64,000 nucleotides of DNA from Patescibacteria group bacterium (GTDB lineage: Bacteria > Patescibacteriota > Minisyncoccia > Minisyncoccales > Staskawiczbacteraceae). A model generated the notes under the pieces. It was not told where the DNA came from and did no database searches. It saw only the letters and a program-made list of their open reading frames with translations. Below, one piece after another: positions 1-64,000 of the stretch. Numbering within the stretch: the first letter of the stretch is position 1; the number at the start of each line of letters is the position of its first letter. Made by a program: the position numbers and the translations under genes. The DNA is taken from NCBI GenBank assembly GCA_022703425.1, contig JAKLDQ010000002.1:12876-76875 (forward strand), read 5' to 3'.

Positions 1-411
1 TCGCAGATGCAAAGAATAAAAGAAATTCTTTTAAAAAGGCAGGAAGTCGCCCGTCTCTATGGGTCAAAATTAAAAAACATAAAAGGAATCGAGACTCCAT
101 ATATAAAGGAAGGCAATTATTTAAGCTGGTTTGTATATGTGATAAAACTGGAGGAGAAGAATGCCGGGAAAAAAAGAGACGGCATTATTAAAAAAATGGG
201 AGAAAAGGGGATACAGTGCGGTAATTATTTTCAAGCCATACATCTCCAGCCGCAGTTCCGGAGTTTGGGTTATAAAAAAGGAGATTTTCCGGTGGCAGAA
301 AATATAAGCAAAAGAACGTTGGCTTTGCCGTTTTATGGGAATTTAAAGGAGAGCGAAATTGATTTTGTCGTAAACACACTAAATAAAATTTTAAATGAAA
401 AATCCGTTTAA
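1..411 (+). CDS. DegT/DnrJ/EryC1/StrS-family sugar aminotransferase, C-terminal fragment (5' end outside window)
   Basis: The frame is open to the window edge. The C-terminal region (LSWFVYVIKL, GIQCGNYF, RTLALPFYGNL) is typical of the family. It overlaps the next sugar-pathway gene by 17 nt. Confidence 0.7.
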   Translation, partial: SQMQRIKEILLKRQEVARLYGSKLKNIKGIETPYIKEGNYLSWFVYVIKLEEKNAGKKRDGIIKKMGEKGIQCGNYFQAIHLQPQFRSLGYKKGDFPVAENISKRTLALPFYGNLKESEIDFVVNTLNKILNEKSV

Positions 412-2251
412 AAAAACAGCTTTTACAAGAACACTTTTTTTTGTCATTGCAGACATCGCTCTGCTGGCGTTTTCCATTTGGATGGCATTTTTTATCAGAT
501 TTGACGGGATCGTCCCGATGCAGTATTCCCAGGCAATATTGAAGGTTTGCATCCTGGCTTTTCTTATAATTATTCCGGTTTTTTATTTTTCAAAGCTTTA
601 CTCATTTTCATGGGCATATGTTTCTGCGAGCGATGCAATTGCTTTGTTCGAGGCGACCAGCGGCTCATTTCTTTTGCTGGGGCTTTTGGTATATGCTTTT
701 AAAATTTTTCCGGATTTTAACAACTTTCCCAGATCTGTTATTTTTATCAGTTTTTTTATCTTTTTTATCGGAACAGGGAGCATAAGATTTGCAAAAAGGG
801 TTTATGTGAGGGGTATTTTAAAAAGAAATAAAGGGTCTAAAACACGGACATTAATTGTGGGCGCGGGTGACGCCGGCGAACAAATTTTACGAAATATTCT
901 GCCCTCAAAAAGCAGTCCGTTTTTCCCGATCGGATTTGCAGATGACAGTCCGATGAAGCAAGGTATAATGATACACGGCTTTAAAGTTCTTGGAAAAATT
1001 TCCGAAATACCTGCCATTGTCAAAAAACACAGGGTCGAAGAATTAATTATTGCTCTTCCGACGGCCGGAAGTAGGACAATAAAAAATGCTGTTGATTTCG
1101 GGAGAAAAGCGGGAATTAAGAAAATTAAAATTGTTCCGCATATAAACGAAATAATTTCGGGAAAAATATCTTTAAAAACCCTGAAAGATGTTGAGGCAGA
1201 CGACCTTCTCGGCAGAGATCCGGTTTCTATCGACTCTAAAGAAATAGAAAATTTTATTAAAGGAAAAACAATTTTAGTTACGGGAGGGGCCGGATCCGTC
1301 GGATCGGAGCTTTGCCGGCAGATCATGAAGTTTGCTCCCAAAAATCTTTTAGTTTTGGATCAGGACGAAACAGGGATATTCAATATAATGAAAGAGCTTG
1401 AAGCGAAATTCAACGGAGACATAACTTCTTTCGTTTCCGACATTCGAGACAAGAAAAAGACAAAAGAGATTTTTCAGAAGTATAGGCCTAACATAATTTT
1501 TCATGCTGCCGCTTATAAACATGTTCCTCTTATGGAGGCGGATCCCGAAGAAGCGGTTAAGAATAATATTTTCGGCACAGAAATTCTTGCCGAGGCTGCA
1601 GTTGAGTTTGGAGCAGAAAAATTTATTTTTATTTCAACCGACAAAGCAGTTAATCCTACGTCAGTAATGGGCGCGACAAAAAGGATTTGCGAAATGGTTT
1701 GTCAAAGGTTTAACAGAGATGAGACGAAATTTATTTCCGTTCGTTTTGGAAATGTATTGGACAGCAGAGGAAGCGTTATCCCGATTTTTCGAGAACAAAT
1801 CAGAAAAGGGGGTCCGGTAACTGTTACTGATTCAAGAATGAAAAGATATTTTATGCTGATATCAGAGGCTTGCCTTTTAGTAATGCAGGCCGGAGCTATG
1901 GGAAAAGGCGGGGAAGTCTTCATTTTGGATATGGGAAAACCGGCGCATATTTTGGAACTTGCGAAAAAGATGATAAGCTTGTCTGGCCTGGAACCGGATA
2001 AAGATATTGCAATTGTGTTCAGCGGGCTGCGCCCCGGAGAAAAACTTTTCGAAGAAATACTCACTGCAGAAGAAGGAACGGTTGCAACAAAAAATCAAAA
2101 AATTTTTTCAGCGAAACTCTCAGATTCCAGTTCCGAAAGCCATTCGCAGAAGATGGAAAATTTAAGGACAGCTGTGTCTAACGGCGGTAAAGAAAAAATA
2201 ATATCTGCCCTCCGAGACCTTGTTCCTTGGTATTCTCCTGCGAAAGATTAA
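395..2251 (+). CDS. CapD/PglF/WbpM-like membrane-bound NDP-sugar dehydratase/epimerase (polysaccharide biosynthesis)
   Basis: Hydrophobic helices at the N-terminus. Two Rossmann motifs follow (LIVGAGDAGEQ and VTGGAGSVGSEL), plus AAAYKHVP catalytic region. 618 aa. Confidence 0.85.
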   Translation: MKNPFKKTAFTRTLFFVIADIALLAFSIWMAFFIRFDGIVPMQYSQAILKVCILAFLIIIPVFYFSKLYSFSWAYVSASDAIALFEATSGSFLLLGLLVYAFKIFPDFNNFPRSVIFISFFIFFIGTGSIRFAKRVYVRGILKRNKGSKTRTLIVGAGDAGEQILRNILPSKSSPFFPIGFADDSPMKQGIMIHGFKVLGKISEIPAIVKKHRVEELIIALPTAGSRTIKNAVDFGRKAGIKKIKIVPHINEIISGKISLKTLKDVEADDLLGRDPVSIDSKEIENFIKGKTILVTGGAGSVGSELCRQIMKFAPKNLLVLDQDETGIFNIMKELEAKFNGDITSFVSDIRDKKKTKEIFQKYRPNIIFHAAAYKHVPLMEADPEEAVKNNIFGTEILAEAAVEFGAEKFIFISTDKAVNPTSVMGATKRICEMVCQRFNRDETKFISVRFGNVLDSRGSVIPIFREQIRKGGPVTVTDSRMKRYFMLISEACLLVMQAGAMGKGGEVFILDMGKPAHILELAKKMISLSGLEPDKDIAIVFSGLRPGEKLFEEILTAEEGTVATKNQKIFSAKLSDSSSESHSQKMENLRTAVSNGGKEKIISALRDLVPWYSPAKD

Positions 2252-2316
2252 ACAAAGTCTTTTCTTTTTTCCACTTTTATATAAGATGGCGTTTGTGATA
2301 CAATAAAGCCAAATTT

Positions 2317-4032
2317 ATGAATAATAACCGAATTTACAAGAGAATCGCCCTGGCTTCGAGTGTTCTCCTTTTTTTATTGCTGGGGTGCGATGCCGGCGCG
2401 GCGATTGTGGGTGAAGCGGCAAATTTTTATGTTGACAGCAATTTTGACGCAAGTGAAAGAACTCAAGTTTCTGCAGTACTGTTGAAAAACAGCGGCCGGC
2501 TTTATTTTTATGTCGAGAAAGGATGGTGGGACTTACAACCCCAAGTTGAAAAAGACAAAATATCTGCAAACTTAGATGTTCTTGCCGGCGAGTTTGACAG
2601 CAAAATTTATCCGAGGCTTACGTCATTTTTTGGAAGCGAGTGGAAGCCCGGTGTTGATGGCGACAATAAAATAACAATTCTGTTTCACAACATGAAGGAG
2701 GACTCTGGCGGATATTTCAGGACAGCTGACGAATATGTAAAATTGCAGGTTCCGGATTCCAACGAAAGAGAAATGCTTTATCTCCCCGTAAATCAGGTTG
2801 GGAGTTTGCAGGTAAAAATTTTACTTGCCCACGAATTTGTTCATCTGATTACATTCAACCAGAAAAACAAAATTTCAGGTTCTGATGAAGAGGTTTGGTT
2901 AAATGAAATTCGAGCAGACTACTCGTCAACGATTCTTGGCTATGATGATATTTATTCCGGGAGCAATCTGCAAAAAAGGGTAAATGATTTTTTGCAGAAA
3001 CCGTCAGATCCCCTTACAGAATGGCAAAACACAAAATACGATTATGCTGTAATCAGTATGTTTGCCCATTATTTGGTGGACCATTATGGAATAAGTATTT
3101 TAACTGATTCGATTAAATTAAAATCAGCAGGAATAGAAAGTTTGAATGAAGTTTTGACAAGAAACGGCGCCGACGAAAAATTTGATGAAATCTACACAAA
3201 CTGGACGATAGCGCTTGTTGTAAATAATTGTTCAGGAGGAACCAAGTTTTGCTATCTTAGCGAGAACTTAAGCAAAATTAAAATAAATCCTGCAATAAAC
3301 TTTTTGCCAATGGTGGGAAGCAGCACCTTGTCTGTTGCGAATGTCGCAAAAAATTGGTCAGGTTCCTGGCAAAAATTTATTGGCGGCAGCGGTGATTTAA
3401 GGTTTGATTTTTCCAGTTTGAGCGCATTGAAATTCAAAGTCCCATACATAATTTTCGATAAAAATAACCAATACGCTGTCAAATATTTAGAACTGGATAA
3501 GGACTCAAAAGGAACTTTGGAAATCAAGAATTTTGGTTCTGAATACAGCTCGCTTGTAATAATTCCGACCCTTCAGACAAAAACATCCGGTTTTAACGGT
3601 TTAGAACTCACATATCCTTATACATTTACCGTTTCTGTCGCCGGAGGCACAAATCAGGAAGATCAAACTCTTATTGAAAAGCTGTTGGAACAGATAGATT
3701 CCCTAAAAAAACAGATAGCGCTTTTGCAGGCGCAGAAAGGGGGAAATGAAGAAAATGTTTGTTCTGAATTGAATAGAAATCTTTATATGGGAATAAACAA
3801 CAATAGCGATGTTCAATGTTTGCAGACATTTCTTAAGTTGCAGGGGCCTGATATCTATCCTGAGGGCCTGGTTACCGGCAATTTTGGTTCGCTTACCAGA
3901 AAAGCTGTTATGAAATTCCAGCAGAAGTATGCACCCGAGGTTTTGAAGCCGGCAGGGCTGTCGTATGCTACGGGATATGTTGGAGTTTTGACGAGAGCAA
4001 AAATTAATCAGCTTTTGAAAGGCGCTTTTTAG
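2317..4032 (+). CDS. Secreted/lipoprotein putative zinc metalloprotease with C-terminal peptidoglycan-binding domain
   Basis: Lipobox-like signal (LLFLLLGC) and an HExxH motif (AHEFVHL). A coiled-coil linker (LLEQIDSLKKQIALLQAQ) precedes a PG_binding_1-like C-terminus (GNFGSLTRKAVMKFQQKY). Confidence 0.55.
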   Translation: MNNNRIYKRIALASSVLLFLLLGCDAGAAIVGEAANFYVDSNFDASERTQVSAVLLKNSGRLYFYVEKGWWDLQPQVEKDKISANLDVLAGEFDSKIYPRLTSFFGSEWKPGVDGDNKITILFHNMKEDSGGYFRTADEYVKLQVPDSNEREMLYLPVNQVGSLQVKILLAHEFVHLITFNQKNKISGSDEEVWLNEIRADYSSTILGYDDIYSGSNLQKRVNDFLQKPSDPLTEWQNTKYDYAVISMFAHYLVDHYGISILTDSIKLKSAGIESLNEVLTRNGADEKFDEIYTNWTIALVVNNCSGGTKFCYLSENLSKIKINPAINFLPMVGSSTLSVANVAKNWSGSWQKFIGGSGDLRFDFSSLSALKFKVPYIIFDKNNQYAVKYLELDKDSKGTLEIKNFGSEYSSLVIIPTLQTKTSGFNGLELTYPYTFTVSVAGGTNQEDQTLIEKLLEQIDSLKKQIALLQAQKGGNEENVCSELNRNLYMGINNNSDVQCLQTFLKLQGPDIYPEGLVTGNFGSLTRKAVMKFQQKYAPEVLKPAGLSYATGYVGVLTRAKINQLLKGAF

Positions 4033-4033
4033 C

Positions 4034-5023
4034 ATGAAAGATAAAATTGCAGAGGAATTCAAAAAGAACTCTCTCGACGTCAAAAAAAGAGTCCTGCTAA
4101 AAAATTACACTACATATAAAATTGGCGGGCCCGCCAAATATTTTTTTGTTGCTACCGACAGAGATGATTTAATTAAAGCTTTGGAGATTGCAAAAGCATT
4201 TGGGATGCCTTTTTTTGTCATCGGAGGCGGGAGCAATATGCTTTTTTCAGATAAGGGATTCAGCGGGCTTGTCGTAAAAATCAGTTTTTCTGAGTTTAGA
4301 AAAGAAGGAAGCAAACTCATTACCGATGCAGGCTTTGAAATGACCAAACTGGCGTCTTATGCAGCAGAGGAAGGAATAAGCGGATTTGAGTGGATGGCGG
4401 GAATTCCGGCCGGAACAGTCGGAGGCGCTCTCTTCGGCCATGCACAGGCGTTCGGATATAGAATGTCTGATCTGCTGGAAAGCGTTGAGGTGCTGAATCT
4501 AAAAAATTTTAAAATTGAAAATCTTTCCAAAGAACAATGCAAGTTCGCTCTAAAAAACAGTGTATTTAAAAAGAACAGCAATCTGGTGATACTCTCGGCG
4601 ACTTTTAATGTTGAAAACGGAGAAAGTCAGAAGGTAGAAGAGCAAATGACAAATCTTCTTAGCTACAGAAGAAACAGCCATCCCCTAGATTATCCCTCCG
4701 CCGGCTCCGTTTTTATAAATCCAGAGAAAAAGATTAAAAACAAAAAACTGCTTAAGGATTTTCCAGAGCTTGCCAACTTCAATGAGAAGGGAATTATACC
4801 CGCAGGTTATCTGATTGATAAAGCCGGTTTGCGAGGCAAAAAAATCGGAGGGGCGCAGATTTCTGAAAAACACGCCAACTTTATAATCAACGTAAAAAAC
4901 GCCAAAGCCAGAGATGTTATTGCTCTGATAAAACTGGCGCAACGGAAAGTCAAAAAAATATTCGGCATTAATCTGGAAACAGAAATCCGTATGGTTGGTT
5001 TTAAAAGTGATATAATAAAGTAA
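4034..5023 (+). CDS. murB: UDP-N-acetylenolpyruvoylglucosamine reductase
   Basis: FAD-binding N-domain (YKIGGPAKYF, VIGGGSNML) and MurB C-terminal motifs (PSAGSVFINP, GGAQISEKHANFI). Confidence 0.85.
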   Translation: MKDKIAEEFKKNSLDVKKRVLLKNYTTYKIGGPAKYFFVATDRDDLIKALEIAKAFGMPFFVIGGGSNMLFSDKGFSGLVVKISFSEFRKEGSKLITDAGFEMTKLASYAAEEGISGFEWMAGIPAGTVGGALFGHAQAFGYRMSDLLESVEVLNLKNFKIENLSKEQCKFALKNSVFKKNSNLVILSATFNVENGESQKVEEQMTNLLSYRRNSHPLDYPSAGSVFINPEKKIKNKKLLKDFPELANFNEKGIIPAGYLIDKAGLRGKKIGGAQISEKHANFIINVKNAKARDVIALIKLAQRKVKKIFGINLETEIRMVGFKSDIIK

Positions 5024-5047
5024 GGCAATATTATTAATAAATAATTT

Positions 5048-5128
5048 ATGCCTCCAAAAAAGAAAAATAAAAAATCAGCACAAAAAAAGAAAACAGTAAA
5101 AAAGCCAAAATGTTGCGGATGTTGTTAA
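5048..5128 (+). CDS. Possible 26-aa polybasic peptide ending CCGCC (MPPKKKNKKSAQKKKTVKKPKCCGCC)
   Basis: ATG-to-TAA ORF too short for the ORF track. It is followed directly by the hairpin gcaatc-gttaa-gattgc plus a T-run. No clear Shine-Dalgarno sequence. Confidence 0.2.
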   Translation: MPPKKKNKKSAQKKKTVKKPKCCGCC

Positions 5129-5186
5129 GCAATCGTTAAGATTGCTTTTAAAAACTTTAATATCTGTAAAAATCGTATAAAAATAT

Positions 5187-5573
5187 ATGAAAATAATTCT
5201 TAAAGGAAAAAATCTGGAAGTTACCCCGTCTCTGCAGGAATTCACTGAAAAGAAGTTAAGCGATTTAAAAAAATATATAAATATTCTCAGAGAGGACCAA
5301 AATCCGGATTTATCGGCAAAAACCCTGGCGGAGGTCTTTGTCGAGGTGGGGAAAGAAACAAGGCATCACAGAAAAGGAGATGTTTTTTTTGCGGATGCCC
5401 AGCTTCAGCTTCCCGGCAAACTGATTGCCGCAAAAACAAATTCAGACGACCTGAACAAAGCAATCATCGAATTAAGGGACGAAATGAAGAGAGAAATAGA
5501 AAAATATAAGGTAAAAAAAATAGATTCTGTCCGCAGGGAACAAAGAAAGTCGAAAAGAGAGATAGATCTCTGA
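5187..5573 (+). CDS. hpf: Ribosome hibernation promoting factor / RaiA (S30AE family)
   Basis: The N-terminus MKIILKGKNLEVTPSLQEFTEKKL and the overall 128-aa layout match the S30AE family. Confidence 0.8.
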   Translation: MKIILKGKNLEVTPSLQEFTEKKLSDLKKYINILREDQNPDLSAKTLAEVFVEVGKETRHHRKGDVFFADAQLQLPGKLIAAKTNSDDLNKAIIELRDEMKREIEKYKVKKIDSVRREQRKSKREIDL

Positions 5574-5583
5574 CTTTAAAAAA

Positions 5584-5605
5584 CCGCCCCTGCCGGGCGG
5601 TTTTT
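5584..5605 (+). terminator. Rho-independent terminator after hpf
   Basis: ccgccc / gggcgg 6-bp GC stem, 5-nt loop, T5 run. Confidence 0.75.
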
Positions 5606-5684
5606 AATTTACAAAAGGCGTGTTTTTCTATAATATGAAACATAATCCTGAAAAGGGCAAGAAAACGTATTAATAAATATTAGG

Positions 5685-8099
5685 ATGTTTATTCTTACAA
5701 AAATTTTCGGCGACACAAACGACAAAATCATAAGCAGGCTGCAGCCGAAAGTGGAAAAAATAAATTCTTTGGAAGCCGATTTTGCAAAGCTTTCTGACGA
5801 CCAGCTCAAAGGGAAAACAGCGGAGCTTAAAGAAAGATATGCAAAAGGCGAAACTCTGGACGATATTCTTCCGGAGGCTTTTGCTTTGGTCCGCGAGGCG
5901 TCAAAAAGAAACTTGAATCAGCGCCATTTTGATGCCCAGCTTATCGGCGGAATGGTTTTGCACGAGGGAAGAATCGCCGAAATGAAAACCGGAGAAGGAA
6001 AAACTCTGGCGGCAACGCTTCCTGCCTTCCTGAATGCGCTCACAGGAAACGGCGTCCACATTGTCACTGTAAACGATTATCTGGCAAAGAGAGACATGGT
6101 CTGGATGGGGCAGATATACAGCGCCCTTGGGCTATCGGTAAGTTGTATTACAAATGAATCGGGCTATATTTACGACAAACAATATTCTGAAAAAGACGAA
6201 CAGCGCGATGCAACGGGTTCGTTCAGGGTTATTCAGGATTTTCTGAAGCCCTGCTCAAAACAGGAGGCTTATTCTGCCGACATCACATACGGAACCAACA
6301 ACGAGTTCGGTTTTGATTATCTGAGAGACAATATGGTTTATGAGGCAAAAGACAGGGTGCAGAGAGGATTTAATTTTGCAATTGTAGACGAAGTCGACTC
6401 GATCCTGATAGACGAAGCGCGCGTCCCCTTGATTATTTCGGGCGCGCAGGAGGAGGCAACAGACAAATATTATCAGTTCGCAAAAATCGTCGCCCCTTTG
6501 CAGAAAGAGGAGGATTATACGATGGACGAAAAAATGAAAGCAGTGATGTTTACAGACAAAGGGCAGGAAAAAGTCGTAAAGAGGCTTGGCTCTGATCCGT
6601 GGGCCGATAACGACATTACTGCAACACACCAGCTTGAATCAGCCCTAAGGGCGAAAGCACTTTTCTTAAAGGACAGGGATTATGTCGTCAAAGACGGCGA
6701 GGTGATGATTATAGACGAATTCACCGGAAGAATTTTGCCGGGCAGAAGATGGTCAGCCGGACTGCATCAGGCAGTCGAAGCAAAAGAAAATGTCAGGGTT
6801 CAGCCGGAATCAATTACTTTCGCAACAATTACATTTCAGAACTACTTCAGATTATACAAAAAGCTCTCGGGCATGACGGGCACGGCTTTGACTTCGGCAG
6901 AAGAAATGGACAAAGTTTACAAGCTTGAAGTTGTAACCATTCCCACAAACAGGCCAATGCAGAGAAAAGATTTTTCTGACAAGGTATTTAAAACAGAAAA
7001 CGGAAAATACATGGCCGTGGTCAAAGAAATAAAAGAGCTTCACGAGAAAGGCCAGCCCATACTTGTGGGAACAAGATCTGTGGAAAAGAACGAATATCTC
7101 GGAAAAGTTTTGGAAGTTCAGGGAATTCCCCACGAAATTTTAAATGCAAAGAACCATCAGCGTGAGGGAGAAATCATAGCTCAGGCAGGAAGAAGAGGCG
7201 CTGTTACAATCGCAACAAACATGGCGGGAAGAGGAGTTGATATTATTCTTGGCGGAAATCCGCCCGACCCCAAAGAGGCGGAAGAAATAAAAAATCTTGG
7301 CGGACTGCACGTAATCGGCACAGAAAGGCACGAGGCAAGAAGAATTGACAATCAGCTGAGGGGAAGATCGGGAAGACAGGGAGATCCGGGCTCAACCCAG
7401 TTTTTTGTTTCCCTTGAAGATGACCTGATGAGAATTTTCGGCGGAGACAGAATCAAGTCGCTGATGAACGCGCTGAATGTTCCGGAAGACGAGCCGATAC
7501 AGGCGAAAATGATTTCGGGGGCCATTGAATCTGCACAGGGAAAAATTGAGGGCTTTAACTTTGACGCCAGAAAACATTTGCTTGAATACGACGATGTAAT
7601 GAACAAGCACAGAGAGATTATATACAAGAGAAGGCGCGAGTTCCTCGAATCTGAAAATCTTAAAGAGAAAATACTGGAGATTGCCCAAAAAAGCGGAATC
7701 AGCTCCGAAGATTATGAAAAGAAGGAAAAAGAAGTCGGTTCAGAAGACATGCGTAAAATCGAAAAATACGCCAGCCTGCGGGTTCTGGATATGTTTTGGC
7801 AAAATCATCTTTCAGACATGGAGCATTTAAGAGACTCTGTAAGACTGCGCGCATACGGCGGAAAGGATCCTTTGATTGAATACAAAAACGAAGGGCACAG
7901 ATTGTTCCAGCAATTATTGCAGCTGATAGATGAAAATATCGCCCAATCCATTATGCACGCAATTTTGAACAAGCAGACAACACCGCCTCCTGCACCCCAG
8001 AAAAACGTTCAGAAGTCAGATTCCGGCGAACAAGTCGGGAGAAACGACCCATGTCCGTGCGGTTCGGGCAAAAAATTCAAAAAGTGCCATGGAAAATAG
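5685..8099 (+). CDS. secA: Preprotein translocase ATPase SecA
   Basis: Motor motifs MKTGEGKT, VDEVDSILIDEA and TNMAGRGVDI. C-terminal zinc finger CPCGSGKKFKKCHG. Confidence 0.95.
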   Translation: MFILTKIFGDTNDKIISRLQPKVEKINSLEADFAKLSDDQLKGKTAELKERYAKGETLDDILPEAFALVREASKRNLNQRHFDAQLIGGMVLHEGRIAEMKTGEGKTLAATLPAFLNALTGNGVHIVTVNDYLAKRDMVWMGQIYSALGLSVSCITNESGYIYDKQYSEKDEQRDATGSFRVIQDFLKPCSKQEAYSADITYGTNNEFGFDYLRDNMVYEAKDRVQRGFNFAIVDEVDSILIDEARVPLIISGAQEEATDKYYQFAKIVAPLQKEEDYTMDEKMKAVMFTDKGQEKVVKRLGSDPWADNDITATHQLESALRAKALFLKDRDYVVKDGEVMIIDEFTGRILPGRRWSAGLHQAVEAKENVRVQPESITFATITFQNYFRLYKKLSGMTGTALTSAEEMDKVYKLEVVTIPTNRPMQRKDFSDKVFKTENGKYMAVVKEIKELHEKGQPILVGTRSVEKNEYLGKVLEVQGIPHEILNAKNHQREGEIIAQAGRRGAVTIATNMAGRGVDIILGGNPPDPKEAEEIKNLGGLHVIGTERHEARRIDNQLRGRSGRQGDPGSTQFFVSLEDDLMRIFGGDRIKSLMNALNVPEDEPIQAKMISGAIESAQGKIEGFNFDARKHLLEYDDVMNKHREIIYKRRREFLESENLKEKILEIAQKSGISSEDYEKKEKEVGSEDMRKIEKYASLRVLDMFWQNHLSDMEHLRDSVRLRAYGGKDPLIEYKNEGHRLFQQLLQLIDENIAQSIMHAILNKQTTPPPAPQKNVQKSDSGEQVGRNDPCPCGSGKKFKKCHGK

Positions 8100-8688
8100 T
8101 GTCGATGAAATTTTAAAACAGATTAAAGAAGAGGTGATTAACTTAAAAGAATCTCCTCTTTATTCTATTAGGGTGCAAAACAAAGTTTTTCCTGTAATAG
8201 GGGAAGGAAATCATCAGGCAAAAATAATGTTTATCGGCGAGGCTCCCGGCAAAAACGAAGCTTTGACCGGGCGCCCTTTTTGCGGGGCTGCCGGAAGGAT
8301 TCTCACAGAAATGCTGGATTCAATAGGTCTGGACAGAAAAGACGTTTACATTACAAACATCGTAAAAGACAGGCCTCCGGATAACCGCGATCCTATGCCA
8401 AACGAAATAGCGCTTTATGCCCCTTTCTTAGACAGGCAGATAGACGCCATAAAGCCGAAAGTAATTGCCACATTGGGCAGATTTTCGATGGCATATATAA
8501 TGGAAAGGCTGGGTTTAAAGGACAGCTTAAGTTCCATAAGCCAGATGCACGGAAAAACATTCGGCGCAAAATCGACTTTTGGCGAAGTAAAAATTGTTCC
8601 TCTTTATCATCCGGCTGTGGCTCTCTATCAAAACAGCCTGAAAAAAGATCTGTTCGAGGATTTCAAGGCGATTAAGAATTTAATTTAA
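8089..8688 (+). CDS. Family-4 uracil-DNA glycosylase
   Basis: GEAPGKNE and GRPFCGAAG motifs, plus C-terminal LYHPA. Overlaps the secA stop by 11 nt. Confidence 0.8.
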   Translation: MENSVDEILKQIKEEVINLKESPLYSIRVQNKVFPVIGEGNHQAKIMFIGEAPGKNEALTGRPFCGAAGRILTEMLDSIGLDRKDVYITNIVKDRPPDNRDPMPNEIALYAPFLDRQIDAIKPKVIATLGRFSMAYIMERLGLKDSLSSISQMHGKTFGAKSTFGEVKIVPLYHPAVALYQNSLKKDLFEDFKAIKNLI

Positions 8689-8727
8689 TCCTCTTTCTGG
8701 CATCCATATCTAAGTGTATTATGTATT

Positions 8728-9801
8728 ATGAGAATCATTGCACACTTAGATATGGATGCTTTTTTTGCTTCTTTGGAAGAGAGCTATACGCCCGATTTTA
8801 AGGGAAAGCCGATTGTCGTGGGAGCAGAACCAAAGGACGGAAAAGGCAGAGGAGTTGTTTCAACGGCAAACTATAAAGCGCGCGAATACGGCATACGCTC
8901 CGCTTTGCCGATTTCGCGCGCGTGGCAGTTATCTGAAAAAGCAAAATCAGAAGGAAAAGAGCCGGCGATTTTTTTGCCCGTGGATTTTGAAAGATATGAA
9001 AAGGCGTCGGCCGAAATTTATGAAATAATAAAAAAATATTCACAAAGCGTAGAGCCTGCCAGCATAGACGAATTTTATTTCGACCTTTCGTTTGCGAAAA
9101 GCTATTCAAAGGCCGAAAAAATCTGCAAGGAGATAAAAAAGGACATAAAAGAAAAACTGAAAGTCACATGCTCTGTGGGCATTGCGCCAAACAAGCTGAT
9201 TGCAAAAATTTCGGCCGGAATGAAAAAACCCGACGGAATGAACATTGTTAAAGAAGAAGACGCAGAAAAATTTTTGGAGCCCCTGTCCATTAGGGAGATT
9301 CCCGGAATAGGGCCAAAAACAGAACAGCTGTTAAACGGGAGAGGGGTCAAAATAGTAAAGGATCTCAAAAAATTTTCAATCGAGCAGTTATATGAGGCAC
9401 TTGGCAAATGGGGCCAGGAGTTGTATTTTAAAGTAAGGGGGATTGATGACTCGCCCATTGTTGAGGATAGAGAAGTAAAATCAATCGGAGAGCAGGCAAC
9501 CTTCCAATACGATACGCTGGATGCGGTTTATGTGGGAGACGTTCTCGAAAAAATGTGCAGGCATGTTTTCAGAAGGTTTTCAAACAGCGGATTCAAAAGT
9601 TTTAAGACGGTCGCCATTTCTGTAAGATTTTCCGATTTCGAGACAAAGACATCCGCCAAAACTCTGAAAGACCGCACAAACAGCGAAAAAGTTTTTAAAA
9701 TAGAAGCGTTAAAGCTTCTCTTGCCATACCTGGACGCAAGAAAAAACCCGCGCAGAAAATTAATACGCCTTATCGGCGTCAGGCTCGAAAAATTTTTATG
9801 A
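8728..9801 (+). CDS. dinB: DNA polymerase IV (Y-family)
   Basis: HLDMDAFFASLE start, SIDEFYFD, and helix-hairpin-helix IPGIGPKT. Confidence 0.9.
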   Translation: MRIIAHLDMDAFFASLEESYTPDFKGKPIVVGAEPKDGKGRGVVSTANYKAREYGIRSALPISRAWQLSEKAKSEGKEPAIFLPVDFERYEKASAEIYEIIKKYSQSVEPASIDEFYFDLSFAKSYSKAEKICKEIKKDIKEKLKVTCSVGIAPNKLIAKISAGMKKPDGMNIVKEEDAEKFLEPLSIREIPGIGPKTEQLLNGRGVKIVKDLKKFSIEQLYEALGKWGQELYFKVRGIDDSPIVEDREVKSIGEQATFQYDTLDAVYVGDVLEKMCRHVFRRFSNSGFKSFKTVAISVRFSDFETKTSAKTLKDRTNSEKVFKIEALKLLLPYLDARKNPRRKLIRLIGVRLEKFL

Positions 9802-10685
9802 CAAAATATAAAATAGCGATTATTCCGACACTGATAATTCTGGCTCTTTTGGCCGGATTTTATTTTCGGGGAAACATTGTTGATATTTTTGACTCAGTGG
9901 GCATAAAGCTCGGAGAAAGCTTCAAAAACTTTAAAAAATTTGATTTTGAAAGCATTGTAAACGAAATTAAAAAAGAAATTCTTCTGCCTCCGCCTCTGCA
10001 AGTTGGAGGGCCGGCCAACGACGCCGTTCTGGTAAAAAGCAAGATAATTACAGAAACAAACCTGCAAAGGCAACAGAACGGACTGCCCGCGCTCACAGAA
10101 AACACTCAGCTGAATAATGCGGCTCTGGCAAAGGCAAACGACATGTTTAAAAACCAGTATTTCGAGCATGTTTCACCCACGGGCATAGATCCGGCAAAAC
10201 TTGTGACGAATTATGAATATAAATATATTGCCGTGGGCGAAAACCTGATACTGGGAAACTTTGCCAGTGAAAAAGAAATGGTTGAAAGCTGGATGAACAG
10301 CCAGGGGCACAGGGAGAATATTTTAAACAACAGATATACAGAAATCGGAGTTTCTGTGGTTAAGGGAACATATAAAGGAGACACTGTCTGGATTGCCGTC
10401 CAGGAATTCGGCCTTCCTCTTTCCACGTGCTCTGAACCGGACGCACAGCTAAAAAAACAGATAGACACAAATAAGATTGTTCTCGAAGAACTGTCTGCGC
10501 AGATCGACAGAAAAGAGGACGAAATCAGAAACACAAACCAAAAATCAAACGAATACAGGATCCTTGTTGAGTCATACAACGAAATGATTGCAAACTATAA
10601 CAAGCTTGCCGAGGAGACAAAATCAATGGTTGCCCGGTTTAACGCGCAGGTCTCAAAATATAACCAGTGCGTCTCGGGCTCATAA
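9798..10685 (+). CDS. Membrane-anchored CAP/SCP (YkwD-like) domain protein with C-terminal coiled coil
   Basis: N-terminal TM helix. CAP motifs YFEHVSPTG, GENL and MNSQGHRENIL. Confidence 0.7.
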   Translation: MTKYKIAIIPTLIILALLAGFYFRGNIVDIFDSVGIKLGESFKNFKKFDFESIVNEIKKEILLPPPLQVGGPANDAVLVKSKIITETNLQRQQNGLPALTENTQLNNAALAKANDMFKNQYFEHVSPTGIDPAKLVTNYEYKYIAVGENLILGNFASEKEMVESWMNSQGHRENILNNRYTEIGVSVVKGTYKGDTVWIAVQEFGLPLSTCSEPDAQLKKQIDTNKIVLEELSAQIDRKEDEIRNTNQKSNEYRILVESYNEMIANYNKLAEETKSMVARFNAQVSKYNQCVSGS

Positions 10686-10686
10686 C

Positions 10687-10905
10687 ATGGTTAAGCCGGG
10701 AAAATACGAGCATTTCAAAGGAAAACAGTACGAAGTCCTGTTTACCGCAAAAAATTCAGAAACTTTGGAAGATTTTGTTGTTTACAGGGCTCTTTATGGA
10801 AATAACGAAATTTGGATCCGTCCGCTGAAAATGTTCCAGGAGCAGGTTGAGCATAACGGAAAATTAATTCCGAGATTCAAATATATGGATGAAAATGGGG
10901 GTTGA
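10687..10905 (+). CDS. DUF1653-family small protein
   Basis: MVKPGKYEHFKGKQYEVL...VVYRALYG...WIRPLKMF matches the DUF1653 pattern. I chose the ATG at 10687, just after the upstream stop, not the 10588 track start. Confidence 0.7.
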   Translation: MVKPGKYEHFKGKQYEVLFTAKNSETLEDFVVYRALYGNNEIWIRPLKMFQEQVEHNGKLIPRFKYMDENGG

Positions 10906-10958
10906 GAAAAAGCCGGGGTTGGTGTATAAATAGCGAACTACTTAACGTATACAATTAG

Positions 10959-11453
10959 ATGAAGTTTGCGATAGTTTCAGACACACACGACAATATTGCC
11001 AATTTCACAAAAGTCATAAATTGGCTTAATAAAGAAGGAATAAAGTTGATTCTGCACTGCGGTGATATTTCAACGCAGGCGACAATAACAGAAGCAGAAA
11101 AAATTTTTGAGGGCGAAATAAAGTATGCGCGCGGAAACGCCGACTACGGCCTCGACGATATTCCCGATAAAAACGAGGTTGAGGTGGAATCAGGCAATCC
11201 TTCGGAAATCTCAGGGCGATTTTCGCGAAAAATCGCCATCTGCCATTTTCCGGATATGGCAAAAAAACTTTGCCAGTCGAAAAATTACGATTTGGTATTT
11301 TACGGGCACACGCACAAGCCATGGGCAGAAAATGAGAACGGATGCAAAATGATAAACCCGGGCGAAATGGCAGGGCAGTTTTACAGGCCTTCGTTCGCCG
11401 TATACGACACCGAAATGGACAATCTCGAGCTCAAAATAATCGACCAGTTATAA
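10959..11453 (+). CDS. YfcE/MJ0936-family metallophosphoesterase
   Basis: Motifs SDTHD, HCGD, GNADY and GHTHKP. Confidence 0.8.
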   Translation: MKFAIVSDTHDNIANFTKVINWLNKEGIKLILHCGDISTQATITEAEKIFEGEIKYARGNADYGLDDIPDKNEVEVESGNPSEISGRFSRKIAICHFPDMAKKLCQSKNYDLVFYGHTHKPWAENENGCKMINPGEMAGQFYRPSFAVYDTEMDNLELKIIDQL

Positions 11454-11466
11454 CTTGAATGCAAAA

Positions 11467-11501
11467 GGGGCATCTGTGGCGTCATCACAGGTGCCCCTTT
11501 T
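11467..11501 (+). terminator. Rho-independent terminator after metallophosphoesterase gene
   Basis: 12-bp stem ggggcatctgtg / cacaggtgcccc followed by a T-run. Confidence 0.75.
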
Positions 11502-11540
11502 GTTTAAAAGAGGGGAAAAAGCCGAAAAACCCAAAAAACC

Positions 11541-11570
11541 TGAACGGCTCACTCCGGAGTGAGCCGTTCA
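11541..11570. repeat. 30-bp perfect palindrome tgaacggctcactccggagtgagccgttca (left copy)
   Basis: Read directly. An identical copy lies at 19425-19454. It has no T-run, so it does not look like a simple terminator. Confidence 0.9.
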
Positions 11571-11600
11571 GGAAGTTGAGAAAACGCGTTTTTTCATTAT

Positions 11601-11628
11601 TTGCAAAATACCCAAAAAGTGGCATAAT
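11601..11628 (+). promoter_or_regulatory. Putative sigma70-type promoter of hsdM operon
   Basis: ttgcaa, 16 nt, then (tgg)cataat. It lies about 20 nt upstream of the hsdM ATG. Confidence 0.5.
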
Positions 11629-11647
11629 CAATAGAAATTAATATTTT

Positions 11648-13225
11648 ATGACAGAAGATCAAAAAAGAGTATTGGAGAGACAGCTTTGGGCAGTGGCAAA
11701 TATTTTGCGCGGCAAGATGAATGCCGATGAATACAAGAACTATATTCTTGGTTTTATTTTTTATAAATATCTTTCAGAAAAGCTAGAGCACTACTGTGAT
11801 GAAAAGCTCTTGAATAGAGATAAAATAAAATTTTCGGAAATCAAAGAAAACACAAACGAGGGTAAAGAAGTACTGGAAGAGGTTAAAAAAGCCTGTGTTG
11901 GGCATTTGGGATTTTTCCTAAAGCCAACACAGCTTTTTTCTTATATTGTAAGAAAGGGTAAGGGAGAGATAAAAAATCAAGACAAATTCATAATAGAGGA
12001 TTTAAAAAATATATTAGATTCCATCGAAAAAACTTCAATGGGTACTGCGAGCGAAGATGATTTTAAGGGTTTGTTTGATGACGTTGATTTAACTTCAACA
12101 AAGCTTGGTTCTCGCGAAAATCAAAAGAATGAAACGATAACAGAAGTTTTATCTGAATTAGCTGGTATAGACTTTAAACTTGAGGATTCAAAAAGTGATC
12201 TTTTGGGCGATGCATACGAATATCTAATCGGCGAATTTGCCGCCGGTGCAGGCAAAAAGGGAGGAGAATTTTATACTCCAGCTCAAGTCTCTCGTTTATT
12301 AGCTAGGATTGTTGTAGATGATAAAAAACGCATAAAATCTGCGTATGATCCCACTTGTGGTTCGGGTTCACTTTTACTTCGTTTGGGCGAATTTACAGAA
12401 GTGGTTAATTATTTTGGTCAGGAATTAAACCCAACCACCTATAATCTCGCAAGAATGAATATGATTTTGCATGGAGTTCGTTTTGATAAATTTAGAATCT
12501 TGCAAGGAGACACTTTAAGGGAAGATATGCATGCGGATCTTAAGGCAGAAGTTATTGTTGCAAATCCTCCTTTTTCTGCAGAGTGGAAAGGAGAAAGTGA
12601 TCCTCAGTTGGTACACGATGATAGGTTTTCTCAGTACGGTCGGTTGGCGCCAAAAAGTGTCGCAGATTATGCTTTTGTGACACACATGCTTTACCATTTG
12701 TCAGACAATGGAATAATGGCTGTCGTTTTGCCTCATGGAGCCTTGTTCCGTGGTGGAGCAGAGGGACATATAAGAAAATACATTATTGAAAAGCAGAATT
12801 ATCTTGATGCTGTGATTGGCTTGCCATCAAACTTGTTTTATGGAACCTCAATTCCAGCTACGGTTTTAGTGTTTAAAAAATGCAGAAAAGATGACGAAGA
12901 TATCTTGTTTATTGATGCCTCAAAGGAATTTGAAAAAGGTAAAAATCAAAACAGGCTGACAAGCGAAAACATAGAAAAGATTTTTGACACTTATAATAAT
13001 CGCAAAGAGATTAAAAAATATTCTCACATGGCCAGTTTGCCTGAAATAAAAGAAAACGAATTCAATTTGAATATTCCGCGTTATGTAGATACTTTCGAGG
13101 AGGAAGCAGAAATTGACGTTGAGGCGGTGGCAAAGCAGCTAAAAGAATTAAATAAAGAAGAAGCTGATTTGCAAAATAAGCTTGAAAAATTTTGCAACGA
13201 ATTAAAAATAAATAAACCATTTTAA
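11648..13225 (+). CDS. hsdM: Type I restriction-modification system methyltransferase subunit
   Basis: HsdM N-domain. SAM motif DPTCGSGSLL and catalytic NPPF (VIVANPPFSAEW). Confidence 0.9.
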   Translation: MTEDQKRVLERQLWAVANILRGKMNADEYKNYILGFIFYKYLSEKLEHYCDEKLLNRDKIKFSEIKENTNEGKEVLEEVKKACVGHLGFFLKPTQLFSYIVRKGKGEIKNQDKFIIEDLKNILDSIEKTSMGTASEDDFKGLFDDVDLTSTKLGSRENQKNETITEVLSELAGIDFKLEDSKSDLLGDAYEYLIGEFAAGAGKKGGEFYTPAQVSRLLARIVVDDKKRIKSAYDPTCGSGSLLLRLGEFTEVVNYFGQELNPTTYNLARMNMILHGVRFDKFRILQGDTLREDMHADLKAEVIVANPPFSAEWKGESDPQLVHDDRFSQYGRLAPKSVADYAFVTHMLYHLSDNGIMAVVLPHGALFRGGAEGHIRKYIIEKQNYLDAVIGLPSNLFYGTSIPATVLVFKKCRKDDEDILFIDASKEFEKGKNQNRLTSENIEKIFDTYNNRKEIKKYSHMASLPEIKENEFNLNIPRYVDTFEEEAEIDVEAVAKQLKELNKEEADLQNKLEKFCNELKINKPF

Positions 13226-13227
13226 GC

Positions 13228-13575
13228 GTGGAACTAAAACAATTTGTAAAAAACGTTTTAAAAGATATAACAGAGGCGGTCGAAGAAACACGAAAAGAGT
13301 CATCTAGAGATATGCATTTGGATAGCTCAAAGGATCAACGCACCGTTGAGTTTGATGTTGCCGTAACGGCCGAAGATGTAACATCGGCTACTGGTAAAGC
13401 CGGGGTGAAGGTTTTTTCTGTTTTGGAGGGAGGAGGCGAAGTGGGGAAAGAGGTAAAAAGTTCATCGGTGAGCAGGATTAAATTTGGAGTTTCAGTAGAT
13501 AGATGGACTAAACAAGAAAATGCCGGTTTTCAAAATCAATTTCATCAATTAGACGATAGAAATAGTGCTAAATAA
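13228..13575 (+). CDS. Small protein resembling the trypco2 conflict-system domain
   Basis: GTG start 2 nt after the hsdM stop; its TAA overlaps the hsdS ATG (TAATG). The pattern is helix, then VEFDVAVTA, GKAGVKVFSVLEGGGEVGKE and SRIKFGVSV. Confidence 0.45.
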   Translation: MELKQFVKNVLKDITEAVEETRKESSRDMHLDSSKDQRTVEFDVAVTAEDVTSATGKAGVKVFSVLEGGGEVGKEVKSSSVSRIKFGVSVDRWTKQENAGFQNQFHQLDDRNSAK

Positions 13576-14852
13576 TGCCAACAAAGACTCCTATAAAATT
13601 AGAAACAAAAAAAGTCCCGAAACTCCGATTTCCGGGTTTTTCTGATTCATGGCAAAAGAAAAAGCTAAAAGATATTTTAGTTGAGCATAAGGCAAGAAAC
13701 GTCGGTAATAAATATGTTGAGGTATTTTCTGTCGCCAAAGAAAAGGGCGTTATAAATCAAATAGAACACCTCGGAAGATCATTTGCAGCAAAAAATTTAA
13801 CAAATTACAAAGTTGTTTTTCCAGACGATGTTATATATACGAAAAGTCCAACAGCCAATTTCCCCTATGGAATTATTAAGCAAAACAGGACCAACCGGAT
13901 TGGTATTGTGTCGACGCTCTACGCAGTTTATCGGCCACAAAATAAATACATAGGATATTTAATACACGAATATTTTTTATCTTGGGTACACACATATAAT
14001 TACTTGGTGCCATTGGTTCAAAAGGGAGCGAAAAACACCATTAATATTAGTAATAATGATTTCTTGAATGGCTCAATATTGTGTTTGCCGCTATCTGAAA
14101 AAGAGCAACAAAAGATTGCGGGGTTTTTGATTGTGGTGGATGAATGGATTGAGAATTTGAGGGAACAAAAAGAAACGCTGGAGCAATATAAAAAAGGAAT
14201 GATGCAAAATATCTTTTCTCAAAAAATCCGCTTCAAAGACGATAACGGTAAAGATTTCCCAAAATGGGAAGAGAAAAAAATAAAAGAAGTTGGGAAAATC
14301 TGCAACAGTAGTGTTGATAAAAAGATAATAGATGGGCAAGAGCTAGTTCTGTTGCTAAACTATATGGATGTCTATAAAAGAAACCGAATTTACAGTAAAG
14401 ATAAATTCCAAGAGGTCTCTGCAACACCTTTGCAAGTAAAATCATGCGATCTAATAGAGGGTGATATTTTATTTACACCAACCTCGGAAACTCCTGATGA
14501 TATAGGACATTCCGCTGTCGTAATGGAAAATTTAAACAAAGTATTATTTAGTTATCATCTGATTCGTTTAAGACCCGAGTCTATTGTCTTAAACAAAGAC
14601 TTTTCCGCTTATGCTTTCCATAATTTTTCATTTTATAAAAAATTATGGAGAATAGCGCAGGGAGCCACAAGATTTGTGTTGCCAAAAGATGGTTTTGAAA
14701 AAACTACAATAAATATTCCAAAATCCAGGGAGGAGCAGAAGAAAATCGCAGAGTTTTTGACTTCAATTGATAAAATAATAGAATCAAGGCAACAACAAAT
14801 CACCCAAGCCAAACAATGGAAAAAAGGCTTGATGCAACAGTTGTTTGTGTAA
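13575..14852 (+). CDS. hsdS: Type I restriction-modification specificity subunit
   Basis: Two target-recognition halves. Each ends in a conserved helical spacer (LREQKETLEQYKKGMMQNIFSQKIRF and QQQITQAKQWKKGLMQQLF). Confidence 0.85.
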   Translation: MPTKTPIKLETKKVPKLRFPGFSDSWQKKKLKDILVEHKARNVGNKYVEVFSVAKEKGVINQIEHLGRSFAAKNLTNYKVVFPDDVIYTKSPTANFPYGIIKQNRTNRIGIVSTLYAVYRPQNKYIGYLIHEYFLSWVHTYNYLVPLVQKGAKNTINISNNDFLNGSILCLPLSEKEQQKIAGFLIVVDEWIENLREQKETLEQYKKGMMQNIFSQKIRFKDDNGKDFPKWEEKKIKEVGKICNSSVDKKIIDGQELVLLLNYMDVYKRNRIYSKDKFQEVSATPLQVKSCDLIEGDILFTPTSETPDDIGHSAVVMENLNKVLFSYHLIRLRPESIVLNKDFSAYAFHNFSFYKKLWRIAQGATRFVLPKDGFEKTTINIPKSREEQKKIAEFLTSIDKIIESRQQQITQAKQWKKGLMQQLFV

Positions 14853-14854
14853 AT

Positions 14855-16258
14855 ATGTTTATTAAAGAACTTAAGATTAAAAATTTTAGATTATTTCCGA
14901 GTGATAGTGATTTTTCAATAGAAAATGTCAATGTCCCAGATTTACAAAATGAAGGAAGCGGTTTAAATTTATTTGTCGGTGAAAATGGATGCGGAAAAAC
15001 AACTCTGCTAGATGCTTTCGCTTTGCCTTTACTCCAATACAAAGCAGATAGTTTTTCTATTAATGACTTTAATAATCCCCAAGACAAATGCTATCTAAGT
15101 ATCTTATCTGAAGAGAATTTTACCGTCGCTAAAACCGTTCCAAGAAGTTATTTTGAGGCAAAAGGATTTTCGTTCGATGGCCGTGTTAGATCTAGGGAAA
15201 ATAGGATATATTTGTCATCCATTGTAGTTACAAATCAAGAATTTATACCAACAAACCCGGAAAGTTTTAAAGAGAATAGTCCTGACTTGAGAATAAAAGT
15301 CGATAATCCATGGGCGGGACCTAGATTTACCGAAAATGATATTGTTGTTTTAGACAAAAATCGAATAAACCAAACTCGTTCGGGAGTTTATAATTCCACA
15401 AGATTTGATCGGCTCTTGGAAGATTTTGATTTTCAATATATCAAGAACGGCAATATTGATGATTTGTGTGAAACTATAAAAAAATCTATACAGGGGGTAG
15501 AAAACGAATTTCTCAAAAAAGCGATGGTCAAATTTGAAGAAATTAGTAGGGAAAAAATTTCTTTGAATTATATAGATAATTGGCGACCACATAGCAAAGC
15601 TTTTCTAGGGACGCAAAAAGAAAACAAGCAACTTATACCTCTTAGTATGCTAGGTTCTGGATACGAAATGATTTTTTCTCTTATTTATTCTTTTTATCTT
15701 TCCCAGCAAAGCGGAAAACAGCTCATAATTTTAATCGATGAACCCGAATTGCATCTCCACCCTAAGATACAAGAAGATTTTGTCAAAATTTTATTAGAAT
15801 TTTCAAAGACTGCTCAGATTATTTTGACAACTCAATCTCCGCTTTTAGTAAAGCAGGTCATGTACAACGATAAGGCGAAAGTCAGTGTAATAAAGAAAGA
15901 TGTTAATAGGGTCTACATTTCTCCGCTAGACGATCGGCTTTTACCATATGTATCTGCTAACGAAATTAACTTCATAGCTTATGATTTTGCAACAGAAGAA
16001 TATCATAATGAACTTTACGAAGAATTGCAAATTAGAGAAAACAATAAGCGAGCCGCGCCATTATGCTTAAAGGATTTTGATCTACATTTTTTTCAAAAAG
16101 AAAAAGGGGAGATAGCAGATCGTCCGTACAACGGGAGTAGTAACCAAGTTAGTATTCACACGCATTTAAGAACCCAAATTCATCATCGGGGAACTTCTGG
16201 AAGACCAGATGCTGCAGAAATAGAAGCGTCAATAAAAAAAATGAGAACATACTTTTAG
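14855..16258 (+). CDS. ABC/SMC-like (AAA_15/21-type) ATPase with uncharacterised C-terminal domain, embedded between hsdS and hsdR
   Basis: Walker A GENGCGKTT, signature-like LSMLGSGYE, Walker B LIILIDEPELHLHP. The C-terminus contains SIHTHLRTQIHHRG. ATG at 14855, 2 nt after the hsdS stop. Confidence 0.75.
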   Translation: MFIKELKIKNFRLFPSDSDFSIENVNVPDLQNEGSGLNLFVGENGCGKTTLLDAFALPLLQYKADSFSINDFNNPQDKCYLSILSEENFTVAKTVPRSYFEAKGFSFDGRVRSRENRIYLSSIVVTNQEFIPTNPESFKENSPDLRIKVDNPWAGPRFTENDIVVLDKNRINQTRSGVYNSTRFDRLLEDFDFQYIKNGNIDDLCETIKKSIQGVENEFLKKAMVKFEEISREKISLNYIDNWRPHSKAFLGTQKENKQLIPLSMLGSGYEMIFSLIYSFYLSQQSGKQLIILIDEPELHLHPKIQEDFVKILLEFSKTAQIILTTQSPLLVKQVMYNDKAKVSVIKKDVNRVYISPLDDRLLPYVSANEINFIAYDFATEEYHNELYEELQIRENNKRAAPLCLKDFDLHFFQKEKGEIADRPYNGSSNQVSIHTHLRTQIHHRGTSGRPDAAEIEASIKKMRTYF

Positions 16259-16260
16259 CT

Positions 16261-19068
16261 ATGACGCATCAAAGCGAACAACAACTTGAGAAAGTTTTAA
16301 TCAGTCAGCTGCAGAGGCTGGGTTTTTCGGTTGTTGAAATTAAAGATTCCGACAAATTGATTTCTAATCTACGTGGGCAGTTGGAAAAATTTAATCAAAC
16401 AAAGTTTTCTGATGACGAATTCCTAAAAATTTTAAATCACTTAAATAAGGGCGATAGATTTGAAAAAGCCAAAACTTTGCGTGATAGGTTTGTATTGAAA
16501 AGAGATGACGGAACCGACTTTTGGGTTAGGTTTTTTAATATGGATCAGTGGTGTAAAAATGAATATCAGGTGACTAATCAAATTACTCAGGTGGGAAGAT
16601 ATGAAAACCGATATGATGTGACCTTATTGATAAATGGATTACCATTGGTGCAAATAGAGCTCAAACGCCGCGGAGTGGAAATGAAAGAAGCATTCAATCA
16701 AATACAAAGGTACCAAAAACACACATATTCGGGAACGCTTTTTGAATATATTCAAATGTTTGTTATATCTAATGGGGTAAATACAAAGTATTTTTCCAAC
16801 AATCCAAAACAAACATTCGAACAGACTTTTTATTGGACTGACGTAAATAACAAAAAAATAACAAAATTAGACGAATTTGCAAATGAATTTTTGGCAAAAT
16901 GTAATGTTTCTGAAATGATTGCTGAGTTTATTGTCTTGGCTGAATATTACAAAATTCCAATGATAATGAGGCCATATCAGTACTATGCGGTGAAGGCTAT
17001 TGAGGAAAGAGTAAAGGAGTCAGGTAAAAATGGATATATCTGGCACACAACTGGCTCAGGTAAAACTTTAACATCTTTTAAAACTAGCCAAGTGCTTTCA
17101 AGAATCCCCGAAGTTAAGAAGGTGCTTTTTGTGGTAGATAGAAAGGACCTCGATATTCAAACAACAAAGGAATTCAATTCTTTTTCCGATGGTTCCGTTG
17201 ACGGCACAGACAATACTCACCACTTAGTCGACCAATTGAAAGATAAGAGAAAAACAAAACTGATTGTAACAACAATACAAAAATTAGATATAGCTATCAG
17301 CAGAGAGTCTTATATCAAACAATTTAAGTATTTAGAAAACGAGAAGGTTATAATCATCTTTGATGAATGTCATCGAAGTCAATTTGGGCAAACACACGCA
17401 AGAATTAAGTCATTTTTCAAGGGTGCGCAACTTTTTGGATTCACCGGAACCCCAATTTTTGCTGATAATAATGTTGGTGGTGTTACAACAAAAGACGTTT
17501 TTGGGGATTGCCTACACAAATACATAATAACAAACGCAATTTCTGATAATAATGTGCTTGGGTTTGCGGTGGAATATGTTGGAAAATACAGACAAAAAGC
17601 GCCAGATACTCTGGATGCAGATATATTTGCTGACGAATTGGTCGAAAACATTAACCGAGAAGAAATTTTTGCAAGCGATGATCGCCTAAATAAAATTGCA
17701 GATTATATTTTGGCAGATTGGAAGAGGAAAACAAAAAACGGCAAGTTTAATGCCATTTTTGCAGTTTCAAGTATTGATGTTTTAAAAAAGTATTATACTC
17801 TGCTAAAAAGCAAGAAATCAGAAAATTTCAGAATTGCTACAATTTTTACTTATCACGCCAACGAAGATGAGAGTTCAGACATGCTTGATATTGATGTGTT
17901 TGCAGACGAGGGGAAACCAGAAAATAAGTATTCGAGGGAATTTTTAGAAGATTGTATTAAGGACTACAATAAGCTCTATTCTACAAACTATTCTACAGAA
18001 CGTTTTTATGATTATTACAAAAATTTACAAAAAAGGATTAAGGATAAAGAAGTTGATTTGGTGCTGGTGGTAAATATGTTTTTGACCGGCTTTGATAGTC
18101 CAAGACTGAATACATTGTATGTAGACAAAAATCTGAGATATCACGGATTAATTCAAGCATATTCAAGAACAAACAGGCTTTTAAATTCAGATAAACCTCA
18201 CGGGAACATAATTTCTTTTAGAAATTTAAAGCAAGCAACTGACAAAGCCTTGGCTCTTTTTGGTGACGAAAATGCAAAAGAAGTCGTTTTTAAGAAGCCA
18301 TACGAAGATCAAAAGAGGGATTTTGAAAATAAGTTGAGGGAATTAAGAGAAAAAGTTCCTACTGTAGATTCTGTTGACAGCCTGCAGGGCGAAGAAGAAC
18401 GTGCAGAATTTGTTAAAACCTTTAGAGATTTATTACGCATTAAGGCTTCTTTAGAAACTTTTGCAGAGTTTTCCTTCAGCGACTTAGGTATTTCAGAACA
18501 GGAATTCTACGACTATCAAAGTAAATATTTAGATATTTACGAGGAAAGGAAAAATCATGATCGAGAGAAAGAATCTATTTTAGACCAAATTGATTTTGAG
18601 CTTGAATTAACAATCCGCGACGTTATTGATTATGATTATATCATACGATTAATAGCTGGGCTTAAAAACATTAGTTCCAAAGCTCTTCGAGAAAAGAAAA
18701 CGGAAGAAATTTTGCGGTTGTTTGATAGGGATGCAAAATTACGCAAGAAGAAGGATTTGATTAGAAAATTTATTGAAGAAAATCTTCCCAAAATTGGCAA
18801 AGCCGATGATGTTGAAAAAGCATTTGGCGAGTTTTGGGAAAGTGAACGTTCGAAAAATTTAAAAGATTTAGCAAAATCAGAAAGTATTCCGGTTGAAAGT
18901 ATAGAAAAGTTAATTGGAGAATATCTATATACACAAAAAATTCCTCATGGAGACGACATCATAGAAATGTTGCCAGAAGAAAAACGACCCAGAATTATGC
19001 AAAGGCAAGGAGTTGTTGACCGTATCAGGAAAGCAATTAGAAATATAATAGATATATTTGAGTGGTAA
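16261..19068 (+). CDS. hsdR: Type I restriction enzyme endonuclease/translocase subunit
   Basis: Walker A TTGSGKT, DEAD box FDECHRSQ, helicase C-domain; 935 aa. Confidence 0.9.
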   Translation: MTHQSEQQLEKVLISQLQRLGFSVVEIKDSDKLISNLRGQLEKFNQTKFSDDEFLKILNHLNKGDRFEKAKTLRDRFVLKRDDGTDFWVRFFNMDQWCKNEYQVTNQITQVGRYENRYDVTLLINGLPLVQIELKRRGVEMKEAFNQIQRYQKHTYSGTLFEYIQMFVISNGVNTKYFSNNPKQTFEQTFYWTDVNNKKITKLDEFANEFLAKCNVSEMIAEFIVLAEYYKIPMIMRPYQYYAVKAIEERVKESGKNGYIWHTTGSGKTLTSFKTSQVLSRIPEVKKVLFVVDRKDLDIQTTKEFNSFSDGSVDGTDNTHHLVDQLKDKRKTKLIVTTIQKLDIAISRESYIKQFKYLENEKVIIIFDECHRSQFGQTHARIKSFFKGAQLFGFTGTPIFADNNVGGVTTKDVFGDCLHKYIITNAISDNNVLGFAVEYVGKYRQKAPDTLDADIFADELVENINREEIFASDDRLNKIADYILADWKRKTKNGKFNAIFAVSSIDVLKKYYTLLKSKKSENFRIATIFTYHANEDESSDMLDIDVFADEGKPENKYSREFLEDCIKDYNKLYSTNYSTERFYDYYKNLQKRIKDKEVDLVLVVNMFLTGFDSPRLNTLYVDKNLRYHGLIQAYSRTNRLLNSDKPHGNIISFRNLKQATDKALALFGDENAKEVVFKKPYEDQKRDFENKLRELREKVPTVDSVDSLQGEEERAEFVKTFRDLLRIKASLETFAEFSFSDLGISEQEFYDYQSKYLDIYEERKNHDREKESILDQIDFELELTIRDVIDYDYIIRLIAGLKNISSKALREKKTEEILRLFDRDAKLRKKKDLIRKFIEENLPKIGKADDVEKAFGEFWESERSKNLKDLAKSESIPVESIEKLIGEYLYTQKIPHGDDIIEMLPEEKRPRIMQRQGVVDRIRKAIRNIIDIFEW

Positions 19069-19096
19069 TTAAAAATTTGTTAAATAATTTTTTAAT

Positions 19097-19399
19097 ATGG
19101 ACCAAATTGTTTATTTTATAATCGGAGGAGTTGTGGGGATTGTTGCGGGGTATTTCTCTGCAAAAATGCTCAAAGACCAAAGCAATGAAAGGAAACCGCG
19201 GGTGGAACTGAAGGAAAAGAATAAGGAAAAAATTTTAAAACAGTTGAACGAGAGGAACAAGATCTCCAACGATGATGTTGAGAGGTTGCTTGGCGTGGCG
19301 GATTCTTCGGCAACGCGGTATTTAGAAGAACTGGAGAAAGAGGGGAAGATAAAGCAGGTTGGCAGAACCGGCCAGAGCGTTTTCTACCAAAAAAAGTAA
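19097..19399 (+). CDS. Small protein with N-terminal TM helix and C-terminal winged-HTH
   Basis: VYFIIGGVVGIVAGYFSA TM segment. wHTH-like SATRYLEELEKEGKIKQVGRTGQSVFY. Confidence 0.5.
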   Translation: MDQIVYFIIGGVVGIVAGYFSAKMLKDQSNERKPRVELKEKNKEKILKQLNERNKISNDDVERLLGVADSSATRYLEELEKEGKIKQVGRTGQSVFYQKK

Positions 19400-19403
19400 A
19401 AAT

Positions 19404-19417
19404 CTGAACGGCTCACT
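19404..19417. repeat. Partial (half) copy of the 30-bp palindrome
   Basis: ctgaacggctcact matches the left arm, 7 nt upstream of the full right copy. Confidence 0.8.
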
Positions 19418-19424
19418 AAAATCA

Positions 19425-19454
19425 TGAACGGCTCACTCCGGAGTGAGCCGTTCA
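19425..19454. repeat. 30-bp perfect palindrome tgaacggctcactccggagtgagccgttca (right copy)
   Basis: Identical to 11541-11570. The adjacent aggggaaaa...acccaaaaaa string also recurs next to the left copy. Confidence 0.9.
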
Positions 19455-19489
19455 GCTAAGGGGAAAATCCGGTTTTAGAACCCAAAAAA

Positions 19490-19511
19490 GCGCCTGAAAA
19501 AGGCGCTTTTT
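19490..19511 (+). terminator. Rho-independent terminator
   Basis: gcgcct-gaaaa-aggcgc followed by T5. Confidence 0.75.
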
Positions 19512-19567
19512 GTTTGCATACTTTTCGTAAGCTGGCCAAGGACCTGTCCTGAGCTTGTCGAAGGAGA

Positions 19568-19596
19568 TTGACTATTTTGGAATAAGAGATATAATA
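19568..19596 (+). promoter_or_regulatory. Putative promoter of secD
   Basis: ttgact, 17 nt, ataata. Confidence 0.45.
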
Positions 19597-19627
19597 ATCA
19601 TATTAATTTAATTGAATCTCTTTTTTT

Positions 19628-21049
19628 ATGGCGCAGAAATACTATATATTTATCGGTGTTTTGATATTAGCCGTAGTTGCGGGCATATTTGCTTATCCGA
19701 ACTATTTTAACAAAGGAGTAGATTTCTTAAATCAAAAATTCTCTTTCACGCTTCCGCACTTTCCTGACAGGCCTTATGTTTTGGGGCTTGATCTTCAGGG
19801 AGGTGTTAATTTGGTTTATCAGGCGGATTTGTCCAGCGTGCAGGATAAATCGGGGGCAATGGCTGGACTTCGCGATGTCATTGAAAGAAGGGTAAACACA
19901 TTCGGAGTTACAGAGCCGGTTGTCCAGATCCAGGGAGAAGACAGACTGCTTGTGGAACTGCCCGGAGTGACAGATGTCCAACAGGCGATTCAGATGATCG
20001 GGCAGACTCCGTATCTTGAATTTAGCGAACAGAGAACAGAGGACGAAACAAAACAAATTTTAGACAAGATGAAAGAGATACAGGATGCGCAGACAAAGAA
20101 AGAGGACATTTCAAAAATAAAAGACTGGCAGATTGCATTTCAGAATCCTTATTTCAAGCCGACAGATCTCACGGGAAAATATCTTTCGCGCGCGACAGTT
20201 GTGTTTGACCAGACAACTTACAAACCGCAGATCGAACTGCAGTTTAATTCGGACGGCGCAAAAGTTTTTGAAGAGCTGACAGCAAGAAACATTAAAAAAC
20301 CGATTGCGATATTTTTGGACGGATATTCCATTATAGACACGAGCGGAGACCAGAAGATTGATAATTCGGATATGTACGCTCCGATTGTGCAGGATAAAAT
20401 CACAGGAGGAAAAGCTGTCATTACAGGAGACATGAGCACAAAGGTTGCAAATGACATTGCAAGGAGGCTGAACTCCGGAGCATTGCCGGTTAAAATCGGC
20501 GCGCCGATTTCGCAGGAGACAGTCGGGCCAACTCTGGGCGCGTCTTCACTGCAGAAATCTTTAATCGCCGGTTTATTTGGACTTTTGGGAATTGTAATCT
20601 TTATGATTGCGTTTTACAGATTGCCCGGACTTCTGGCATCTGTTGCCCTGGTTATTTATGTTGCCATTACGCTGGCATTATTCAAGCTGATTCCTGTTAC
20701 TCTGACATTGGCCGGAATCGGCGGATTTATTCTTTCGATTGGAATGGCGGTGGACGCAAACATTTTGATTTTCGCCAGAATGAAAGAAGAATTGAAACAG
20801 GGAAAGGGAACTGCAGAAGCGATTGACGAAGGGTTCAAAAGAGCATGGCCGTCGATCCGCGACAGCAACCTGAACTCTCTGATTGTCTGCGCTATTCTGT
20901 TTACTTTTGCAACATCGTTTATCAAAGGTTTTGCGCTGACTTTGAGCCTGGGTATTATTGTAAGCATGCTTTCTGCTATCTTTATTACAAGGATTTTCCT
21001 GCAGGTGTTTGTGGGCAGATGGGCTGAAAAAATAAAGTGGATATTGTAG
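19628..21049 (+). CDS. secD: Protein-export membrane protein SecD
   Basis: N-terminal TM, periplasmic domain (LGLDLQGGV) and C-terminal 5-TM block with GMAVDANILIFARMKEE. Confidence 0.9.
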   Translation: MAQKYYIFIGVLILAVVAGIFAYPNYFNKGVDFLNQKFSFTLPHFPDRPYVLGLDLQGGVNLVYQADLSSVQDKSGAMAGLRDVIERRVNTFGVTEPVVQIQGEDRLLVELPGVTDVQQAIQMIGQTPYLEFSEQRTEDETKQILDKMKEIQDAQTKKEDISKIKDWQIAFQNPYFKPTDLTGKYLSRATVVFDQTTYKPQIELQFNSDGAKVFEELTARNIKKPIAIFLDGYSIIDTSGDQKIDNSDMYAPIVQDKITGGKAVITGDMSTKVANDIARRLNSGALPVKIGAPISQETVGPTLGASSLQKSLIAGLFGLLGIVIFMIAFYRLPGLLASVALVIYVAITLALFKLIPVTLTLAGIGGFILSIGMAVDANILIFARMKEELKQGKGTAEAIDEGFKRAWPSIRDSNLNSLIVCAILFTFATSFIKGFALTLSLGIIVSMLSAIFITRIFLQVFVGRWAEKIKWIL

Positions 21050-21050
21050 C

Positions 21051-21083
21051 TACGAAATACGAAATGATACGAATATACGAATA
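21051..21083. repeat. Array of 4 x TACGAA (left arm of inverted repeat flanking GxxExxY gene)
   Basis: tacgaaatacgaaatgatacgaatatacgaata. Motif offsets are 0, 7, 17 and 25. Confidence 0.85.
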
Positions 21084-21103
21084 AAAATTGTAGCAAAATT
21101 ATT

Positions 21104-21505
21104 ATGAAAAGCTTAGTCAGAAAAGATTTAATTTATCCTGAACTATGCTATCAGATAATTGGAAAATTATTCGTTGTTTGGGGAAAACTGGGTTTTGGGC
21201 ATAAGGAAAAAATTTACCAGAATGCGATTGAACAGGAGTTGAAAGATTCTGAAATTAATTATGAAAGGGAGCTGCCAGTCAGGATCAAATACAATGATAA
21301 TCTGATTGGAATGTATTACTTTGATTTTCTGGTTGAAAATAAAATAGTACTGGAAACAAAAGTTAGAAATTACTTTGCTAAAAAAGATATTGAGCAGTTA
21401 TATTCCTATCTTAAGGCAAAGAATTTAAAGCTTGGAATAATCGCGCATTTCACAAATAGCGGAGTAAAGTTCAAGAGAATTGTAAATATTAATAATAATT
21501 CGTAA
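21104..21505 (+). CDS. GxxExxY-family protein (PD-(D/E)XK nuclease-like fold)
   Basis: GHKEKIY motif within GFGHKEKIYQNAIEQEL. DFLVENKIVLETK core. 133 aa. Confidence 0.75.
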   Translation: MKSLVRKDLIYPELCYQIIGKLFVVWGKLGFGHKEKIYQNAIEQELKDSEINYERELPVRIKYNDNLIGMYYFDFLVENKIVLETKVRNYFAKKDIEQLYSYLKAKNLKLGIIAHFTNSGVKFKRIVNINNNS

Positions 21506-21531
21506 ATTCGTAAAAAATTCGTAATTCGTAT
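21499..21531. repeat. Array of 4 x TTCGTA (right arm, reverse complement of left array)
   Basis: ttcgtaaattcgtaaaaaattcgtaattcgta. After reverse complement the motif offsets are 0, 7, 18 and 26, mirroring the left arm. Confidence 0.85.
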
Positions 21532-21535
21532 AAAC

Positions 21536-22438
21536 ATGAATTTTCAATTTACAAAGTATTCAAAGATCTACTATATTATTTCGGGGGTTCTCATGGCCGT
21601 TTCGATTGCCGCTTTGGTTATGTATGGCCTGAAATTTGGAATCGAATTCAACGGCGGAAGCAATATGCAGGTTGAATTTGAAAACAGGCCGACAAACGAG
21701 GCAATCAGGGAAAAACTTTCGGGCATCGACCTTGGCGAAGTGATTGTAAAACCTACGGGAGAAAAAGGCGCTGTATTGCAGTTTCGCGGAGTTGAAGAAT
21801 CCACGCACCAGCAGATTTTGTCAAAACTGAACGAGCTTTCCGCCACTACCGAAAAGAGCTTTCAGTTTATCGGCCCCTCGATCGGGCAGGAATTGAGAAA
21901 TAAGACAATTATTGCAATTGCTTTGGCCTTACTGGCGATTACCTTATATATAGCGTTTGCCTTTAGAAAGGTTTCGAAGCCCGTTGCTTCGTGGAAATAC
22001 GGAATTACCTCTCTTATTGCTTTGGTGCATGACATTGTTATCCCTTTGGGGGTGTTTGCCGTATTGGGCAAATTTTATGATGCCGAAATCACAATCCCGA
22101 TTATTGCCGCTTTGCTGACAGTGCTCGGATTTTCGGTGCACGATACTATTGTTATTTTCGACAGAATCAGGGAAAACATTTTAAGAAGGGGAATGGGCAA
22201 CTTTTCGGAAACGGTTGACTGGAGCTTGAACCAGACAATCGGCAGATCGTTAAGCACCGTTTTCAGCACGTTGCTTGCCCTTCTTGCAATATTCTTCTTC
22301 GGCGGAGAAACTCTTAAATACTTTTCTTTGGCGCTGATTATTGGTATTACATCCGGAGCTTATTCTTCGATATTCATAGCTAGCCCCCTGCTTGTCTCGT
22401 GGCGGGCGTGGGACGAGAGAAAGTCCTCAAAAAAGTAG
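21536..22438 (+). CDS. secF: Protein-export membrane protein SecF
   Basis: SecF layout: N-terminal TM, small periplasmic domain, 5-TM block with HDTIVIFDRIREN. Confidence 0.9.
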   Translation: MNFQFTKYSKIYYIISGVLMAVSIAALVMYGLKFGIEFNGGSNMQVEFENRPTNEAIREKLSGIDLGEVIVKPTGEKGAVLQFRGVEESTHQQILSKLNELSATTEKSFQFIGPSIGQELRNKTIIAIALALLAITLYIAFAFRKVSKPVASWKYGITSLIALVHDIVIPLGVFAVLGKFYDAEITIPIIAALLTVLGFSVHDTIVIFDRIRENILRRGMGNFSETVDWSLNQTIGRSLSTVFSTLLALLAIFFFGGETLKYFSLALIIGITSGAYSSIFIASPLLVSWRAWDERKSSKK

Positions 22439-22542
22439 GCATTTTTGGCTGTTTTCTGGGAGATTGCTTGACCTCTTGACATCGATATATAATTATGTTA
22501 AGATAAATAAAGTAACCAATGCTCCTCAAAAGGGGCAAATCT

Positions 22543-23019
22543 ATGCAGAAAATAAACTACTCACAATTATATACGAAGCTTACCAAAGGTCTTCCCCAGA
22601 AAACCAGGGATATTTTTGACCGCAGATTTGGCGTAAAATCGGGAATTGCCGAAACGCTTGAAGCCATCGGCAAAGACCTTGGCATTACGAGGGAAAGAGT
22701 CCGCCAGATCGAGGAAGCCGGTTTTAACTTTGTAAGAAAACAGAACAAAGATGCTCTCGAAAAAATCTTTGCCGACTTTGCTTCTTACTTTAAAAACAGC
22801 GGAGGATTTAAAAAGGAGGAAACAGCTTTAGAAGAGCTCGGAGGCAAAAATGCAAAGCCGTATATTTTGTTTCTTTTGACTCTCGGAGACCAGTTTAAGA
22901 GAGTTTGTGAAAAGAAAGATTTTTATTCTTTCTGGTCTGTTTTGGAATCTCCCGAGCAGAAAGTAAAAGATACGCTGGCTTCATTGGTTGCAAATATCGA
23001 AGATCACGGAAGCTTTTAA
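22543..23019 (+). CDS. Sigma-70 region-4-like HTH protein (apparent N-terminal part of a split gene)
   Basis: LEAIGKDLGITRERVRQIEEAGF is a region 4.2-type HTH. ATG at 22543 follows aaagggg. It ends at a TAA inside a T4-A3 run. Confidence 0.6.
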   Translation: MQKINYSQLYTKLTKGLPQKTRDIFDRRFGVKSGIAETLEAIGKDLGITRERVRQIEEAGFNFVRKQNKDALEKIFADFASYFKNSGGFKKEETALEELGGKNAKPYILFLLTLGDQFKRVCEKKDFYSFWSVLESPEQKVKDTLASLVANIEDHGSF

Positions 23020-23066
23020 ACAAAGAAGATTTTTATGCCAAGTTCGCCTCTTATGACGGAAATTCT

Positions 23067-23561
23067 TTGGATTCATATTTTGAAGTTTCAAAGAAAATCC
23101 AGGAAAACAAAGACGGTGAAATCGGACTTGCCGACTGGCCTGAAATAAAACCGAGGGGAGTGAAAGACAAGGCATATCTGGTTTTCAGAAAACACGGAAA
23201 ACCTTTGCACTTTACAAAAGTTGCAGGGTTAATCGATGAACTGGAATACAATCAGCCGAACAAAAAAACATATCCGCAGACAGTTCACAACGAGCTTATC
23301 AAAGACAACAGGTTTGTTTTGGTGGGCAGAGGAACTTACGCTTTGTCAGAATGGGGATATGTTCCGGGAACTATCAAAGATATAATCGTCAAAGTTTTGT
23401 CTGACAAAAATTCAGCTTTAAACAAGGATGAAATCGTGAAAGAAGTGCTTTCACAGAGAATGGTTGCCAAAAACACCGTATTGATGAATCTTAATAACAG
23501 AAACTACTTTATTAGAGATAACGAAGGCAATTACCTTTTAAAGAAAACTCAGACAGCTTAA
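23067..23561 (+). CDS. HARE-HTH domain protein (apparent C-terminal part of a split gene)
   Basis: KAYLVFRKHGKPLHFTKVAGLI...TVHNELIKDNRFVLVGRGTYALSEWGY matches HARE-HTH (RpoE-delta-like). The track start is TTG. This frame stays open upstream across the stop of the previous ORF. Confidence 0.6.
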   Translation: MDSYFEVSKKIQENKDGEIGLADWPEIKPRGVKDKAYLVFRKHGKPLHFTKVAGLIDELEYNQPNKKTYPQTVHNELIKDNRFVLVGRGTYALSEWGYVPGTIKDIIVKVLSDKNSALNKDEIVKEVLSQRMVAKNTVLMNLNNRNYFIRDNEGNYLLKKTQTA

Positions 23562-23570
23562 TTTTAAAAA

Positions 23571-23591
23571 GCGCCCGAAAGGGCGCTTTTT
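23571..23591 (+). terminator. Rho-independent terminator
   Basis: gcgccc-gaaa-gggcgc followed by T5. Confidence 0.8.
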
Positions 23592-23635
23592 GCGTGTTGC
23601 TTTTGGCGTTTGCAGGGGTTATAATTATTTAAATT

Positions 23636-23857
23636 ATGGAAATATTTACATCATTATTAATTGCCCTAATTGTTGCAACGATTCTCTTTTATATTGTGTT
23701 TCTTTCGCTTGTATATTATTGGCATGAAACAAAGACAACTCTGCTTGTTGTTCCGCTGATTTTTACCTTTGATTTTTTTGCGACGGGTTTTTTCATAATT
23801 GCGATCGTTTCTTTGCTGGTGGAATATCTGCCCGAAATAATTAACTTTTTCGTATAA
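23636..23857 (+). CDS. Small 2-TM membrane protein
   Basis: Two long hydrophobic segments. It ends 5 nt upstream of the next gene. Confidence 0.55.
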   Translation: MEIFTSLLIALIVATILFYIVFLSLVYYWHETKTTLLVVPLIFTFDFFATGFFIIAIVSLLVEYLPEIINFFV

Positions 23858-23862
23858 CTTTT

Positions 23863-25257
23863 ATGGCAACGAAACTTCCTCCATGGCTATTTTGGATAGA
23901 GTGGGTCAAAAAAGTCGGATGGGTGCCCTTCTGGTGGGTTTATGCTTTCATAATTATTTTATGGATTCCATTTTTGCGTCCATGGTGGTGGGTGTTTTTG
24001 CCGATCATGCTCGTTTCCCAGCTTAAGGTTTTGTATTTATGGTGGATCGGCTGGGATTATTCTTATGCAAGCTCAAAATGGATTTATCTTGAACTGGTTC
24101 CTCCAAAAGAAGTGCTTACTCCTATTAAGGCAATGGAAGACGTCTTTGCTGTAATATGGCCGATTTATGACAGCGGAAACTGGAGAGAAAGGTGGATGGA
24201 GGGGGAATTAAACAACACTCCCTTCTGGATGTCGTGGGAAATTGTAAGCATCGAGGGAAGGATACATTTTTATCTGAGAATTCTAACTTCTCATAGGGGA
24301 GCAATTGAGACTGCGATTTACGGAGCGTATCCCGACATTGAAATAAGAGAAGTTACAGATTCCTTCAAGCTTGTTCCAAAAAATATTCCAAACGAAGAAT
24401 GGGATTTGTACGGCGAAGACTTTGTTTTGGCAAGGCCCGCGGCTTATCCTTTAAAAACATACGAGAAATTCTTCGAACCTCAGGGAGAAAGAATTTCTGC
24501 AGAAGAAAAAAGAATTGATCCGATGAGTTCTTTGCTTGAACTGATGGCGCGCCTGGGTCCCGGAGAAAATTTCTGGTTGCAGTACATTTTAATGCCGATT
24601 CTTGATTATGATGAACCCGAATGGAGAAAAGAGGGAGCAGCGATTGTCACAAAACTTTCAAAACGTCCGGAGAAAAAAGAGCCCACATTCCTGGAGGATC
24701 TTGGTTATGTTTTTAGACAGCTAATTATGGGGCCGGACAAAGAGGGATCGGGAGAGGGCGCAAAATACAGCTGGACGCCGATTGCAAAAACGGAAACTGG
24801 AGAAAGAGAAATGGTGCTGACGCCGGGAGAAAGGGAAATGATAACTGAAATAGAAAATAAAATGAGAAAGCCCGCTTACCGTGTAAACATCAGGGGCTTG
24901 TATATTGCAAAAAGAGAAAACTGGAAACCTTCAAACAGGGTTTTGTCCAGATCATATTTCGCACACTTTGGACTGGATAATTTAAATCGTCTTGGATTTA
25001 GCGGGTTAACAAGGCCAAAAGTGCACTACATAATGAGAAAGAGGAGGGCATTTTTGAGAGCAAGAAGAATGCTGAGAAATGCAGTATTAAGATTTCCGCC
25101 CATGTTTCCTGACAGGAAAAGCGTTTGCGCGATATTGAACTCTGAAGAACTTGCAACATTGATTCACTTCCCGATCAAGATGACGGGCGTTGCCGGACCG
25201 ACTGTCGGCAGGATTGAGTCCAAGAAAGCCGGACCTCCGCCAAATTTGCCCACTTAG
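23863..25257 (+). CDS. Trp-rich N-terminal membrane protein, function unknown (partner of VirD4-like ATPase)
   Basis: N-terminus WLFWIEWVKKVGWVPFWWVYAFIIILWIPFLRPWWWVFLPIML gives 2-3 TM helices. A soluble domain follows, ending ELATLIHFP...GPPPNLP. Confidence 0.6.
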   Translation: MATKLPPWLFWIEWVKKVGWVPFWWVYAFIIILWIPFLRPWWWVFLPIMLVSQLKVLYLWWIGWDYSYASSKWIYLELVPPKEVLTPIKAMEDVFAVIWPIYDSGNWRERWMEGELNNTPFWMSWEIVSIEGRIHFYLRILTSHRGAIETAIYGAYPDIEIREVTDSFKLVPKNIPNEEWDLYGEDFVLARPAAYPLKTYEKFFEPQGERISAEEKRIDPMSSLLELMARLGPGENFWLQYILMPILDYDEPEWRKEGAAIVTKLSKRPEKKEPTFLEDLGYVFRQLIMGPDKEGSGEGAKYSWTPIAKTETGEREMVLTPGEREMITEIENKMRKPAYRVNIRGLYIAKRENWKPSNRVLSRSYFAHFGLDNLNRLGFSGLTRPKVHYIMRKRRAFLRARRMLRNAVLRFPPMFPDRKSVCAILNSEELATLIHFPIKMTGVAGPTVGRIESKKAGPPPNLPT

Positions 25258-25271
25258 CGTATTAATAACTC

Positions 25272-27203
25272 ATGGCAGAAAACAACGATATAGCATATTT
25301 CGGACTTACATCTTTCCGAAATCAAAAACAAAAATTTGGAATAAGACCCGACGACAGGCGGAGGCATTTTTATTGCATTGGAAAAACCGGAATGGGAAAA
25401 TCAAACCTGATGGAAAATATGGCAATTCAGGATATACAGGCGGGAAGAGGAATTGCTTATATAGATCCGCACGGAGAGGGAGCAGAAAAGCTTCTGGACT
25501 TTGTGCCTTCAAACAGAATAAATGATGTTGTGTTTTTTAATCCCGCTGACATTGACTATCCCATTGCATTTAACGTAATGGAAAAAGTTGATTTCAGATT
25601 TCGTCATTTGGTTGCCGGCGGGCTGATGGGAGTTTTCAAAAAAGTCTGGCCCGATGTCTGGTCTGCCAGAATGGAATATATTTTAAACAATTCAATTTTG
25701 GCGTTGCTTGAATATCCCGATGCCACGCTTCTCGGCGTGAACAGGATGCTTGCCGATGTTGAATACAGGCAGAAAGTTGTGGACAAAATCACAGATCCGA
25801 TTGTAAAATCTTTTTGGACGACAGAATATGCAAGATATACGCAAAGGTACGAAATCGAGGCAACAGCCGCCATCCAGAATAAAGTCGGGCAGTTCATTTC
25901 AAATCCGCTTATCAGAAATATTATCGGCCAGACCAAGTCTACAATAAATATGAGAGATATAATGGACAAGGGAAAAATATTTATTATGGATCTTTCAAAA
26001 GGAAGAATAGGAGAAGACAACTCGAGACTGCTTGGCGCGTTGCTTATTACAAAACTTCAGCTGGCCGCCATGTCGCGCGTTGATGTTCCGGAAGATGAAA
26101 GAAAAGATTTTTATATGTATGTTGATGAGTTCCAGAATTTTGCCACCGAATCTTTTGCAAACATTTTGTCTGAGGCGAGAAAATACAGATTAAATCTGAC
26201 TCTTGGGCATCAGTATATAAACCAGATGGACGAAATTGTCAGAGACGCGGTTTTTGGAAACGTTGGCACGCTGGTTGTTTTCAGGGTTGGCGCAGAAGAT
26301 GCAGAATTTCTGGAAAGGGAATTTTCACCCGAATTCACCGCAGAAGATTTGGTGAATCTGCCAAAGTATAATGTTTATTTAAAGCTGATGATAGACGGCA
26401 TAGCCGGTCATCCTTTTTCTGCTGAAACTCTGCCTCCGCCCGCTCCGTCGGAAAAATCCAACAGAGATAAAATTATCAAAGCTTCCCGGGAAAGATATGG
26501 AGTTTCGCGGGATATCGTGGAAGAAAAAATCACCCGCTGGACAGGGTTGGGAGAAAAGGAAGAAGGTGACTCTGTTAGAAAAGAGGCAAGGCCTGCGCAA
26601 TCGCGTTCGCAAGTGATGCGTCCTCAAAACAATTTAGACGGCCAGGCAACCCTGCATGAAGCGATTTGCTCAAGTTGCGGAAAGCAGACAAAAGTTATAT
26701 TTGAACCTGAAAAAGGCAGGCCTGTCTTTTGCAAGTCATGTCTCAAAAAAATGAAAGGCGAGTCAGAACAAAAAAATGAAGAGCATGCCAATGCAACAGT
26801 CTCACAGCCGTCAAAAATCGAAAACATTCCTTTTCACGTTCCAAAAACCAGAAACGAACAACCACATCACGAGAAAAAGAGAAAAGAAATCAACCTTTCG
26901 GATTTGAGAAAAGCGCTTGAAGAATCCCTTGAAAAAAAGGACGCAAAAGAGGACGAAGAACAAGAAGAAGAAATTGGAGAGAGCCCGGTAAAGCAGGAGG
27001 TCTCCGAAAAAAAATTGCCCGAACCTCCAAAGCCGGGTAAAGAGAACAACAAGTCTACAAATGAGGAATTGCAAAAAATAATTGAACAGGAAAAAATAGC
27101 AGACGAAGTTCAAAAACAGGAACCGGTTGAAGACGCTCAAAATAAAAACAACGGTAACGCCAAAAAAGGTGTTATAAAGCCGGGAGAAAGAATAAAATTT
27201 TAA
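25272..27203 (+). CDS. VirD4/TraD/TraG-like (type IV coupling protein-like) P-loop ATPase with C-terminal zinc ribbon and acidic/basic tail
   Basis: Walker A GKTGMGKS, Walker B-like FYMYVDEFQNF, ARKYRLNLTLGHQY. Zinc ribbon CSSCGKQTKVIFEPEKGRPVFCKSC. K/E-rich tail. Confidence 0.7.
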   Translation: MAENNDIAYFGLTSFRNQKQKFGIRPDDRRRHFYCIGKTGMGKSNLMENMAIQDIQAGRGIAYIDPHGEGAEKLLDFVPSNRINDVVFFNPADIDYPIAFNVMEKVDFRFRHLVAGGLMGVFKKVWPDVWSARMEYILNNSILALLEYPDATLLGVNRMLADVEYRQKVVDKITDPIVKSFWTTEYARYTQRYEIEATAAIQNKVGQFISNPLIRNIIGQTKSTINMRDIMDKGKIFIMDLSKGRIGEDNSRLLGALLITKLQLAAMSRVDVPEDERKDFYMYVDEFQNFATESFANILSEARKYRLNLTLGHQYINQMDEIVRDAVFGNVGTLVVFRVGAEDAEFLEREFSPEFTAEDLVNLPKYNVYLKLMIDGIAGHPFSAETLPPPAPSEKSNRDKIIKASRERYGVSRDIVEEKITRWTGLGEKEEGDSVRKEARPAQSRSQVMRPQNNLDGQATLHEAICSSCGKQTKVIFEPEKGRPVFCKSCLKKMKGESEQKNEEHANATVSQPSKIENIPFHVPKTRNEQPHHEKKRKEINLSDLRKALEESLEKKDAKEDEEQEEEIGESPVKQEVSEKKLPEPPKPGKENNKSTNEELQKIIEQEKIADEVQKQEPVEDAQNKNNGNAKKGVIKPGERIKF

Positions 27204-27204
27204 T

Positions 27205-28239
27205 ATGAAAACAATAAAAGACGCAGACGTCACAGGCAAGAAAGTTTTAGTGAGATGCGATTTCAATGTTCCCTTGGACGAAAACGGGAACATTTTAGAT
27301 AATTTCAGAATAAAAGAAACCGCTCCGACAATAAATTATTTAGCCGATAAAGGCGCACGAGTCATTTTAATGTCTCACCTTGGAGATCCGGAGGGATTTT
27401 CTGTGAATCTCACTTTAGACAAGGTAAAAGAATCTTTGTCGCAAATCCTTGGCAGAGAAATAAAAAAAGCAAATGACTGCACGGGCGAGGAGGTAAAAAA
27501 GATGACTCAATCCCTGCTGGATGGAGAGATTTTAATTTTAGAGAACTTGAGATTTAACAAAGAAGAGGCCGAAAACAATCAGGAATTTGCAAAACAGCTT
27601 GCCGGTCTTGCCGATATTTATATAAACGAGGCGTTTTCTGTCTGCCACAGAGAACATGCCTCAATTGCCAGTGTTCCTTTCTATTTGCCTGCATATGCAG
27701 GTTTTTTGCTTGAGAAAGAGATTGTAAGCCTGGAAAGAGTTTACAAAGATCCGGAAAAGCCCATGATTGCCATAATCGGAGGGAAAAAAGTTGAAACAAA
27801 AATAAAAGTCATAGACAGGTTGTCAGAAAGATCAACTTTTGTTATAATTAGCGGCCTGATAAAAAAAGAGGCAGATGAAAAGAAAATCCCTTTTATTCTT
27901 CCCGAAAAAATTGTCGCTCCAACAGGAAATTTATCAGATTTTGATATCAGCGATGAAACAATTGAATTATTCAAAGAAAAAATATTGACAGCTAAAACCG
28001 TATTATGGAACGGGCCTTTTGGAAAGACAGAAGATGAGCAGTATTGCAAAGGCACGCTTGCTATTGCCAATGCTATTGTCGAGAGCGGGGCGTTTTCTTT
28101 GGCAGGAGGGGGAGAAACAATTGAATTTCTGGACAGGCACGGACTTACTGAAAAATTTTCGCATGTATCAACGGGTGGAGGCGCAATGCTGTCATTTTTA
28201 GCCGGGGAAGAACTGCCAGGATTGAAGGCATTAAATTAA
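27205..28239 (+). CDS. pgk: Phosphoglycerate kinase (short form, 344 aa)
   Basis: VRCDFNVP, SHLGDP and STGGGAMLSFL motifs. Confidence 0.85.
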   Translation: MKTIKDADVTGKKVLVRCDFNVPLDENGNILDNFRIKETAPTINYLADKGARVILMSHLGDPEGFSVNLTLDKVKESLSQILGREIKKANDCTGEEVKKMTQSLLDGEILILENLRFNKEEAENNQEFAKQLAGLADIYINEAFSVCHREHASIASVPFYLPAYAGFLLEKEIVSLERVYKDPEKPMIAIIGGKKVETKIKVIDRLSERSTFVIISGLIKKEADEKKIPFILPEKIVAPTGNLSDFDISDETIELFKEKILTAKTVLWNGPFGKTEDEQYCKGTLAIANAIVESGAFSLAGGGETIEFLDRHGLTEKFSHVSTGGGAMLSFLAGEELPGLKALN

Positions 28240-28242
28240 CTT

Positions 28243-29394
28243 ATGTATAAGATAAAAAACATTGAGAAGGCCGCCGAGAGAATCAGGCAGGCCGTTAATA
28301 ATAATGAAAGGATAATAATTTACGGCGATTCGGATTTGGACGGAATTTCATCTGCTGTAATAGTTGAAGAAGCAATTAAAAATTTGGGCGGGCAGGTGTG
28401 CCGCGTCTTTTTCCCTGACAGGGAAAAAGACGGCTACGGGGTAAATCTCAAAGCGCTGGAGCTTTTAAAAAAAGATGCTCCGGCTCTTTTTATAACTTTG
28501 GATCTGGGTATCGGAAATGTAAAAGAAGCCGAGCTTGCAAAAAAAATCGGATTTGAAATGATAATCGTTGACCATCACGAGCCTCTCGACGGAGTTCCTG
28601 ATGTTTACACAATAGTTGATCCAAAGCAAAAAGACGACCCTTATCCTTTCAAACAGTTCGCAAACGTTGGAATTGCCTTCCGGCTCTGCGAAGAACTGCT
28701 CGGCAAAAATATGTCGCCCACGTTAAGAAACAGCTTTTTGGAGCTTGCCGCACTGGGAACAATTGCCGACATGGTTCCCCAAATCGAAGAAAACCAAAAA
28801 ATAATAGAAGAAGGGCTAAGGTCATTAAAGAATACATTCAGGCCGGGATTAAAAGTTTTTTGGGATATATTCGGCAAAGGCGCGATATTGGACGGTTCGC
28901 TGTTAAAAATAATTTCTGCGTTAAATGCCTCAGAGAGCGAAACATTTGAAAATGATTCTTATATGCTGTTAACCAGCGGCTCTGCAGAAAGATGCCGTGA
29001 GCTTGCCCAAAAGCTCGTTGATAAAAACCAGTACAAACAACAGCAGGTTAAAAATATAGTCCATGAAATAGAAAGAAGAATTTCACAAAAACCAAAGGAG
29101 CCGATTATTTTTGAGGGCGATCCGGCATGGCGCCTGACTCTTGCGGGTTCTGTCGCCTCGATTATTTCGCAAAAATATGAAAAGCCCACATTTGTTTTTA
29201 AAAAGGGCGACTCGGAATCATGCGGTTCTGTAAGAAATCCGAAACATACAAATTCGGTTGAGGCGATGAAAACCTGCGATGGAATTTTAATAACATACGG
29301 CGGACACACGCAGGCATCGGGCTTCCGGATAAAAAATGAAAATCTCGAAGAATTTAAAAAAGGGTTAAGCCGGTATTTTCAAAAGAAAAAGTAA
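28243..29394 (+). CDS. DHH-family phosphoesterase (RecJ/NrnA-like)
   Basis: DHH motifs YGDSDLDGISS, DLG, VDHHEP and GGHTQASG. Confidence 0.75.
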   Translation: MYKIKNIEKAAERIRQAVNNNERIIIYGDSDLDGISSAVIVEEAIKNLGGQVCRVFFPDREKDGYGVNLKALELLKKDAPALFITLDLGIGNVKEAELAKKIGFEMIIVDHHEPLDGVPDVYTIVDPKQKDDPYPFKQFANVGIAFRLCEELLGKNMSPTLRNSFLELAALGTIADMVPQIEENQKIIEEGLRSLKNTFRPGLKVFWDIFGKGAILDGSLLKIISALNASESETFENDSYMLLTSGSAERCRELAQKLVDKNQYKQQQVKNIVHEIERRISQKPKEPIIFEGDPAWRLTLAGSVASIISQKYEKPTFVFKKGDSESCGSVRNPKHTNSVEAMKTCDGILITYGGHTQASGFRIKNENLEEFKKGLSRYFQKKK

Positions 29395-29409
29395 AATGAA
29401 ACTAAAAAA

Positions 29410-29435
29410 GCCCCGCGTTCGCGCGCGGGGCTTTT
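29410..29435. terminator. Bidirectional rho-independent terminator
   Basis: gccccgcg / cgcggggc 8-bp GC stem with an A-run upstream and a T-run downstream. It sits between convergent genes. Confidence 0.8.
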
Positions 29436-29438
29436 ATT

Positions 29439-29804
29439 TTATTTCAACGGCTGATTATGCCCTCCAAACATGCTTTCAATACTGTAATAAAATGTTTCCT
29501 GATATTCAGGAATGCTGTTATAAATTTTTGGATCCATCGTTCGCGCGAATTCCTCCTTGTTTGTTTTATGCAAATCGTCTTTGTCTTTTATACATTTTCT
29601 GGTGCAATCCAGTTTTGATTCGTAGAAATCATCATTATATTGCCAGACGCTTCCGTAAATATTTTCGCAATCGTAAAACTCGCATTGCATTTTTATAACC
29701 GTATTTCTTTTTCCGTTCTGAAATGCAAAAACAGCCCCGTAAATAATCCCAAATAGAACAACAAACAATAACAAAGTAAATTTTATAAAACCTTTTGACT
29801 CCAT
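29439..29804 (-). CDS. Membrane-anchored Cys-containing hypothetical protein
   Basis: N-terminal TM (FIKFTLLLFVVLFGIIYGAVFAF). I preferred it to the antisense ORF at 29396-29698, which starts inside the terminator. Confidence 0.5.
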   Translation of the reverse strand: MESKGFIKFTLLLFVVLFGIIYGAVFAFQNGKRNTVIKMQCEFYDCENIYGSVWQYNDDFYESKLDCTRKCIKDKDDLHKTNKEEFARTMDPKIYNSIPEYQETFYYSIESMFGGHNQPLK

Positions 29805-29869
29805 ATTAGTAAATTATATACCAAATTTGAACAAACAAAAAACAGGGCCTTAAACCCTGTCCTTTGGTG

Positions 29870-30252
29870 CCTCAGCAAGACCATAAGCCGAATTCTGTTT
29901 TATGTGATCATCTGTCTGTCCTCGGCATTACTGCCGGAATCAAGCGAACTACTTTTAACCCTTCAACAAGCTTCAAGGCAAGCAACCAATTGGTTTTTTG
30001 TTTACCCTGAGCTTGCCGAAGGGCTTTGTTCTTGCGCCCGATAAGGATTTAGCCGTTTCATTTTTACATTGCTGTAAAACTATTCCCTGAAGGAATGCCA
30101 GGCCTTTCAGCCTGTGCCGTTTCTGTTCGCACCTCGCGCATTACTGCGGACGGCTGTTAGCCGCTATCTTTTTAGATCCCTTGCGGGAAATGGGTGTTCG
30201 GACTTTCCTCCCTGCCTACATTACATAGGAGAGCGATCACTCATCTTGCTAA
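29870..30252 (-). ncRNA. rnpB: RNase P RNA (bacterial type A-like)
   Basis: The reverse complement reads AGCAAGATGAG...GGGAGGAAAGTCCGAACACC...ACAGAATTCGGCTTATGGTCTTGCT. This covers the conserved P4 strands and P1 pairing (AGCAAGA/TCTTGCT). A terminator hairpin follows at about 29838-29866. Ends are approximate. Confidence 0.85.
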
Positions 30253-30262
30253 GGCATTTTCA

Positions 30263-30291
30263 TAATATAATGCAAAACTGCTTTTTGTCAA
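30263..30291 (-). promoter_or_regulatory. Promoter of rnpB
   Basis: On the minus strand: ttgaca, 17 nt, atatta. It is placed about 10 nt upstream of the predicted RNA 5' end. Confidence 0.65.
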
Positions 30292-30350
30292 GATTAGTGC
30301 CTGTTTATTCGAGAATTGCCAATCAAAAATAAAAAGATTAATATAAAATA

Positions 30351-31049
30351 ATGGATTTAGAGCCAAATAAAGGTAAAAACCTGGCTATCAGCGTTGACGG
30401 AAAGATCTACGCAAGGTACCCGGTAAAGACAAAATTAATCACTCCTGAAGACAAAGATATCAGCGAAATAGCCGAGCAATATGCAAAAAAATATCTTGAA
30501 AATGAAGATATTGTTTTTATTTCCGAGAAGGCAGTCGCAGTAACCCAAGGCAGGTCATATCCCTTAAATGAAATCAAACCCTCAAAACTGGCGGTGTTTT
30601 TGTCGGGCAAAGTTACCAAAACGCCCGTGGGTATCGGGCTGGGAAGTCCGCAAACTATGCAACTCGCAATTGAGGAAGTCGGGGTTTTAAGAATACTTTT
30701 GGCTTCTTTCATCGGAGCGGTCGGAAAACTATTCGGGGTAAGAGGGCTTTTTTATATTGTTGCAGGCGATAAGGCGCGCTCGATTGACGGAGCTGTCGAA
30801 TATGCAATTCCGCCTTATAACAATTATGTTTCAAAAGGGCCGGTAAATCCGGACGATGTTGCCAGAAAAGTTTCACAAAAATTAAATGCAAAAGTGGCCA
30901 TTGTAGATGCGAACGATTTGGGCGTTAATATTTTGGGTGCTTCGGAAGGCGTTGATAAAAAATTCGTTGCGAGAGCAATAAAGGACAATCCGCTCGGCCA
31001 GACAGACGAATGCACGCCGATCGGAATTATCCGGAAAATTTCTACATAA
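30351..31049 (+). CDS. CofE/F420-0:gamma-glutamyl ligase-like domain protein
   Basis: DIVFISEKAVAVTQGR and the later IVDANDLG region resemble the F420_ligase fold. This is a by-eye call only. Confidence 0.45.
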   Translation: MDLEPNKGKNLAISVDGKIYARYPVKTKLITPEDKDISEIAEQYAKKYLENEDIVFISEKAVAVTQGRSYPLNEIKPSKLAVFLSGKVTKTPVGIGLGSPQTMQLAIEEVGVLRILLASFIGAVGKLFGVRGLFYIVAGDKARSIDGAVEYAIPPYNNYVSKGPVNPDDVARKVSQKLNAKVAIVDANDLGVNILGASEGVDKKFVARAIKDNPLGQTDECTPIGIIRKIST

Positions 31050-31056
31050 TTTTTTT

Positions 31057-32724
31057 ATGATTGATAAATTTTTTAAAAAGATCTCAAATCACACTACAGA
31101 AAAAATAAGCGCCGCAGCACTGATAATTTCGATTGCATCATTTTTAAGCTTTTTGCTGGGCTTGTTGAGAGACAGGCTTCTTACCGCTACATTCGGCGCA
31201 GGAAACACTTTGGATGTCTATTATACCGCCTTCAGGATTCCGGACTTTGTTGCGATGGTCTTAATGCTCGGGGCGATCAGCGTCGCCGTAATTCCGATTT
31301 TTACACAAAATCTGGTGAAGGACAAAGAAAAAGCTTTTTATTATTTTGCAAACATTTTAAATCTTTTTTTGGTTTCACTGATAATTGTGTGCGCAGTCTT
31401 GTTTATTTTCACCCCCCAGCTCATTTCGCTCATAGCCCCAGGGTTTTCTGCAGAAAAAAAAGAAACAACAATTCTGCTTACACGGATAATGTTTTTAAGT
31501 CCGATTCTTATGGGGCTGAGCAACATGATTTCAGCCATACTGATGGTCTTCAAGAGATTTCTGATTACCTCTGTTTCTCCGATACTTTACAATCTGGGAA
31601 GCATCATTGGTATTGTCTTTTTTGTTCCCAAAATGGGAATTCACGGGCTGGCATGGGGTATAGTCCTGGGCGCAATAATGCACCTCCTGGTGCAGATTCC
31701 GGCGCTGTTTAAGATTGGTTTTAAATTCAAGCCGATTTTTAATTTTTTGGATAAAGATTTTTTGCTCACGCTGGAGCTTACTGTTCCGCGGGCAATCGGC
31801 CTTACTGCAACCCAGATTAACCTTATTATCGTAACAGCCATCGGCTCTACCCTTGTGGCCGGATCTGTTAGCGTTTTCAGCCTGGCAAATGATTTGTCCG
31901 CCCCCATAATCGGCTTGATAGCCATCCCTTTTGCGACAGCTGTTTTTCCGGCGCTCTCATTGGCAATTTCAAAAAACGACGAAAAGGATTTTCTTGAAAA
32001 ATTTAATTCCAGCCTCAGGCAGATACTGTTTTTGATAATTCCGGCCTCCGGCCTTTGTTTCATATTAAGAGCACACTTGGTGAGAATTGTTTTTGGTGCC
32101 GGAGCTTTTGACTGGACAGCGACAAAGCTGACGGCCGCCTGTTTTGGCGTTTTTATGTTTTCACTTTTTGCGCAGGGATTGATTTATCTTGTTTCGAAAG
32201 CTTTTTATGCAATGAAAAACACCTGGATTCCCGCCACAGTCAGCATTATCAGCATTGCTGTCCTTCCGTTGCTTGCATACACTTTTGTCCATTATCTTTC
32301 ATTTCCAAACGCTTTTTCAGATTTTATTTCACTTGCGCTTAAAATCGACCGGGTCAAAAACATGGCTGTAATCGGCCTGCCTCTTGCTGTTTCAATTGAC
32401 GCAATTGTCCAGATTACTTTGCTTATGATTTTTTTCAGATTGAAAAACAAGGGCTTTCATTTCAGAAATCTGTTTGTCTTCTTCTGCAAAGTTTTGTCGG
32501 CAACAATTATTGCGACGTTTGCTACGTACGGGATCCGCCAAATTTTCGGCGGATTTCTCGGAAGCGAAACACTTTTGGTTTTGTTTTTCCAGACGGCAAT
32601 TGTGGGAATTCTCGGATTGCTAATGTATCTTTTAATCGCGTTGATTATGAAAATTGAAGAGGTCAAACACCTTAGAGCATACATTATTTCCCAAACGGGA
32701 ACTCTATTAAACGGAAGAAAATAG
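31057..32724 (+). CDS. murJ: Lipid II flippase MurJ/MviN
   Basis: About 14 TM segments. The conserved N-terminus reads LLGLLRDRLLTATFGAGNTLDVYYTAFRIP. Confidence 0.85.
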   Translation: MIDKFFKKISNHTTEKISAAALIISIASFLSFLLGLLRDRLLTATFGAGNTLDVYYTAFRIPDFVAMVLMLGAISVAVIPIFTQNLVKDKEKAFYYFANILNLFLVSLIIVCAVLFIFTPQLISLIAPGFSAEKKETTILLTRIMFLSPILMGLSNMISAILMVFKRFLITSVSPILYNLGSIIGIVFFVPKMGIHGLAWGIVLGAIMHLLVQIPALFKIGFKFKPIFNFLDKDFLLTLELTVPRAIGLTATQINLIIVTAIGSTLVAGSVSVFSLANDLSAPIIGLIAIPFATAVFPALSLAISKNDEKDFLEKFNSSLRQILFLIIPASGLCFILRAHLVRIVFGAGAFDWTATKLTAACFGVFMFSLFAQGLIYLVSKAFYAMKNTWIPATVSIISIAVLPLLAYTFVHYLSFPNAFSDFISLALKIDRVKNMAVIGLPLAVSIDAIVQITLLMIFFRLKNKGFHFRNLFVFFCKVLSATIIATFATYGIRQIFGGFLGSETLLVLFFQTAIVGILGLLMYLLIALIMKIEEVKHLRAYIISQTGTLLNGRK

Positions 32725-32735
32725 TTTTAATAAAA

Positions 32736-32975
32736 ATGGACGGGGGTTTTAGGGAAAAAATTTCGATAGGAATGGAAGTGGATATTGTGTTGAAGAAAGA
32801 CCAGCCGACAGGAAAACTGACGCACGGGAAAGTGATGCGTATTTTGACCAGTAAGAAAATCCACCCGAGAGGAATAAAAGTTATGCTTGAAGACGGGCAG
32901 GTCGGGCGCGTGCAAAAGGTGTATCCCAAATTTCCCAAAATTAACGGCCAGGAATATCAGGAGGGCCTCACATAG
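32736..32975 (+). CDS. YwbE-family small protein (DUF2196)
   Basis: GMEVDIVLKKDQPTGKLTHGKV...HPRGIKVMLEDGQVGRVQKV. Confidence 0.7.
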   Translation: MDGGFREKISIGMEVDIVLKKDQPTGKLTHGKVMRILTSKKIHPRGIKVMLEDGQVGRVQKVYPKFPKINGQEYQEGLT

Positions 32976-33055
32976 TCGCTGAAAAGGCGATTTTTTGGTA
33001 GAATGATTGAATATTATTTTAATATAATATTAATAAAATATTATTAGTGTAAAGT

Positions 33056-34189
33056 ATGGCTAAAAAAATTTTTGCGCTGGCGCTTGTGGCAGTGTTGCTG
33101 TCTCCGCTCTCAGCGTACGGAGCCGTTTTCCAAGGGGGTGAAACATATTACCTGCAGTCTGGAACTACGGTAGATGATAATTTATATGCCGGAGGCGGAA
33201 CCGTCGGGATAAACGGGGCGGTTAACGGCGATTTGATGGCAGGCGGAGGAAGTGTCAGTATTTTGGGGCCGGTTTCCGGAGATGTTGCGCTGGCCGGAGG
33301 GCAAATCAGTGTTAATTCTCAAATCGGGGGTGATGTCAGAATTGCAGGAGGAAATATTACAGTTATGAAATCTGTCGCGGGAGATCTGGTTATAGCCGGG
33401 GGGCAGATCAGCGTTTTGCCGGACTCTTCAATCGGCAAGGACGCAAAAATTTTTGGAGGAACTATTAATTATTCCGCAAGCACTGCCGGGAATCTTGAGA
33501 TAAGAGGAGGCGTGGTTCTTGTTGACGGCCCTGTTGCAGGCAATCTTTCTGTTTATGCAGAGGATGTAAAGCTCGGCCCGAATGCAAAAATCAGCGGAAA
33601 TTTCGATTATTATTCGCAAAAGCAGGCAATCCTGGAACAAGGAGCTTCTGTAAGCGGACAGACAAACTTTCACAAAACAACAGTTCCGGCGAGGCAGGAA
33701 TCAAAGAAAGCATTTGCCGGTTTTCTGACCGGCTGGTGGCTTATTAAATCATTGGCTTTGATTATCGCCGGCTTAATACTCATATATGTTTTTGGCTCTG
33801 TGACAAAGGCGGTTGTGGAGGAATCTGCAAAAAATTTCTGGAAAGAGGCGCTTTTGGGTTTTGCGATTTTGGTTGCCGTTCCGTTTGCAATTATAATTTC
33901 GTTTTTCTCGGTGGTCGGAATTTTCCTCGGATTTCTTTTAATTCCGATTTATATTGCGCACATTTTGATTGCTGCGGTAATCGCCCCGATGACTTTTGCC
34001 CGTCTGGCGCTGAAATATGTTTTTAGAAAAGAAAATTTTGAAATTAACTGGTGGGTGCTTGCGGTGTCGGTATTGGCCTTTGGATTGATTTCGATGATTC
34101 CTGTTATCGGCTGGCTGTTCGGATTTGTAATATTCCTTTCAGCATTTGGAAGCGTGTCTTCTTATATATACAGGCGCGCGCGGGGATAA
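33056..34189 (+). CDS. Secreted/membrane protein with bactofilin-like (polymer-forming cytoskeletal-like) Gly-rich repeats and C-terminal multi-TM domain
   Basis: Signal peptide. Repeated GDxxxAGGxISV units. 4-5 TM helices at the C-terminus. Confidence 0.55.
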   Translation: MAKKIFALALVAVLLSPLSAYGAVFQGGETYYLQSGTTVDDNLYAGGGTVGINGAVNGDLMAGGGSVSILGPVSGDVALAGGQISVNSQIGGDVRIAGGNITVMKSVAGDLVIAGGQISVLPDSSIGKDAKIFGGTINYSASTAGNLEIRGGVVLVDGPVAGNLSVYAEDVKLGPNAKISGNFDYYSQKQAILEQGASVSGQTNFHKTTVPARQESKKAFAGFLTGWWLIKSLALIIAGLILIYVFGSVTKAVVEESAKNFWKEALLGFAILVAVPFAIIISFFSVVGIFLGFLLIPIYIAHILIAAVIAPMTFARLALKYVFRKENFEINWWVLAVSVLAFGLISMIPVIGWLFGFVIFLSAFGSVSSYIYRRARG

Positions 34190-34208
34190 AATTATTTTTT
34201 AAAAAATT

Positions 34209-34421
34209 ATGGCAGAAGGAGAAACAACAAACGTAAAATGTAAATGCAATTGTAACGCAAGTGCTGCGGGAGGGGGAATTTACGGGCTGGCATTTATCGG
34301 CGCTTTGGTGTATTATCTTCAGCATTCGGCGACTTTCGTTGACGGAGTCTGGGGATTTTTAAAGGCGCTCGTCTGGCCGGCGATAATGGCATTTAAATTT
34401 TTGGAATTTTTGTACAGATGA
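34209..34421 (+). CDS. Small 2-TM membrane protein
   Basis: GGGIYGLAFIGALVYYL and ALVWPAIMAF hydrophobic segments. ATGA overlap with the next gene. Confidence 0.5.
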   Translation: MAEGETTNVKCKCNCNASAAGGGIYGLAFIGALVYYLQHSATFVDGVWGFLKALVWPAIMAFKFLEFLYR

Positions 34422-34906
34422 ACAAAACAGCGGCAATAATTATTTTGGCGGTGGTGGTTGCGTTTTCCACTTTTGTGTGGCTTTCGTCCGAAAGGTATGA
34501 CCTGTATTTTCCAAAGGGCGTGAACGCGGAGATCTTTCTGAACCTGAGCGGAAAAAATTTAAGCAGAATTCCCGAATATGTGTTTTCACGGACGGAACTG
34601 CAGGAATTGGATGTCTCAAACAACAAACTGACCGGTGCAATCCAGGCAGAAATAAGGCATTTAAAAAATTTGAAAATATTGCGCGCCGGCAACAATGAAA
34701 TGACAGGAGTGCCTGCCGAAATCGGACAGCTGCAAAAACTGGAAATTTTGGACCTTTCCAATAATCTGCTCACCGGCCTTCCGCAGGAGCTCGGAAATCT
34801 GAAAAATTTAAAAATTTTAAATTTATCAGGAAATCAGTACTCGCAACAGGATCTGAATTACATAAGAAGCAGGCTTCCGGCGACGACGCAAATTATTACA
34901 AAATAA
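34418..34906 (+). CDS. Membrane-anchored leucine-rich-repeat protein
   Basis: N-terminal TM. About five LRRs follow (LxxLxLSNNxLTGxP). Confidence 0.75.
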   Translation: MNKTAAIIILAVVVAFSTFVWLSSERYDLYFPKGVNAEIFLNLSGKNLSRIPEYVFSRTELQELDVSNNKLTGAIQAEIRHLKNLKILRAGNNEMTGVPAEIGQLQKLEILDLSNNLLTGLPQELGNLKNLKILNLSGNQYSQQDLNYIRSRLPATTQIITK

Positions 34907-34910
34907 AAAA

Positions 34911-34939
34911 ACCGCGCCTTTGTGGGGCGTGGTTTTTTA
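34911..34939 (+). terminator. Rho-independent terminator
   Basis: accgcgcc / ggcgtggt stem followed by T6. Confidence 0.7.
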
Positions 34940-35011
34940 TTTGACGCAATCTCAAAAAGGAGTAGAATGGCTCAAACGGCTCCTTTAAAAGTTTCTCAGA
35001 AAGGAGGCAAA

Positions 35012-35086
35012 ATGAAGCCAAAAACCTTGTTTTTGATATTGGTCTTTCTGCTTCTGCTTTTTGTTCTGATTCCGGCTTTGTTCTAA
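35012..35086 (+). CDS. Possible 24-aa hydrophobic peptide (MKPKTLFLILVFLLLLFVLIPALF)
   Basis: Strong SD aaaggagg 5 nt upstream of the ATG. Not in the ORF track because it is under 60 aa. Confidence 0.4.
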   Translation: MKPKTLFLILVFLLLLFVLIPALF

Positions 35087-35110
35087 CCCGCAAAAACCGA
35101 GAGGTGATTT

Positions 35111-35311
35111 ATGTCGAGCTCTGCCGATTTTGTGCCTCTCACGAGGAGGCAAAGAGACGCTGTGTGGTCTGCAATTTCAAAAAACATGGATGACGATGAC
35201 AGAGATCCGCATGAGGTGATCAGGGAGGATTTCAACGGCAACGAAGACGCCTATTTGCGTAGAATGGCCAGATGGCACGAAGTGAATCTCAACGAGGTTG
35301 AGGGAGAATAA
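35111..35311 (+). CDS. Acidic 66-aa hypothetical protein
   Basis: SD-like gagaggtga upstream. The strong palindromic terminator at 35318-35349 follows. Confidence 0.55.
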   Translation: MSSSADFVPLTRRQRDAVWSAISKNMDDDDRDPHEVIREDFNGNEDAYLRRMARWHEVNLNEVEGE

Positions 35312-35317
35312 TTTTTT

Positions 35318-35349
35318 GCGCGCGGTTCCGCGGAACCGCGCGCTTTTTT
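35318..35349 (+). terminator. Rho-independent terminator
   Basis: gcgcgcggttc / gaaccgcgcgc stem followed by T6. Confidence 0.85.
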
Positions 35350-35411
35350 GTTTGAAAAATTTTTGTCTGCGCAAGTCAGTATTATTTTATTACTATTTAA
35401 ATTTTAAAAAT

Positions 35412-35705
35412 ATGTTAATTGTGCGAGAGACGTTTATTGCAAAACCCGGGCACGCCGGCCATTTTGCAAAAATGATGCGCGAGGAAATGAACAAATGGGG
35501 AGGATTTAAAGGATATGTGATGCTCGACTATGTTGCGCGTTATAATAAAATTGTAGTTGAATACGAATTAAGCAATCTGGCTGACTTTGAAAAAATGATG
35601 GATGATTACAAAAAAGAGCAGTCGCAAAAAGAATCAAAAGAACCCCCCGAATATACGCAATATTATTTAACGGGCAAGCGCGAGATTTATAAAATAGTTG
35701 AGTAA
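35412..35705 (+). CDS. 97-aa hypothetical protein (possibly a dimeric alpha/beta-barrel-like fold)
   Basis: I chose the ATG at 35412, downstream of the terminator. The track start at 35298 would read through that terminator. Confidence 0.5.
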   Translation: MLIVRETFIAKPGHAGHFAKMMREEMNKWGGFKGYVMLDYVARYNKIVVEYELSNLADFEKMMDDYKKEQSQKESKEPPEYTQYYLTGKREIYKIVE

Positions 35706-35767
35706 GACGGTCGTATAACTGGTGGCTGGCATGAAGTTGGTCAGATTTTCAATCCGGGAGAAAAGTC

Positions 35768-35980
35768 ATGGTTATTCTGGGATTAAGATGTCCGAAGTGC
35801 GGAGGAAACTCGATTGAGTGTACAAGAAGTTCCGGTCGCGGAGTGCTTGTTTTAAACAGATTCAAACACAAATGCAAGAAACGCGGATGCGGATTTGAAA
35901 CTGTTTACGCAAGCAATCATCGTGCAGTTTTTGGGCGTCCCGCCTTTTGCCCTCTTTGCAGCAGTCTTCACGAGCAATAG
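35768..35980 (+). CDS. Small multi-Cys zinc-ribbon protein, paralog 1
   Basis: GLRCPKCGGNSIEC...HKCKKRGCG...FCPLCSS. Confidence 0.6.
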   Translation: MVILGLRCPKCGGNSIECTRSSGRGVLVLNRFKHKCKKRGCGFETVYASNHRAVFGRPAFCPLCSSLHEQ

Positions 35981-36032
35981 CGTCTTTGCGGGGATTGGGC
36001 AGTGGATTTGTCCTTTACGGGAGGAGATCACG

Positions 36033-36251
36033 ATGATTTCAGGATTAAGATGTCCGATGTGCGGCGAAAACACCGTGGAGTGCGAAAGAAAATCTGTCTT
36101 TATGGGCTTTGCTGTTTATGACAGTTTTATACATGTATGCAAAAATCCTGGATGCAGACACATTGTTGAGTCAAACTGTCATTACGGAGGCCTGCTCGGT
36201 CATGCATTCTGCCCGATGTGCAGACAAACGCACGTTATTGGCAGAGAATAG
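36033..36251 (+). CDS. Small multi-Cys zinc-ribbon protein, paralog 2
   Basis: GLRCPMCGENTVEC...HVCKNPGCR...FCPMCRQ. SD ggaggag upstream of the ATG at 36033. Same Cys spacing as paralog 1. Confidence 0.6.
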   Translation: MISGLRCPMCGENTVECERKSVFMGFAVYDSFIHVCKNPGCRHIVESNCHYGGLLGHAFCPMCRQTHVIGRE

Positions 36252-36255
36252 AGTT

Positions 36256-36290
36256 CGGCCCCGGAGTATGTTGTCTATCCGGGGCCTTTT
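36256..36290 (+). terminator. Rho-independent terminator
   Basis: ggccccgga / tccggggcc stem followed by a T-run. Confidence 0.7.
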
Positions 36291-36297
36291 CGGTAGG

Positions 36298-36326
36298 TTG
36301 ACTTATTTAATATTTTATTTTATACT
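36298..36326 (+). promoter_or_regulatory. Near-consensus promoter of ClpP-like gene
   Basis: ttgact, 17 nt, tatact. Confidence 0.6.
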
Positions 36327-36370
36327 TTAGAATTCGCACCTTTAATTCCCATGCCAGCGAAGGAGAACAC

Positions 36371-36919
36371 ATGTGGAAGAATAACTTTCTGGATCAGCTT
36401 AATTCCAGTCTTCTGGAAAAAAACATTGTAGTAATCGGCGGAGATGTCGACGGCGATATGGTAATGCAGATGCGGGAAGCTTTTCTCCGTTTGACTGCAA
36501 AAGGGAGTCCGCCGGTAAACATCCACATTACCAGTCCGGGAGGAGGCGTTGATGTCGGGCTGGATGTCTGCGATATTATCCGGTCTTATGCCGGGGAAAC
36601 AACGGGAATCGTATTTGGATATGCAAACTCCATGGCTGCGGTTATCCTGCAGGTTTGCACCAAAAGGGTCGCAATGAAACATGCGCACATTCTGGTGCAC
36701 CATATTTCCAAAAGGCAGATAAGTTTGGACGTTCTGCGGAGCAGGAAGAAAACTGAGCAAATGAAGGAGGATCTCGAAAAAAGCCAGAAAATGATTTACA
36801 AAATTCTGATGCAGAAAACCGGACAGACTTTGACGAAAATCAAGGCGGCTTGCGCGAGGGATTTGCCCATGGATGCGCGTGAGGCGCTGCTTTTCGGACT
36901 GATCGATGAAATCTGGTGA
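36371..36919 (+). CDS. ClpP-family serine protease (182 aa)
   Basis: ITSPGGGV, GYANSMAAVIL (catalytic Ser context), ILVHH, ARDLPMDAREALLFGLIDEI. SD aaggag upstream. Confidence 0.7.
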   Translation: MWKNNFLDQLNSSLLEKNIVVIGGDVDGDMVMQMREAFLRLTAKGSPPVNIHITSPGGGVDVGLDVCDIIRSYAGETTGIVFGYANSMAAVILQVCTKRVAMKHAHILVHHISKRQISLDVLRSRKKTEQMKEDLEKSQKMIYKILMQKTGQTLTKIKAACARDLPMDAREALLFGLIDEIW

Positions 36920-37025
36920 AACCTTTCAGGATTTTGTTCCGCCGCACTCGGATGAGGGCGGCTTTTTTTATGCTTGATTTTTGGGCAAAAAACAGGCAAA
37001 ATATACAAATTAAGTGTATTAATAT

Positions 37026-37130
37026 ATGCTTTCGATAACAATTTTAATCGGCGGAATCTTGTTTGTCGCCCTGGTTGTTGGCGGATTGATTTGGGCGGTA
37101 AAAGAGGATTCAAAAGACAGCAAAAAATAA
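37026..37130 (+). CDS. Possible 34-aa single-TM peptide (MLSITILIGGILFVALVVGGLIWAVKEDSKDSKK)
   Basis: Short ORF whose TAA overlaps the lepA ATG (TAATG). Not in the ORF track. Confidence 0.35.
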   Translation: MLSITILIGGILFVALVVGGLIWAVKEDSKDSKK

Positions 37131-38929
37131 TGGAGAATATCAGAAATTTTTGTATTATTTCGCATATCGATCACGGGAAGTCTACGCTGGCTGACCGGCT
37201 TTTGGAGCTCACAAAGACGATTGATCCGAAAAAAATGACTCCGCAGTTTTTGGATTCCATGGACTTGGAAAGAGAAAAAGGAATCACAATAAAACTGAAA
37301 CCCGTGCGCATGAATTACAATTTTCAGGGCAAAGATTATATTTTAAATTTGGTTGATACCCCCGGGCACGTGGATTTTTCTTATGAGGTTTCCAGGTCTT
37401 TGGCGGCTGTCGAAGGCGCTGTTTTGTTAATTGATGCAACACAGGGAATTCAGGCGCAGACTCTCGCAAATCTTGAATTAGCAAAAAAACAGAATCTGGC
37501 AATTATTCCTGTTGTAAATAAAATCGATTCTCCGCAAGCGAAAGTTGAGGAGGCAGTTGAAGAAATGTCTAATTTATTAAATGTAATGCCGGATGAAATT
37601 TTACAAATTTCTGCAAAGAACGGAACAAACGTTGAACAAGTCTTGCACGCTGTAATTGAAAAAGTGCCTGCTCCGAAACATGAAGAAAATAAAAATGATT
37701 TTCGTGCGTTGATTTTTGACTCTGAATTTGATTCGTTTAAAGGAGTGATTGCATTCGTCCGCGTAATCGACGGGGAAATAAACGACAGGGAAAAAATTGA
37801 ATTGTTTGCTGCAAAGACTCCGGCCGAGGTAAAAGAAATCGGATATTTAAATCCCACATTTTCTGCAAAGCAAAAACTGTCAAAAGGGGAAATCGGATAT
37901 ATCGCAACCGGAATAAAAGAGCCCGGAAAAGTGCGGGCGGGAGACACAATTATAAAATGGCATGGGCCGAATGTTAAAACGCAAATTGAACCGTTGCCTG
38001 GATATCAGGAGCCAAGACCTATGGTTTTTGCCAGCTTGTATCCTGAAAATCCGGATGATTTTGATTTGCTGAAAGTTGCTTTATCAAAATTAAAATTAAA
38101 CGATCCGGCTTTGGTGTTTGAACCGGAAATGAAGGAAGCATTGGGCAGAGGATTTAATTGCGGATTTTTGGGAACACTGCATATTGAAATTGTTTCTGAA
38201 AGATTGGAAAGGGAATTCGGTTTGGATTTGGTAATTTCCACTCCGTCTGTTGTTTATAAAATTTTTGACCAGAAAGATGTTGAAACGCCGATTTACTCTG
38301 CAGCCGACTGGCCGGAACAATCATCAATAAGAAGAACCGAGGAGCCATGGGTTTCTCTGGAAGTAATTGCACCGTCATCGCACATGGGAAAGCTGATGGA
38401 AATTTTAAAAGATTTGAGAGGCAATTATGTTGAAACAAATTATCTTACTCCCGAAAGGGCGATTATAATTTTTGAAACTCCTTTGAGGGGAATAATCGCA
38501 AATCTTTATGACAAAATAAAAACAGCGAGCCAGGGATATGCATCGATGAATTATAAAATGCTGGGATTCAGGCCGGGCAAACTGGTGAAAATGGAAATAT
38601 GGATTGCCGGCCACAAGGAGGAAGCGTTTTCAAGGATTGTTGCAGAAGACGAAGCATATCAGGAGGGAAAGAAAATTGTTGAAAAATTAAAAGATGTTTT
38701 GCCGGCCGAACAATTTTCTGTTGCTTTGCAGGCAATAATCGGCGGAAAGGTTATTGCCAGAGAAACAATCAAGGCAAGGAGGAAAGACGTTACAGGATAT
38801 TTATATGGAGGAGATGTTACAAGAAAAAGGAAGCTTTTGGAAAAACAAAAAAGGGGAAAGAAATTGATGAAGCAAAAAGGAAGTGTGAATATCCCTTCAA
38901 AGGCATTTTTGGAGATTTTTAGGACATAA
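37130..38929 (+). CDS. lepA: Elongation factor 4 (LepA)
   Basis: MENIRNFCIISHIDHGKSTLADRLL start, DTPGHVDF, NKID, and the LepA-specific C-terminus. I chose the ATG at 37130, not the 36974 track start. Confidence 0.9.
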   Translation: MENIRNFCIISHIDHGKSTLADRLLELTKTIDPKKMTPQFLDSMDLEREKGITIKLKPVRMNYNFQGKDYILNLVDTPGHVDFSYEVSRSLAAVEGAVLLIDATQGIQAQTLANLELAKKQNLAIIPVVNKIDSPQAKVEEAVEEMSNLLNVMPDEILQISAKNGTNVEQVLHAVIEKVPAPKHEENKNDFRALIFDSEFDSFKGVIAFVRVIDGEINDREKIELFAAKTPAEVKEIGYLNPTFSAKQKLSKGEIGYIATGIKEPGKVRAGDTIIKWHGPNVKTQIEPLPGYQEPRPMVFASLYPENPDDFDLLKVALSKLKLNDPALVFEPEMKEALGRGFNCGFLGTLHIEIVSERLEREFGLDLVISTPSVVYKIFDQKDVETPIYSAADWPEQSSIRRTEEPWVSLEVIAPSSHMGKLMEILKDLRGNYVETNYLTPERAIIIFETPLRGIIANLYDKIKTASQGYASMNYKMLGFRPGKLVKMEIWIAGHKEEAFSRIVAEDEAYQEGKKIVEKLKDVLPAEQFSVALQAIIGGKVIARETIKARRKDVTGYLYGGDVTRKRKLLEKQKRGKKLMKQKGSVNIPSKAFLEIFRT

Positions 38930-38952
38930 TTTAAATTCAAAATAGCAAAATT

Positions 38953-38975
38953 GCCCCTTTTAGAAAGGGGCTTTT
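38953..38975 (+). terminator. Rho-independent terminator after lepA
   Basis: gccccttt / aaaggggc stem followed by T4. Confidence 0.75.
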
Positions 38976-39062
38976 GTTTTCCACAGGGTTGGCGACCATT
39001 TACTTTCCAAAAAATGCTATAATATATGAATTTATTCATAATATTCATATTTTCTACTATAT

Positions 39063-42000
39063 ATGAAGTTTAAGCTATTCATCACCATTGGTTTGGCAGT
39101 TGTTTTGTTGTGTTCTGCACTGGGTGCAAGCGCCATGACAGATGCCGAACGACAGGCATTTATTGCGCAATTGCAGGCGCAAATAGTGCAATTACAGCAA
39201 CAGCTTACTCAGTTGTTGGCACAGCCAACGCAGGTTTCTGCGACACCTCAGACAACAACGACGGCCGATGATTCCTGGTGTTACACGTTCAGATACAATC
39301 TTGGCACGACAAACACGGGTTTTGGTGTAACAAACCTAAAAATTGCTCTGCAAAGGGAGGGATTCAGCACGGCCGGAGATGAACAGGGCGTTTATGGCAC
39401 CGCAACGATAGCAGCAGTAAAGGCATTCCAGGAAAAATATTCTTCTGAAATTCTGAGGCCATATGGATTAACCGTGGGAACAGGATATTTTGGAACTTCA
39501 TCAAGGACAAAAATGAATACGCTGTACGCTTGTGCAGATGATCCGATAGCCCCTGTTATTACAGACGGCACATGCGGATGGGAATGCGGAGTGTGGAGCG
39601 CTTGCGCGGGCGGACAGCAGACGAGAACCTGCACAAAGATCAGAGACTGTGCAACGGGAGCTACACCAAGTCCTGCAACTCAGCAATCATGCAGGCCTGC
39701 TGAACAAAACTGCACTCCATACTGGACATGCCAGGCATGGAGCACTTGTGTCGGCGGATCACAGACACGTCTTTGCTACGACTCACAGATGTGCGGAACA
39801 ACATCAGGAAAACCTGTTACAGAAAGAAGTTGCGAGGCTCCGAGATCTTGTTCTCCAAGCTGGACATGCGGAGCGTGGAGTGCTTGCAACACAAACGGAT
39901 TGCAAACAAGAACTTGTACTGACTCAAACGGATGCGGAACGACTTTGGGCAAGCCGGCAGTTTCACAGGCGTGCGGATCAACAACTCCAAATAATGAAAT
40001 TGTTATCTCAAATTGCAATTGGGATTGCGGAGCATGGAGCGCTTGCGCGAGCGGAAGGCAGACAAGAACATGCGTAGCTTCTATGCCAGCTTATACTTCT
40101 GGAGGGCAGGTAAATTGGTTAACAGACGGTAATTGCTATGATGAAACAGGCCATCTTATAAGGGCTGTTGTTACAAGAGAATGCGGGGCGTCGTGCACTT
40201 CAAAATGGATGTGTTCGCAGTGGGGTGTATGTTCTGGAAACTATGGAAACGAATCAAAGAGCAGAGTTTGTATGGACTTGAACGGATGTGATACTCCTAC
40301 AAATCCGCCCGCAACTACAACAAGAGAGGGATGCACATATAACTGTGCGCCGAACTGGCAGTGCACAGGGTGGTCATCATGCAATGGCGGACAACAAACA
40401 AGAATTTGTACGGATTTAAATAATTGTGGAGGAACACAGCAAAGGCCTGAAACAACGCAGTCATGTTCAACATCATGCACTCCAAGCTGGCAGTGTTCGG
40501 GATGGGGAACATGCGGAAATATCGATACAACGGCAACAAGTTCGTTTCAGGGCATCGGCACTCAATCAAGAGTTTGTTATGATTCAAGCAATTGCGGAAT
40601 TACTACTAACAAGCCGCACACTTTGCAGAGTTGCACCGCAAGCTGTACGCCTGTATGGGTCTGTTCGAATTGGAGCACTTGCACATATGGATCACAAAGC
40701 AGAAGCTGTACCGACACATCACATTGTTCAGATGCGAGAGCAGGATATTTCTTGTCAAAACCCGCGACATCACGATCATGCGGAGGATCTGTTGTGGTTG
40801 ATCCCGTCTGCACTCCAAACTGGCAGTGCGGAATATGGGGAAATTGCATAAATAATCAGCAAACGAGAACATGCACTGATGCAAGCGGATGCGGAGTTTC
40901 AACGGGCGCTCCGTCGTTAACCAGGTCTTGCACAGCATGCGTTCCTGATTGGAGATGCGGAGACTGGACACAATGCATAAACGGAAGGCGGTCAAGAATC
41001 TGCACTGACGCAAATAGTTGCAATACAACAGAGGGCAGGCCAGCGACTGATGATCTTTCCTGCGCATCATGCACACCCAATTGGGTTTGTACAAATTGGT
41101 CTTCCTGTGTTTACGGACAGCAGACAAGAACATGCACGGACTCAAATCATTGCGGATATAACACGGGCAAACCTGCAGAAGCGCAGGGATGCGCTTTGTC
41201 ATGCACTCCAAACTGGCAGTGCACAGGATGGACTTCCTGCAGCAATAATCAGCAAACGAGAACATGCACTGATGCAAGCGGATGCGGAACGACTTTTGGG
41301 AAACCGATTGAGAGTCAATCATGCTCAACAACAAGCTGTGTTCCTACATGGCAATGTACGAATTGGTCTGCCTGTTCGAGCGGCGCAGAAAGAAGAACGT
41401 GTACAGATATCAATCATTGCGGAGGAACAGAAAACAAACCGTCTGAAGTTCGTACGTGCACGGCAGCTGGAACTTGCAGCAGAGACTGGAGATGCAGTTT
41501 GTGGAGTCCTTGCATAAACAATCAGCAGACAAGAACTTGCACACCAAATAATTATTGTCCTCCGCTAAGTATCATTACAGATCCGACCTCGCCTAACACC
41601 ACACAGTCTTGTTCGGTAAACTGCAATCCTTTGTGGCAATGCAGTGCATGGTCAGGGTGTTCCTCTAGCAATCAGCAGACAAGAACATGCACAGATTATT
41701 ATCACTGCGGAGTTGATACTTCGATCCCTCCGCTGGTGCAATCATGCTGCACTCCAAACTGGCAGTGCACAGGGTGGGGAACTTGTATTAACGGAAACCA
41801 GACAAGAACATGCACGGATTTGAGCGGATGCCCGAATGCAACAAGGCCGGCAACAACTCAAACCTGCGGATCCACCTGTATTCCAAACTGGCAGTGCGGA
41901 GCGTGGAATAATTGTTTCGCAAATCAGCAGACAAGAACTTGCACAGACACAAATAATTGCGGTGTTACAACAAACAGGCCGGCATTGTCGCAGTCGTGCA

Positions 42001-43037
42001 CGGTTTCACAAAACTGCACTCCAAATTGGAATTGCGGAGCATGGACAACATGTTCAAATTACAGCCAGACGAGAATCTGCAACGATTCAAACAACTGCGG
42101 AATAACAGAAAACAGGCCTATTACAACACAGTCCTGCACAAACAGCTGTACTCCAAATTGGCTTTGTGGAGCTTGGAGTTCCTGTGTAAACACAATACAA
42201 ACGAGATCGTGCCAGGATTATAACGGATGTGGGATAATTACAGGAACTATGATGGGAAATGGAACGCGCGCGGTAGTTCCTGCAGACAGGCAAAGCTGTA
42301 CGACAGGCCAGGGTCTTCCGACAGCGGACATAAAAGCAAACGGATCTGACGGAGCTGTAACATTTTTATCTACCGGCACAGGAAACACAGTTTCTTTGAA
42401 TCTTGCGTGGACTTCGGCAAATGCGCTTTCCTGTCAGGCTTCGTTTGAAACAATTTCGGGAGTGACATATTCGCACTCGCTTTGGAACGGAAGTGTGCCA
42501 TTAACCGGCACAAGAGAAATTTCGGGAATTGCTGTACCAAAAGAAACAGAAACTCTTGTTTTCAAAATTGTATGCACCGGAAATGCCGGAATTGCAACTG
42601 ATACTGTGAAAATAATAGTTTTGCCCGTGATGAATTTGAACGGATTTGCCTGTCCTACAACTTATGGCACATTCAGCTGGCAGGCAAATGATTTGTCGAG
42701 GGTCCCCGGAACTGTTGATATGTATCCGAACGGTTACACTGGTACAGGACTCTATATGCCGGTCTACGTAGGAATTATCACAGTTAATGATGCGTCTTCA
42801 TTGGGAACTGTAACGCGCGGAAACGTTATCACACAGTCACTGCAAAGCGGAGGAACTTTTGGAAGGGGATCGACAACATTCTCGCATGAACAGTGTGCCA
42901 GCGCGGACGGACCGCAGGGTGTGGCCGGAATGAATCCGGATAAATATCTGGTTGCCGCAGTAAGCGTTCCGCAAAAAGATGCCAGCGGAAACGAAACCAG
43001 CCAGATGGTGGTAATTTCCTCGAGAAGACTTTATTAA
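39063..43037 (+). CDS. Giant secreted protein: signal peptide, Q-rich coiled coil, PG-binding-like domain, about 19 Cys/Trp-rich repeats, C-terminal beta-rich domains
   Basis: Signal MKFKLFITIGLAVVLLCSALGASA. Coiled coil QAFIAQLQAQIVQLQQQLTQLL. PG-binding-like GTATIAAVKAFQEKY. Repeat unit CTPNWQCxxWSxCxxxQQTRTCTDxxxCGxxxxxPxxxQSC. Confidence 0.85.
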   Translation: MKFKLFITIGLAVVLLCSALGASAMTDAERQAFIAQLQAQIVQLQQQLTQLLAQPTQVSATPQTTTTADDSWCYTFRYNLGTTNTGFGVTNLKIALQREGFSTAGDEQGVYGTATIAAVKAFQEKYSSEILRPYGLTVGTGYFGTSSRTKMNTLYACADDPIAPVITDGTCGWECGVWSACAGGQQTRTCTKIRDCATGATPSPATQQSCRPAEQNCTPYWTCQAWSTCVGGSQTRLCYDSQMCGTTSGKPVTERSCEAPRSCSPSWTCGAWSACNTNGLQTRTCTDSNGCGTTLGKPAVSQACGSTTPNNEIVISNCNWDCGAWSACASGRQTRTCVASMPAYTSGGQVNWLTDGNCYDETGHLIRAVVTRECGASCTSKWMCSQWGVCSGNYGNESKSRVCMDLNGCDTPTNPPATTTREGCTYNCAPNWQCTGWSSCNGGQQTRICTDLNNCGGTQQRPETTQSCSTSCTPSWQCSGWGTCGNIDTTATSSFQGIGTQSRVCYDSSNCGITTNKPHTLQSCTASCTPVWVCSNWSTCTYGSQSRSCTDTSHCSDARAGYFLSKPATSRSCGGSVVVDPVCTPNWQCGIWGNCINNQQTRTCTDASGCGVSTGAPSLTRSCTACVPDWRCGDWTQCINGRRSRICTDANSCNTTEGRPATDDLSCASCTPNWVCTNWSSCVYGQQTRTCTDSNHCGYNTGKPAEAQGCALSCTPNWQCTGWTSCSNNQQTRTCTDASGCGTTFGKPIESQSCSTTSCVPTWQCTNWSACSSGAERRTCTDINHCGGTENKPSEVRTCTAAGTCSRDWRCSLWSPCINNQQTRTCTPNNYCPPLSIITDPTSPNTTQSCSVNCNPLWQCSAWSGCSSSNQQTRTCTDYYHCGVDTSIPPLVQSCCTPNWQCTGWGTCINGNQTRTCTDLSGCPNATRPATTQTCGSTCIPNWQCGAWNNCFANQQTRTCTDTNNCGVTTNRPALSQSCTVSQNCTPNWNCGAWTTCSNYSQTRICNDSNNCGITENRPITTQSCTNSCTPNWLCGAWSSCVNTIQTRSCQDYNGCGIITGTMMGNGTRAVVPADRQSCTTGQGLPTADIKANGSDGAVTFLSTGTGNTVSLNLAWTSANALSCQASFETISGVTYSHSLWNGSVPLTGTREISGIAVPKETETLVFKIVCTGNAGIATDTVKIIVLPVMNLNGFACPTTYGTFSWQANDLSRVPGTVDMYPNGYTGTGLYMPVYVGIITVNDASSLGTVTRGNVITQSLQSGGTFGRGSTTFSHEQCASADGPQGVAGMNPDKYLVAAVSVPQKDASGNETSQMVVISSRRLY
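39564..42300 (+). repeat. Tandem array of about 19 coding repeats (about 43-60 codons each) inside the giant gene
   Basis: I counted CxPxWxC...QTRxC units in the translation. Several stretches are identical at the DNA level, for example 40851-40895 = 41244-41288. Confidence 0.85.
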
Positions 43038-43050
43038 GGCGGGATAATAA

Positions 43051-43076
43051 AGCTCCGGCAAGTGCCGGAGCTTTTT
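43051..43076 (+). terminator. Rho-independent terminator after giant gene
   Basis: agctccggc / gccggagct stem followed by T5. Confidence 0.8.
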
Positions 43077-43222
43077 AATTATTCATGCACGTTACTAAAA
43101 CGGCTCAATAAAAGTTTGAGTCGTTTATTTTTGTACAAAAAAAGAAATTTTTTTTAATTGCGTAGTACAAGCATAAAGGTCGATTCATTAAAAATTCATT
43201 AAGGAAAATCATTAACGGTTTG

Positions 43223-44428
43223 ATGTCTAAAAAGTTAGCGATTTTATCTTCAGTTGTCCTTGCTGCAACAGTTTTGGCAGTGGGTTCGGTTTCCGCAGCT
43301 ACAATTTCTGTAGGAAATGATACTTCTGCAAGAACAGGCTTGGATACAGCGCAGAATTTTACAATCATCGACAAAAACAATCCGGCGACAGCGGATGGAA
43401 ATTTGACTCAGTTCAAATACTACGCTTCGAATACAAGCCCATTCCGGTTTGTTCTCGTTGATGGCTCCAGCGTTGTAAGATGGGTATCGTCCCAGATTAC
43501 ACCGCAGACAACAGGAGTTAACACATATGTTCCTTCCAGCCCGATCCAGGTTCAGGCAGGATGGAATGTTGGTTTGTATTTCGTGTCGCAAGGAACAATT
43601 CCATTTGAGCTTTCCGGCCAGCCCGCTTATTACACAAGCGCAAATTCCGGAGTGCCATCGGTAAATTCAACTCTCAACTTTGCGGGAAACGGCGCAAGAA
43701 AATATTCTTTCGTCGCAACCGGCGAAACACCTTCAACACAGAAGCCTGCAAAATTCTATGTTGGAAACAGCGCAACGCAAAGGACACAGGTTGATAACTA
43801 CTCAAACTTTACAATTATCGATTCAAACAATCCTGCAACGGATTCGGGAAAGCTGACAAAATTCAAATATTATGCAGCAAATACCAATTCATTCAGATTT
43901 TTGGTTGTTGATACAGATAATATTGTAAAGTGGATTTCTCCAAAAATTACACCTCGCTCAACAGGAGCAAACACTTATATACCGGCAACTCCGGTAAAAG
44001 TGAAAAAGGATTGGAGAGTTGGAATGTACTTTGCTTCAACAGGAACAATTCCTTTCGAACAAACAGGTCAGCCGGCTTATTACACAAATAATAACAACGG
44101 CAAACCATCTGTCGGTTCAAAATTAAATTTTGCCGGAAACAGCAACAGAATATATTCATTCGTTGCTACCGGAGAAAAAGACAGAAATGGACGGAATAAC
44201 GGAAACAGCTGCGATAGAAACAGAAATGAAAACAGAAACGGATACGGGTATGGAAATGGAAACTGCGATAGGAATGAAAACAGAAACGGTTATGGAAACG
44301 GAAACGGTCATGGAAACGAAAACTGTGGCAATTCCAATAATGTTCCAAAGTGGCGGTTTAATTACTTTCCATTCTGGAACTGGAACGCAATGCACCAGCA
44401 GCAGCAAAACCAGAATTGCGATCAGTAA
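43223..44428 (+). CDS. Secreted protein with two tandem 141-aa domain copies and an N/G/R-rich low-complexity tail
   Basis: Signal peptide. 43304-43726 and 43754-44176 are paralogous copies, both ending YSFVATGE. The tail reads NRNENRNGYGYGNGNCDRNENRNGYGNGNGHGNENCG. Confidence 0.75.
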   Translation: MSKKLAILSSVVLAATVLAVGSVSAATISVGNDTSARTGLDTAQNFTIIDKNNPATADGNLTQFKYYASNTSPFRFVLVDGSSVVRWVSSQITPQTTGVNTYVPSSPIQVQAGWNVGLYFVSQGTIPFELSGQPAYYTSANSGVPSVNSTLNFAGNGARKYSFVATGETPSTQKPAKFYVGNSATQRTQVDNYSNFTIIDSNNPATDSGKLTKFKYYAANTNSFRFLVVDTDNIVKWISPKITPRSTGANTYIPATPVKVKKDWRVGMYFASTGTIPFEQTGQPAYYTNNNNGKPSVGSKLNFAGNSNRIYSFVATGEKDRNGRNNGNSCDRNRNENRNGYGYGNGNCDRNENRNGYGNGNGHGNENCGNSNNVPKWRFNYFPFWNWNAMHQQQQNQNCDQ

Positions 44429-44558
44429 TTGTAAAAGCTTAGCATTTTGTCTTTTAAACAGCCCCGGTTCTCACAAACCGCGGGCTGTTTTTTTACTTGC
44501 CTTTAAGTATTTTTTATGTTAAAGTTACCATATCCAAAAGAAAAAAAATTTGGATTAT

Positions 44559-44629
44559 CGCGCCTTGGAGGAGTAGTACCTCGACAGTCTCATAAGCTGT
44601 AGGCCCCCGTGCAATTCGGGGAGGCGCAA
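44559..44629 (+). tRNA. Atypical tRNA-like gene, anticodon CAT, initiator-like C1:A72 acceptor end
   Basis: Hand-folded: acceptor CGCGCCT/AGGCGCA with a C1-A72 mismatch. D stem GAGG/CCTC, anticodon arm ACAGT-CTCATAA-GCTGT, T arm CCCCG-TGCAATT-CGGGG. The D loop lacks GG, the T loop is TGC rather than TTC, and there is no encoded CCA. Confidence 0.4.
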
Positions 44630-44639
44630 CATAAAATCT

Positions 44640-44716
44640 GCCGGGGTAGCTCAGTTGGTAAGAGCGTCGCACTCATAACGCGAAGGTCGAGAGTTCGATT
44701 CTCTCCCTCGGCACCA
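44640..44716 (+). tRNA. tRNA with CAT anticodon (elongator Met, or Ile2 if lysidine-modified), CCA encoded
   Basis: GCCGGGGTAGCTCAGTTGGTAAGAGC...CTCATAA...GGTCGAGAGTTCGATTCTCTCCCTCGGCACCA folds as a canonical cloverleaf. Confidence 0.9.
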
Positions 44717-44717
44717 T

Positions 44718-44793
44718 GCGGGCATAGTCCAGCCTGGTTTAAGACGCCTCCCTGTCACGGAGGAGATCGGGGGTTCAAATCCCCCTGCCCGCG
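44718..44793 (+). tRNA. tRNA-Asp (GTC)
   Basis: GCGGGCATAGTCCAGCCTGGT...CCTCCCTGTCACGGAGG...GGGGGTTCAAATCCCCCTGCCCGCG. No encoded CCA. Confidence 0.9.
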
Positions 44794-44933
44794 CAACGTA
44801 AGAAATTGCAAGCAATTTCAACGTTGCTGAGGCGTTTAATTTCTAAGAGAAATTATTACGCCTCGCCAACGATAAGATGTAGCTGAAACGTTCCCCGCTT
44901 GCGGGACTACGTCTCGCCATGAATTAAATACAG

Positions 44934-44953
44934 AGCCCCGAAGGGGGCTTTTG
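44934..44953 (+). terminator. Rho-independent terminator
   Basis: agcccc-gaa-ggggct followed by T4. Confidence 0.7.
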
Positions 44954-45074
44954 TATTTCTACTATGGGATTTGAAGGCCGGAGCAAAGCTCGAGTTTGAG
45001 CGAAGCGAAAGGCGAGAGCTGTGAGGCCTGGTCCGGAGGCAATTTCCGTTAGGAAATTGACCGAAGGAAAATCT

Positions 45075-45088
45075 CCCTGCCCGCGCAA
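45075..45088 (+). repeat. Direct repeat of the tRNA-Asp 3' end (ccctgcccgcgcaa)
   Basis: The identical 14-mer occurs at 44783-44796, spanning the tRNA-Asp acceptor 3' strand and the first downstream bases. Confidence 0.8.
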
Positions 45089-45097
45089 AAATACAAA

Positions 45098-45128
45098 AAA
45101 CCGCCTTTTAATAGGGGCGGTTTTTTGG
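45098..45128 (+). terminator. Rho-independent terminator
   Basis: aaaaaaccgcc...ggcggtttttt stem-loop with flanking A and T runs. Confidence 0.7.
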
Positions 45129-45156
45129 TAAGGTAATAATATATCGTTCACAAATT

Positions 45157-45891
45157 ATGGAGGAAAATAAAATAAAAAAAATTGTAAAAGACGCTTATAA
45201 AGAAATAGCAACTTCTGGCTGCGGCTGCAGCTGTGGCTGCAATAGCGCCAAAAATATCTCAAAGAGCATCGGATATTCAGATGAGGAATTAAAAATAGTG
45301 GGCGAGGCGAATTTAGGATTGGGGTGCGGCAATCCTTTGGCTTTTGGAAGAATAAAAGAGGGCGATGTGGTTTTGGATCTGGGCTCCGGAGCCGGGATCG
45401 ATGCCATTCTAGCTGCAAAAAAAGTTGGCGGAAAAGGAAAAGTTATCGGAGTTGACATGACAAAGGAAATGATTGAGAAGGCAAAAGAAAATGCCAAAAA
45501 GCAAGGAGTTGATAATGCGGACTTTTTGCTGGGGGAAATTGAAAATTTGCCATTGGAAGATAATTCCGTAGATACAATTATTACAAACTGTGTTATAAAT
45601 CTAACTCCAGATAAAGCAAAAACATTCAGCGAAGCATACAGGGTTTTAAAACCCGGAGGAAAAATTTACCTCTCAGACATTGTTTTACTAAAAGAGCTGA
45701 CTGAAGAGCAGAGGAACGACAAGGAATTGATTTCGGGTTGCGTAGCGGGAGCCTTATTGAGAGATGATTATTTAAAGAAGATAAAAGGGGCTGGGTTTAG
45801 TGTGAAAGTGCTTTACGAGAATACCGGCATAAGCAAACAGCAGTATAACGGAATGCCGCTTGAGAGCATAATGGTTGAATTAACTAAATAA
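45157..45891 (+). CDS. arsM: Arsenite S-adenosylmethionine methyltransferase-like protein
   Basis: N-terminal Cys cluster SGCGCSCGCN, GLGCGNP, SAM motif VLDLGSGAGID, and NCVINL. Confidence 0.75.
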   Translation: MEENKIKKIVKDAYKEIATSGCGCSCGCNSAKNISKSIGYSDEELKIVGEANLGLGCGNPLAFGRIKEGDVVLDLGSGAGIDAILAAKKVGGKGKVIGVDMTKEMIEKAKENAKKQGVDNADFLLGEIENLPLEDNSVDTIITNCVINLTPDKAKTFSEAYRVLKPGGKIYLSDIVLLKELTEEQRNDKELISGCVAGALLRDDYLKKIKGAGFSVKVLYENTGISKQQYNGMPLESIMVELTK

Positions 45892-46165
45892 GACACAAGT
45901 TATACATTTCTGCTTTCATTATTTGCTAGTCAATTATTCTGAAAGCATCAGCAGGCTGAGACGTTTCCAACTTGCGGGACTGGGGGAGCCTTTTTATGAT
46001 TTTGGGAGCCTCTTCTGTCGGCGCAAAATTTTTAGGCAGAGTTATAAATTATACTGAAGATAAAACAATTACAGTTGCTACAGGTTACATCACCTTTCTG
46101 ATGGGGCTGGCCACTGTTGTTGCTCACAATGTTTGGGTTGCTGGGATCGGCTTTTAGTTATAAAA

Positions 46166-46199
46166 AACGGCTCAACCTGCGTTGAGCCGTTTTGTTTTT
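46166..46199. terminator. Bidirectional terminator
   Basis: aacggctcaac / gttgagccgtt stem with an A-run before and a T-run after. Confidence 0.75.
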
Positions 46200-46209
46200 A
46201 CCAAAACAA

Positions 46210-46641
46210 TCAATAATTGTAAGGATATCTGTAATTTGTGCCGAAATTCGCGCCATTAAAATTCTGACCATAAGCAGAGCCATAGCCTGCGCTGTAACCA
46301 GCGCCGTTGTAGTCTGTGCCAAAATTTTCGCCGTAACTCGCATATTCACCGTGGTTTGTTTGGTAGAAGTTATTTCCGTTAAAGGAGTAATTATTATTAA
46401 ACTGGCCGGGGTACGCGCGCGCTATATAATCTAAAAATGTGTAGTAATTGTAATAATTCGGATTTGGATAATTGGGCATCGGTTCTCCCGTGAAAGAGTT
46501 GATCTCAAAATCAGGCTGTTGGAAATAGTAACCGTTTGGATAATATCCTGCGTTGACTTCCGTTGCCGGAGCCAGCGCCAACGCCGAAGCCAAAAAGCCA
46601 AAAATAAAAATCGTTTTGGCAATTAAATTTTGTTTCTGCAT
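46210..46641 (-). CDS. Secreted Tyr/Asn/Gly-rich low-complexity protein
   Basis: I chose MQKQNLIAKTIFIFGFLASALALAPA (signal peptide) as the start. The mature part is dominated by Y, N, G and F (NYPNPNYYNYY, GAGYSAGYGSAYGQNFNG). Confidence 0.65.
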   Translation of the reverse strand: MQKQNLIAKTIFIFGFLASALALAPATEVNAGYYPNGYYFQQPDFEINSFTGEPMPNYPNPNYYNYYTFLDYIARAYPGQFNNNYSFNGNNFYQTNHGEYASYGENFGTDYNGAGYSAGYGSAYGQNFNGANFGTNYRYPYNY

Positions 46642-46758
46642 GCATTTGTACTTTTTAGTTTTCTCGACCTTTATAAAAAGGTATACGTAAATATGTGCAA
46701 AGCAGCACAATAGCTTTAATATATTTTTAATTTATGCAATTATTAGTGAATAATTAAT

Positions 46759-47757
46759 ATGGAAAACAAAGCAAGGGTGGTCTCTGAATACAAGGGCGCC
46801 TATAAGGTAAAAAATGAAAATGGCGAGTTTTTGGCGAAGGTAACCGGAAAGCAGATTTTTAATGCTGCATCAAGGGAGGACTTTCCTGCGGTGGGTGATT
46901 GGGTGGTAATAGACGAACTTCCAGAAAATAATGCAGTTATAAGAGAAATCCTGACCAGAAAAACCATAATTAAGAAAAAGTACAGCAGCGGAAGAAATGA
47001 TGTCCAGATTGTTGCAACAAATGTTGATGTTGCTTTTGTTGTGGAATCTGTCGGCAGAGATTATAACTTAAACAGATTTGAAAGATATTTTTCAATTGCT
47101 CGCGCCGGAGGAATAAAACCTGCGATTATTATTAATAAAATTGATTTAATATCCGCTGAAGAGCTGGAGAACAAATTAACCGAAATTAAGGAAAGATTTC
47201 CCGATACAGATGTTATTTGCTCGAGCACGCTGAAAGAGAGCGGACTTGCAGAATTGAAAAAGTATATTGAAAACGGCAAAACCTACTGTTTTCTTGGATC
47301 CTCCGGCGTCGGAAAATCTTCACTCATAAATATGTTGCTTGGCAGGGATTTTATTAAAACAGATGAAATCAGCTCATATTCAGAAAGAGGAAAGCACATA
47401 ACAACAAGAAGACAGATGTATTTTTTGGAAAATGGAGGAATTGTTATTGATAATCCCGGAATGCGGGAAGTTGGGATGGCAGATACAATTGAGGGGATAG
47501 ACGATTTGTTTGACGAGATTATAAAGCTTTCAGAAAACTGCAAATTTAAGGACTGTACGCACACGCACGAAAGCAGATGCGAAGTTTTAAGCGCGGTTAA
47601 CTCCGGAAAAATCGACAAGGAAAAATTTGAAAACTATTTGAGACTGAAAAAAGAATCAGATTATTACGAGATGTCTGAAATAGAAAAAAAAGAGAAAGAC
47701 CGCAGTTTCGGAAAGTTTTTAAAAAATGCCAAAAAAGAATTCAAAAAATACAAATAA
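46759..47757 (+). CDS. rsgA: Ribosome small-subunit-dependent GTPase A
   Basis: Circularly permuted GTPase motifs NKIDL, GSSGVGKSSLIN and DNPGMRE. Zinc motif CKFKDCTHTHESRC. Confidence 0.9.
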   Translation: MENKARVVSEYKGAYKVKNENGEFLAKVTGKQIFNAASREDFPAVGDWVVIDELPENNAVIREILTRKTIIKKKYSSGRNDVQIVATNVDVAFVVESVGRDYNLNRFERYFSIARAGGIKPAIIINKIDLISAEELENKLTEIKERFPDTDVICSSTLKESGLAELKKYIENGKTYCFLGSSGVGKSSLINMLLGRDFIKTDEISSYSERGKHITTRRQMYFLENGGIVIDNPGMREVGMADTIEGIDDLFDEIIKLSENCKFKDCTHTHESRCEVLSAVNSGKIDKEKFENYLRLKKESDYYEMSEIEKKEKDRSFGKFLKNAKKEFKKYK

Positions 47758-47852
47758 CTTTATGCCAGAAAACTGAAATTTAATTTTGAATTTGCGTATT
47801 AGTTAGATAGTTCCTTTGAAAAAGAAATCTCTTTAGAAAACGGAGGCATATC

Positions 47853-48791
47853 ATGCTACGTTTTGCGAATCTTGCGCTGGCGTTTGTTTTGTCTCTTGCT
47901 GTCGGTTTTGCAGACGGCAAGGAAGAAAAATCCAAAAAAGAAAAAGAGACAGAGAGGGTCATGAAAAAAGTGGCAGAAAAAGCGCTTGAACAGGGAGTAG
48001 AAGGTACTGCCTCAAAAGAAGTAAAAAAAGCACACGAAAAGCTTGAGAGCAGAAAAGCAGAAGCTCGCGAGGCGAAAAAAGACGCAAAAAACGCCGAAGG
48101 CAGGGCAAAATCCGCTGAAGCAAAACAGAAATCTGCCGAACGCGATCTGAGGACAAAATCACGCAAGGCGGAATCTGCCAAAGCAAAGTATGAAAAAATG
48201 CAGGCGGCGAAGGCTAACGGGGAAAAGGTTTCCAAAAAGTCTCTTGATAAAGCAACTAAAGACCTTGCAAATGCACAAGCCCAACAGAAAGCTGCTGAAT
48301 CTGCGCTTCGTAAGGCGGCAGATAAAACAGCCAGGTCCCAATCAAAGGTGAAAACCGCAAGAGAAGTGGCTGAGAAAGCCGTAAAAGAAGTCGCAAAGTA
48401 TGCAGGAAAACTTGAAGCAAAGGTTTTCATTGAAGCTGCGCTTAAAATCGGCATGAAAGTCAGCGTTATTGCAGACATACTCGGAGATGCCGAAACCACA
48501 GGCAAAGAAGCAGATCTCGAGACGTATGCAAAAAACCATCCCGAAGAAATGGAAAAGATTATGAAAGCATATGAAAAAGGCCTCAAGGAAAAAGAAAAAC
48601 GGGAGAGAGAAGAAAGAGAAAGGTCCGCCAATTCTTCCGGAAAGACAGAAAGAAGGGAGACTACGTACCGTGACGTGAATCCGGCTTCTGATACAAGGCT
48701 GGGGCCAGACCGTGCAAAAATGGACAAGGGGAATTCACAGGATAACGACAGCGGCTTCGGCGTGGATGCCAGAGGCTGGACGGAGTCTTGA
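47853..48791 (+). CDS. Secreted Lys/Ala/Glu-rich coiled-coil protein
   Basis: SD acggagg upstream. Signal peptide MLRFANLALAFVLSLAVGFA. A long K/A/E heptad-like region follows, and the terminator at 48803-48835 closes it. Confidence 0.65.
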   Translation: MLRFANLALAFVLSLAVGFADGKEEKSKKEKETERVMKKVAEKALEQGVEGTASKEVKKAHEKLESRKAEAREAKKDAKNAEGRAKSAEAKQKSAERDLRTKSRKAESAKAKYEKMQAAKANGEKVSKKSLDKATKDLANAQAQQKAAESALRKAADKTARSQSKVKTAREVAEKAVKEVAKYAGKLEAKVFIEAALKIGMKVSVIADILGDAETTGKEADLETYAKNHPEEMEKIMKAYEKGLKEKEKREREERERSANSSGKTERRETTYRDVNPASDTRLGPDRAKMDKGNSQDNDSGFGVDARGWTES

Positions 48792-48802
48792 AATCCAGAG
48801 TC

Positions 48803-48835
48803 ATGCTCTGCAACACGAAGTTGCAGAGCATTTTA
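48803..48835 (+). terminator. Rho-independent terminator
   Basis: 12-bp stem atgctctgcaac / gttgcagagcat followed by T4. Confidence 0.8.
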
Positions 48836-48874
48836 TTTATCGCCATAGAGGCGATTTTTTGTTAAAATTAGGAA

Positions 48875-49870
48875 ATGGCAAAGAAAAATCAGAAAAAACA
48901 GAAGAGCAAAAAAAAGCTAAAGAAATTTAATTTATTTAAATCTGTTTTTTCATGGATTTTGTCTGTTTGTTTTTTTGCACTGCTCTTTGTGTTTTTCTGG
49001 AAAGCAGGTTCAATTCCTCAGCATCAGATCAGCATATCCAGCGATAATTTTGAGCAGGGAGATACGATTGTTTTGAAAGTAAGCGGGAAATATCCGTGGG
49101 TGAACGGTTTATATAATGAAGAAAGCATTCCGTTCTTTCGCAAAGGAGAAAGTTCGGACTGGTCTGCAATTTTAGGAATAGATATAAATGAGAAACCCGG
49201 CCTCAATAAAATTTTTATTGATGCGTACGGCGAAAAATTGGAAAAAGAAGTTGTTATAAATGAAAAAGAATTTCCGTCAAAACAAATGGCTCTTTCCAAA
49301 CAACTGGATGAGAAAGGATATACGAAGGAAAAAATAATCGAGAACGTTGTTAATACTGATAATCCCGCCTTAAATGAAGTTCTTACAAAGTTCACTCCCG
49401 AGGCATATTTTGATGGTTCGTTTGCTTACCCGCTTGATAATATTAAAAAAGCTGGTTTTGGATTTGGAGATTTTATCAGAAGCGGCACTGATTTTTTAAG
49501 GCATTTCGGAGTTGATTTGAAGGCGTCAGACGAGACCAGAGTTTACGCTATCAATGACGGAAAAGTTGTTCTTGTAAAAAACCTTTCAAATTACGGCAAA
49601 ACAATTGTAATAGACCACGGAGTGGGGATTTATTCGTTATATTTGCATTTAAGTTCATTTGATGTTTCTTTAAACCAGCAAGTCAAAAAGAAGCAGCAAA
49701 TAGCCCTTTCTGGAAGCACCGGCTACTCAACGGGTCCTCATCTGCATTTTTCAATCCGCGACAACAAAGCTAGAGTTGATCCCGTTTTGTTTATTGAGAG
49801 AACAAAAGACATGGATTACGGGCTGAATTTTGCGAATATCTCAAAAGCTTTTTTAAACGTATTCAGATGA
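48875..49870 (+). CDS. Membrane-anchored M23/LytM-family metallopeptidase
   Basis: HFGVDL (HxxxD) and GPHLHFS (HxH) motifs. N-terminal basic stretch plus a TM helix. Confidence 0.8.
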   Translation: MAKKNQKKQKSKKKLKKFNLFKSVFSWILSVCFFALLFVFFWKAGSIPQHQISISSDNFEQGDTIVLKVSGKYPWVNGLYNEESIPFFRKGESSDWSAILGIDINEKPGLNKIFIDAYGEKLEKEVVINEKEFPSKQMALSKQLDEKGYTKEKIIENVVNTDNPALNEVLTKFTPEAYFDGSFAYPLDNIKKAGFGFGDFIRSGTDFLRHFGVDLKASDETRVYAINDGKVVLVKNLSNYGKTIVIDHGVGIYSLYLHLSSFDVSLNQQVKKKQQIALSGSTGYSTGPHLHFSIRDNKARVDPVLFIERTKDMDYGLNFANISKAFLNVFR

Positions 49871-52374
49871 AATTCAAAAGTTTAAGTCAAAATGAGGTAA
49901 AACAAAGGCAGGCGAAATATGGGCGTAATTCTCTTCCTGAAGAGAAGGTGGCATCCGGATTTAGGATTTTTTTATCGCAGTTTGCTAATCCGCTTGTTTA
50001 TATCTTGCTTGTGGCAGGGCTTATTTCCGTTTTCTCAAAAAAATATATAGACATTTTGCTTATTTTTTCTGTTGTTTTGGTAAATGCAGCAATGGGATTT
50101 TTTCAGGAATATAAAACACAAAAAACACTTTCTGCCTTGAAAAAACTTATCAAACCGGCGGCAAAGGTTCTTAGGGGAGGGAAAAAACAAAGTATCTCAG
50201 CTATTGATATTGTTCCGGGTGATGTTGTATTTTTGGGATCAGGAGACAGAGTGCCCGCCGACGGTAGAATATTGGAATCTGTTTCTTTCCTTGTGAACGA
50301 ATCTGTTCTGACGGGTGAGAGTGAAGCGGTAAACAAGAAAAAAAATGATGAAGTGTTTATGGGAACTATTGTATTGTCGGGAAGGGCGATATTTGAGGTG
50401 ACAAAAATCGGATTAAAAACTAAAGTGGGAGAGATCGCTCGTTCAGTTAAGGAAACAATCCAGCCGGAGACCACACTTCAGCTCCGGCTAAAAAAACTGA
50501 CTCATTCGCTGATATCGATATCTCTTCTTTTATGCCTGTTAATCTTTTTCTTCGGTTTTTTTGTTGGGAGAGATTTTTGGCAGATGTTGGAGCTTTCAGC
50601 CGTTCTTTTGGTGGCTGTCATACCCGAGGCGCTTCTTATTGTTATTACCCTGATTCTTGTTTCAGCGATGCGGGACAGTTTAAAAAGAAATGCGCTGATA
50701 AGGAAAATTCTTGCAGTTGAAACGCTGGGATCCGTGACAACAATATGCATGGATAAAACCGGAACGCTGACTGAGGGCAAAATGAAGATTGCAGAAACGC
50801 ATTTTATAAATGAAAGAAACAGTTTTTTAACAATGTGTTTGTGCAACGATATAAACGATACGGTGGAAATAGCGCTTTGGGAATATTTGAAAAAGCTGAA
50901 AGGATTTGATCAGCAATCCATTTATGATTCAAATGAGAGGGTTTTTGAAATTTCCTTTGCATCAGAGCACAAATTTATGGCTACGGTAAATTCTGAAAAT
51001 AATAACGACGGACGATATGTTTTATATGTTAAGGGTGCACCAGAGATAATTTTATCTATGTGTAAAATTTCTGCAGCGGAGAAGAATATAGCAGAGAAAA
51101 AAATAAATGAATGGGCGGAGAAGGGGTTAAAAGTTCTCGGACTTGCCTCAAAAAAAATATCAAAAAAAGATATTGAAAAAATTTCTGCAAAAGAAATTTC
51201 GGGGCTTGCCTGGAACGGGATGCTTGGAATATGGGATCCTCCCAGAAAGGAAGTAAAAGAAACTCTTGCGATAGCTCAAAGGTCAGGATTAAGTCTAAAG
51301 GTTGTAACTGGAGATTTTTATAAAACTGCGGAGAAGGTTCTGGCACATCTGGGAATGGAGCTTTCCCCGAATGAAATTTTGGAAGGACGGAAATTAAATG
51401 ATATGTCGGACGGACAATTAAAAAAGATCGTGGATAAAATTGTGCTGTTTGCCCGCGTGACGCCGAACCAAAAGTTAAGAATAGTGAATGCGCTACAGGA
51501 GAAAGGCGAGATCGTTGCCATGACGGGAGATGGAGTGAATGATGCGCCGGCTCTTAAAAAATCAAACATCGGTATCGTTGTTGGCGAAGCATCTGAGGTG
51601 GCAAAAGAGACTGCCGATATGATTCTTTTGGACAGTAACTTCAAAACAATAGTTTCCGCTGTTGAGGTTGGCCGTTTGGTCTTTGAAAATATTAAAAAAA
51701 TTATTTTATTTATATTATCCAATTCTTTTGCCGAGGTGGTTGTTATTCTGGGGGCATTGCTTATGGGATGGCCTTTCCCGCTTTCTGCGGTACAGATTCT
51801 TTGGCTCCATTTATTATGCGATGGTCCCGAGGATTTTATTTTGGGATTTGAGCCGAAGGAAAAGGAAACAATGCTTGAAGGCCCAAAAAGAATGAACGAA
51901 CCCATCCTGGACAAGCTTGGTATTTTTTTGATTTTTGTAATATCCATTCTGTCGGGTCTTATTTCTTTGGGTTTTTTCTGGTATTTCGGATTATATAAAG
52001 GGGACCTCATTCTTGGACAGACGATGTCATTTATGTCTTTGGCATTCAGCTCTGTTACCTATATTTTCTCCTGCCGGACACTAAGAAAACCTTTTTGGAA
52101 GTACGAAAACTTCTGGTCAAATAAGTGGCTTTTTGCTGTTGTGCTTTTTAGTTTGTCTTTGGCAGTTGTAATTACTTACTGGCCAGTCACACAAAACATT
52201 CTTGATATTACGCCATTGAGCGTCCTTCACTGGAGTCTTCTGATCGCTAAGGCAGTTTTATTGGTGGGAATAATTGAAACGGCAAAATATTTTTATCGAA
52301 ATGGAAAAATAAAAATAGAAACAAACAAAAACAAAGTGATATCTGGTATCGAAGGAAAACCTGTTTGGAATTAA
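49867..52374 (+). CDS. P-type cation-transporting ATPase (type II, Ca2+/Mg2+-like)
   Basis: TGES, phosphorylation site CMDKTGTLT, and hinge TGDGVNDAPALK. 835 aa with about 10 TM helices. Confidence 0.85.
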   Translation: MKFKSLSQNEVKQRQAKYGRNSLPEEKVASGFRIFLSQFANPLVYILLVAGLISVFSKKYIDILLIFSVVLVNAAMGFFQEYKTQKTLSALKKLIKPAAKVLRGGKKQSISAIDIVPGDVVFLGSGDRVPADGRILESVSFLVNESVLTGESEAVNKKKNDEVFMGTIVLSGRAIFEVTKIGLKTKVGEIARSVKETIQPETTLQLRLKKLTHSLISISLLLCLLIFFFGFFVGRDFWQMLELSAVLLVAVIPEALLIVITLILVSAMRDSLKRNALIRKILAVETLGSVTTICMDKTGTLTEGKMKIAETHFINERNSFLTMCLCNDINDTVEIALWEYLKKLKGFDQQSIYDSNERVFEISFASEHKFMATVNSENNNDGRYVLYVKGAPEIILSMCKISAAEKNIAEKKINEWAEKGLKVLGLASKKISKKDIEKISAKEISGLAWNGMLGIWDPPRKEVKETLAIAQRSGLSLKVVTGDFYKTAEKVLAHLGMELSPNEILEGRKLNDMSDGQLKKIVDKIVLFARVTPNQKLRIVNALQEKGEIVAMTGDGVNDAPALKKSNIGIVVGEASEVAKETADMILLDSNFKTIVSAVEVGRLVFENIKKIILFILSNSFAEVVVILGALLMGWPFPLSAVQILWLHLLCDGPEDFILGFEPKEKETMLEGPKRMNEPILDKLGIFLIFVISILSGLISLGFFWYFGLYKGDLILGQTMSFMSLAFSSVTYIFSCRTLRKPFWKYENFWSNKWLFAVVLFSLSLAVVITYWPVTQNILDITPLSVLHWSLLIAKAVLLVGIIETAKYFYRNGKIKIETNKNKVISGIEGKPVWN

Positions 52375-52448
52375 GAAAGCTTTTATTTTTTCTTTTTTAT
52401 GCTAACATTGAAAAAGATTGCCTAGCTGGCAATCTTTTATCTTTATTT

Positions 52449-53804
52449 ATGAAAATCAATTTTTTAAATTTTATTCTGGTCTCTGTATTATTTGTTGGTT
52501 CTTTTTGCTTTGCCTCCGGTTCTGCTGTTTCAAGCCAGCACGAAATTACATCGACTCTTCTCTGGATAGTGATAATACTAATTTCCGCGAAAATATCCAG
52601 CTTGATTGAAAGATTTGGCCAGCCGGCGGTTCTGGGCGAACTTATTACCGGTGTACTGTTAGGAAATGTCGCACTTTTGGGAATAAGTTTTCTTGAGCCG
52701 ATGAAAAACAGCCAACTTCTCGCTTTTTTATCGGAACTTGGGGTAATCATACTGTTGTTCCAGGTAGGGCTTGAATCAAATATTTCCCAGATGAGGAAAG
52801 TGGGCTTTCGGGCTTTATTGGTTGCTGTTGTGGGGGTTGTTTGTCCTTTTGTTTTGGGGGCTTATTTAGTCGGACCCTGGCTGTTTCCTGGCCTGGCGGC
52901 AAACGCATATTTATTTTTAGGTGCGGCTTTAACAGCAACATCTGTCGGGATTACTGCAAGAGTATTTAAGGATTTAAATACTCTGAAAACATCCGAAGCA
53001 CAGATTGTTTTGGGAGCAGCGGTGATTGATGATGTAATTGGGCTTGTTATTCTTGCTGTGGTTTCCGCTATTGCGACAGTCGGAGCTGTCAGTCTGGCGG
53101 GGGTCGTTGCGATTCTTTTCAAGGCAATTGCATTTCTTACAGGTTCTGTATTTTTTGGGCACCTTCTTGCTCCTATGCTTGGAAAAGTTCTTTCAAAAAT
53201 TCACACCGGTATTGGGATGAAATTTGCACTTGCTCTTTCATTTGCATTAATTTTCTCATTCCTAGCGGGAGAAATGGGGCTGGCTCCGATCGTCGGAGCA
53301 TTTGCAGCTGGCCTTGTGTTGGATCCAGTTCATTTTAAATATTTTAAAAAACCAAAAATTTCCGAGGAGCTCGAAAAAGTTAGAAATATTCCCGGAAGGA
53401 TGGAGATACAAAAAATCGCAAGTTTATACACAGAGAAGCATGTAGAGGATTTAATCGAACCCCTGGCTCACTTTCTTGTTCCGGTTTTCTTTGTTATGAC
53501 CGGAATGAACGTTCAAATACAAACACTTTTCAATCCAAAAGTTCTTCTCGTTTCATTAGGAATTCTTGTTGTTGCTATTGCAGGCAAATATGTCTCTGGG
53601 TGCTTCGCAGGAAAAGTTAACAGAAATATAGTTGGCTTCGGGATGGTTCCGAGAGGGGAGGTGGGCCTGATTTTTGCTTCAATTGGGAGCGGCCTTGGAG
53701 TTATAAACCACGAAATTTTTTCGGTGATTGTAATCATGGTAATTTTTACAACTCTTTTTACTCCTCCGATTTTGACATATCTTATAAAAAAGGAACGCTC
53801 CTAG
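52449..53804 (+). CDS. Cation:proton antiporter (CPA2/Kef-NapA-like)
   Basis: About 12 TM helices. Reads QPAVLGELITGVLLGN. I chose the ATG at 52449, downstream of a hairpin that follows the ATPase stop. Confidence 0.75.
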   Translation: MKINFLNFILVSVLFVGSFCFASGSAVSSQHEITSTLLWIVIILISAKISSLIERFGQPAVLGELITGVLLGNVALLGISFLEPMKNSQLLAFLSELGVIILLFQVGLESNISQMRKVGFRALLVAVVGVVCPFVLGAYLVGPWLFPGLAANAYLFLGAALTATSVGITARVFKDLNTLKTSEAQIVLGAAVIDDVIGLVILAVVSAIATVGAVSLAGVVAILFKAIAFLTGSVFFGHLLAPMLGKVLSKIHTGIGMKFALALSFALIFSFLAGEMGLAPIVGAFAAGLVLDPVHFKYFKKPKISEELEKVRNIPGRMEIQKIASLYTEKHVEDLIEPLAHFLVPVFFVMTGMNVQIQTLFNPKVLLVSLGILVVAIAGKYVSGCFAGKVNRNIVGFGMVPRGEVGLIFASIGSGLGVINHEIFSVIVIMVIFTTLFTPPILTYLIKKERS

Positions 53805-54148
53805 TCTTGTGCAGCTTCCATTTCCCGGCAGGACGCAGCACATTCTCTGCAAATTTTTGCACACTCTTTCATCTGGGCATCTTCTTTGCCGATAGCGTCA
53901 CAGCTTTCTGCGCATTTGTCACACACCTCTGCGCATTCTTCGCAGAATTCGGCAGAATTGGGCGACATCCGAAGCATCAGGTTTTGCGAAATCTTGCATG
54001 CTTCCGCGCAATCCATGAGAACACCTATGTGTTCTGAACTGGCGTGTTCACCCCCCATTTTTAAGCAATGGGCAATTGTTTTGATGCATTCTTCATAGCA
54101 CTTTGAACAATCTTCTATGCATTTTTTTGTTGTTTTGTCGTATTCCAT
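53801..54148 (-). CDS. Four-helix-bundle Cys-rich metal-binding protein (DUF326 / Csp-like)
   Basis: Repeated CxxxCxxC spacing (CAEACKIS, CEECAEVCDKCAESC, CAKICRECAASC). Confidence 0.75.
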   Translation of the reverse strand: MEYDKTTKKCIEDCSKCYEECIKTIAHCLKMGGEHASSEHIGVLMDCAEACKISQNLMLRMSPNSAEFCEECAEVCDKCAESCDAIGKEDAQMKECAKICRECAASCREMEAAQD

Positions 54149-54215
54149 ATAAATTATACAAAAAATAGCCAGTTCATCTTTGCAGGCTATTGACAGACGG
54201 TTTTGGATATAATAT

Positions 54216-54237
54216 CATTCAAATATACATTTGAATG
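54216..54237. promoter_or_regulatory. Candidate ArsR/SmtB operator (9-4-9 perfect inverted repeat)
   Basis: CATTCAAAT-atac-ATTTGAATG lies immediately upstream of the arsR-like ATG, in the divergent intergenic region. Confidence 0.55.
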
Positions 54238-54238
54238 T

Positions 54239-54532
54239 ATGAAAAAGACACTATTGCCGGAAAAAACAAGCAGGCTCGCAAAGTTTTTGCGGGTTGCGGG
54301 AGACGAAAACAGAATCAGAATCATGTGTCTGCTTTTTAAACGTAAAAAAATTTGCGTGTCAGACATAGCTGAGGAGCTTTCAATAAGTGTGGCAATATCG
54401 TCACATCATCTGCAGGAATTGTTGAAGGCAGGTATTGTTCTCAGCGAAAGAAACGGAAAAGAAATATGTTACTTTCTTGCAAAGTCTGCGCTTGTGTCTG
54501 ATTTCAAAAAATTTATTTGTAAATATAAATAA
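54239..54532 (+). CDS. ArsR/SmtB-family metalloregulator
   Basis: wHTH LRVAGDENRIRIMCLL...ICVSDIAEELSISVAISSHHLQELLKAGIV. Confidence 0.8.
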   Translation: MKKTLLPEKTSRLAKFLRVAGDENRIRIMCLLFKRKKICVSDIAEELSISVAISSHHLQELLKAGIVLSERNGKEICYFLAKSALVSDFKKFICKYK

Positions 54533-54545
54533 AACAAAAATAGAT

Positions 54546-54767
54546 ATGGTTACAATATATTCAACACCAACATGCCCTTATTGCGTAATGGCAAAAGATT
54601 ATTTTAATCAAAATAGCATTCCTTATAAGGATATAAACGTTGCCGAGGATCACAACGGTGCGAGGGAAATGATTGAAAAGAGCGGACAAATGGGTGTCCC
54701 CGTAATTGAAATAAACGGCAAGATTATTGTAGGATTCAATCCCGGAGAGATAAAAAAGCACTTGTAA
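54546..54767 (+). CDS. Glutaredoxin-like protein (NrdH/YruB-type)
   Basis: TIYSTPTCPYCVMAKDYF...GVPVIEING. Confidence 0.8.
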   Translation: MVTIYSTPTCPYCVMAKDYFNQNSIPYKDINVAEDHNGAREMIEKSGQMGVPVIEINGKIIVGFNPGEIKKHL

Positions 54768-54796
54768 AAAATTTTTCTTCTGTTTCGTATTAATGT

Positions 54797-55297
54797 ATGG
54801 AAAACGAAACAGAAAAAACCGCGGAGGAGAGCCTTACAATAGAAAGGACTTTCAGTGCTCCGCGCGCTGAAGTTTGGAAAGCTTTTACCGATCCAAAACT
54901 TGTAAAGCAGTGGTGGGGGCCGAAAGGATTTACTTCGCCTTTCTGCAGTGTTGATTTGTATGTCGGAGGAAAATATCTTTTTTGCATGCGTTCACCCGAC
55001 GGAAAAGACTATTGGAGCACGGGAGTATATACGGAAATAAATGAACCGGAAGTGATTGTATGTTCCGACAGCTTCTCTGACGAAAAAGGAAACATTGTGC
55101 CCGCGGCGCATTATGGAATGAACCCTGACTTTCCGCTCGAGATGATGCTTTATGTAAAACTGGAAGAAATGGACGGAAAAACAAAACTGACGTTAAAACA
55201 TTCGGGACTGCCGGAGGGCAAAGACAGGGAAATGGCAAAACAGGGCTGGGAAGAGTCCTTGGATAAGCTTGAAAAAATATTTTCAGAAAAAAAATAA
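54797..55297 (+). CDS. SRPBCC/AHSA1-domain protein
   Basis: LTIERTFSAPRAEVWKAFTDPKLVKQWWGP is typical of AHSA1-like proteins. Confidence 0.75.
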   Translation: MENETEKTAEESLTIERTFSAPRAEVWKAFTDPKLVKQWWGPKGFTSPFCSVDLYVGGKYLFCMRSPDGKDYWSTGVYTEINEPEVIVCSDSFSDEKGNIVPAAHYGMNPDFPLEMMLYVKLEEMDGKTKLTLKHSGLPEGKDREMAKQGWEESLDKLEKIFSEKK

Positions 55298-55319
55298 AAC
55301 CGCACGGGTGCGGTTTTTT
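55298..55319. terminator. Bidirectional terminator
   Basis: aaccgca-cggg-tgcggtt with an A-run and a T-run, between convergent units. Confidence 0.8.
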
Positions 55320-55333
55320 GCTGACTGGGAAAT

Positions 55334-55531
55334 TTAAAAGATGTCCAAGTCGTCTGCGGGGACGTTGATAAACGTCTCGCGCCCGTCAAAAATGACGGGC
55401 ACACAGCCGGGGAAAACGTCCTTGATTGCCGCTTCGCTTATCGTTACAAGGAATCGCTCCTTATAAATAGCGATGTCGCCTGCCCGATATCCTTTCGCCC
55501 AGGATTTACATAATTTGTTTGTTTCTGACAT
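55334..55531 (-). CDS. 65-aa hypothetical protein (second gene of a two-gene minus-strand unit)
   Basis: Starts 4 nt after the stop of the upstream gene. No motif recognised. Confidence 0.5.
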   Translation of the reverse strand: MSETNKLCKSWAKGYRAGDIAIYKERFLVTISEAAIKDVFPGCVPVIFDGRETFINVPADDLDIF

Positions 55532-55535
55532 TTTA

Positions 55536-55874
55536 TTATCCTTCGAGCTGAGTTGCCAATCGGATTGCAGTTCTTCTGATTGGTCTGCCCATCAGAATTG
55601 CGGTTTTTCCTACAAACAGGAAGGTCTTTTTTCTTATTTTTCCGTTGTTGCCCTCCCGGCCGTAAATTTCAAAATCGATATCTTCATTCTTGAAATAGCT
55701 TCTTGCGATGTATCTGACATCTTCGAGATCGCACGGCCAAAGATTGCGGATGCCATCCTCGCATTTTACACCGGTCATCGGCTCAATAAATTTCTGTGAC
55801 AGATATTCTCCAATTACGTCATTGGAGTGGCTGTCCTTGGGTTCAACAAACCATTGATAATTTCTGCTTCTCAT
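55536..55874 (-). CDS. 112-aa hypothetical protein
   Basis: SD-like cagggggaaag sits upstream. A minus-strand ttgaca-17-tatttt promoter-like element lies further upstream at about 55915-55943. Confidence 0.55.
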   Translation of the reverse strand: MRSRNYQWFVEPKDSHSNDVIGEYLSQKFIEPMTGVKCEDGIRNLWPCDLEDVRYIARSYFKNEDIDFEIYGREGNNGKIRKKTFLFVGKTAILMGRPIRRTAIRLATQLEG

Positions 55875-56025
55875 GGCTTTCCCCCTGAGTTTTTAAGGAT
55901 CAAATTATATTCAAAATAATACATTTATAACACCTTGTCAACCCAAAAATGCACAATTTTTGGTGTTGCTTTTTGGTCTTTTTTAGGGTAAAATGGATAA
56001 ATATAGAGGTATTCAAAGACTTAAA

Positions 56026-57171
56026 ATGAACAATAATATTGTCATAAAAGACGAGAATGAAGCTGTGCTGATTTCGGAACTCGAAAAAAGGAGCGATATT
56101 AAAGCAGAAAGGATAAAAAGACTTCTTAATCTTCCAGATCTTACAAAAAAAGAAAACTCTCCTGTTAAGATAATTATTGACCAGATTATCAAACTGCCGT
56201 CGTTTAGCGATTTTGACATAGTTGATTTTCCCAGAATAGTCACGGTAGAGGAGAATTTCGACGTTCTTAACGCGGCCAAAGATCATCCGAGCAGAAAAGA
56301 AACAGACACATATTATCTGGACGAGAAAAACATTTTGAGGACGCAGACGACAGCAATGTGGCCTTTTTATCTTAGAAATGAGGATGTTCTTGAAAAGCTG
56401 AAGAATGAAGGCTGTGTAAAAGCTCTTTCCCATGGAATAGTTTTCAGAAAAGACGAAATTGACAGGCATCATTTCCCGGCATTCCACCAGATAGACGGCT
56501 TGTACATCTGCAAAAGAGACCAAAAATTAATAACACTGAAAGACCTGGAGGATATACAGGTTGAGATTGCAAAAAGCATTTTCGGCGAAGATGTCGAATA
56601 TAAATTTTTAGTGGATTCTTTTCCGTTTACGGATCCTTCCGTAGAGCTTGATGTGATGTTTAATGGCGAGTGGATGGAAGTGACCGGAGCAGGATTGGTT
56701 CATTCGCAGGTCCTCAAGAATTTCGGATTGGATCCCGAAGTTTATAATGGATGGGCATTCGGATTTGGTGTAGACAGATTGGCAATGGTAAAAATGGAAA
56801 TTCCAGATATCAGGATATTGTGGTCAGACGACCCGAGAATCACGAGCCAGTTTGAAGACATTAACAGCAAATATAAAGAGGTAAGCAAATATCCCGAAAC
56901 TTCAAGGGACATATCTTTTATAATTGACAAGAATATAAACCTGAATAATTATTATGAAATTGTCAGAGATTTTGCTGATAACCTGATAGAAGAAGTTAAG
57001 CTTGTTGATGAATACGAAGATGAAAAAAAATTCGGCGCAGATAAAAAAAGCTATACGTTCAGAATAGTTTACCGCTCGCCGGAAAGAACTTTAACCAACG
57101 AGGAGATCAATAAAATACAGGATGATATTCGCGAAAAAACGAAGCAAGATCTAAATGCGGTTTTGCGCTAA
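56026..57171 (+). CDS. pheS: Phenylalanine--tRNA ligase, catalytic (alpha-type) core fused to C-terminal FDX-ACB domain (mitochondrial-type architecture)
   Basis: Class II motif 2 FRKDEIDRHHFPAFHQIDG and motif 3 GWAFGFGVDRLAM. The C-terminus DISFIID...LIEEVKLVDEY...YTFRIVYRSPERTLTNEEIN aligns by eye with the FDX-ACB domain. Confidence 0.85.
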   Translation: MNNNIVIKDENEAVLISELEKRSDIKAERIKRLLNLPDLTKKENSPVKIIIDQIIKLPSFSDFDIVDFPRIVTVEENFDVLNAAKDHPSRKETDTYYLDEKNILRTQTTAMWPFYLRNEDVLEKLKNEGCVKALSHGIVFRKDEIDRHHFPAFHQIDGLYICKRDQKLITLKDLEDIQVEIAKSIFGEDVEYKFLVDSFPFTDPSVELDVMFNGEWMEVTGAGLVHSQVLKNFGLDPEVYNGWAFGFGVDRLAMVKMEIPDIRILWSDDPRITSQFEDINSKYKEVSKYPETSRDISFIIDKNINLNNYYEIVRDFADNLIEEVKLVDEYEDEKKFGADKKSYTFRIVYRSPERTLTNEEINKIQDDIREKTKQDLNAVLR

Positions 57172-57195
57172 TTCAAAAGATAATTTCTATATAAA

Positions 57196-59346
57196 ATGAA
57201 AATAAATATAAAAGAAATCGACGAGGAAAAGGCAGAGCCCGTTCGGCCATCTCAGGGCAAAAAAACGGTTTCCGCAAAGCCAAATCCAAAACCCAAGGCA
57301 GAAAGAAAAACTGCTGTTGTTAAGGCAAAACCGGAAAAAGTGAAAAAAGAAAAACCGGTGAAGGAAACAAAGGTTAATGCAGCTGAGGAGATAAAGCAAA
57401 CTGTTTCTGAGCAGATTGCTGCGAAAAAGGGAAAGGCGCGCAAAGAAGGAGAATATACAGCAAAAGATATTTATGTTTTGAAGGGCTTGGAGCCCGTAAG
57501 AATGAGGCCGGGAATGTATATCGGAGGCACAGGGCTGGACGGATTGCATCATTTGATATGGGAAGTTCTGGACAATTGTCTTGATGAAGCAATGGCAGGG
57601 CACGCAAAAAACATCGAAGTTGTTTTGTTGCCAAACAACAGAGTAAAAATATCAGACGACGGAAGAGGAATTCCGGTTGAAAAACATCCCGATACGGGCA
57701 AATCGACTTTGGAAACTGTTTTAACAACCTTGCATGCGGGGGGAAAATTTGGCGGAGAAGCTTATAAAGTTTCGGGCGGTTTGCACGGAGTGGGTATTTC
57801 GGTTGTCTGCGCCCTTTCAACATTTATGCTTTCGGAAGTTCACAGAGATGGAGGAGTTTATCAGCAGGAATATTTTAGGGGTGCTCCAAAAACTTCTGTA
57901 AAAAAAGTCGGCGAAACAAAGAGAACCGGAACTACTCAGACATTCGAAGCCGATCCGCAAATATTTTCAGAAATAAAATATGATGCAAAAAGAATTTTAA
58001 CTCATATCCGCCAGCAGGCATATCTCACGAAGGGAGTAAGAATAACCTTCAAAGACGAAAGAGAGAAGGGCAAAGAGACAAGTTATACATTTTATTTTGA
58101 AGGAGGCGTAAGTTCATATGTAAAATATTTGGTTTTGGGGAACACGCCAAGACATGACAACATTTTTTCGACAGCAATAGATAAAAATGGAATTTATGTT
58201 GAAGCGGCATTTCAGTACACGCAAGAAATGGAATGCACAGAACAGAGTTTCGCAAATAATATTTACACACCAGAAGGCGGAACACATATTTCCGGATTTA
58301 GAACAGCTTTAACAAGATGCCTAAATGATTATGCGAGAAGGGAGGGATTTTTAAAGGAGAAAGATGAAAACTTCACAGGAGACGATGTGCGGGAAGGATT
58401 GACCGCGGTGATTTCTGTTAAAATCAGAACGCCACAATTTGAAGGACAGACAAAAGCAAAACTTGGAAATCCTGAGGCAAAGAATGCGGTTGAGGCGGCA
58501 ACATCAGAAGGGCTGTCAGATTATTTGGAAAGATATCCGCAAGATGCGAAGGGTATTATTGAAAATTGCATGCTTGCATCAAAAGCAAGGATTGCAGCAA
58601 AAGCTGCAAGGCAGACTGTTTTGAGAAAAGGAGCATTAGAGGGGCTGGCTTTACCGGGAAAATTAGCGGACTGCCTTTCAAGAAAACCCGAAGAATCAGA
58701 ACTTTACATTGTTGAGGGAGATTCCGCCGGCGGTTCTTCAAAGCAGGCAAGGGACAGAAGGTTCCAGGCAATTCTGCCGTTAAGGGGAAAAATTTTAAAT
58801 GTGGAAAGAGCCAGACTGGACAAAATGCTTTCATCAAAGGAAATCAAGGCATTGATTATTGCAATGGGAACGGGTATCGGAGAAGATTTTAATATTGAAA
58901 AATTAAGATACCACAGAATTGTAATCATGACAGATGCCGACGTTGACGGCGCTCACATAAGAACTCTTTTGCTGACATTTTTTTACAGGCATTTCAAGCA
59001 AATAGTGGAAAATGGGCACATATTTATTGCGCAGCCGCCCCTGTATAAAATACAGTCCGGAAAAACTGCCGAGTATGCATATTCAGACGATCAGAGAGAT
59101 AAAATTGTAAAGCAAATTGGAAAAACATCTGTTTCTATACAGAGGTATAAGGGTCTTGGCGAAATGAATCCCGATCAGCTTTGGGAAACAACAATGAATC
59201 CGGAAAACAGAACATTGTTGCAGGTAGCAGTTGAGGAGGCGCACGAGGCCGATAAAACATTTGATATATTAATGGGGGAGGAAGTGGAACCAAGAAAGAA
59301 GTTTATTCAGACACACGCCAAAGCGGCAAAGAACATTGATGTGTAA
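57196..59346 (+). CDS. gyrB: DNA gyrase subunit B with about 90-aa Lys-rich N-terminal extension
   Basis: GHKL ATPase motifs (LHHLIWEVLDNCLDEA, DDGRGIP, GGLHGVG). Toprim motifs (EGDSAGG, PLRGKILNV, IMTDADVDGAHI). The canonical start (YVLKGLEPVRMRPGMYIG) begins at about residue 92. Confidence 0.9.
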   Translation: MKINIKEIDEEKAEPVRPSQGKKTVSAKPNPKPKAERKTAVVKAKPEKVKKEKPVKETKVNAAEEIKQTVSEQIAAKKGKARKEGEYTAKDIYVLKGLEPVRMRPGMYIGGTGLDGLHHLIWEVLDNCLDEAMAGHAKNIEVVLLPNNRVKISDDGRGIPVEKHPDTGKSTLETVLTTLHAGGKFGGEAYKVSGGLHGVGISVVCALSTFMLSEVHRDGGVYQQEYFRGAPKTSVKKVGETKRTGTTQTFEADPQIFSEIKYDAKRILTHIRQQAYLTKGVRITFKDEREKGKETSYTFYFEGGVSSYVKYLVLGNTPRHDNIFSTAIDKNGIYVEAAFQYTQEMECTEQSFANNIYTPEGGTHISGFRTALTRCLNDYARREGFLKEKDENFTGDDVREGLTAVISVKIRTPQFEGQTKAKLGNPEAKNAVEAATSEGLSDYLERYPQDAKGIIENCMLASKARIAAKAARQTVLRKGALEGLALPGKLADCLSRKPEESELYIVEGDSAGGSSKQARDRRFQAILPLRGKILNVERARLDKMLSSKEIKALIIAMGTGIGEDFNIEKLRYHRIVIMTDADVDGAHIRTLLLTFFYRHFKQIVENGHIFIAQPPLYKIQSGKTAEYAYSDDQRDKIVKQIGKTSVSIQRYKGLGEMNPDQLWETTMNPENRTLLQVAVEEAHEADKTFDILMGEEVEPRKKFIQTHAKAAKNIDV

Positions 59347-59410
59347 TAACATTCCGACCCCATTCAAGGAGGGTCGGAATGAAGTGGAGCCTGTCTGAGC
59401 AGGCACAGGG

Positions 59411-59440
59411 AAACGGCCCAGCAATTGCTGGGCCGTTTCA
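59411..59440 (+). terminator. Hairpin terminator after gyrB
   Basis: aaacggcccagc / gctgggccgttt long stem, then a T-rich tail. Confidence 0.6.
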
Positions 59441-59443
59441 TAT

Positions 59444-59472
59444 TTGACAAAAAATAATTTTCCGTATATATT
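59444..59472 (+). promoter_or_regulatory. Near-consensus promoter
   Basis: ttgaca, 17 nt, tatatt. Confidence 0.6.
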
Positions 59473-59520
59473 ATAAACGTAGCTCTTTCTGGAAATTTAA
59501 TTCTGAAAGGGAGTGCAGAA

Positions 59521-59784
59521 ATGTGCGACATATCTCAGGAAGAAATTGGAACATCTCTTAATGGGAAAATACTTGGAAAAATGCCCAGCAGAGAAAGGCA
59601 ATTTTTTCTGGACCTTCTTTCGGAATTCAACGCGCTGATAAGACAAAGATATCAAGACGGCTTCGAGCCGCCCTTTGCTCCGTCTCCGTCGTTGAGAGAA
59701 AAATTTCGCAAAGCCGTTGGCTTGTATAACGGCACAAAATATAAACAGGTGAGAGATCTTGCCGGACTTTTTTTGTTTGAATAA
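59521..59784 (+). CDS. 87-aa hypothetical protein
   Basis: SD aagggag upstream. The terminator ggcccga/tcgggcc follows at about 59798-59825. Confidence 0.55.
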   Translation: MCDISQEEIGTSLNGKILGKMPSRERQFFLDLLSEFNALIRQRYQDGFEPPFAPSPSLREKFRKAVGLYNGTKYKQVRDLAGLFLFE

Positions 59785-59896
59785 AAACCTGTTATATCGG
59801 CCCGAAAAATATCGGGCCTTTTGTTTTGACAATTCACCATTTTGGGTGTAAATGTAAAATAAATTTGTTCATTGACTTGTAAAACGGAGAAAAACC

Positions 59897-60208
59897 ATGG
59901 CAAACCAGCAAAATATGGTTTGTGTCAGGGTTGATTGCAAGTGCGCCTACGGGCCAGATTTTAATTTTTTTCCTTTGGGAATCGAAGGCATACATCGTAT
60001 TTCAAAAAATGATGCGCGGGCGAGAGTCGGCGCATATTGGACAAAGAGGACGTCGGTTTGCCCCGGCAAACTTTTTTACCCTTTTTGTCTTCTGGAAAAT
60101 TGCTGCGCGGAGGGCGTGGTAGAGCAAGTCGTTGAAACCTGCGAGAATTGCAGGTTTGCGATTCTAAAGGATTGTCCGCTCAATAGGACCGACAGGATTT
60201 CTGCATAA
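59897..60208 (+). CDS. 103-aa Cys-rich hypothetical protein
   Basis: SD acggag upstream. 10 Cys, including CVRVDCKC and CENC...C. Confidence 0.55.
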   Translation: MANQQNMVCVRVDCKCAYGPDFNFFPLGIEGIHRISKNDARARVGAYWTKRTSVCPGKLFYPFCLLENCCAEGVVEQVVETCENCRFAILKDCPLNRTDRISA

Positions 60209-60218
60209 GGAGCATGCT

Positions 60219-60530
60219 ATGTATTTTCCAAGAACAATTGAAGAGCTTGAAAAAAAGTTTGAAGGGTTTTGCAGATTAAATTCAAAGGAAGCGGCCGAAG
60301 CCGCATTTGCGCTCGGAGCGCATTATTTTAAAACCCGGCATCCTGCCAAGGGAAGATTCTATCTCGCAAAATGCCTTCAGCTTTTGGGAACGGAAACAGA
60401 GACCTTGGAGGAATGCCAGGCAATTAACCAGCGAATCTGCGGAATCGAAATCCCAGAGCTTTTCCATGAAGGTGTGGTCGCGTTTCGCCTTCAACAGTGG
60501 GAGGAAAAAGCCTCCCCGGCAGCCGCCTGA
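60219..60530 (+). CDS. 103-aa helical (TPR-like) hypothetical protein
   Basis: SD aaggag upstream, 10 nt after the previous stop. AAFALGAHYFKTRHPAKGRFYLAKCLQLL resembles a TPR helix pair. Confidence 0.55.
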   Translation: MYFPRTIEELEKKFEGFCRLNSKEAAEAAFALGAHYFKTRHPAKGRFYLAKCLQLLGTETETLEECQAINQRICGIEIPELFHEGVVAFRLQQWEEKASPAAA

Positions 60531-60540
60531 AACGGAAAAC

Positions 60541-60570
60541 GGCCAAAGCCTATCGCTTTGGCTTTTATTT
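60541..60570 (+). terminator. Rho-independent terminator
   Basis: gccaaagc-ctatc-gctttggc followed by a T-run. Confidence 0.75.
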
Positions 60571-60586
60571 TAAATGAAGAGGGAAC

Positions 60587-60615
60587 TTGACACGAAATTA
60601 TATATGTGCTATAAT
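60587..60615 (+). promoter_or_regulatory. Consensus sigma70 promoter
   Basis: ttgaca, 17 nt, tataat (perfect hexamers). Confidence 0.7.
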
Positions 60616-60661
60616 TAAGAAAGAGTACATTTTAACCCTGTTCTGGAAAGGAGTTCCTAAA

Positions 60662-61126
60662 ATGAGGATGTTGACAATCGAAAGGATTCGAGCATTTGAT
60701 AGGATGCCAGAGTTGGCGGACCTGGCAGAGCAGGCGAAGCTTGCAAGCATGGAACACGAGGATTGTCGTGAGGCAATCCTCTATCTGGCATTCAAGCTTC
60801 GGATTCCTGTTCCGGAGCTGTCATCGTACATCTGGTTGAAAGCTTACATCGCTGAGCTTTCGCTTTCATACGATGAAGTGCCAGATCCGGAAATTGTTGC
60901 CCAACAATTCGGAATTAACTGGGATGACTTCCAGGTTTACTTGGACGAGCAAGCCATGCTTCTCGGTCAGAAATTGGAAGAAATTCCGGATCGGAACGGT
61001 GACTTCGGAGTTTGCTCCGAGGTTCTGGATCGATCCGGCGATCTTGCCTTCTTCAGTGATGAAGAGGAGGCATATCTTGCCGACCTTCAGGAAGAGGCCG
61101 GCGACCTCCCTTACGGGAGTTTCTGA
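60662..61126 (+). CDS. 154-aa acidic hypothetical protein, paralog A
   Basis: SD aaaggag upstream. I chose the ATG at 60662. It shares an N-terminal motif and central region with 61241-61699. Confidence 0.6.
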   Translation: MRMLTIERIRAFDRMPELADLAEQAKLASMEHEDCREAILYLAFKLRIPVPELSSYIWLKAYIAELSLSYDEVPDPEIVAQQFGINWDDFQVYLDEQAMLLGQKLEEIPDRNGDFGVCSEVLDRSGDLAFFSDEEEAYLADLQEEAGDLPYGSF

Positions 61127-61130
61127 TTTA

Positions 61131-61160
61131 TGCCCTGCGACGCGCGCGTCGCAGGGCTTT
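61131..61160 (+). terminator. Rho-independent terminator
   Basis: gccctgcgacgcg / cgcgtcgcagggc stem followed by T5. Confidence 0.85.
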
Positions 61161-61164
61161 TTGT

Positions 61165-61193
61165 TTGACATGAAAAATTTAATATGCTCAAAT
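61165..61193 (+). promoter_or_regulatory. Near-consensus promoter
   Basis: ttgaca, 17 nt, tcaaat. Confidence 0.55.
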
Positions 61194-61240
61194 CAAGTTA
61201 GCTCATTGTATCCCGGCTTCTCTTTGCAAAGGAGTTTGAA

Positions 61241-61699
61241 ATGGGACGGATTCGTACGGTTAAACCAATTTCGATTGATAGGATTCGTGTTATAGATGCC
61301 ATTGGCGAAAGGGAACTCCGCCTTTTTATTTGTCTTGGCGACGCTTATGGGGCGCCTCCTCCATTTTTTTTGCGCGACGAACACGTTGATAAAATCGATC
61401 TTATTAACCTTTCGATGAAATGGAACGTTCCTCTTGAGGAATTTTTCACGTACGTTGCTGTCCAGAGATATATTCACGCTTATATAAGAGAAACAACCGG
61501 AGATATTCCGCTTCCAGAAGATATTGCAGACAGGCTCGATATTCCGGCAGATGAGTTTCTGAAATATATAAAAGAAAAAAAGGAGGAGCTTCTTCAGGCG
61601 CACACTGCCAAACATGCCGAAGATAATTGGCGAGAGGGAATTCAGGATGAACTGCAGGATATACACGATTCAATTGCGGAGGAGCAGGATGCGCAATAA
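61241..61699 (+). CDS. 152-aa acidic hypothetical protein, paralog B
   Basis: SD aaaggag upstream. SIDRIRVIDAI aligns with TIERIRAFDRM of paralog A, and WNVPLEEFFTYVAVQRYI aligns with LRIPVPELSSYIWLKAYI. Confidence 0.6.
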   Translation: MGRIRTVKPISIDRIRVIDAIGERELRLFICLGDAYGAPPPFFLRDEHVDKIDLINLSMKWNVPLEEFFTYVAVQRYIHAYIRETTGDIPLPEDIADRLDIPADEFLKYIKEKKEELLQAHTAKHAEDNWREGIQDELQDIHDSIAEEQDAQ

Positions 61700-61818
61700 A
61701 TCAGCCCGGGCTTTGCCAGGGCTTTTCTTTTTAATTGAAATAGGAACAGATTTGTGTTATTATTCATGTCAGCGCCTTGAAAACTTTTTGTGTGGTTTTG
61801 AGGAGAAGGAGATTCTCA

Positions 61819-62523
61819 ATGCTCGGGGAACTGCTGGGTTATGCTGTTTTTTTGAGGCACGGCCAAACAGAGTACACAGATAAATTTCCGGATTTGACGC
61901 CGGAAGGTATTGAAACAATAGAAAGAAGTTCCTCGTTAATTAAAACAATAATTGATTCGCTTGGGAACCAATGTGGCCCTCTGGCGATTACGTGTTCAGA
62001 GGCCCCCAGGGCATGCGGATCCGCGTCCATTATCGCAAAGGAATTAAAGTATGAGGTCACTCCCATACAATCTTCTTTGCTAAACCCGGCAAAAGTGCTG
62101 GATACGATCGTTGGCCTTGAGATGTATAACCGGTATATGAGAAACGGCGGAATGCGCTCATTGTGCGTGGCATTTTCCACTGATCCGCGGTTTGAAGAAG
62201 GCGGATTTATGGAGCCGCGCTCTGCGTGTAAAAAGAGATTTTTCAGCTATCTTGGCATGCTTGTAAGGAATCTGATAGCATCCGGCAATCACAGTTTTGT
62301 GGTGAGCGTTTCGCACTATGAGACGCTTTGCCATTTGGTTGAGCAGATATTTATGCTCGATTACGAACTTGATGAGCCGCTTTGGCACGGTGAAATCATC
62401 CAGATTTCCATTTACGAGTGGGTAAGGGATTTTGTGGAAATGAAAATAACTTTCAGAAACCGAACGGCTGGCCGAATCTTGTTTAACCACAGAACAAACC
62501 ACATTTTGACAGGTCCTGCATAG
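61819..62523 (+). CDS. Histidine phosphatase (phosphoglycerate-mutase-like) superfamily protein
   Basis: RHG motif (AVFLRHGQTEYT) and a later SHYETL His. I chose the ATG at 61819, after the SD gaggagaaggag. Confidence 0.6.
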   Translation: MLGELLGYAVFLRHGQTEYTDKFPDLTPEGIETIERSSSLIKTIIDSLGNQCGPLAITCSEAPRACGSASIIAKELKYEVTPIQSSLLNPAKVLDTIVGLEMYNRYMRNGGMRSLCVAFSTDPRFEEGGFMEPRSACKKRFFSYLGMLVRNLIASGNHSFVVSVSHYETLCHLVEQIFMLDYELDEPLWHGEIIQISIYEWVRDFVEMKITFRNRTAGRILFNHRTNHILTGPA

Positions 62524-62569
62524 CAGGATTTTTTTTGTTATAATAAAAAAAGAGATCTAAAAAGCGCCC

Positions 62570-62598
62570 TTGACTAATCGCTAATAATCGGCTATCAT
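62570..62598 (+). promoter_or_regulatory. Putative promoter upstream of secE-nusG
   Basis: ttgact, 17 nt, tatcat. Confidence 0.5.
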
Positions 62599-62658
62599 AT
62601 AGAAAAGATGGCCGCCAAGGCCGTTTTTTAAAACATCGATATTCAAATCAAATATATT

Positions 62659-62853
62659 ATGACAATAACTCAAAAAGTTAACGTATTTTTCAAGGAAGTC
62701 TGGGTTGAAATGAGAAAAGTGAGCTGGCTTTCAAGAAAGGAAGTTGTAAGATACACGCTTATTGTGCTTGCTGTAACATTTGCGGTTTCTGCTTTTCTGG
62801 GAGGGCTGGACTTTATTTTTACAGAGATTTTAAAGAGAATAGTTCTCAAATAA
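62659..62853 (+). CDS. secE: Preprotein translocase subunit SecE
   Basis: 64 aa with a single TM. FFKEVWVEMRKVSWLSRKEVVRYT. Conserved position upstream of nusG. Confidence 0.85.
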   Translation: MTITQKVNVFFKEVWVEMRKVSWLSRKEVVRYTLIVLAVTFAVSAFLGGLDFIFTEILKRIVLK

Positions 62854-62901
62854 ACTGCGGTTTGAATACGTAAAATTTTTGGATATTAAAACTTTAAAAA
62901 T

Positions 62902-63450
62902 ATGCCAAAACAGCAAATAGAACAAGACAGAAACTGGTATGTTATTCATACATACTCGGGTTACGAAGACGCGGTTGCAAAGAACCTCAAACAGAGGATC
63001 GAGTCTTTGGGCATGGAAGACAAAATTTTTAATGTAATTGTTCCCAAGGAAAAGAAGATAAAAATAAAAAACGGAAAAAGAAAAACCGCCGAGGAAAAGA
63101 TTTATCCCGGATACGTTCTTGTTGAGATGATTGTTACTGATGAATCCTGGTATGTTGTAAGAAATACTCCGCGAGTTACCGGATTTTTGGGAGCAGGAAC
63201 AACGCCAATTCCAGTTTCAAAAAACGATATAGATGATTTGATGAAAAGAATGGAAGTGGGCGAACCGGAATTTAAGGTGGATGTTGCAGTCGGAGAATCT
63301 GTAAAGGTTACCGATGGACCGTTCAAAGGATTTGAAGGAAAAGTTTCTGAAATCGATGAAGCCAGAGGAAAAATCAAAGTTCTGGTTAATATGTTCGGAA
63401 GAGATACGCCCGTTGAACTGGATTCATTGCAAATACAAAAAGTAAGTTAA
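62902..63450 (+). CDS. nusG: Transcription termination/antitermination factor NusG
   Basis: NGN domain WYVIHTYSGYE. KOW motif GESVKVTDGPFKGFEGKV. Confidence 0.9.
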   Translation: MPKQQIEQDRNWYVIHTYSGYEDAVAKNLKQRIESLGMEDKIFNVIVPKEKKIKIKNGKRKTAEEKIYPGYVLVEMIVTDESWYVVRNTPRVTGFLGAGTTPIPVSKNDIDDLMKRMEVGEPEFKVDVAVGESVKVTDGPFKGFEGKVSEIDEARGKIKVLVNMFGRDTPVELDSLQIQKVS

Positions 63451-63515
63451 AAAGAGTGATAGTTGCAGAGGAATTTATTTATAATATCTTTTGCTAACTT
63501 GTAGCTCTAAATAAA

Positions 63516-63941
63516 ATGGCAAAAAAAATTAAAGCCGTAGTGAAGATACAAATTCCTGCGGGAAAAGCAACACCAGCGCCCCCAATAGGACCGGCACTGG
63601 CTCAGCACGGATTGAACATCGCCGAATTCTGCCAGAGATTTAACGCAGACACAAAGGACAAGGCAGGTTTTACAATTCCGGCAGAGGTTACAATTTTTGA
63701 GGACAGGTCATACACGTATAAACTTAAAACACCTTTGGCGTCAGAGCTTTTAAAGAAAGCCGCCGGAATCGAAAAAGGATCCGGAAATCCCAACAAAACG
63801 AAAGTCGGAAAGGTTACCAAGGCACAGTTGAAGGAAATTGCTGAGAAAAAGCTTGAAGATCTGAACACAAAAGATATCGAGCAGGCAATGAAAATTATTG
63901 CCGGTACCGCCAAAAATATGGGGATAGAAGTCGTGAATTAG
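63516..63941 (+). CDS. rplK: 50S ribosomal protein L11
   Basis: [27 protein letters not shown] is the conserved L11 N-terminus. Confidence 0.95.
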
Positions 63942-63964
63942 CAGTCCTGAAATAACTAATTAGA

Positions 63965-63996
63965 ACACCGCTATTGCAAATAGCGGTGTTTTTTTG
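63965..63996 (+). terminator. Rho-independent terminator after rplK
   Basis: acaccgctatt / aatagcggtgt stem followed by T7. Confidence 0.8.
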
Positions 63997-64000
63997 TTGC

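What the first reader, a model, noticed from the sequence alone, without database searches (positions are those of the whole stretch)
59440..62540. 3.1-kb G+C-richer island of six orphan genes between gyrB and secE, each unit with a consensus promoter and hairpin terminator
Seen: five transcription units cover 59521-59784, 59897-60530 (two genes), 60662-61126, 61241-61699 and 61819-62523. Most have TTGACA-17-TATAAT-like promoters; 60587-60615 has perfect hexamers. All have strong SD sequences, and most are followed by GC-rich hairpins. In contrast, housekeeping genes in this window are packed with overlaps and few signals. The products are an 87-aa protein, a 10-Cys 103-aa protein, a TPR-like 103-aa protein, two acidic paralogs and a histidine-phosphatase-superfamily protein. 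I could not recognise the first five. By eye the base composition is higher in G+C than in neighbouring genes. Inference: a horizontally acquired accessory island of unknown function. Options include a host-interaction or anti-defence cargo, or a remnant of a mobile element lacking its mobility genes.
Basis: partly seen in the sequence, partly recalled or inferred. Interest (0 to 1): 0.55.

Follow-up and report, generated by a model that had tools for sequence, protein, structure and literature searches.

The report
Variable gene slot between gyrB and secE
This stretch is not a foreign island but a fast-changing gene slot in a tiny uncultured (CPR/Patescibacteria) bacterium, and its fixed resident is an undescribed small acidic protein family found at the same spot in every related genome where its context could be read.

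Summary
The sequence features are real. There are six + strand ORFs in five units. Four perfect TTGACA -35 boxes sit 71-77 nt upstream of start codons, one promoter is a 12/12 consensus match, and hairpin terminators follow the units.

Composition is native: GC is 0.443 against 0.407 (+1.25 sd), the tetranucleotide z-score is 0.05, and the codon-usage distance ranks 6th of 44. There are no mobility genes, flanking repeats, or phage or plasmid homologues.

The organism is a Staskawiczbacteria-like Patescibacterium, mislabelled Smithellaceae in NCBI. In its relatives gyrB is followed by secE-nusG-rplK, with a gap of 70 bp to 4.3 kb that holds different genes in each genome.

The two "acidic paralogs" are not orphans. 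A profile search found 61 further cluster representatives. In all 10 distinct related genomes with readable context, the homologue lies downstream of gyrB and/or just upstream of secE. Nearly all carry a near-consensus extended -10 promoter, and GC3 is above the genome GC in every genome. The AlphaFold model is confident (pLDDT 84), but no solved or viral structure matches it, and no Pfam, NCBIfam, PHROG or PADLOC family does.

The phosphatase gene is a divergent histidine phosphatase with all catalytic residues conserved. In a sister genome it sits directly after gyrB. Only the first three ORFs lack detectable relatives, and the sensitive search could not be run on them.

Function is inferred, at low confidence, to be a protein-binding polyanionic regulator.

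The parts
59352..59439 (+). Region after the gyrB stop codon (59344-59346). It holds a hairpin at 59352-59379 and a perfect 15+15 nt palindrome at 59410-59439 followed by a T-rich run. This is the likely gyrB terminator and the left edge of the slot.
   Evidence: Sequence read; inverted repeat I7.
59444..59472 (+). Promoter-like site of unit 1: TTGACA-17-TATATT (11/12). The -35 box lies 77 nt upstream of the ATG.
59521..59784 (+). ORF p87 (87 aa, pI 8.9). It has no detectable relative. Its codon score is the most native-like of the six ORFs.
59799..59818 (+). Intrinsic terminator of unit 1: 7-bp stem with 6 G-C pairs, followed by TTTTGTTTTG.
59826..59854 (+). Promoter-like site of unit 2: perfect TTGACA, a 17-nt spacer, and a weak -10 box (TAAATG). 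The -35 box lies 71 nt upstream of the ATG.
59897..60208 (+). ORF pCys (103 aa, 10 Cys, pI 8.1). It has no detectable relative, the weakest coding score of the six, and an unusable single-sequence AlphaFold model (pLDDT 47).
60219..60530 (+). ORF pTPR (103 aa). It starts 10 nt after the pCys stop and has its own AAGGAG Shine-Dalgarno sequence, so the two form one operon. It has a single sub-threshold TPR_2 hit.
60541..60563 (+). Intrinsic terminator of unit 2.
60587..60615 (+). Promoter of Ac1: TTGACA-17-TGcTATAAT (12/12, extended -10). TTGAC and TATAAT are invariant in all 7 sequences of the promoter alignment.
   Evidence: alignment A4.
60662..61126 (+). Ac1 (154 aa, pI 4.1), a member of the undescribed acidic helical family (Ac1 subtype). 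It has a six-helix core (residues 1-106), an acidic disordered linker and a C-terminal helix carrying a DLQEEAG motif.
61132..61157 (+). Intrinsic terminator of Ac1: 11-bp stem with 9 G-C pairs. It is the strongest terminator in this part of the window.
61165..61193 (+). Promoter-like site of Ac2: perfect TTGACA, a 17-nt spacer, and TGcTCAAAT. The -35 box lies 76 nt upstream of the ATG.
61241..61699 (+). Ac2 (152 aa, pI 4.7), a paralog of the second subtype (YG.PPPFF insertion). Homologues of this subtype in other genomes lie directly upstream of secE.
61705..61731 (+). Imperfect hairpin (CCCGGGCTTTGCCAGGG) followed by a T-rich run. This is a weak terminator-like site after Ac2.
   Evidence: Sequence read. 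One search lists the stem only on the - strand.
61735..61763 (+). Promoter-like site of the phosphatase gene: TTGAAA-17-TGtTATTAT (10/12).
61819..62523 (+). pHP (234 aa), a divergent branch-1 histidine phosphatase. RHG (13-15), R64 and H166 are invariant across the 8 family members.
   Evidence: synteny.
62511..62531 (+). Terminator overlapping the pHP stop codon. It marks the right edge of the slot.
62570..62640 (+). secE promoter (TTGACT-17-TATCAT) followed by a conserved hairpin near the 5' end of the transcript. It is conserved in 10 related genomes, so it belongs to the ancestral flank and not to the insert.
   Evidence: alignment A7.

Best explanation
The 3.1-kb segment is this genome's version of a lineage-wide variable gene slot. 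The slot lies between gyrB and the secE-nusG-rplK operon of a Staskawiczbacteria-like Patescibacteria (CPR) bacterium. It is not a foreign island.

The slot is built from self-contained units, each with a sigma-70-type promoter, a short leader, a Shine-Dalgarno sequence and a terminator. Different genomes carry different cargo in it: YbaB, NUDIX, an APRT-MTAP fusion, UPF0047, SPFH, or unknown genes.

Its anchored resident is a previously undescribed family of small (about 100-170 aa), cytoplasmic, acidic, all-helical proteins. The window carries one member of each of the two subtypes (Ac1 and Ac2). Nearly every member examined sits behind a near-consensus extended -10 promoter and a leader no more structured than its shuffles. 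Their GC3 is well above the genome GC. Together these features point to strong constitutive expression.

Inferred mechanism (not shown): the six-helix N-terminal domain, the disordered polyanionic linker and the conserved C-terminal DLQEDAG helix act as a protein-binding or nucleic-acid-mimicking regulator. The likely partner is a basic DNA- or RNA-handling protein, such as gyrase, a nucleoid protein like YbaB, or RNA polymerase/NusG. The family is unlikely to bind DNA itself.

The sixth gene is a catalytically intact but divergent histidine phosphatase, also linked to gyrB in a sister genome. The first three ORFs are species-specific additions of unknown origin.
For: SHOWN
- Organism: GyrB is 83% identical to Ca. 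Staskawiczbacteria, and all the nearest hits are Patescibacteria.
- Synteny: gyrB is followed by secE-nusG-rplK at 70-760 bp in L002-L005, L017 and L018.
- Family: a profile of the two paralogs found 61 further cluster representatives of 99-173 aa, 25 hits in all at E<1e-10.
- Context: all seven metagenome loci with a homologue (six distinct genomes; two loci are identical sequence) place it between gyrB (81-86% identical) and secE.
- Context: three further look-ups give pheS-gyrB-NUDIX-Ac2type-secE-nusG (L099), pheS-gyrB-YbaB-Ac-secE-nusG (L102) and Ac2type-secE (L097).
- Cargo: the rest of the slot differs between genomes, with Pfam-confirmed content.
- Promoter: TTGAC and TATAAT are invariant at 17-nt spacing, with TG in six of the seven aligned sequences. 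Similar sites occur upstream of most of the more distant members.
- Leaders are not more structured than their shuffles.
- Family GC is 0.44-0.54 and GC3 0.44-0.65, against locus GC of 0.30-0.43 in every genome.
- Ac1 has the highest C-ending and G-ending codon use of all 53 genes scored in the window.
- Structure: pLDDT 84.4, core above 90. Median family pI is 4.4.
- Composition of the island is native.
- Phosphatase.

INFERRED
- High expression, from the promoter, the leader and the codon bias.
- Protein-binding or nucleic-acid-mimic function, from the acidity, the architecture, and the neighbourhood of gyrB, YbaB (in 4 of the 10 related genomes) and the nusG/ribosomal-protein/RNA-polymerase cluster.
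Against: - No expression data exist for any of the units.
- No homology or fold match supports any specific function. The best Foldseek hit in the PDB has E 1.2 and TM-score at most 0.3, and the best BFVD hit has E 0.35.
- The family is absent from this slot in the closest GTDB representative (L002) and is not seen on the short contig L087, so it is dispensable or can sit elsewhere.
- Contexts were obtained for only about 12 of the 61+ family representatives. All of them are close relatives, so the synteny rule may not hold across the whole family.
- Orthologues are only 32-38% identical while GyrB and NusG are 81-93% identical. That fits weak constraint as well as it fits a conflict-driven role.
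- High GC3 could instead reflect repeated replacement from a GC-richer source.
- The three leading ORFs could not be searched with the sensitive method, so "species-specific" is provisional.
Confidence: 0.7

Rival explanations
1. The whole 3.1-kb block is a recently acquired horizontal-transfer island with host-interaction or anti-defence cargo.
For: - The block is absent from L002-L005 and from all 80 GyrB-anchored loci.
- GC is slightly raised.
- pCys and pHP have codon scores below the range of the background genes.
- Every unit is self-contained, with its own promoter and terminator.
- The resident proteins diverge fast.
Against: - Tetranucleotide z-score is 0.05, the codon distance ranks 6th of 44, and GC is only +1.25 sd.
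- Three of the six genes have syntenic homologues in relatives.
- No PADLOC, PHROG, phage, plasmid or IMG/VR match was found.
- The window's real compositional outliers lie elsewhere: the type I restriction-modification block at 11.6-19 kb and the 1324-aa ORF.
Confidence: 0.1
2. The block is a remnant of a prophage, integrative element or transposon that has lost its mobility genes.
For: - It consists of small unknown genes in a compact same-strand array between conserved genes.
- The same site holds variable content in other genomes, which resembles an integration hotspot.
Against: - There are no flanking direct repeats beyond chance-level matches, and no tRNA nearer than 44.8 kb.
- No integrase, transposase or phage-family hit was found.
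- No tblastn match was found in the phage or plasmid collections.
- No family member was found in IMG/VR.
- The cargo in relatives is ordinary cellular: YbaB, NUDIX, APRT-MTAP, SPFH.
Confidence: 0.04
3. The acidic family members are orphan immunity or antitoxin-like proteins, or anti-defence proteins, kept at high level to neutralise a basic toxin, nuclease or restriction enzyme. The target might come from the host of this likely episymbiotic bacterium.
For: - The proteins are small, acidic and helical.
- They evolve quickly relative to their neighbours.
- They have a strong promoter.
- Two divergent paralogs sit in one genome.
Against: - No toxin or effector gene is adjacent in any of about 12 contexts.
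- The chromosomal position is fixed next to core genes, rather than in defence islands.
- No consistent PADLOC or Pfam immunity-family hit was found.
Confidence: 0.1
4. Some of the three leading ORFs, especially pCys, are not real protein-coding genes. They would be chance ORFs or young proto-genes in a transcribed spacer.
For: - pCys has a coding score of 0.035, against 0.30 +/- 0.065 for background genes.
- No homologue was found.
- The AlphaFold model has pLDDT 47.
- The DNA is 100% identical in five assemblies, so no selection signal is available.
Against: - The annotated frame is the best of six for all three ORFs. p87 scores above the background mean (0.44) and pTPR scores within the background range (0.27).
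- Each ORF has a Shine-Dalgarno sequence at the correct spacing. The units have a perfect -35 box at the standard distance and a terminator.
- The 10-nt spacing between pCys and pTPR, with a Shine-Dalgarno sequence in between, looks like designed translational coupling.
Confidence: 0.12

Closest known systems
RNA polymerase delta subunit (RpoE) of Firmicutes. The comparison is from my own knowledge of the family; membership was tested here.
   Same: - Small, abundant cytoplasmic protein.
- Folded helical N-terminal domain of about 90-105 aa followed by a disordered, strongly acidic C-terminal region.
- Encoded as a stand-alone gene.
- The Ac genes sit next to the nusG / ribosomal-protein / RNA-polymerase gene cluster.
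   Different: - No member hits the HARE-HTH model or any other Pfam model consistently.
- Foldseek finds no delta structure.
- Ac proteins end in a conserved helix motif (DLQEDAG..GD) rather than a plain poly-Asp/Glu tail.
- No RNA polymerase association has been shown.
DNA-mimic proteins and small acidic regulators of DNA-binding proteins, such as DMP12/DMP19 and gyrase-binding inhibitors. From my own knowledge.
   Same: - Small and very acidic (pI about 4.4).
- No basic recognition helix.
- Encoded next to gyrB in every genome and next to the nucleoid protein YbaB in 4 of the 10 related genomes.
   Different: - No sequence or fold similarity to any solved mimic.
- The charge is concentrated in a flexible tail rather than arrayed on a rigid surface, as far as the model shows.
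- The link rests on neighbourhood alone.
Histidine phosphatase superfamily, branch 1 (Pfam PF00300; PhoE, GpmB and SixA-like enzymes). This applies to the 234-aa protein.
   Same: - An N-terminal FLRHG motif with the nucleophile His.
- A second Arg (R64) and a second His (SH.E, H166) are invariant in 8 homologues.
- All 8 homologues hit PF00300.
- JGI names one homologue PhoE.
   Different: - The family is very divergent. The window protein itself scores below the Pfam cut-off (19.9 against 21.7 bits).
- The best PDB sequence match has E 0.006 and covers the N-terminal third only.
- The substrate is unknown.
Genomic islands and integration hotspots between conserved core genes.
   Same: - Conserved flanks (gyrB; secE promoter and leader) with variable content between close relatives.
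- Self-contained transcription units.
   Different: - No integrase, att repeats or tRNA.
- No compositional deviation.
- One resident family is stably anchored in the slot.
The sigH-rpmG-secE-nusG-rplK arrangement of Bacillus, where a regulatory gene sits immediately upstream of secE. From my own knowledge.
   Same: - A stand-alone regulator-sized gene directly upstream of secE-nusG-rplK.
- Faint sigma-like signals: Sigma70_r3 at E 0.0075-0.038 in two members, and RpoH/RpoS at E 0.5-1.5 against the PDB.
   Different: - All the sigma signals are below significance.
- The proteins are half the size of a sigma factor and acidic.
- No region 2 or region 4 is detected.

Membership tests
Horizontally acquired genomic island | Base composition, codon usage or k-mer signature deviating from the host genome | tested here: not met
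   GC is +1.25 sd, and 7% of 3.1-kb windows are at least as GC-rich. The codon distance ranks 6th of 44. The tetranucleotide z-score is 0.05.
Horizontally acquired genomic island | Mobility genes (integrase, transposase, recombinase) or phage or plasmid genes | tested here: not met
   No such hit was found in Pfam, PHROGs or NCBIfam. No tblastn match was found in the phage or plasmid collections.
Horizontally acquired genomic island | Flanking direct repeats, or insertion next to a tRNA or tmRNA gene | tested here: not met
   Only short, low-identity repeats were found, mostly terminator T-runs. The nearest tRNA lies at 44559-44794.
Horizontally acquired genomic island | Absence from closely related genomes at the same site | tested here: inconclusive
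   This is met for p87, pCys and pTPR, which appear in no relative. It is not met for Ac1 and Ac2, which are syntenic in 10 related genomes, or for pHP, which follows gyrB in L087.
Histidine phosphatase superfamily branch 1 (PF00300) | Score at or above the Pfam gathering threshold | tested here: inconclusive
   The window protein scores 19.9 bits against a cut-off of 21.7. All 8 homologues match at E <= 0.01, the best at 1.3e-7.
Histidine phosphatase superfamily branch 1 (PF00300) | Catalytic RHG motif, second Arg and second His conserved | tested here: met
   R13, H14, G15, R64 and H166 are invariant in the 8-sequence alignment A5, as are several Glu residues.
Histidine phosphatase superfamily branch 1 (PF00300) | Phosphatase or mutase activity | not testable with these tools
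   This needs an enzyme assay.
Tetratricopeptide repeat proteins (TPR_2, PF07719) | At least one repeat above the gathering score, normally in tandem arrays of three or more | tested here: not met
   There is a single stretch (residues 26-55) at 22.6 bits against a cut-off of 27. The PDB search gives only engineered TPR proteins at E 0.2-0.5.
Sigma-70 family / region 3 | Significant match to sigma regions 2, 3 or 4 | tested here: not met
   Sigma70_r3 scores E 0.038 for Ac2 and E 0.0075 in one other member of 52. RpoH and RpoS chains score E 0.55-1.5.
RNA polymerase delta subunit (HARE-HTH plus acidic tail) | HARE-HTH N-terminal domain | tested here: not met
   No Pfam hit was found in any of 52 members. 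No delta structure appears among the Foldseek matches.
RNA polymerase delta subunit (HARE-HTH plus acidic tail) | Acidic, disordered C-terminal region | tested here: met
   Residues 107-124 have pLDDT 52-57. Ac1 has 34 Asp/Glu against 12 Lys/Arg, and the family median pI is 4.4.
Known anti-phage defence systems (PADLOC-DB) | Match of any island protein to a defence-system model | tested here: not met
   The six proteins gave no family. Among the 52 family members there were only three single-member hits at E 0.006-0.009.
Undescribed acidic helical family of the gyrB-secE slot (defined here) | Match to the family profile; core motifs D13, S-Y-[VI]-W-L-[QK]-x-Y, V-A-x-Q-F-G-I, Y93; acidic tail | tested here: met
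   Against the family HMM, Ac1 scores 3e-44 and Ac2 3.2e-34. The invariant columns are listed.
Undescribed acidic helical family of the gyrB-secE slot (defined here) | Location downstream of gyrB and upstream of secE, behind a near-consensus extended -10 promoter | tested here: met
   Window coordinates 60587-61699. The same arrangement is seen in L090, L092-L096, L097, L099 and L102-L104.

The most novel reading that the evidence does not exclude
The acidic helical family is a new, lineage-restricted and highly expressed regulator with a previously unseen fold. It would be anchored next to gyrB and the nusG/ribosomal-protein/RNA-polymerase cluster, and would work as a polyanionic or DNA-mimicking partner of gyrase, a nucleoid protein or RNA polymerase. 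That would make it a functional analogue of the Firmicute delta subunit or of DNA-mimic proteins, evolved independently in ultra-small CPR bacteria. The gyrB-secE slot would then be a dedicated expression site where new small genes are born or tried out.
Probability: 0.15. Interest if true: 0.6.

Novelty: new member of a known kind. Interest (0 to 1): 0.36.

Why it matters
CPR/Patescibacteria genomes are tiny, and a large share of their genes has no known function.

This analysis turns a "six orphan genes" observation into a concrete, testable object. It is a small acidic protein family with a confident predicted structure that matches nothing solved. It has a fixed chromosomal address between gyrB and secE, and almost every member examined has a near-consensus extended -10 promoter. 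If the family proves to be an abundant modulator of DNA topology, the nucleoid or transcription, it would add a lineage-specific component to the core information-processing machinery of these organisms.

The result also serves as a caution. A run of self-contained small genes that is missing from the nearest reference genome is not by itself evidence of horizontal transfer. In this window the real compositional outliers are a type I restriction-modification block and a giant surface protein, not this segment.

Tried and rejected
1. The word-indexed homologue search with Ac1 found only Ac1 itself. The full HMMER scan later showed that this was a sensitivity limit, not true orphan status.
2. 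To save searches I ran p87, pCys and pTPR as one concatenated query. It returned nothing, not even the proteins themselves, which are known to be in the database. That run is uninformative and is not counted as a negative.
3. The 52-sequence alignment A2 was too diverse for the search for related loci. The 15-sequence subtype alignment A3 worked.
4. A single-sequence AlphaFold model of pCys came out at pLDDT 47. It was unusable and was not sent to the fold search.
5. Foldseek searches of the Ac1 model against the PDB and BFVD gave only insignificant helical or HTH matches. A profile search against PDB sequences gave spurious hits to designed repeat proteins (dTor) and sub-significant hits to sigma factors.
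6. I tested whether the poly-C tract in the Ac leaders pairs with the Shine-Dalgarno sequence. There is no consensus structure, and the leaders fold no better than their shuffles.
7. I tested whether p87, pCys, pTPR or the 50-aa ORF of L002 are degenerate members of the Ac family. They are not (E above 3).
8. I tested whether pCys is related to the Cys-rich ORF next to an Ac member in L101. It is not (E 2).
9. An Rfam search of the segment in E-value mode found nothing near any gathering score.
10. A literature search for the lineage name returned nothing relevant to this locus.
11. No paralogs of any island protein occur elsewhere in the window. The cargo genes seen in relatives (metK, YbaB, NUDIX, APRT-MTAP, UPF0047, SPFH) are not in the window either.

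Full report
**1. What is in the sequence**

- 59521-59784 (87 aa, "p87")
- 59897-60208 (103 aa, 10 Cys, "pCys")
- 60219-60530 (103 aa, "pTPR")
- 60662-61126 (154 aa, "Ac1")
- 61241-61699 (152 aa, "Ac2")
- 61819-62523 (234 aa, "pHP")

gyrB ends at 59346 and secE starts at 62659. nusG and rplK follow.

I trained a codon log-likelihood on 32 other genes of the window. In each of the six ORFs the annotated frame scores best of all six frames.
- p87 scores 0.44, Ac2 0.31, pTPR 0.27 and Ac1 0.23. These lie within or near the background range of 0.30 +/- 0.065.
- pHP (0.12) and pCys (0.035) fall below the background minimum of 0.131.

**2. The transcription signals are real and non-random**

The consensus scan gives three promoter-like sites:
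- a 12/12 promoter with an upstream TG at 60587-60615
- an 11/12 site at 59444-59472
- a 10/12 site at 61735-61763

Perfect TTGACA boxes at 59444, 59826, 60587 and 61165 lie 77, 71, 75 and 76 nt upstream of the start codons of p87, pCys, Ac1 and Ac2. The whole 64-kb window has only six intergenic perfect TTGACA on the + strand, and four of them are these.

Hairpin plus T-run terminators follow p87, pTPR, Ac1 and pHP. Ac2 is followed only by an imperfect hairpin. pCys and pTPR are 10 nt apart with a Shine-Dalgarno sequence between them, so they form one operon.

The five-unit architecture is therefore confirmed. Other parts of the window also have good promoter-like and terminator-like sites, so the contrast with "housekeeping" regions is one of density, not of kind.

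**3. The composition is not foreign**

- GC is 0.443, against 0.407 for the window. The sd of 3.1-kb windows is 0.029, and 7% of them are at least as GC-rich.
- The synonymous-codon distance to the rest of the window ranks 6th among 44 gene runs of equal size.
- The tetranucleotide distance is at the mean (z 0.05), and 25% of segments deviate at least as much.

The window's real outliers lie elsewhere:
- The AT-rich block at 11.6-19 kb contains a type I restriction enzyme R subunit.
- The 1324-aa ORF at 39063-43037 deviates most in tetranucleotide content.

**4. Whose genome this is**

The best GyrB match in the species-representative genome collection is Ca. Staskawiczbacteria RIFOXYB1_FULL_37_44. 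It is 83% identical, including the Lys-rich N-terminal extension. The next best matches are other Patescibacteria.

NCBI labels the same proteins "Smithellaceae bacterium" (HOW56925-28). That label looks like a binning error. The island DNA is 100% identical in five assemblies, so there is no polymorphism to analyse.

**5. Synteny**

In relatives, gyrB is followed by secE-nusG-rplK:
- L002: about 390 bp between them
- L004: 70 bp
- L005: 130 bp
- L017 and L018: about 120-150 bp
- L003: 760 bp

None of the 80 GyrB-anchored loci encodes a homologue of any island protein.

The secE promoter and a hairpin at the 5' end of its leader are conserved between the window and ten relatives. The right border of the variable part therefore lies before about 62560. 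Even in L002 the short spacer holds a 50-aa acidic ORF with its own TTGACA/TATAAT promoter and terminator.

**6. The "acidic paralogs" are a real, undescribed family anchored in this slot**

Ac1 and Ac2 are distant paralogs: BLASTP E 7e-7, 28% identity over 60 aa.

The word-indexed search found only Ac1 itself. An index-free profile search of 1.84 billion cluster representatives found 61 further proteins of 99-173 aa, with 25 hits in all below 1e-10.

The family splits into two subtypes:
- An Ac1-like subtype with the motifs HEDN, SSYVWLQxYIxEL and VVAQQFGI.
- An Ac2-like subtype with a YG.P.PFF insertion and the motif MAKKWGV.

Many members of both subtypes end in an acidic stretch and a DLQEDAG..GD motif.

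No Pfam, NCBIfam, PHROG or PADLOC model matches the family consistently.

A scan of JGI metagenome contigs with the Ac1-type alignment returned seven loci besides the window's own sequence. In all seven, the homologue lies between a gyrB that is 81-86% identical to the window's and secE. Two of the seven (L090 and L091) are identical sequence, so they represent six distinct genomes.

Exact-sequence look-ups of further members gave the same picture:
- L099: pheS-gyrB-NUDIX-[Ac2 type]-secE-nusG-rplK
- L102: pheS-gyrB-YbaB-[divergent member]-secE-nusG
- L097: [Ac2 type]-secE

Every context long enough to read is therefore the same slot. No member was found on IMG/VR viral contigs.

**7. The slot's other cargo differs from genome to genome**

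Pfam-checked contents:
- L090: a 678-aa Ser/Thr/Ala-rich protein and an APRT-MTAP fusion
- L092: the same APRT-MTAP fusion
- L093 and L099: NUDIX
- L094, L095, L096 and L102: YbaB
- L095: additionally UPF0047, SPFH and two small membrane proteins

None of these genes is present in the window. The window's p87, pCys and pTPR occur in none of the relatives.

The best description is a hot spot of gene turnover with one anchored family.

**8. Properties of the family**

- Promoter. In the alignment of seven sequences, TTGAC and TATAAT are invariant at 17-nt spacing, and six of the seven have the TG of an extended -10. Most of the more distant members show similar sites.
- Leader. The 5' leaders are 40-60 nt long and fold no better than their shuffles.
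- GC content. In every genome the gene is much more GC-rich than its surroundings: GC 0.44-0.54 and GC3 0.44-0.65, against locus GC of 0.30-0.43. In the window, Ac1 has the highest share of C-ending and G-ending two-fold codons of all 53 genes scored.

So the part of the island that looks "GC-rich" reflects a stable property of this gene family, not a mark of recent import. Together with the promoter and the leader, it points to high expression. That is an inference.

- Structure. AlphaFold2 with the 52-sequence alignment gives pLDDT 84.4 and pTM 0.68. The model has a six-helix core (residues 1-106, pLDDT above 90), a low-confidence acidic linker and a C-terminal helix at 125-146.
- Fold matches. 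Foldseek finds nothing significant in the PDB (best E 1.2, TM-score at most 0.3) or in BFVD (best E 0.35).
- Charge. The median family pI is 4.4.
- Divergence. Orthologues are only 32-38% identical between genomes whose GyrB and NusG are 81-93% identical.

**9. The phosphatase**

pHP has seven homologue clusters at 40-48% identity. All eight proteins hit His_Phos_1, the best at E 1.3e-7. RHG, a second Arg and the SH.E histidine are invariant.

In L087 the arrangement is pheS-gyrB-pHP-metK. Its GyrB is 89% and its PheS 82% identical to the window's. A gyrB-pHP linkage therefore predates the window's genome.

Other homologues sit in unrelated contexts.

**10. The three leading ORFs**

There are no family, structure, phage or plasmid hits. 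At 90% identity their clusters hold no sequence from any other genome.

The concatenated word-index search failed technically. "No relatives" is therefore provisional. The pCys model was unusable.

**11. Mechanism**

Shown:
- the architecture, synteny and conservation of the promoter
- the acidity and the predicted domain organisation
- the lack of any known relatives

Inferred: the Ac proteins are abundant cytoplasmic factors that bind a protein partner rather than DNA. They are acidic and have no conserved basic helix.

Their neighbours suggest a link to DNA topology, the nucleoid or transcription:
- gyrB in every genome
- YbaB in 4 of the 10 related genomes
- the nusG/ribosomal-protein/RNA-polymerase cluster downstream

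The architecture resembles the Firmicute RNA polymerase delta subunit and DNA-mimic proteins. That comparison comes from my own knowledge, and membership in those families was tested and not met.

I put about 0.7 on the structural and evolutionary account, and about 0.15-0.2 on the specific functional inference.

**12. Verdict**

- The "horizontally acquired island of six orphans" reading is only partly right.
- What remains of interest is an undescribed, apparently highly expressed small acidic protein family with a fixed address and no known fold relative.
- That is moderately interesting for CPR biology but not a surprise in kind.

Noticed in passing
window 62570-62640: The secE leader starts with a conserved promoter (TTGACT-17-TATCAT). 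About 10 nt downstream lies a conserved hairpin, AUGGCC-loop-GGCCAUUUUAAAAAC. The stem is kept and the loop varies across 10 related genomes (alignment A7). It could be a stabilising 5' hairpin or an attenuator. No Rfam family matches it.
   Followed up: partly
window 60616-60661; also L090-L096, L099, L101 and L102 upstream of the Ac genes: Every Ac-family gene has a poly-C tract of 3 to 9 C in its 5' leader, 10-25 nt upstream of the Shine-Dalgarno sequence. The tract length differs between genomes. No conserved pairing with the Shine-Dalgarno sequence was found, and the leaders fold no better than their shuffles. The role of the tract is unexplained.
   Followed up: partly
window 11648-19068: This AT-rich block (GC 0.34) has the most deviant codon usage in the window. 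It contains a type I restriction enzyme R subunit (16261-19068; HSDR_N, SWI2_SNF2, EcoR124_C). It is a better candidate for a horizontally acquired defence island than the segment under study.
   Followed up: partly
window 39063-43037: A 1324-aa ORF with second-codon-position GC of 0.62 and the most deviant tetranucleotide content in the window. Its only Pfam hit is a peptidoglycan-binding domain near the N-terminus. It is probably a giant low-complexity surface protein.
   Followed up: no
whole window; NCBI proteins HOW56925-HOW56928: NCBI assigns these proteins to a "Smithellaceae bacterium" MAG. However, GyrB, PheS, NusG and RplK are closest to Staskawiczbacteria/Patescibacteria. The contig is probably misbinned.
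   Followed up: partly
L090 and L091 (JGI1356J14229_10000004, positions 292907-313332 and 498637-519062): Two 20.4-kb stretches of one 621,589-bp metagenome contig are identical base for base. This is either an assembly concatenation or a very recent large duplication.
   Followed up: no
L101 834-1094: Directly downstream of an Ac-family member lies another small Cys-rich ORF (12 Cys in 87 aa, cut off by the contig end) with its own TTGACA promoter. It shows no BLAST similarity to the window's pCys (E 2).
   Followed up: partly
L002 12100-12380: The closest reference genome has a single 50-aa, very acidic ORF in the gyrB-secE spacer, with its own TTGACA/TATAAT promoter and terminator. It does not match the Ac-family profile (E 4.7).
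   Followed up: partly
L002 9150-9995; L014 12040-16693: Other junctions of the same conserved gene string also vary. L002 has a 281-aa ORF inserted between pheS and gyrB that the window lacks. An Uhrbacteria genome (L014) has 4.6 kb between gyrB and secE.
   Followed up: no
window 29868-30252 (- strand): RNase P RNA (bacterial class A) scores only 109 bits against a gathering score of 100. This suggests a divergent RNase P RNA.
   Followed up: no
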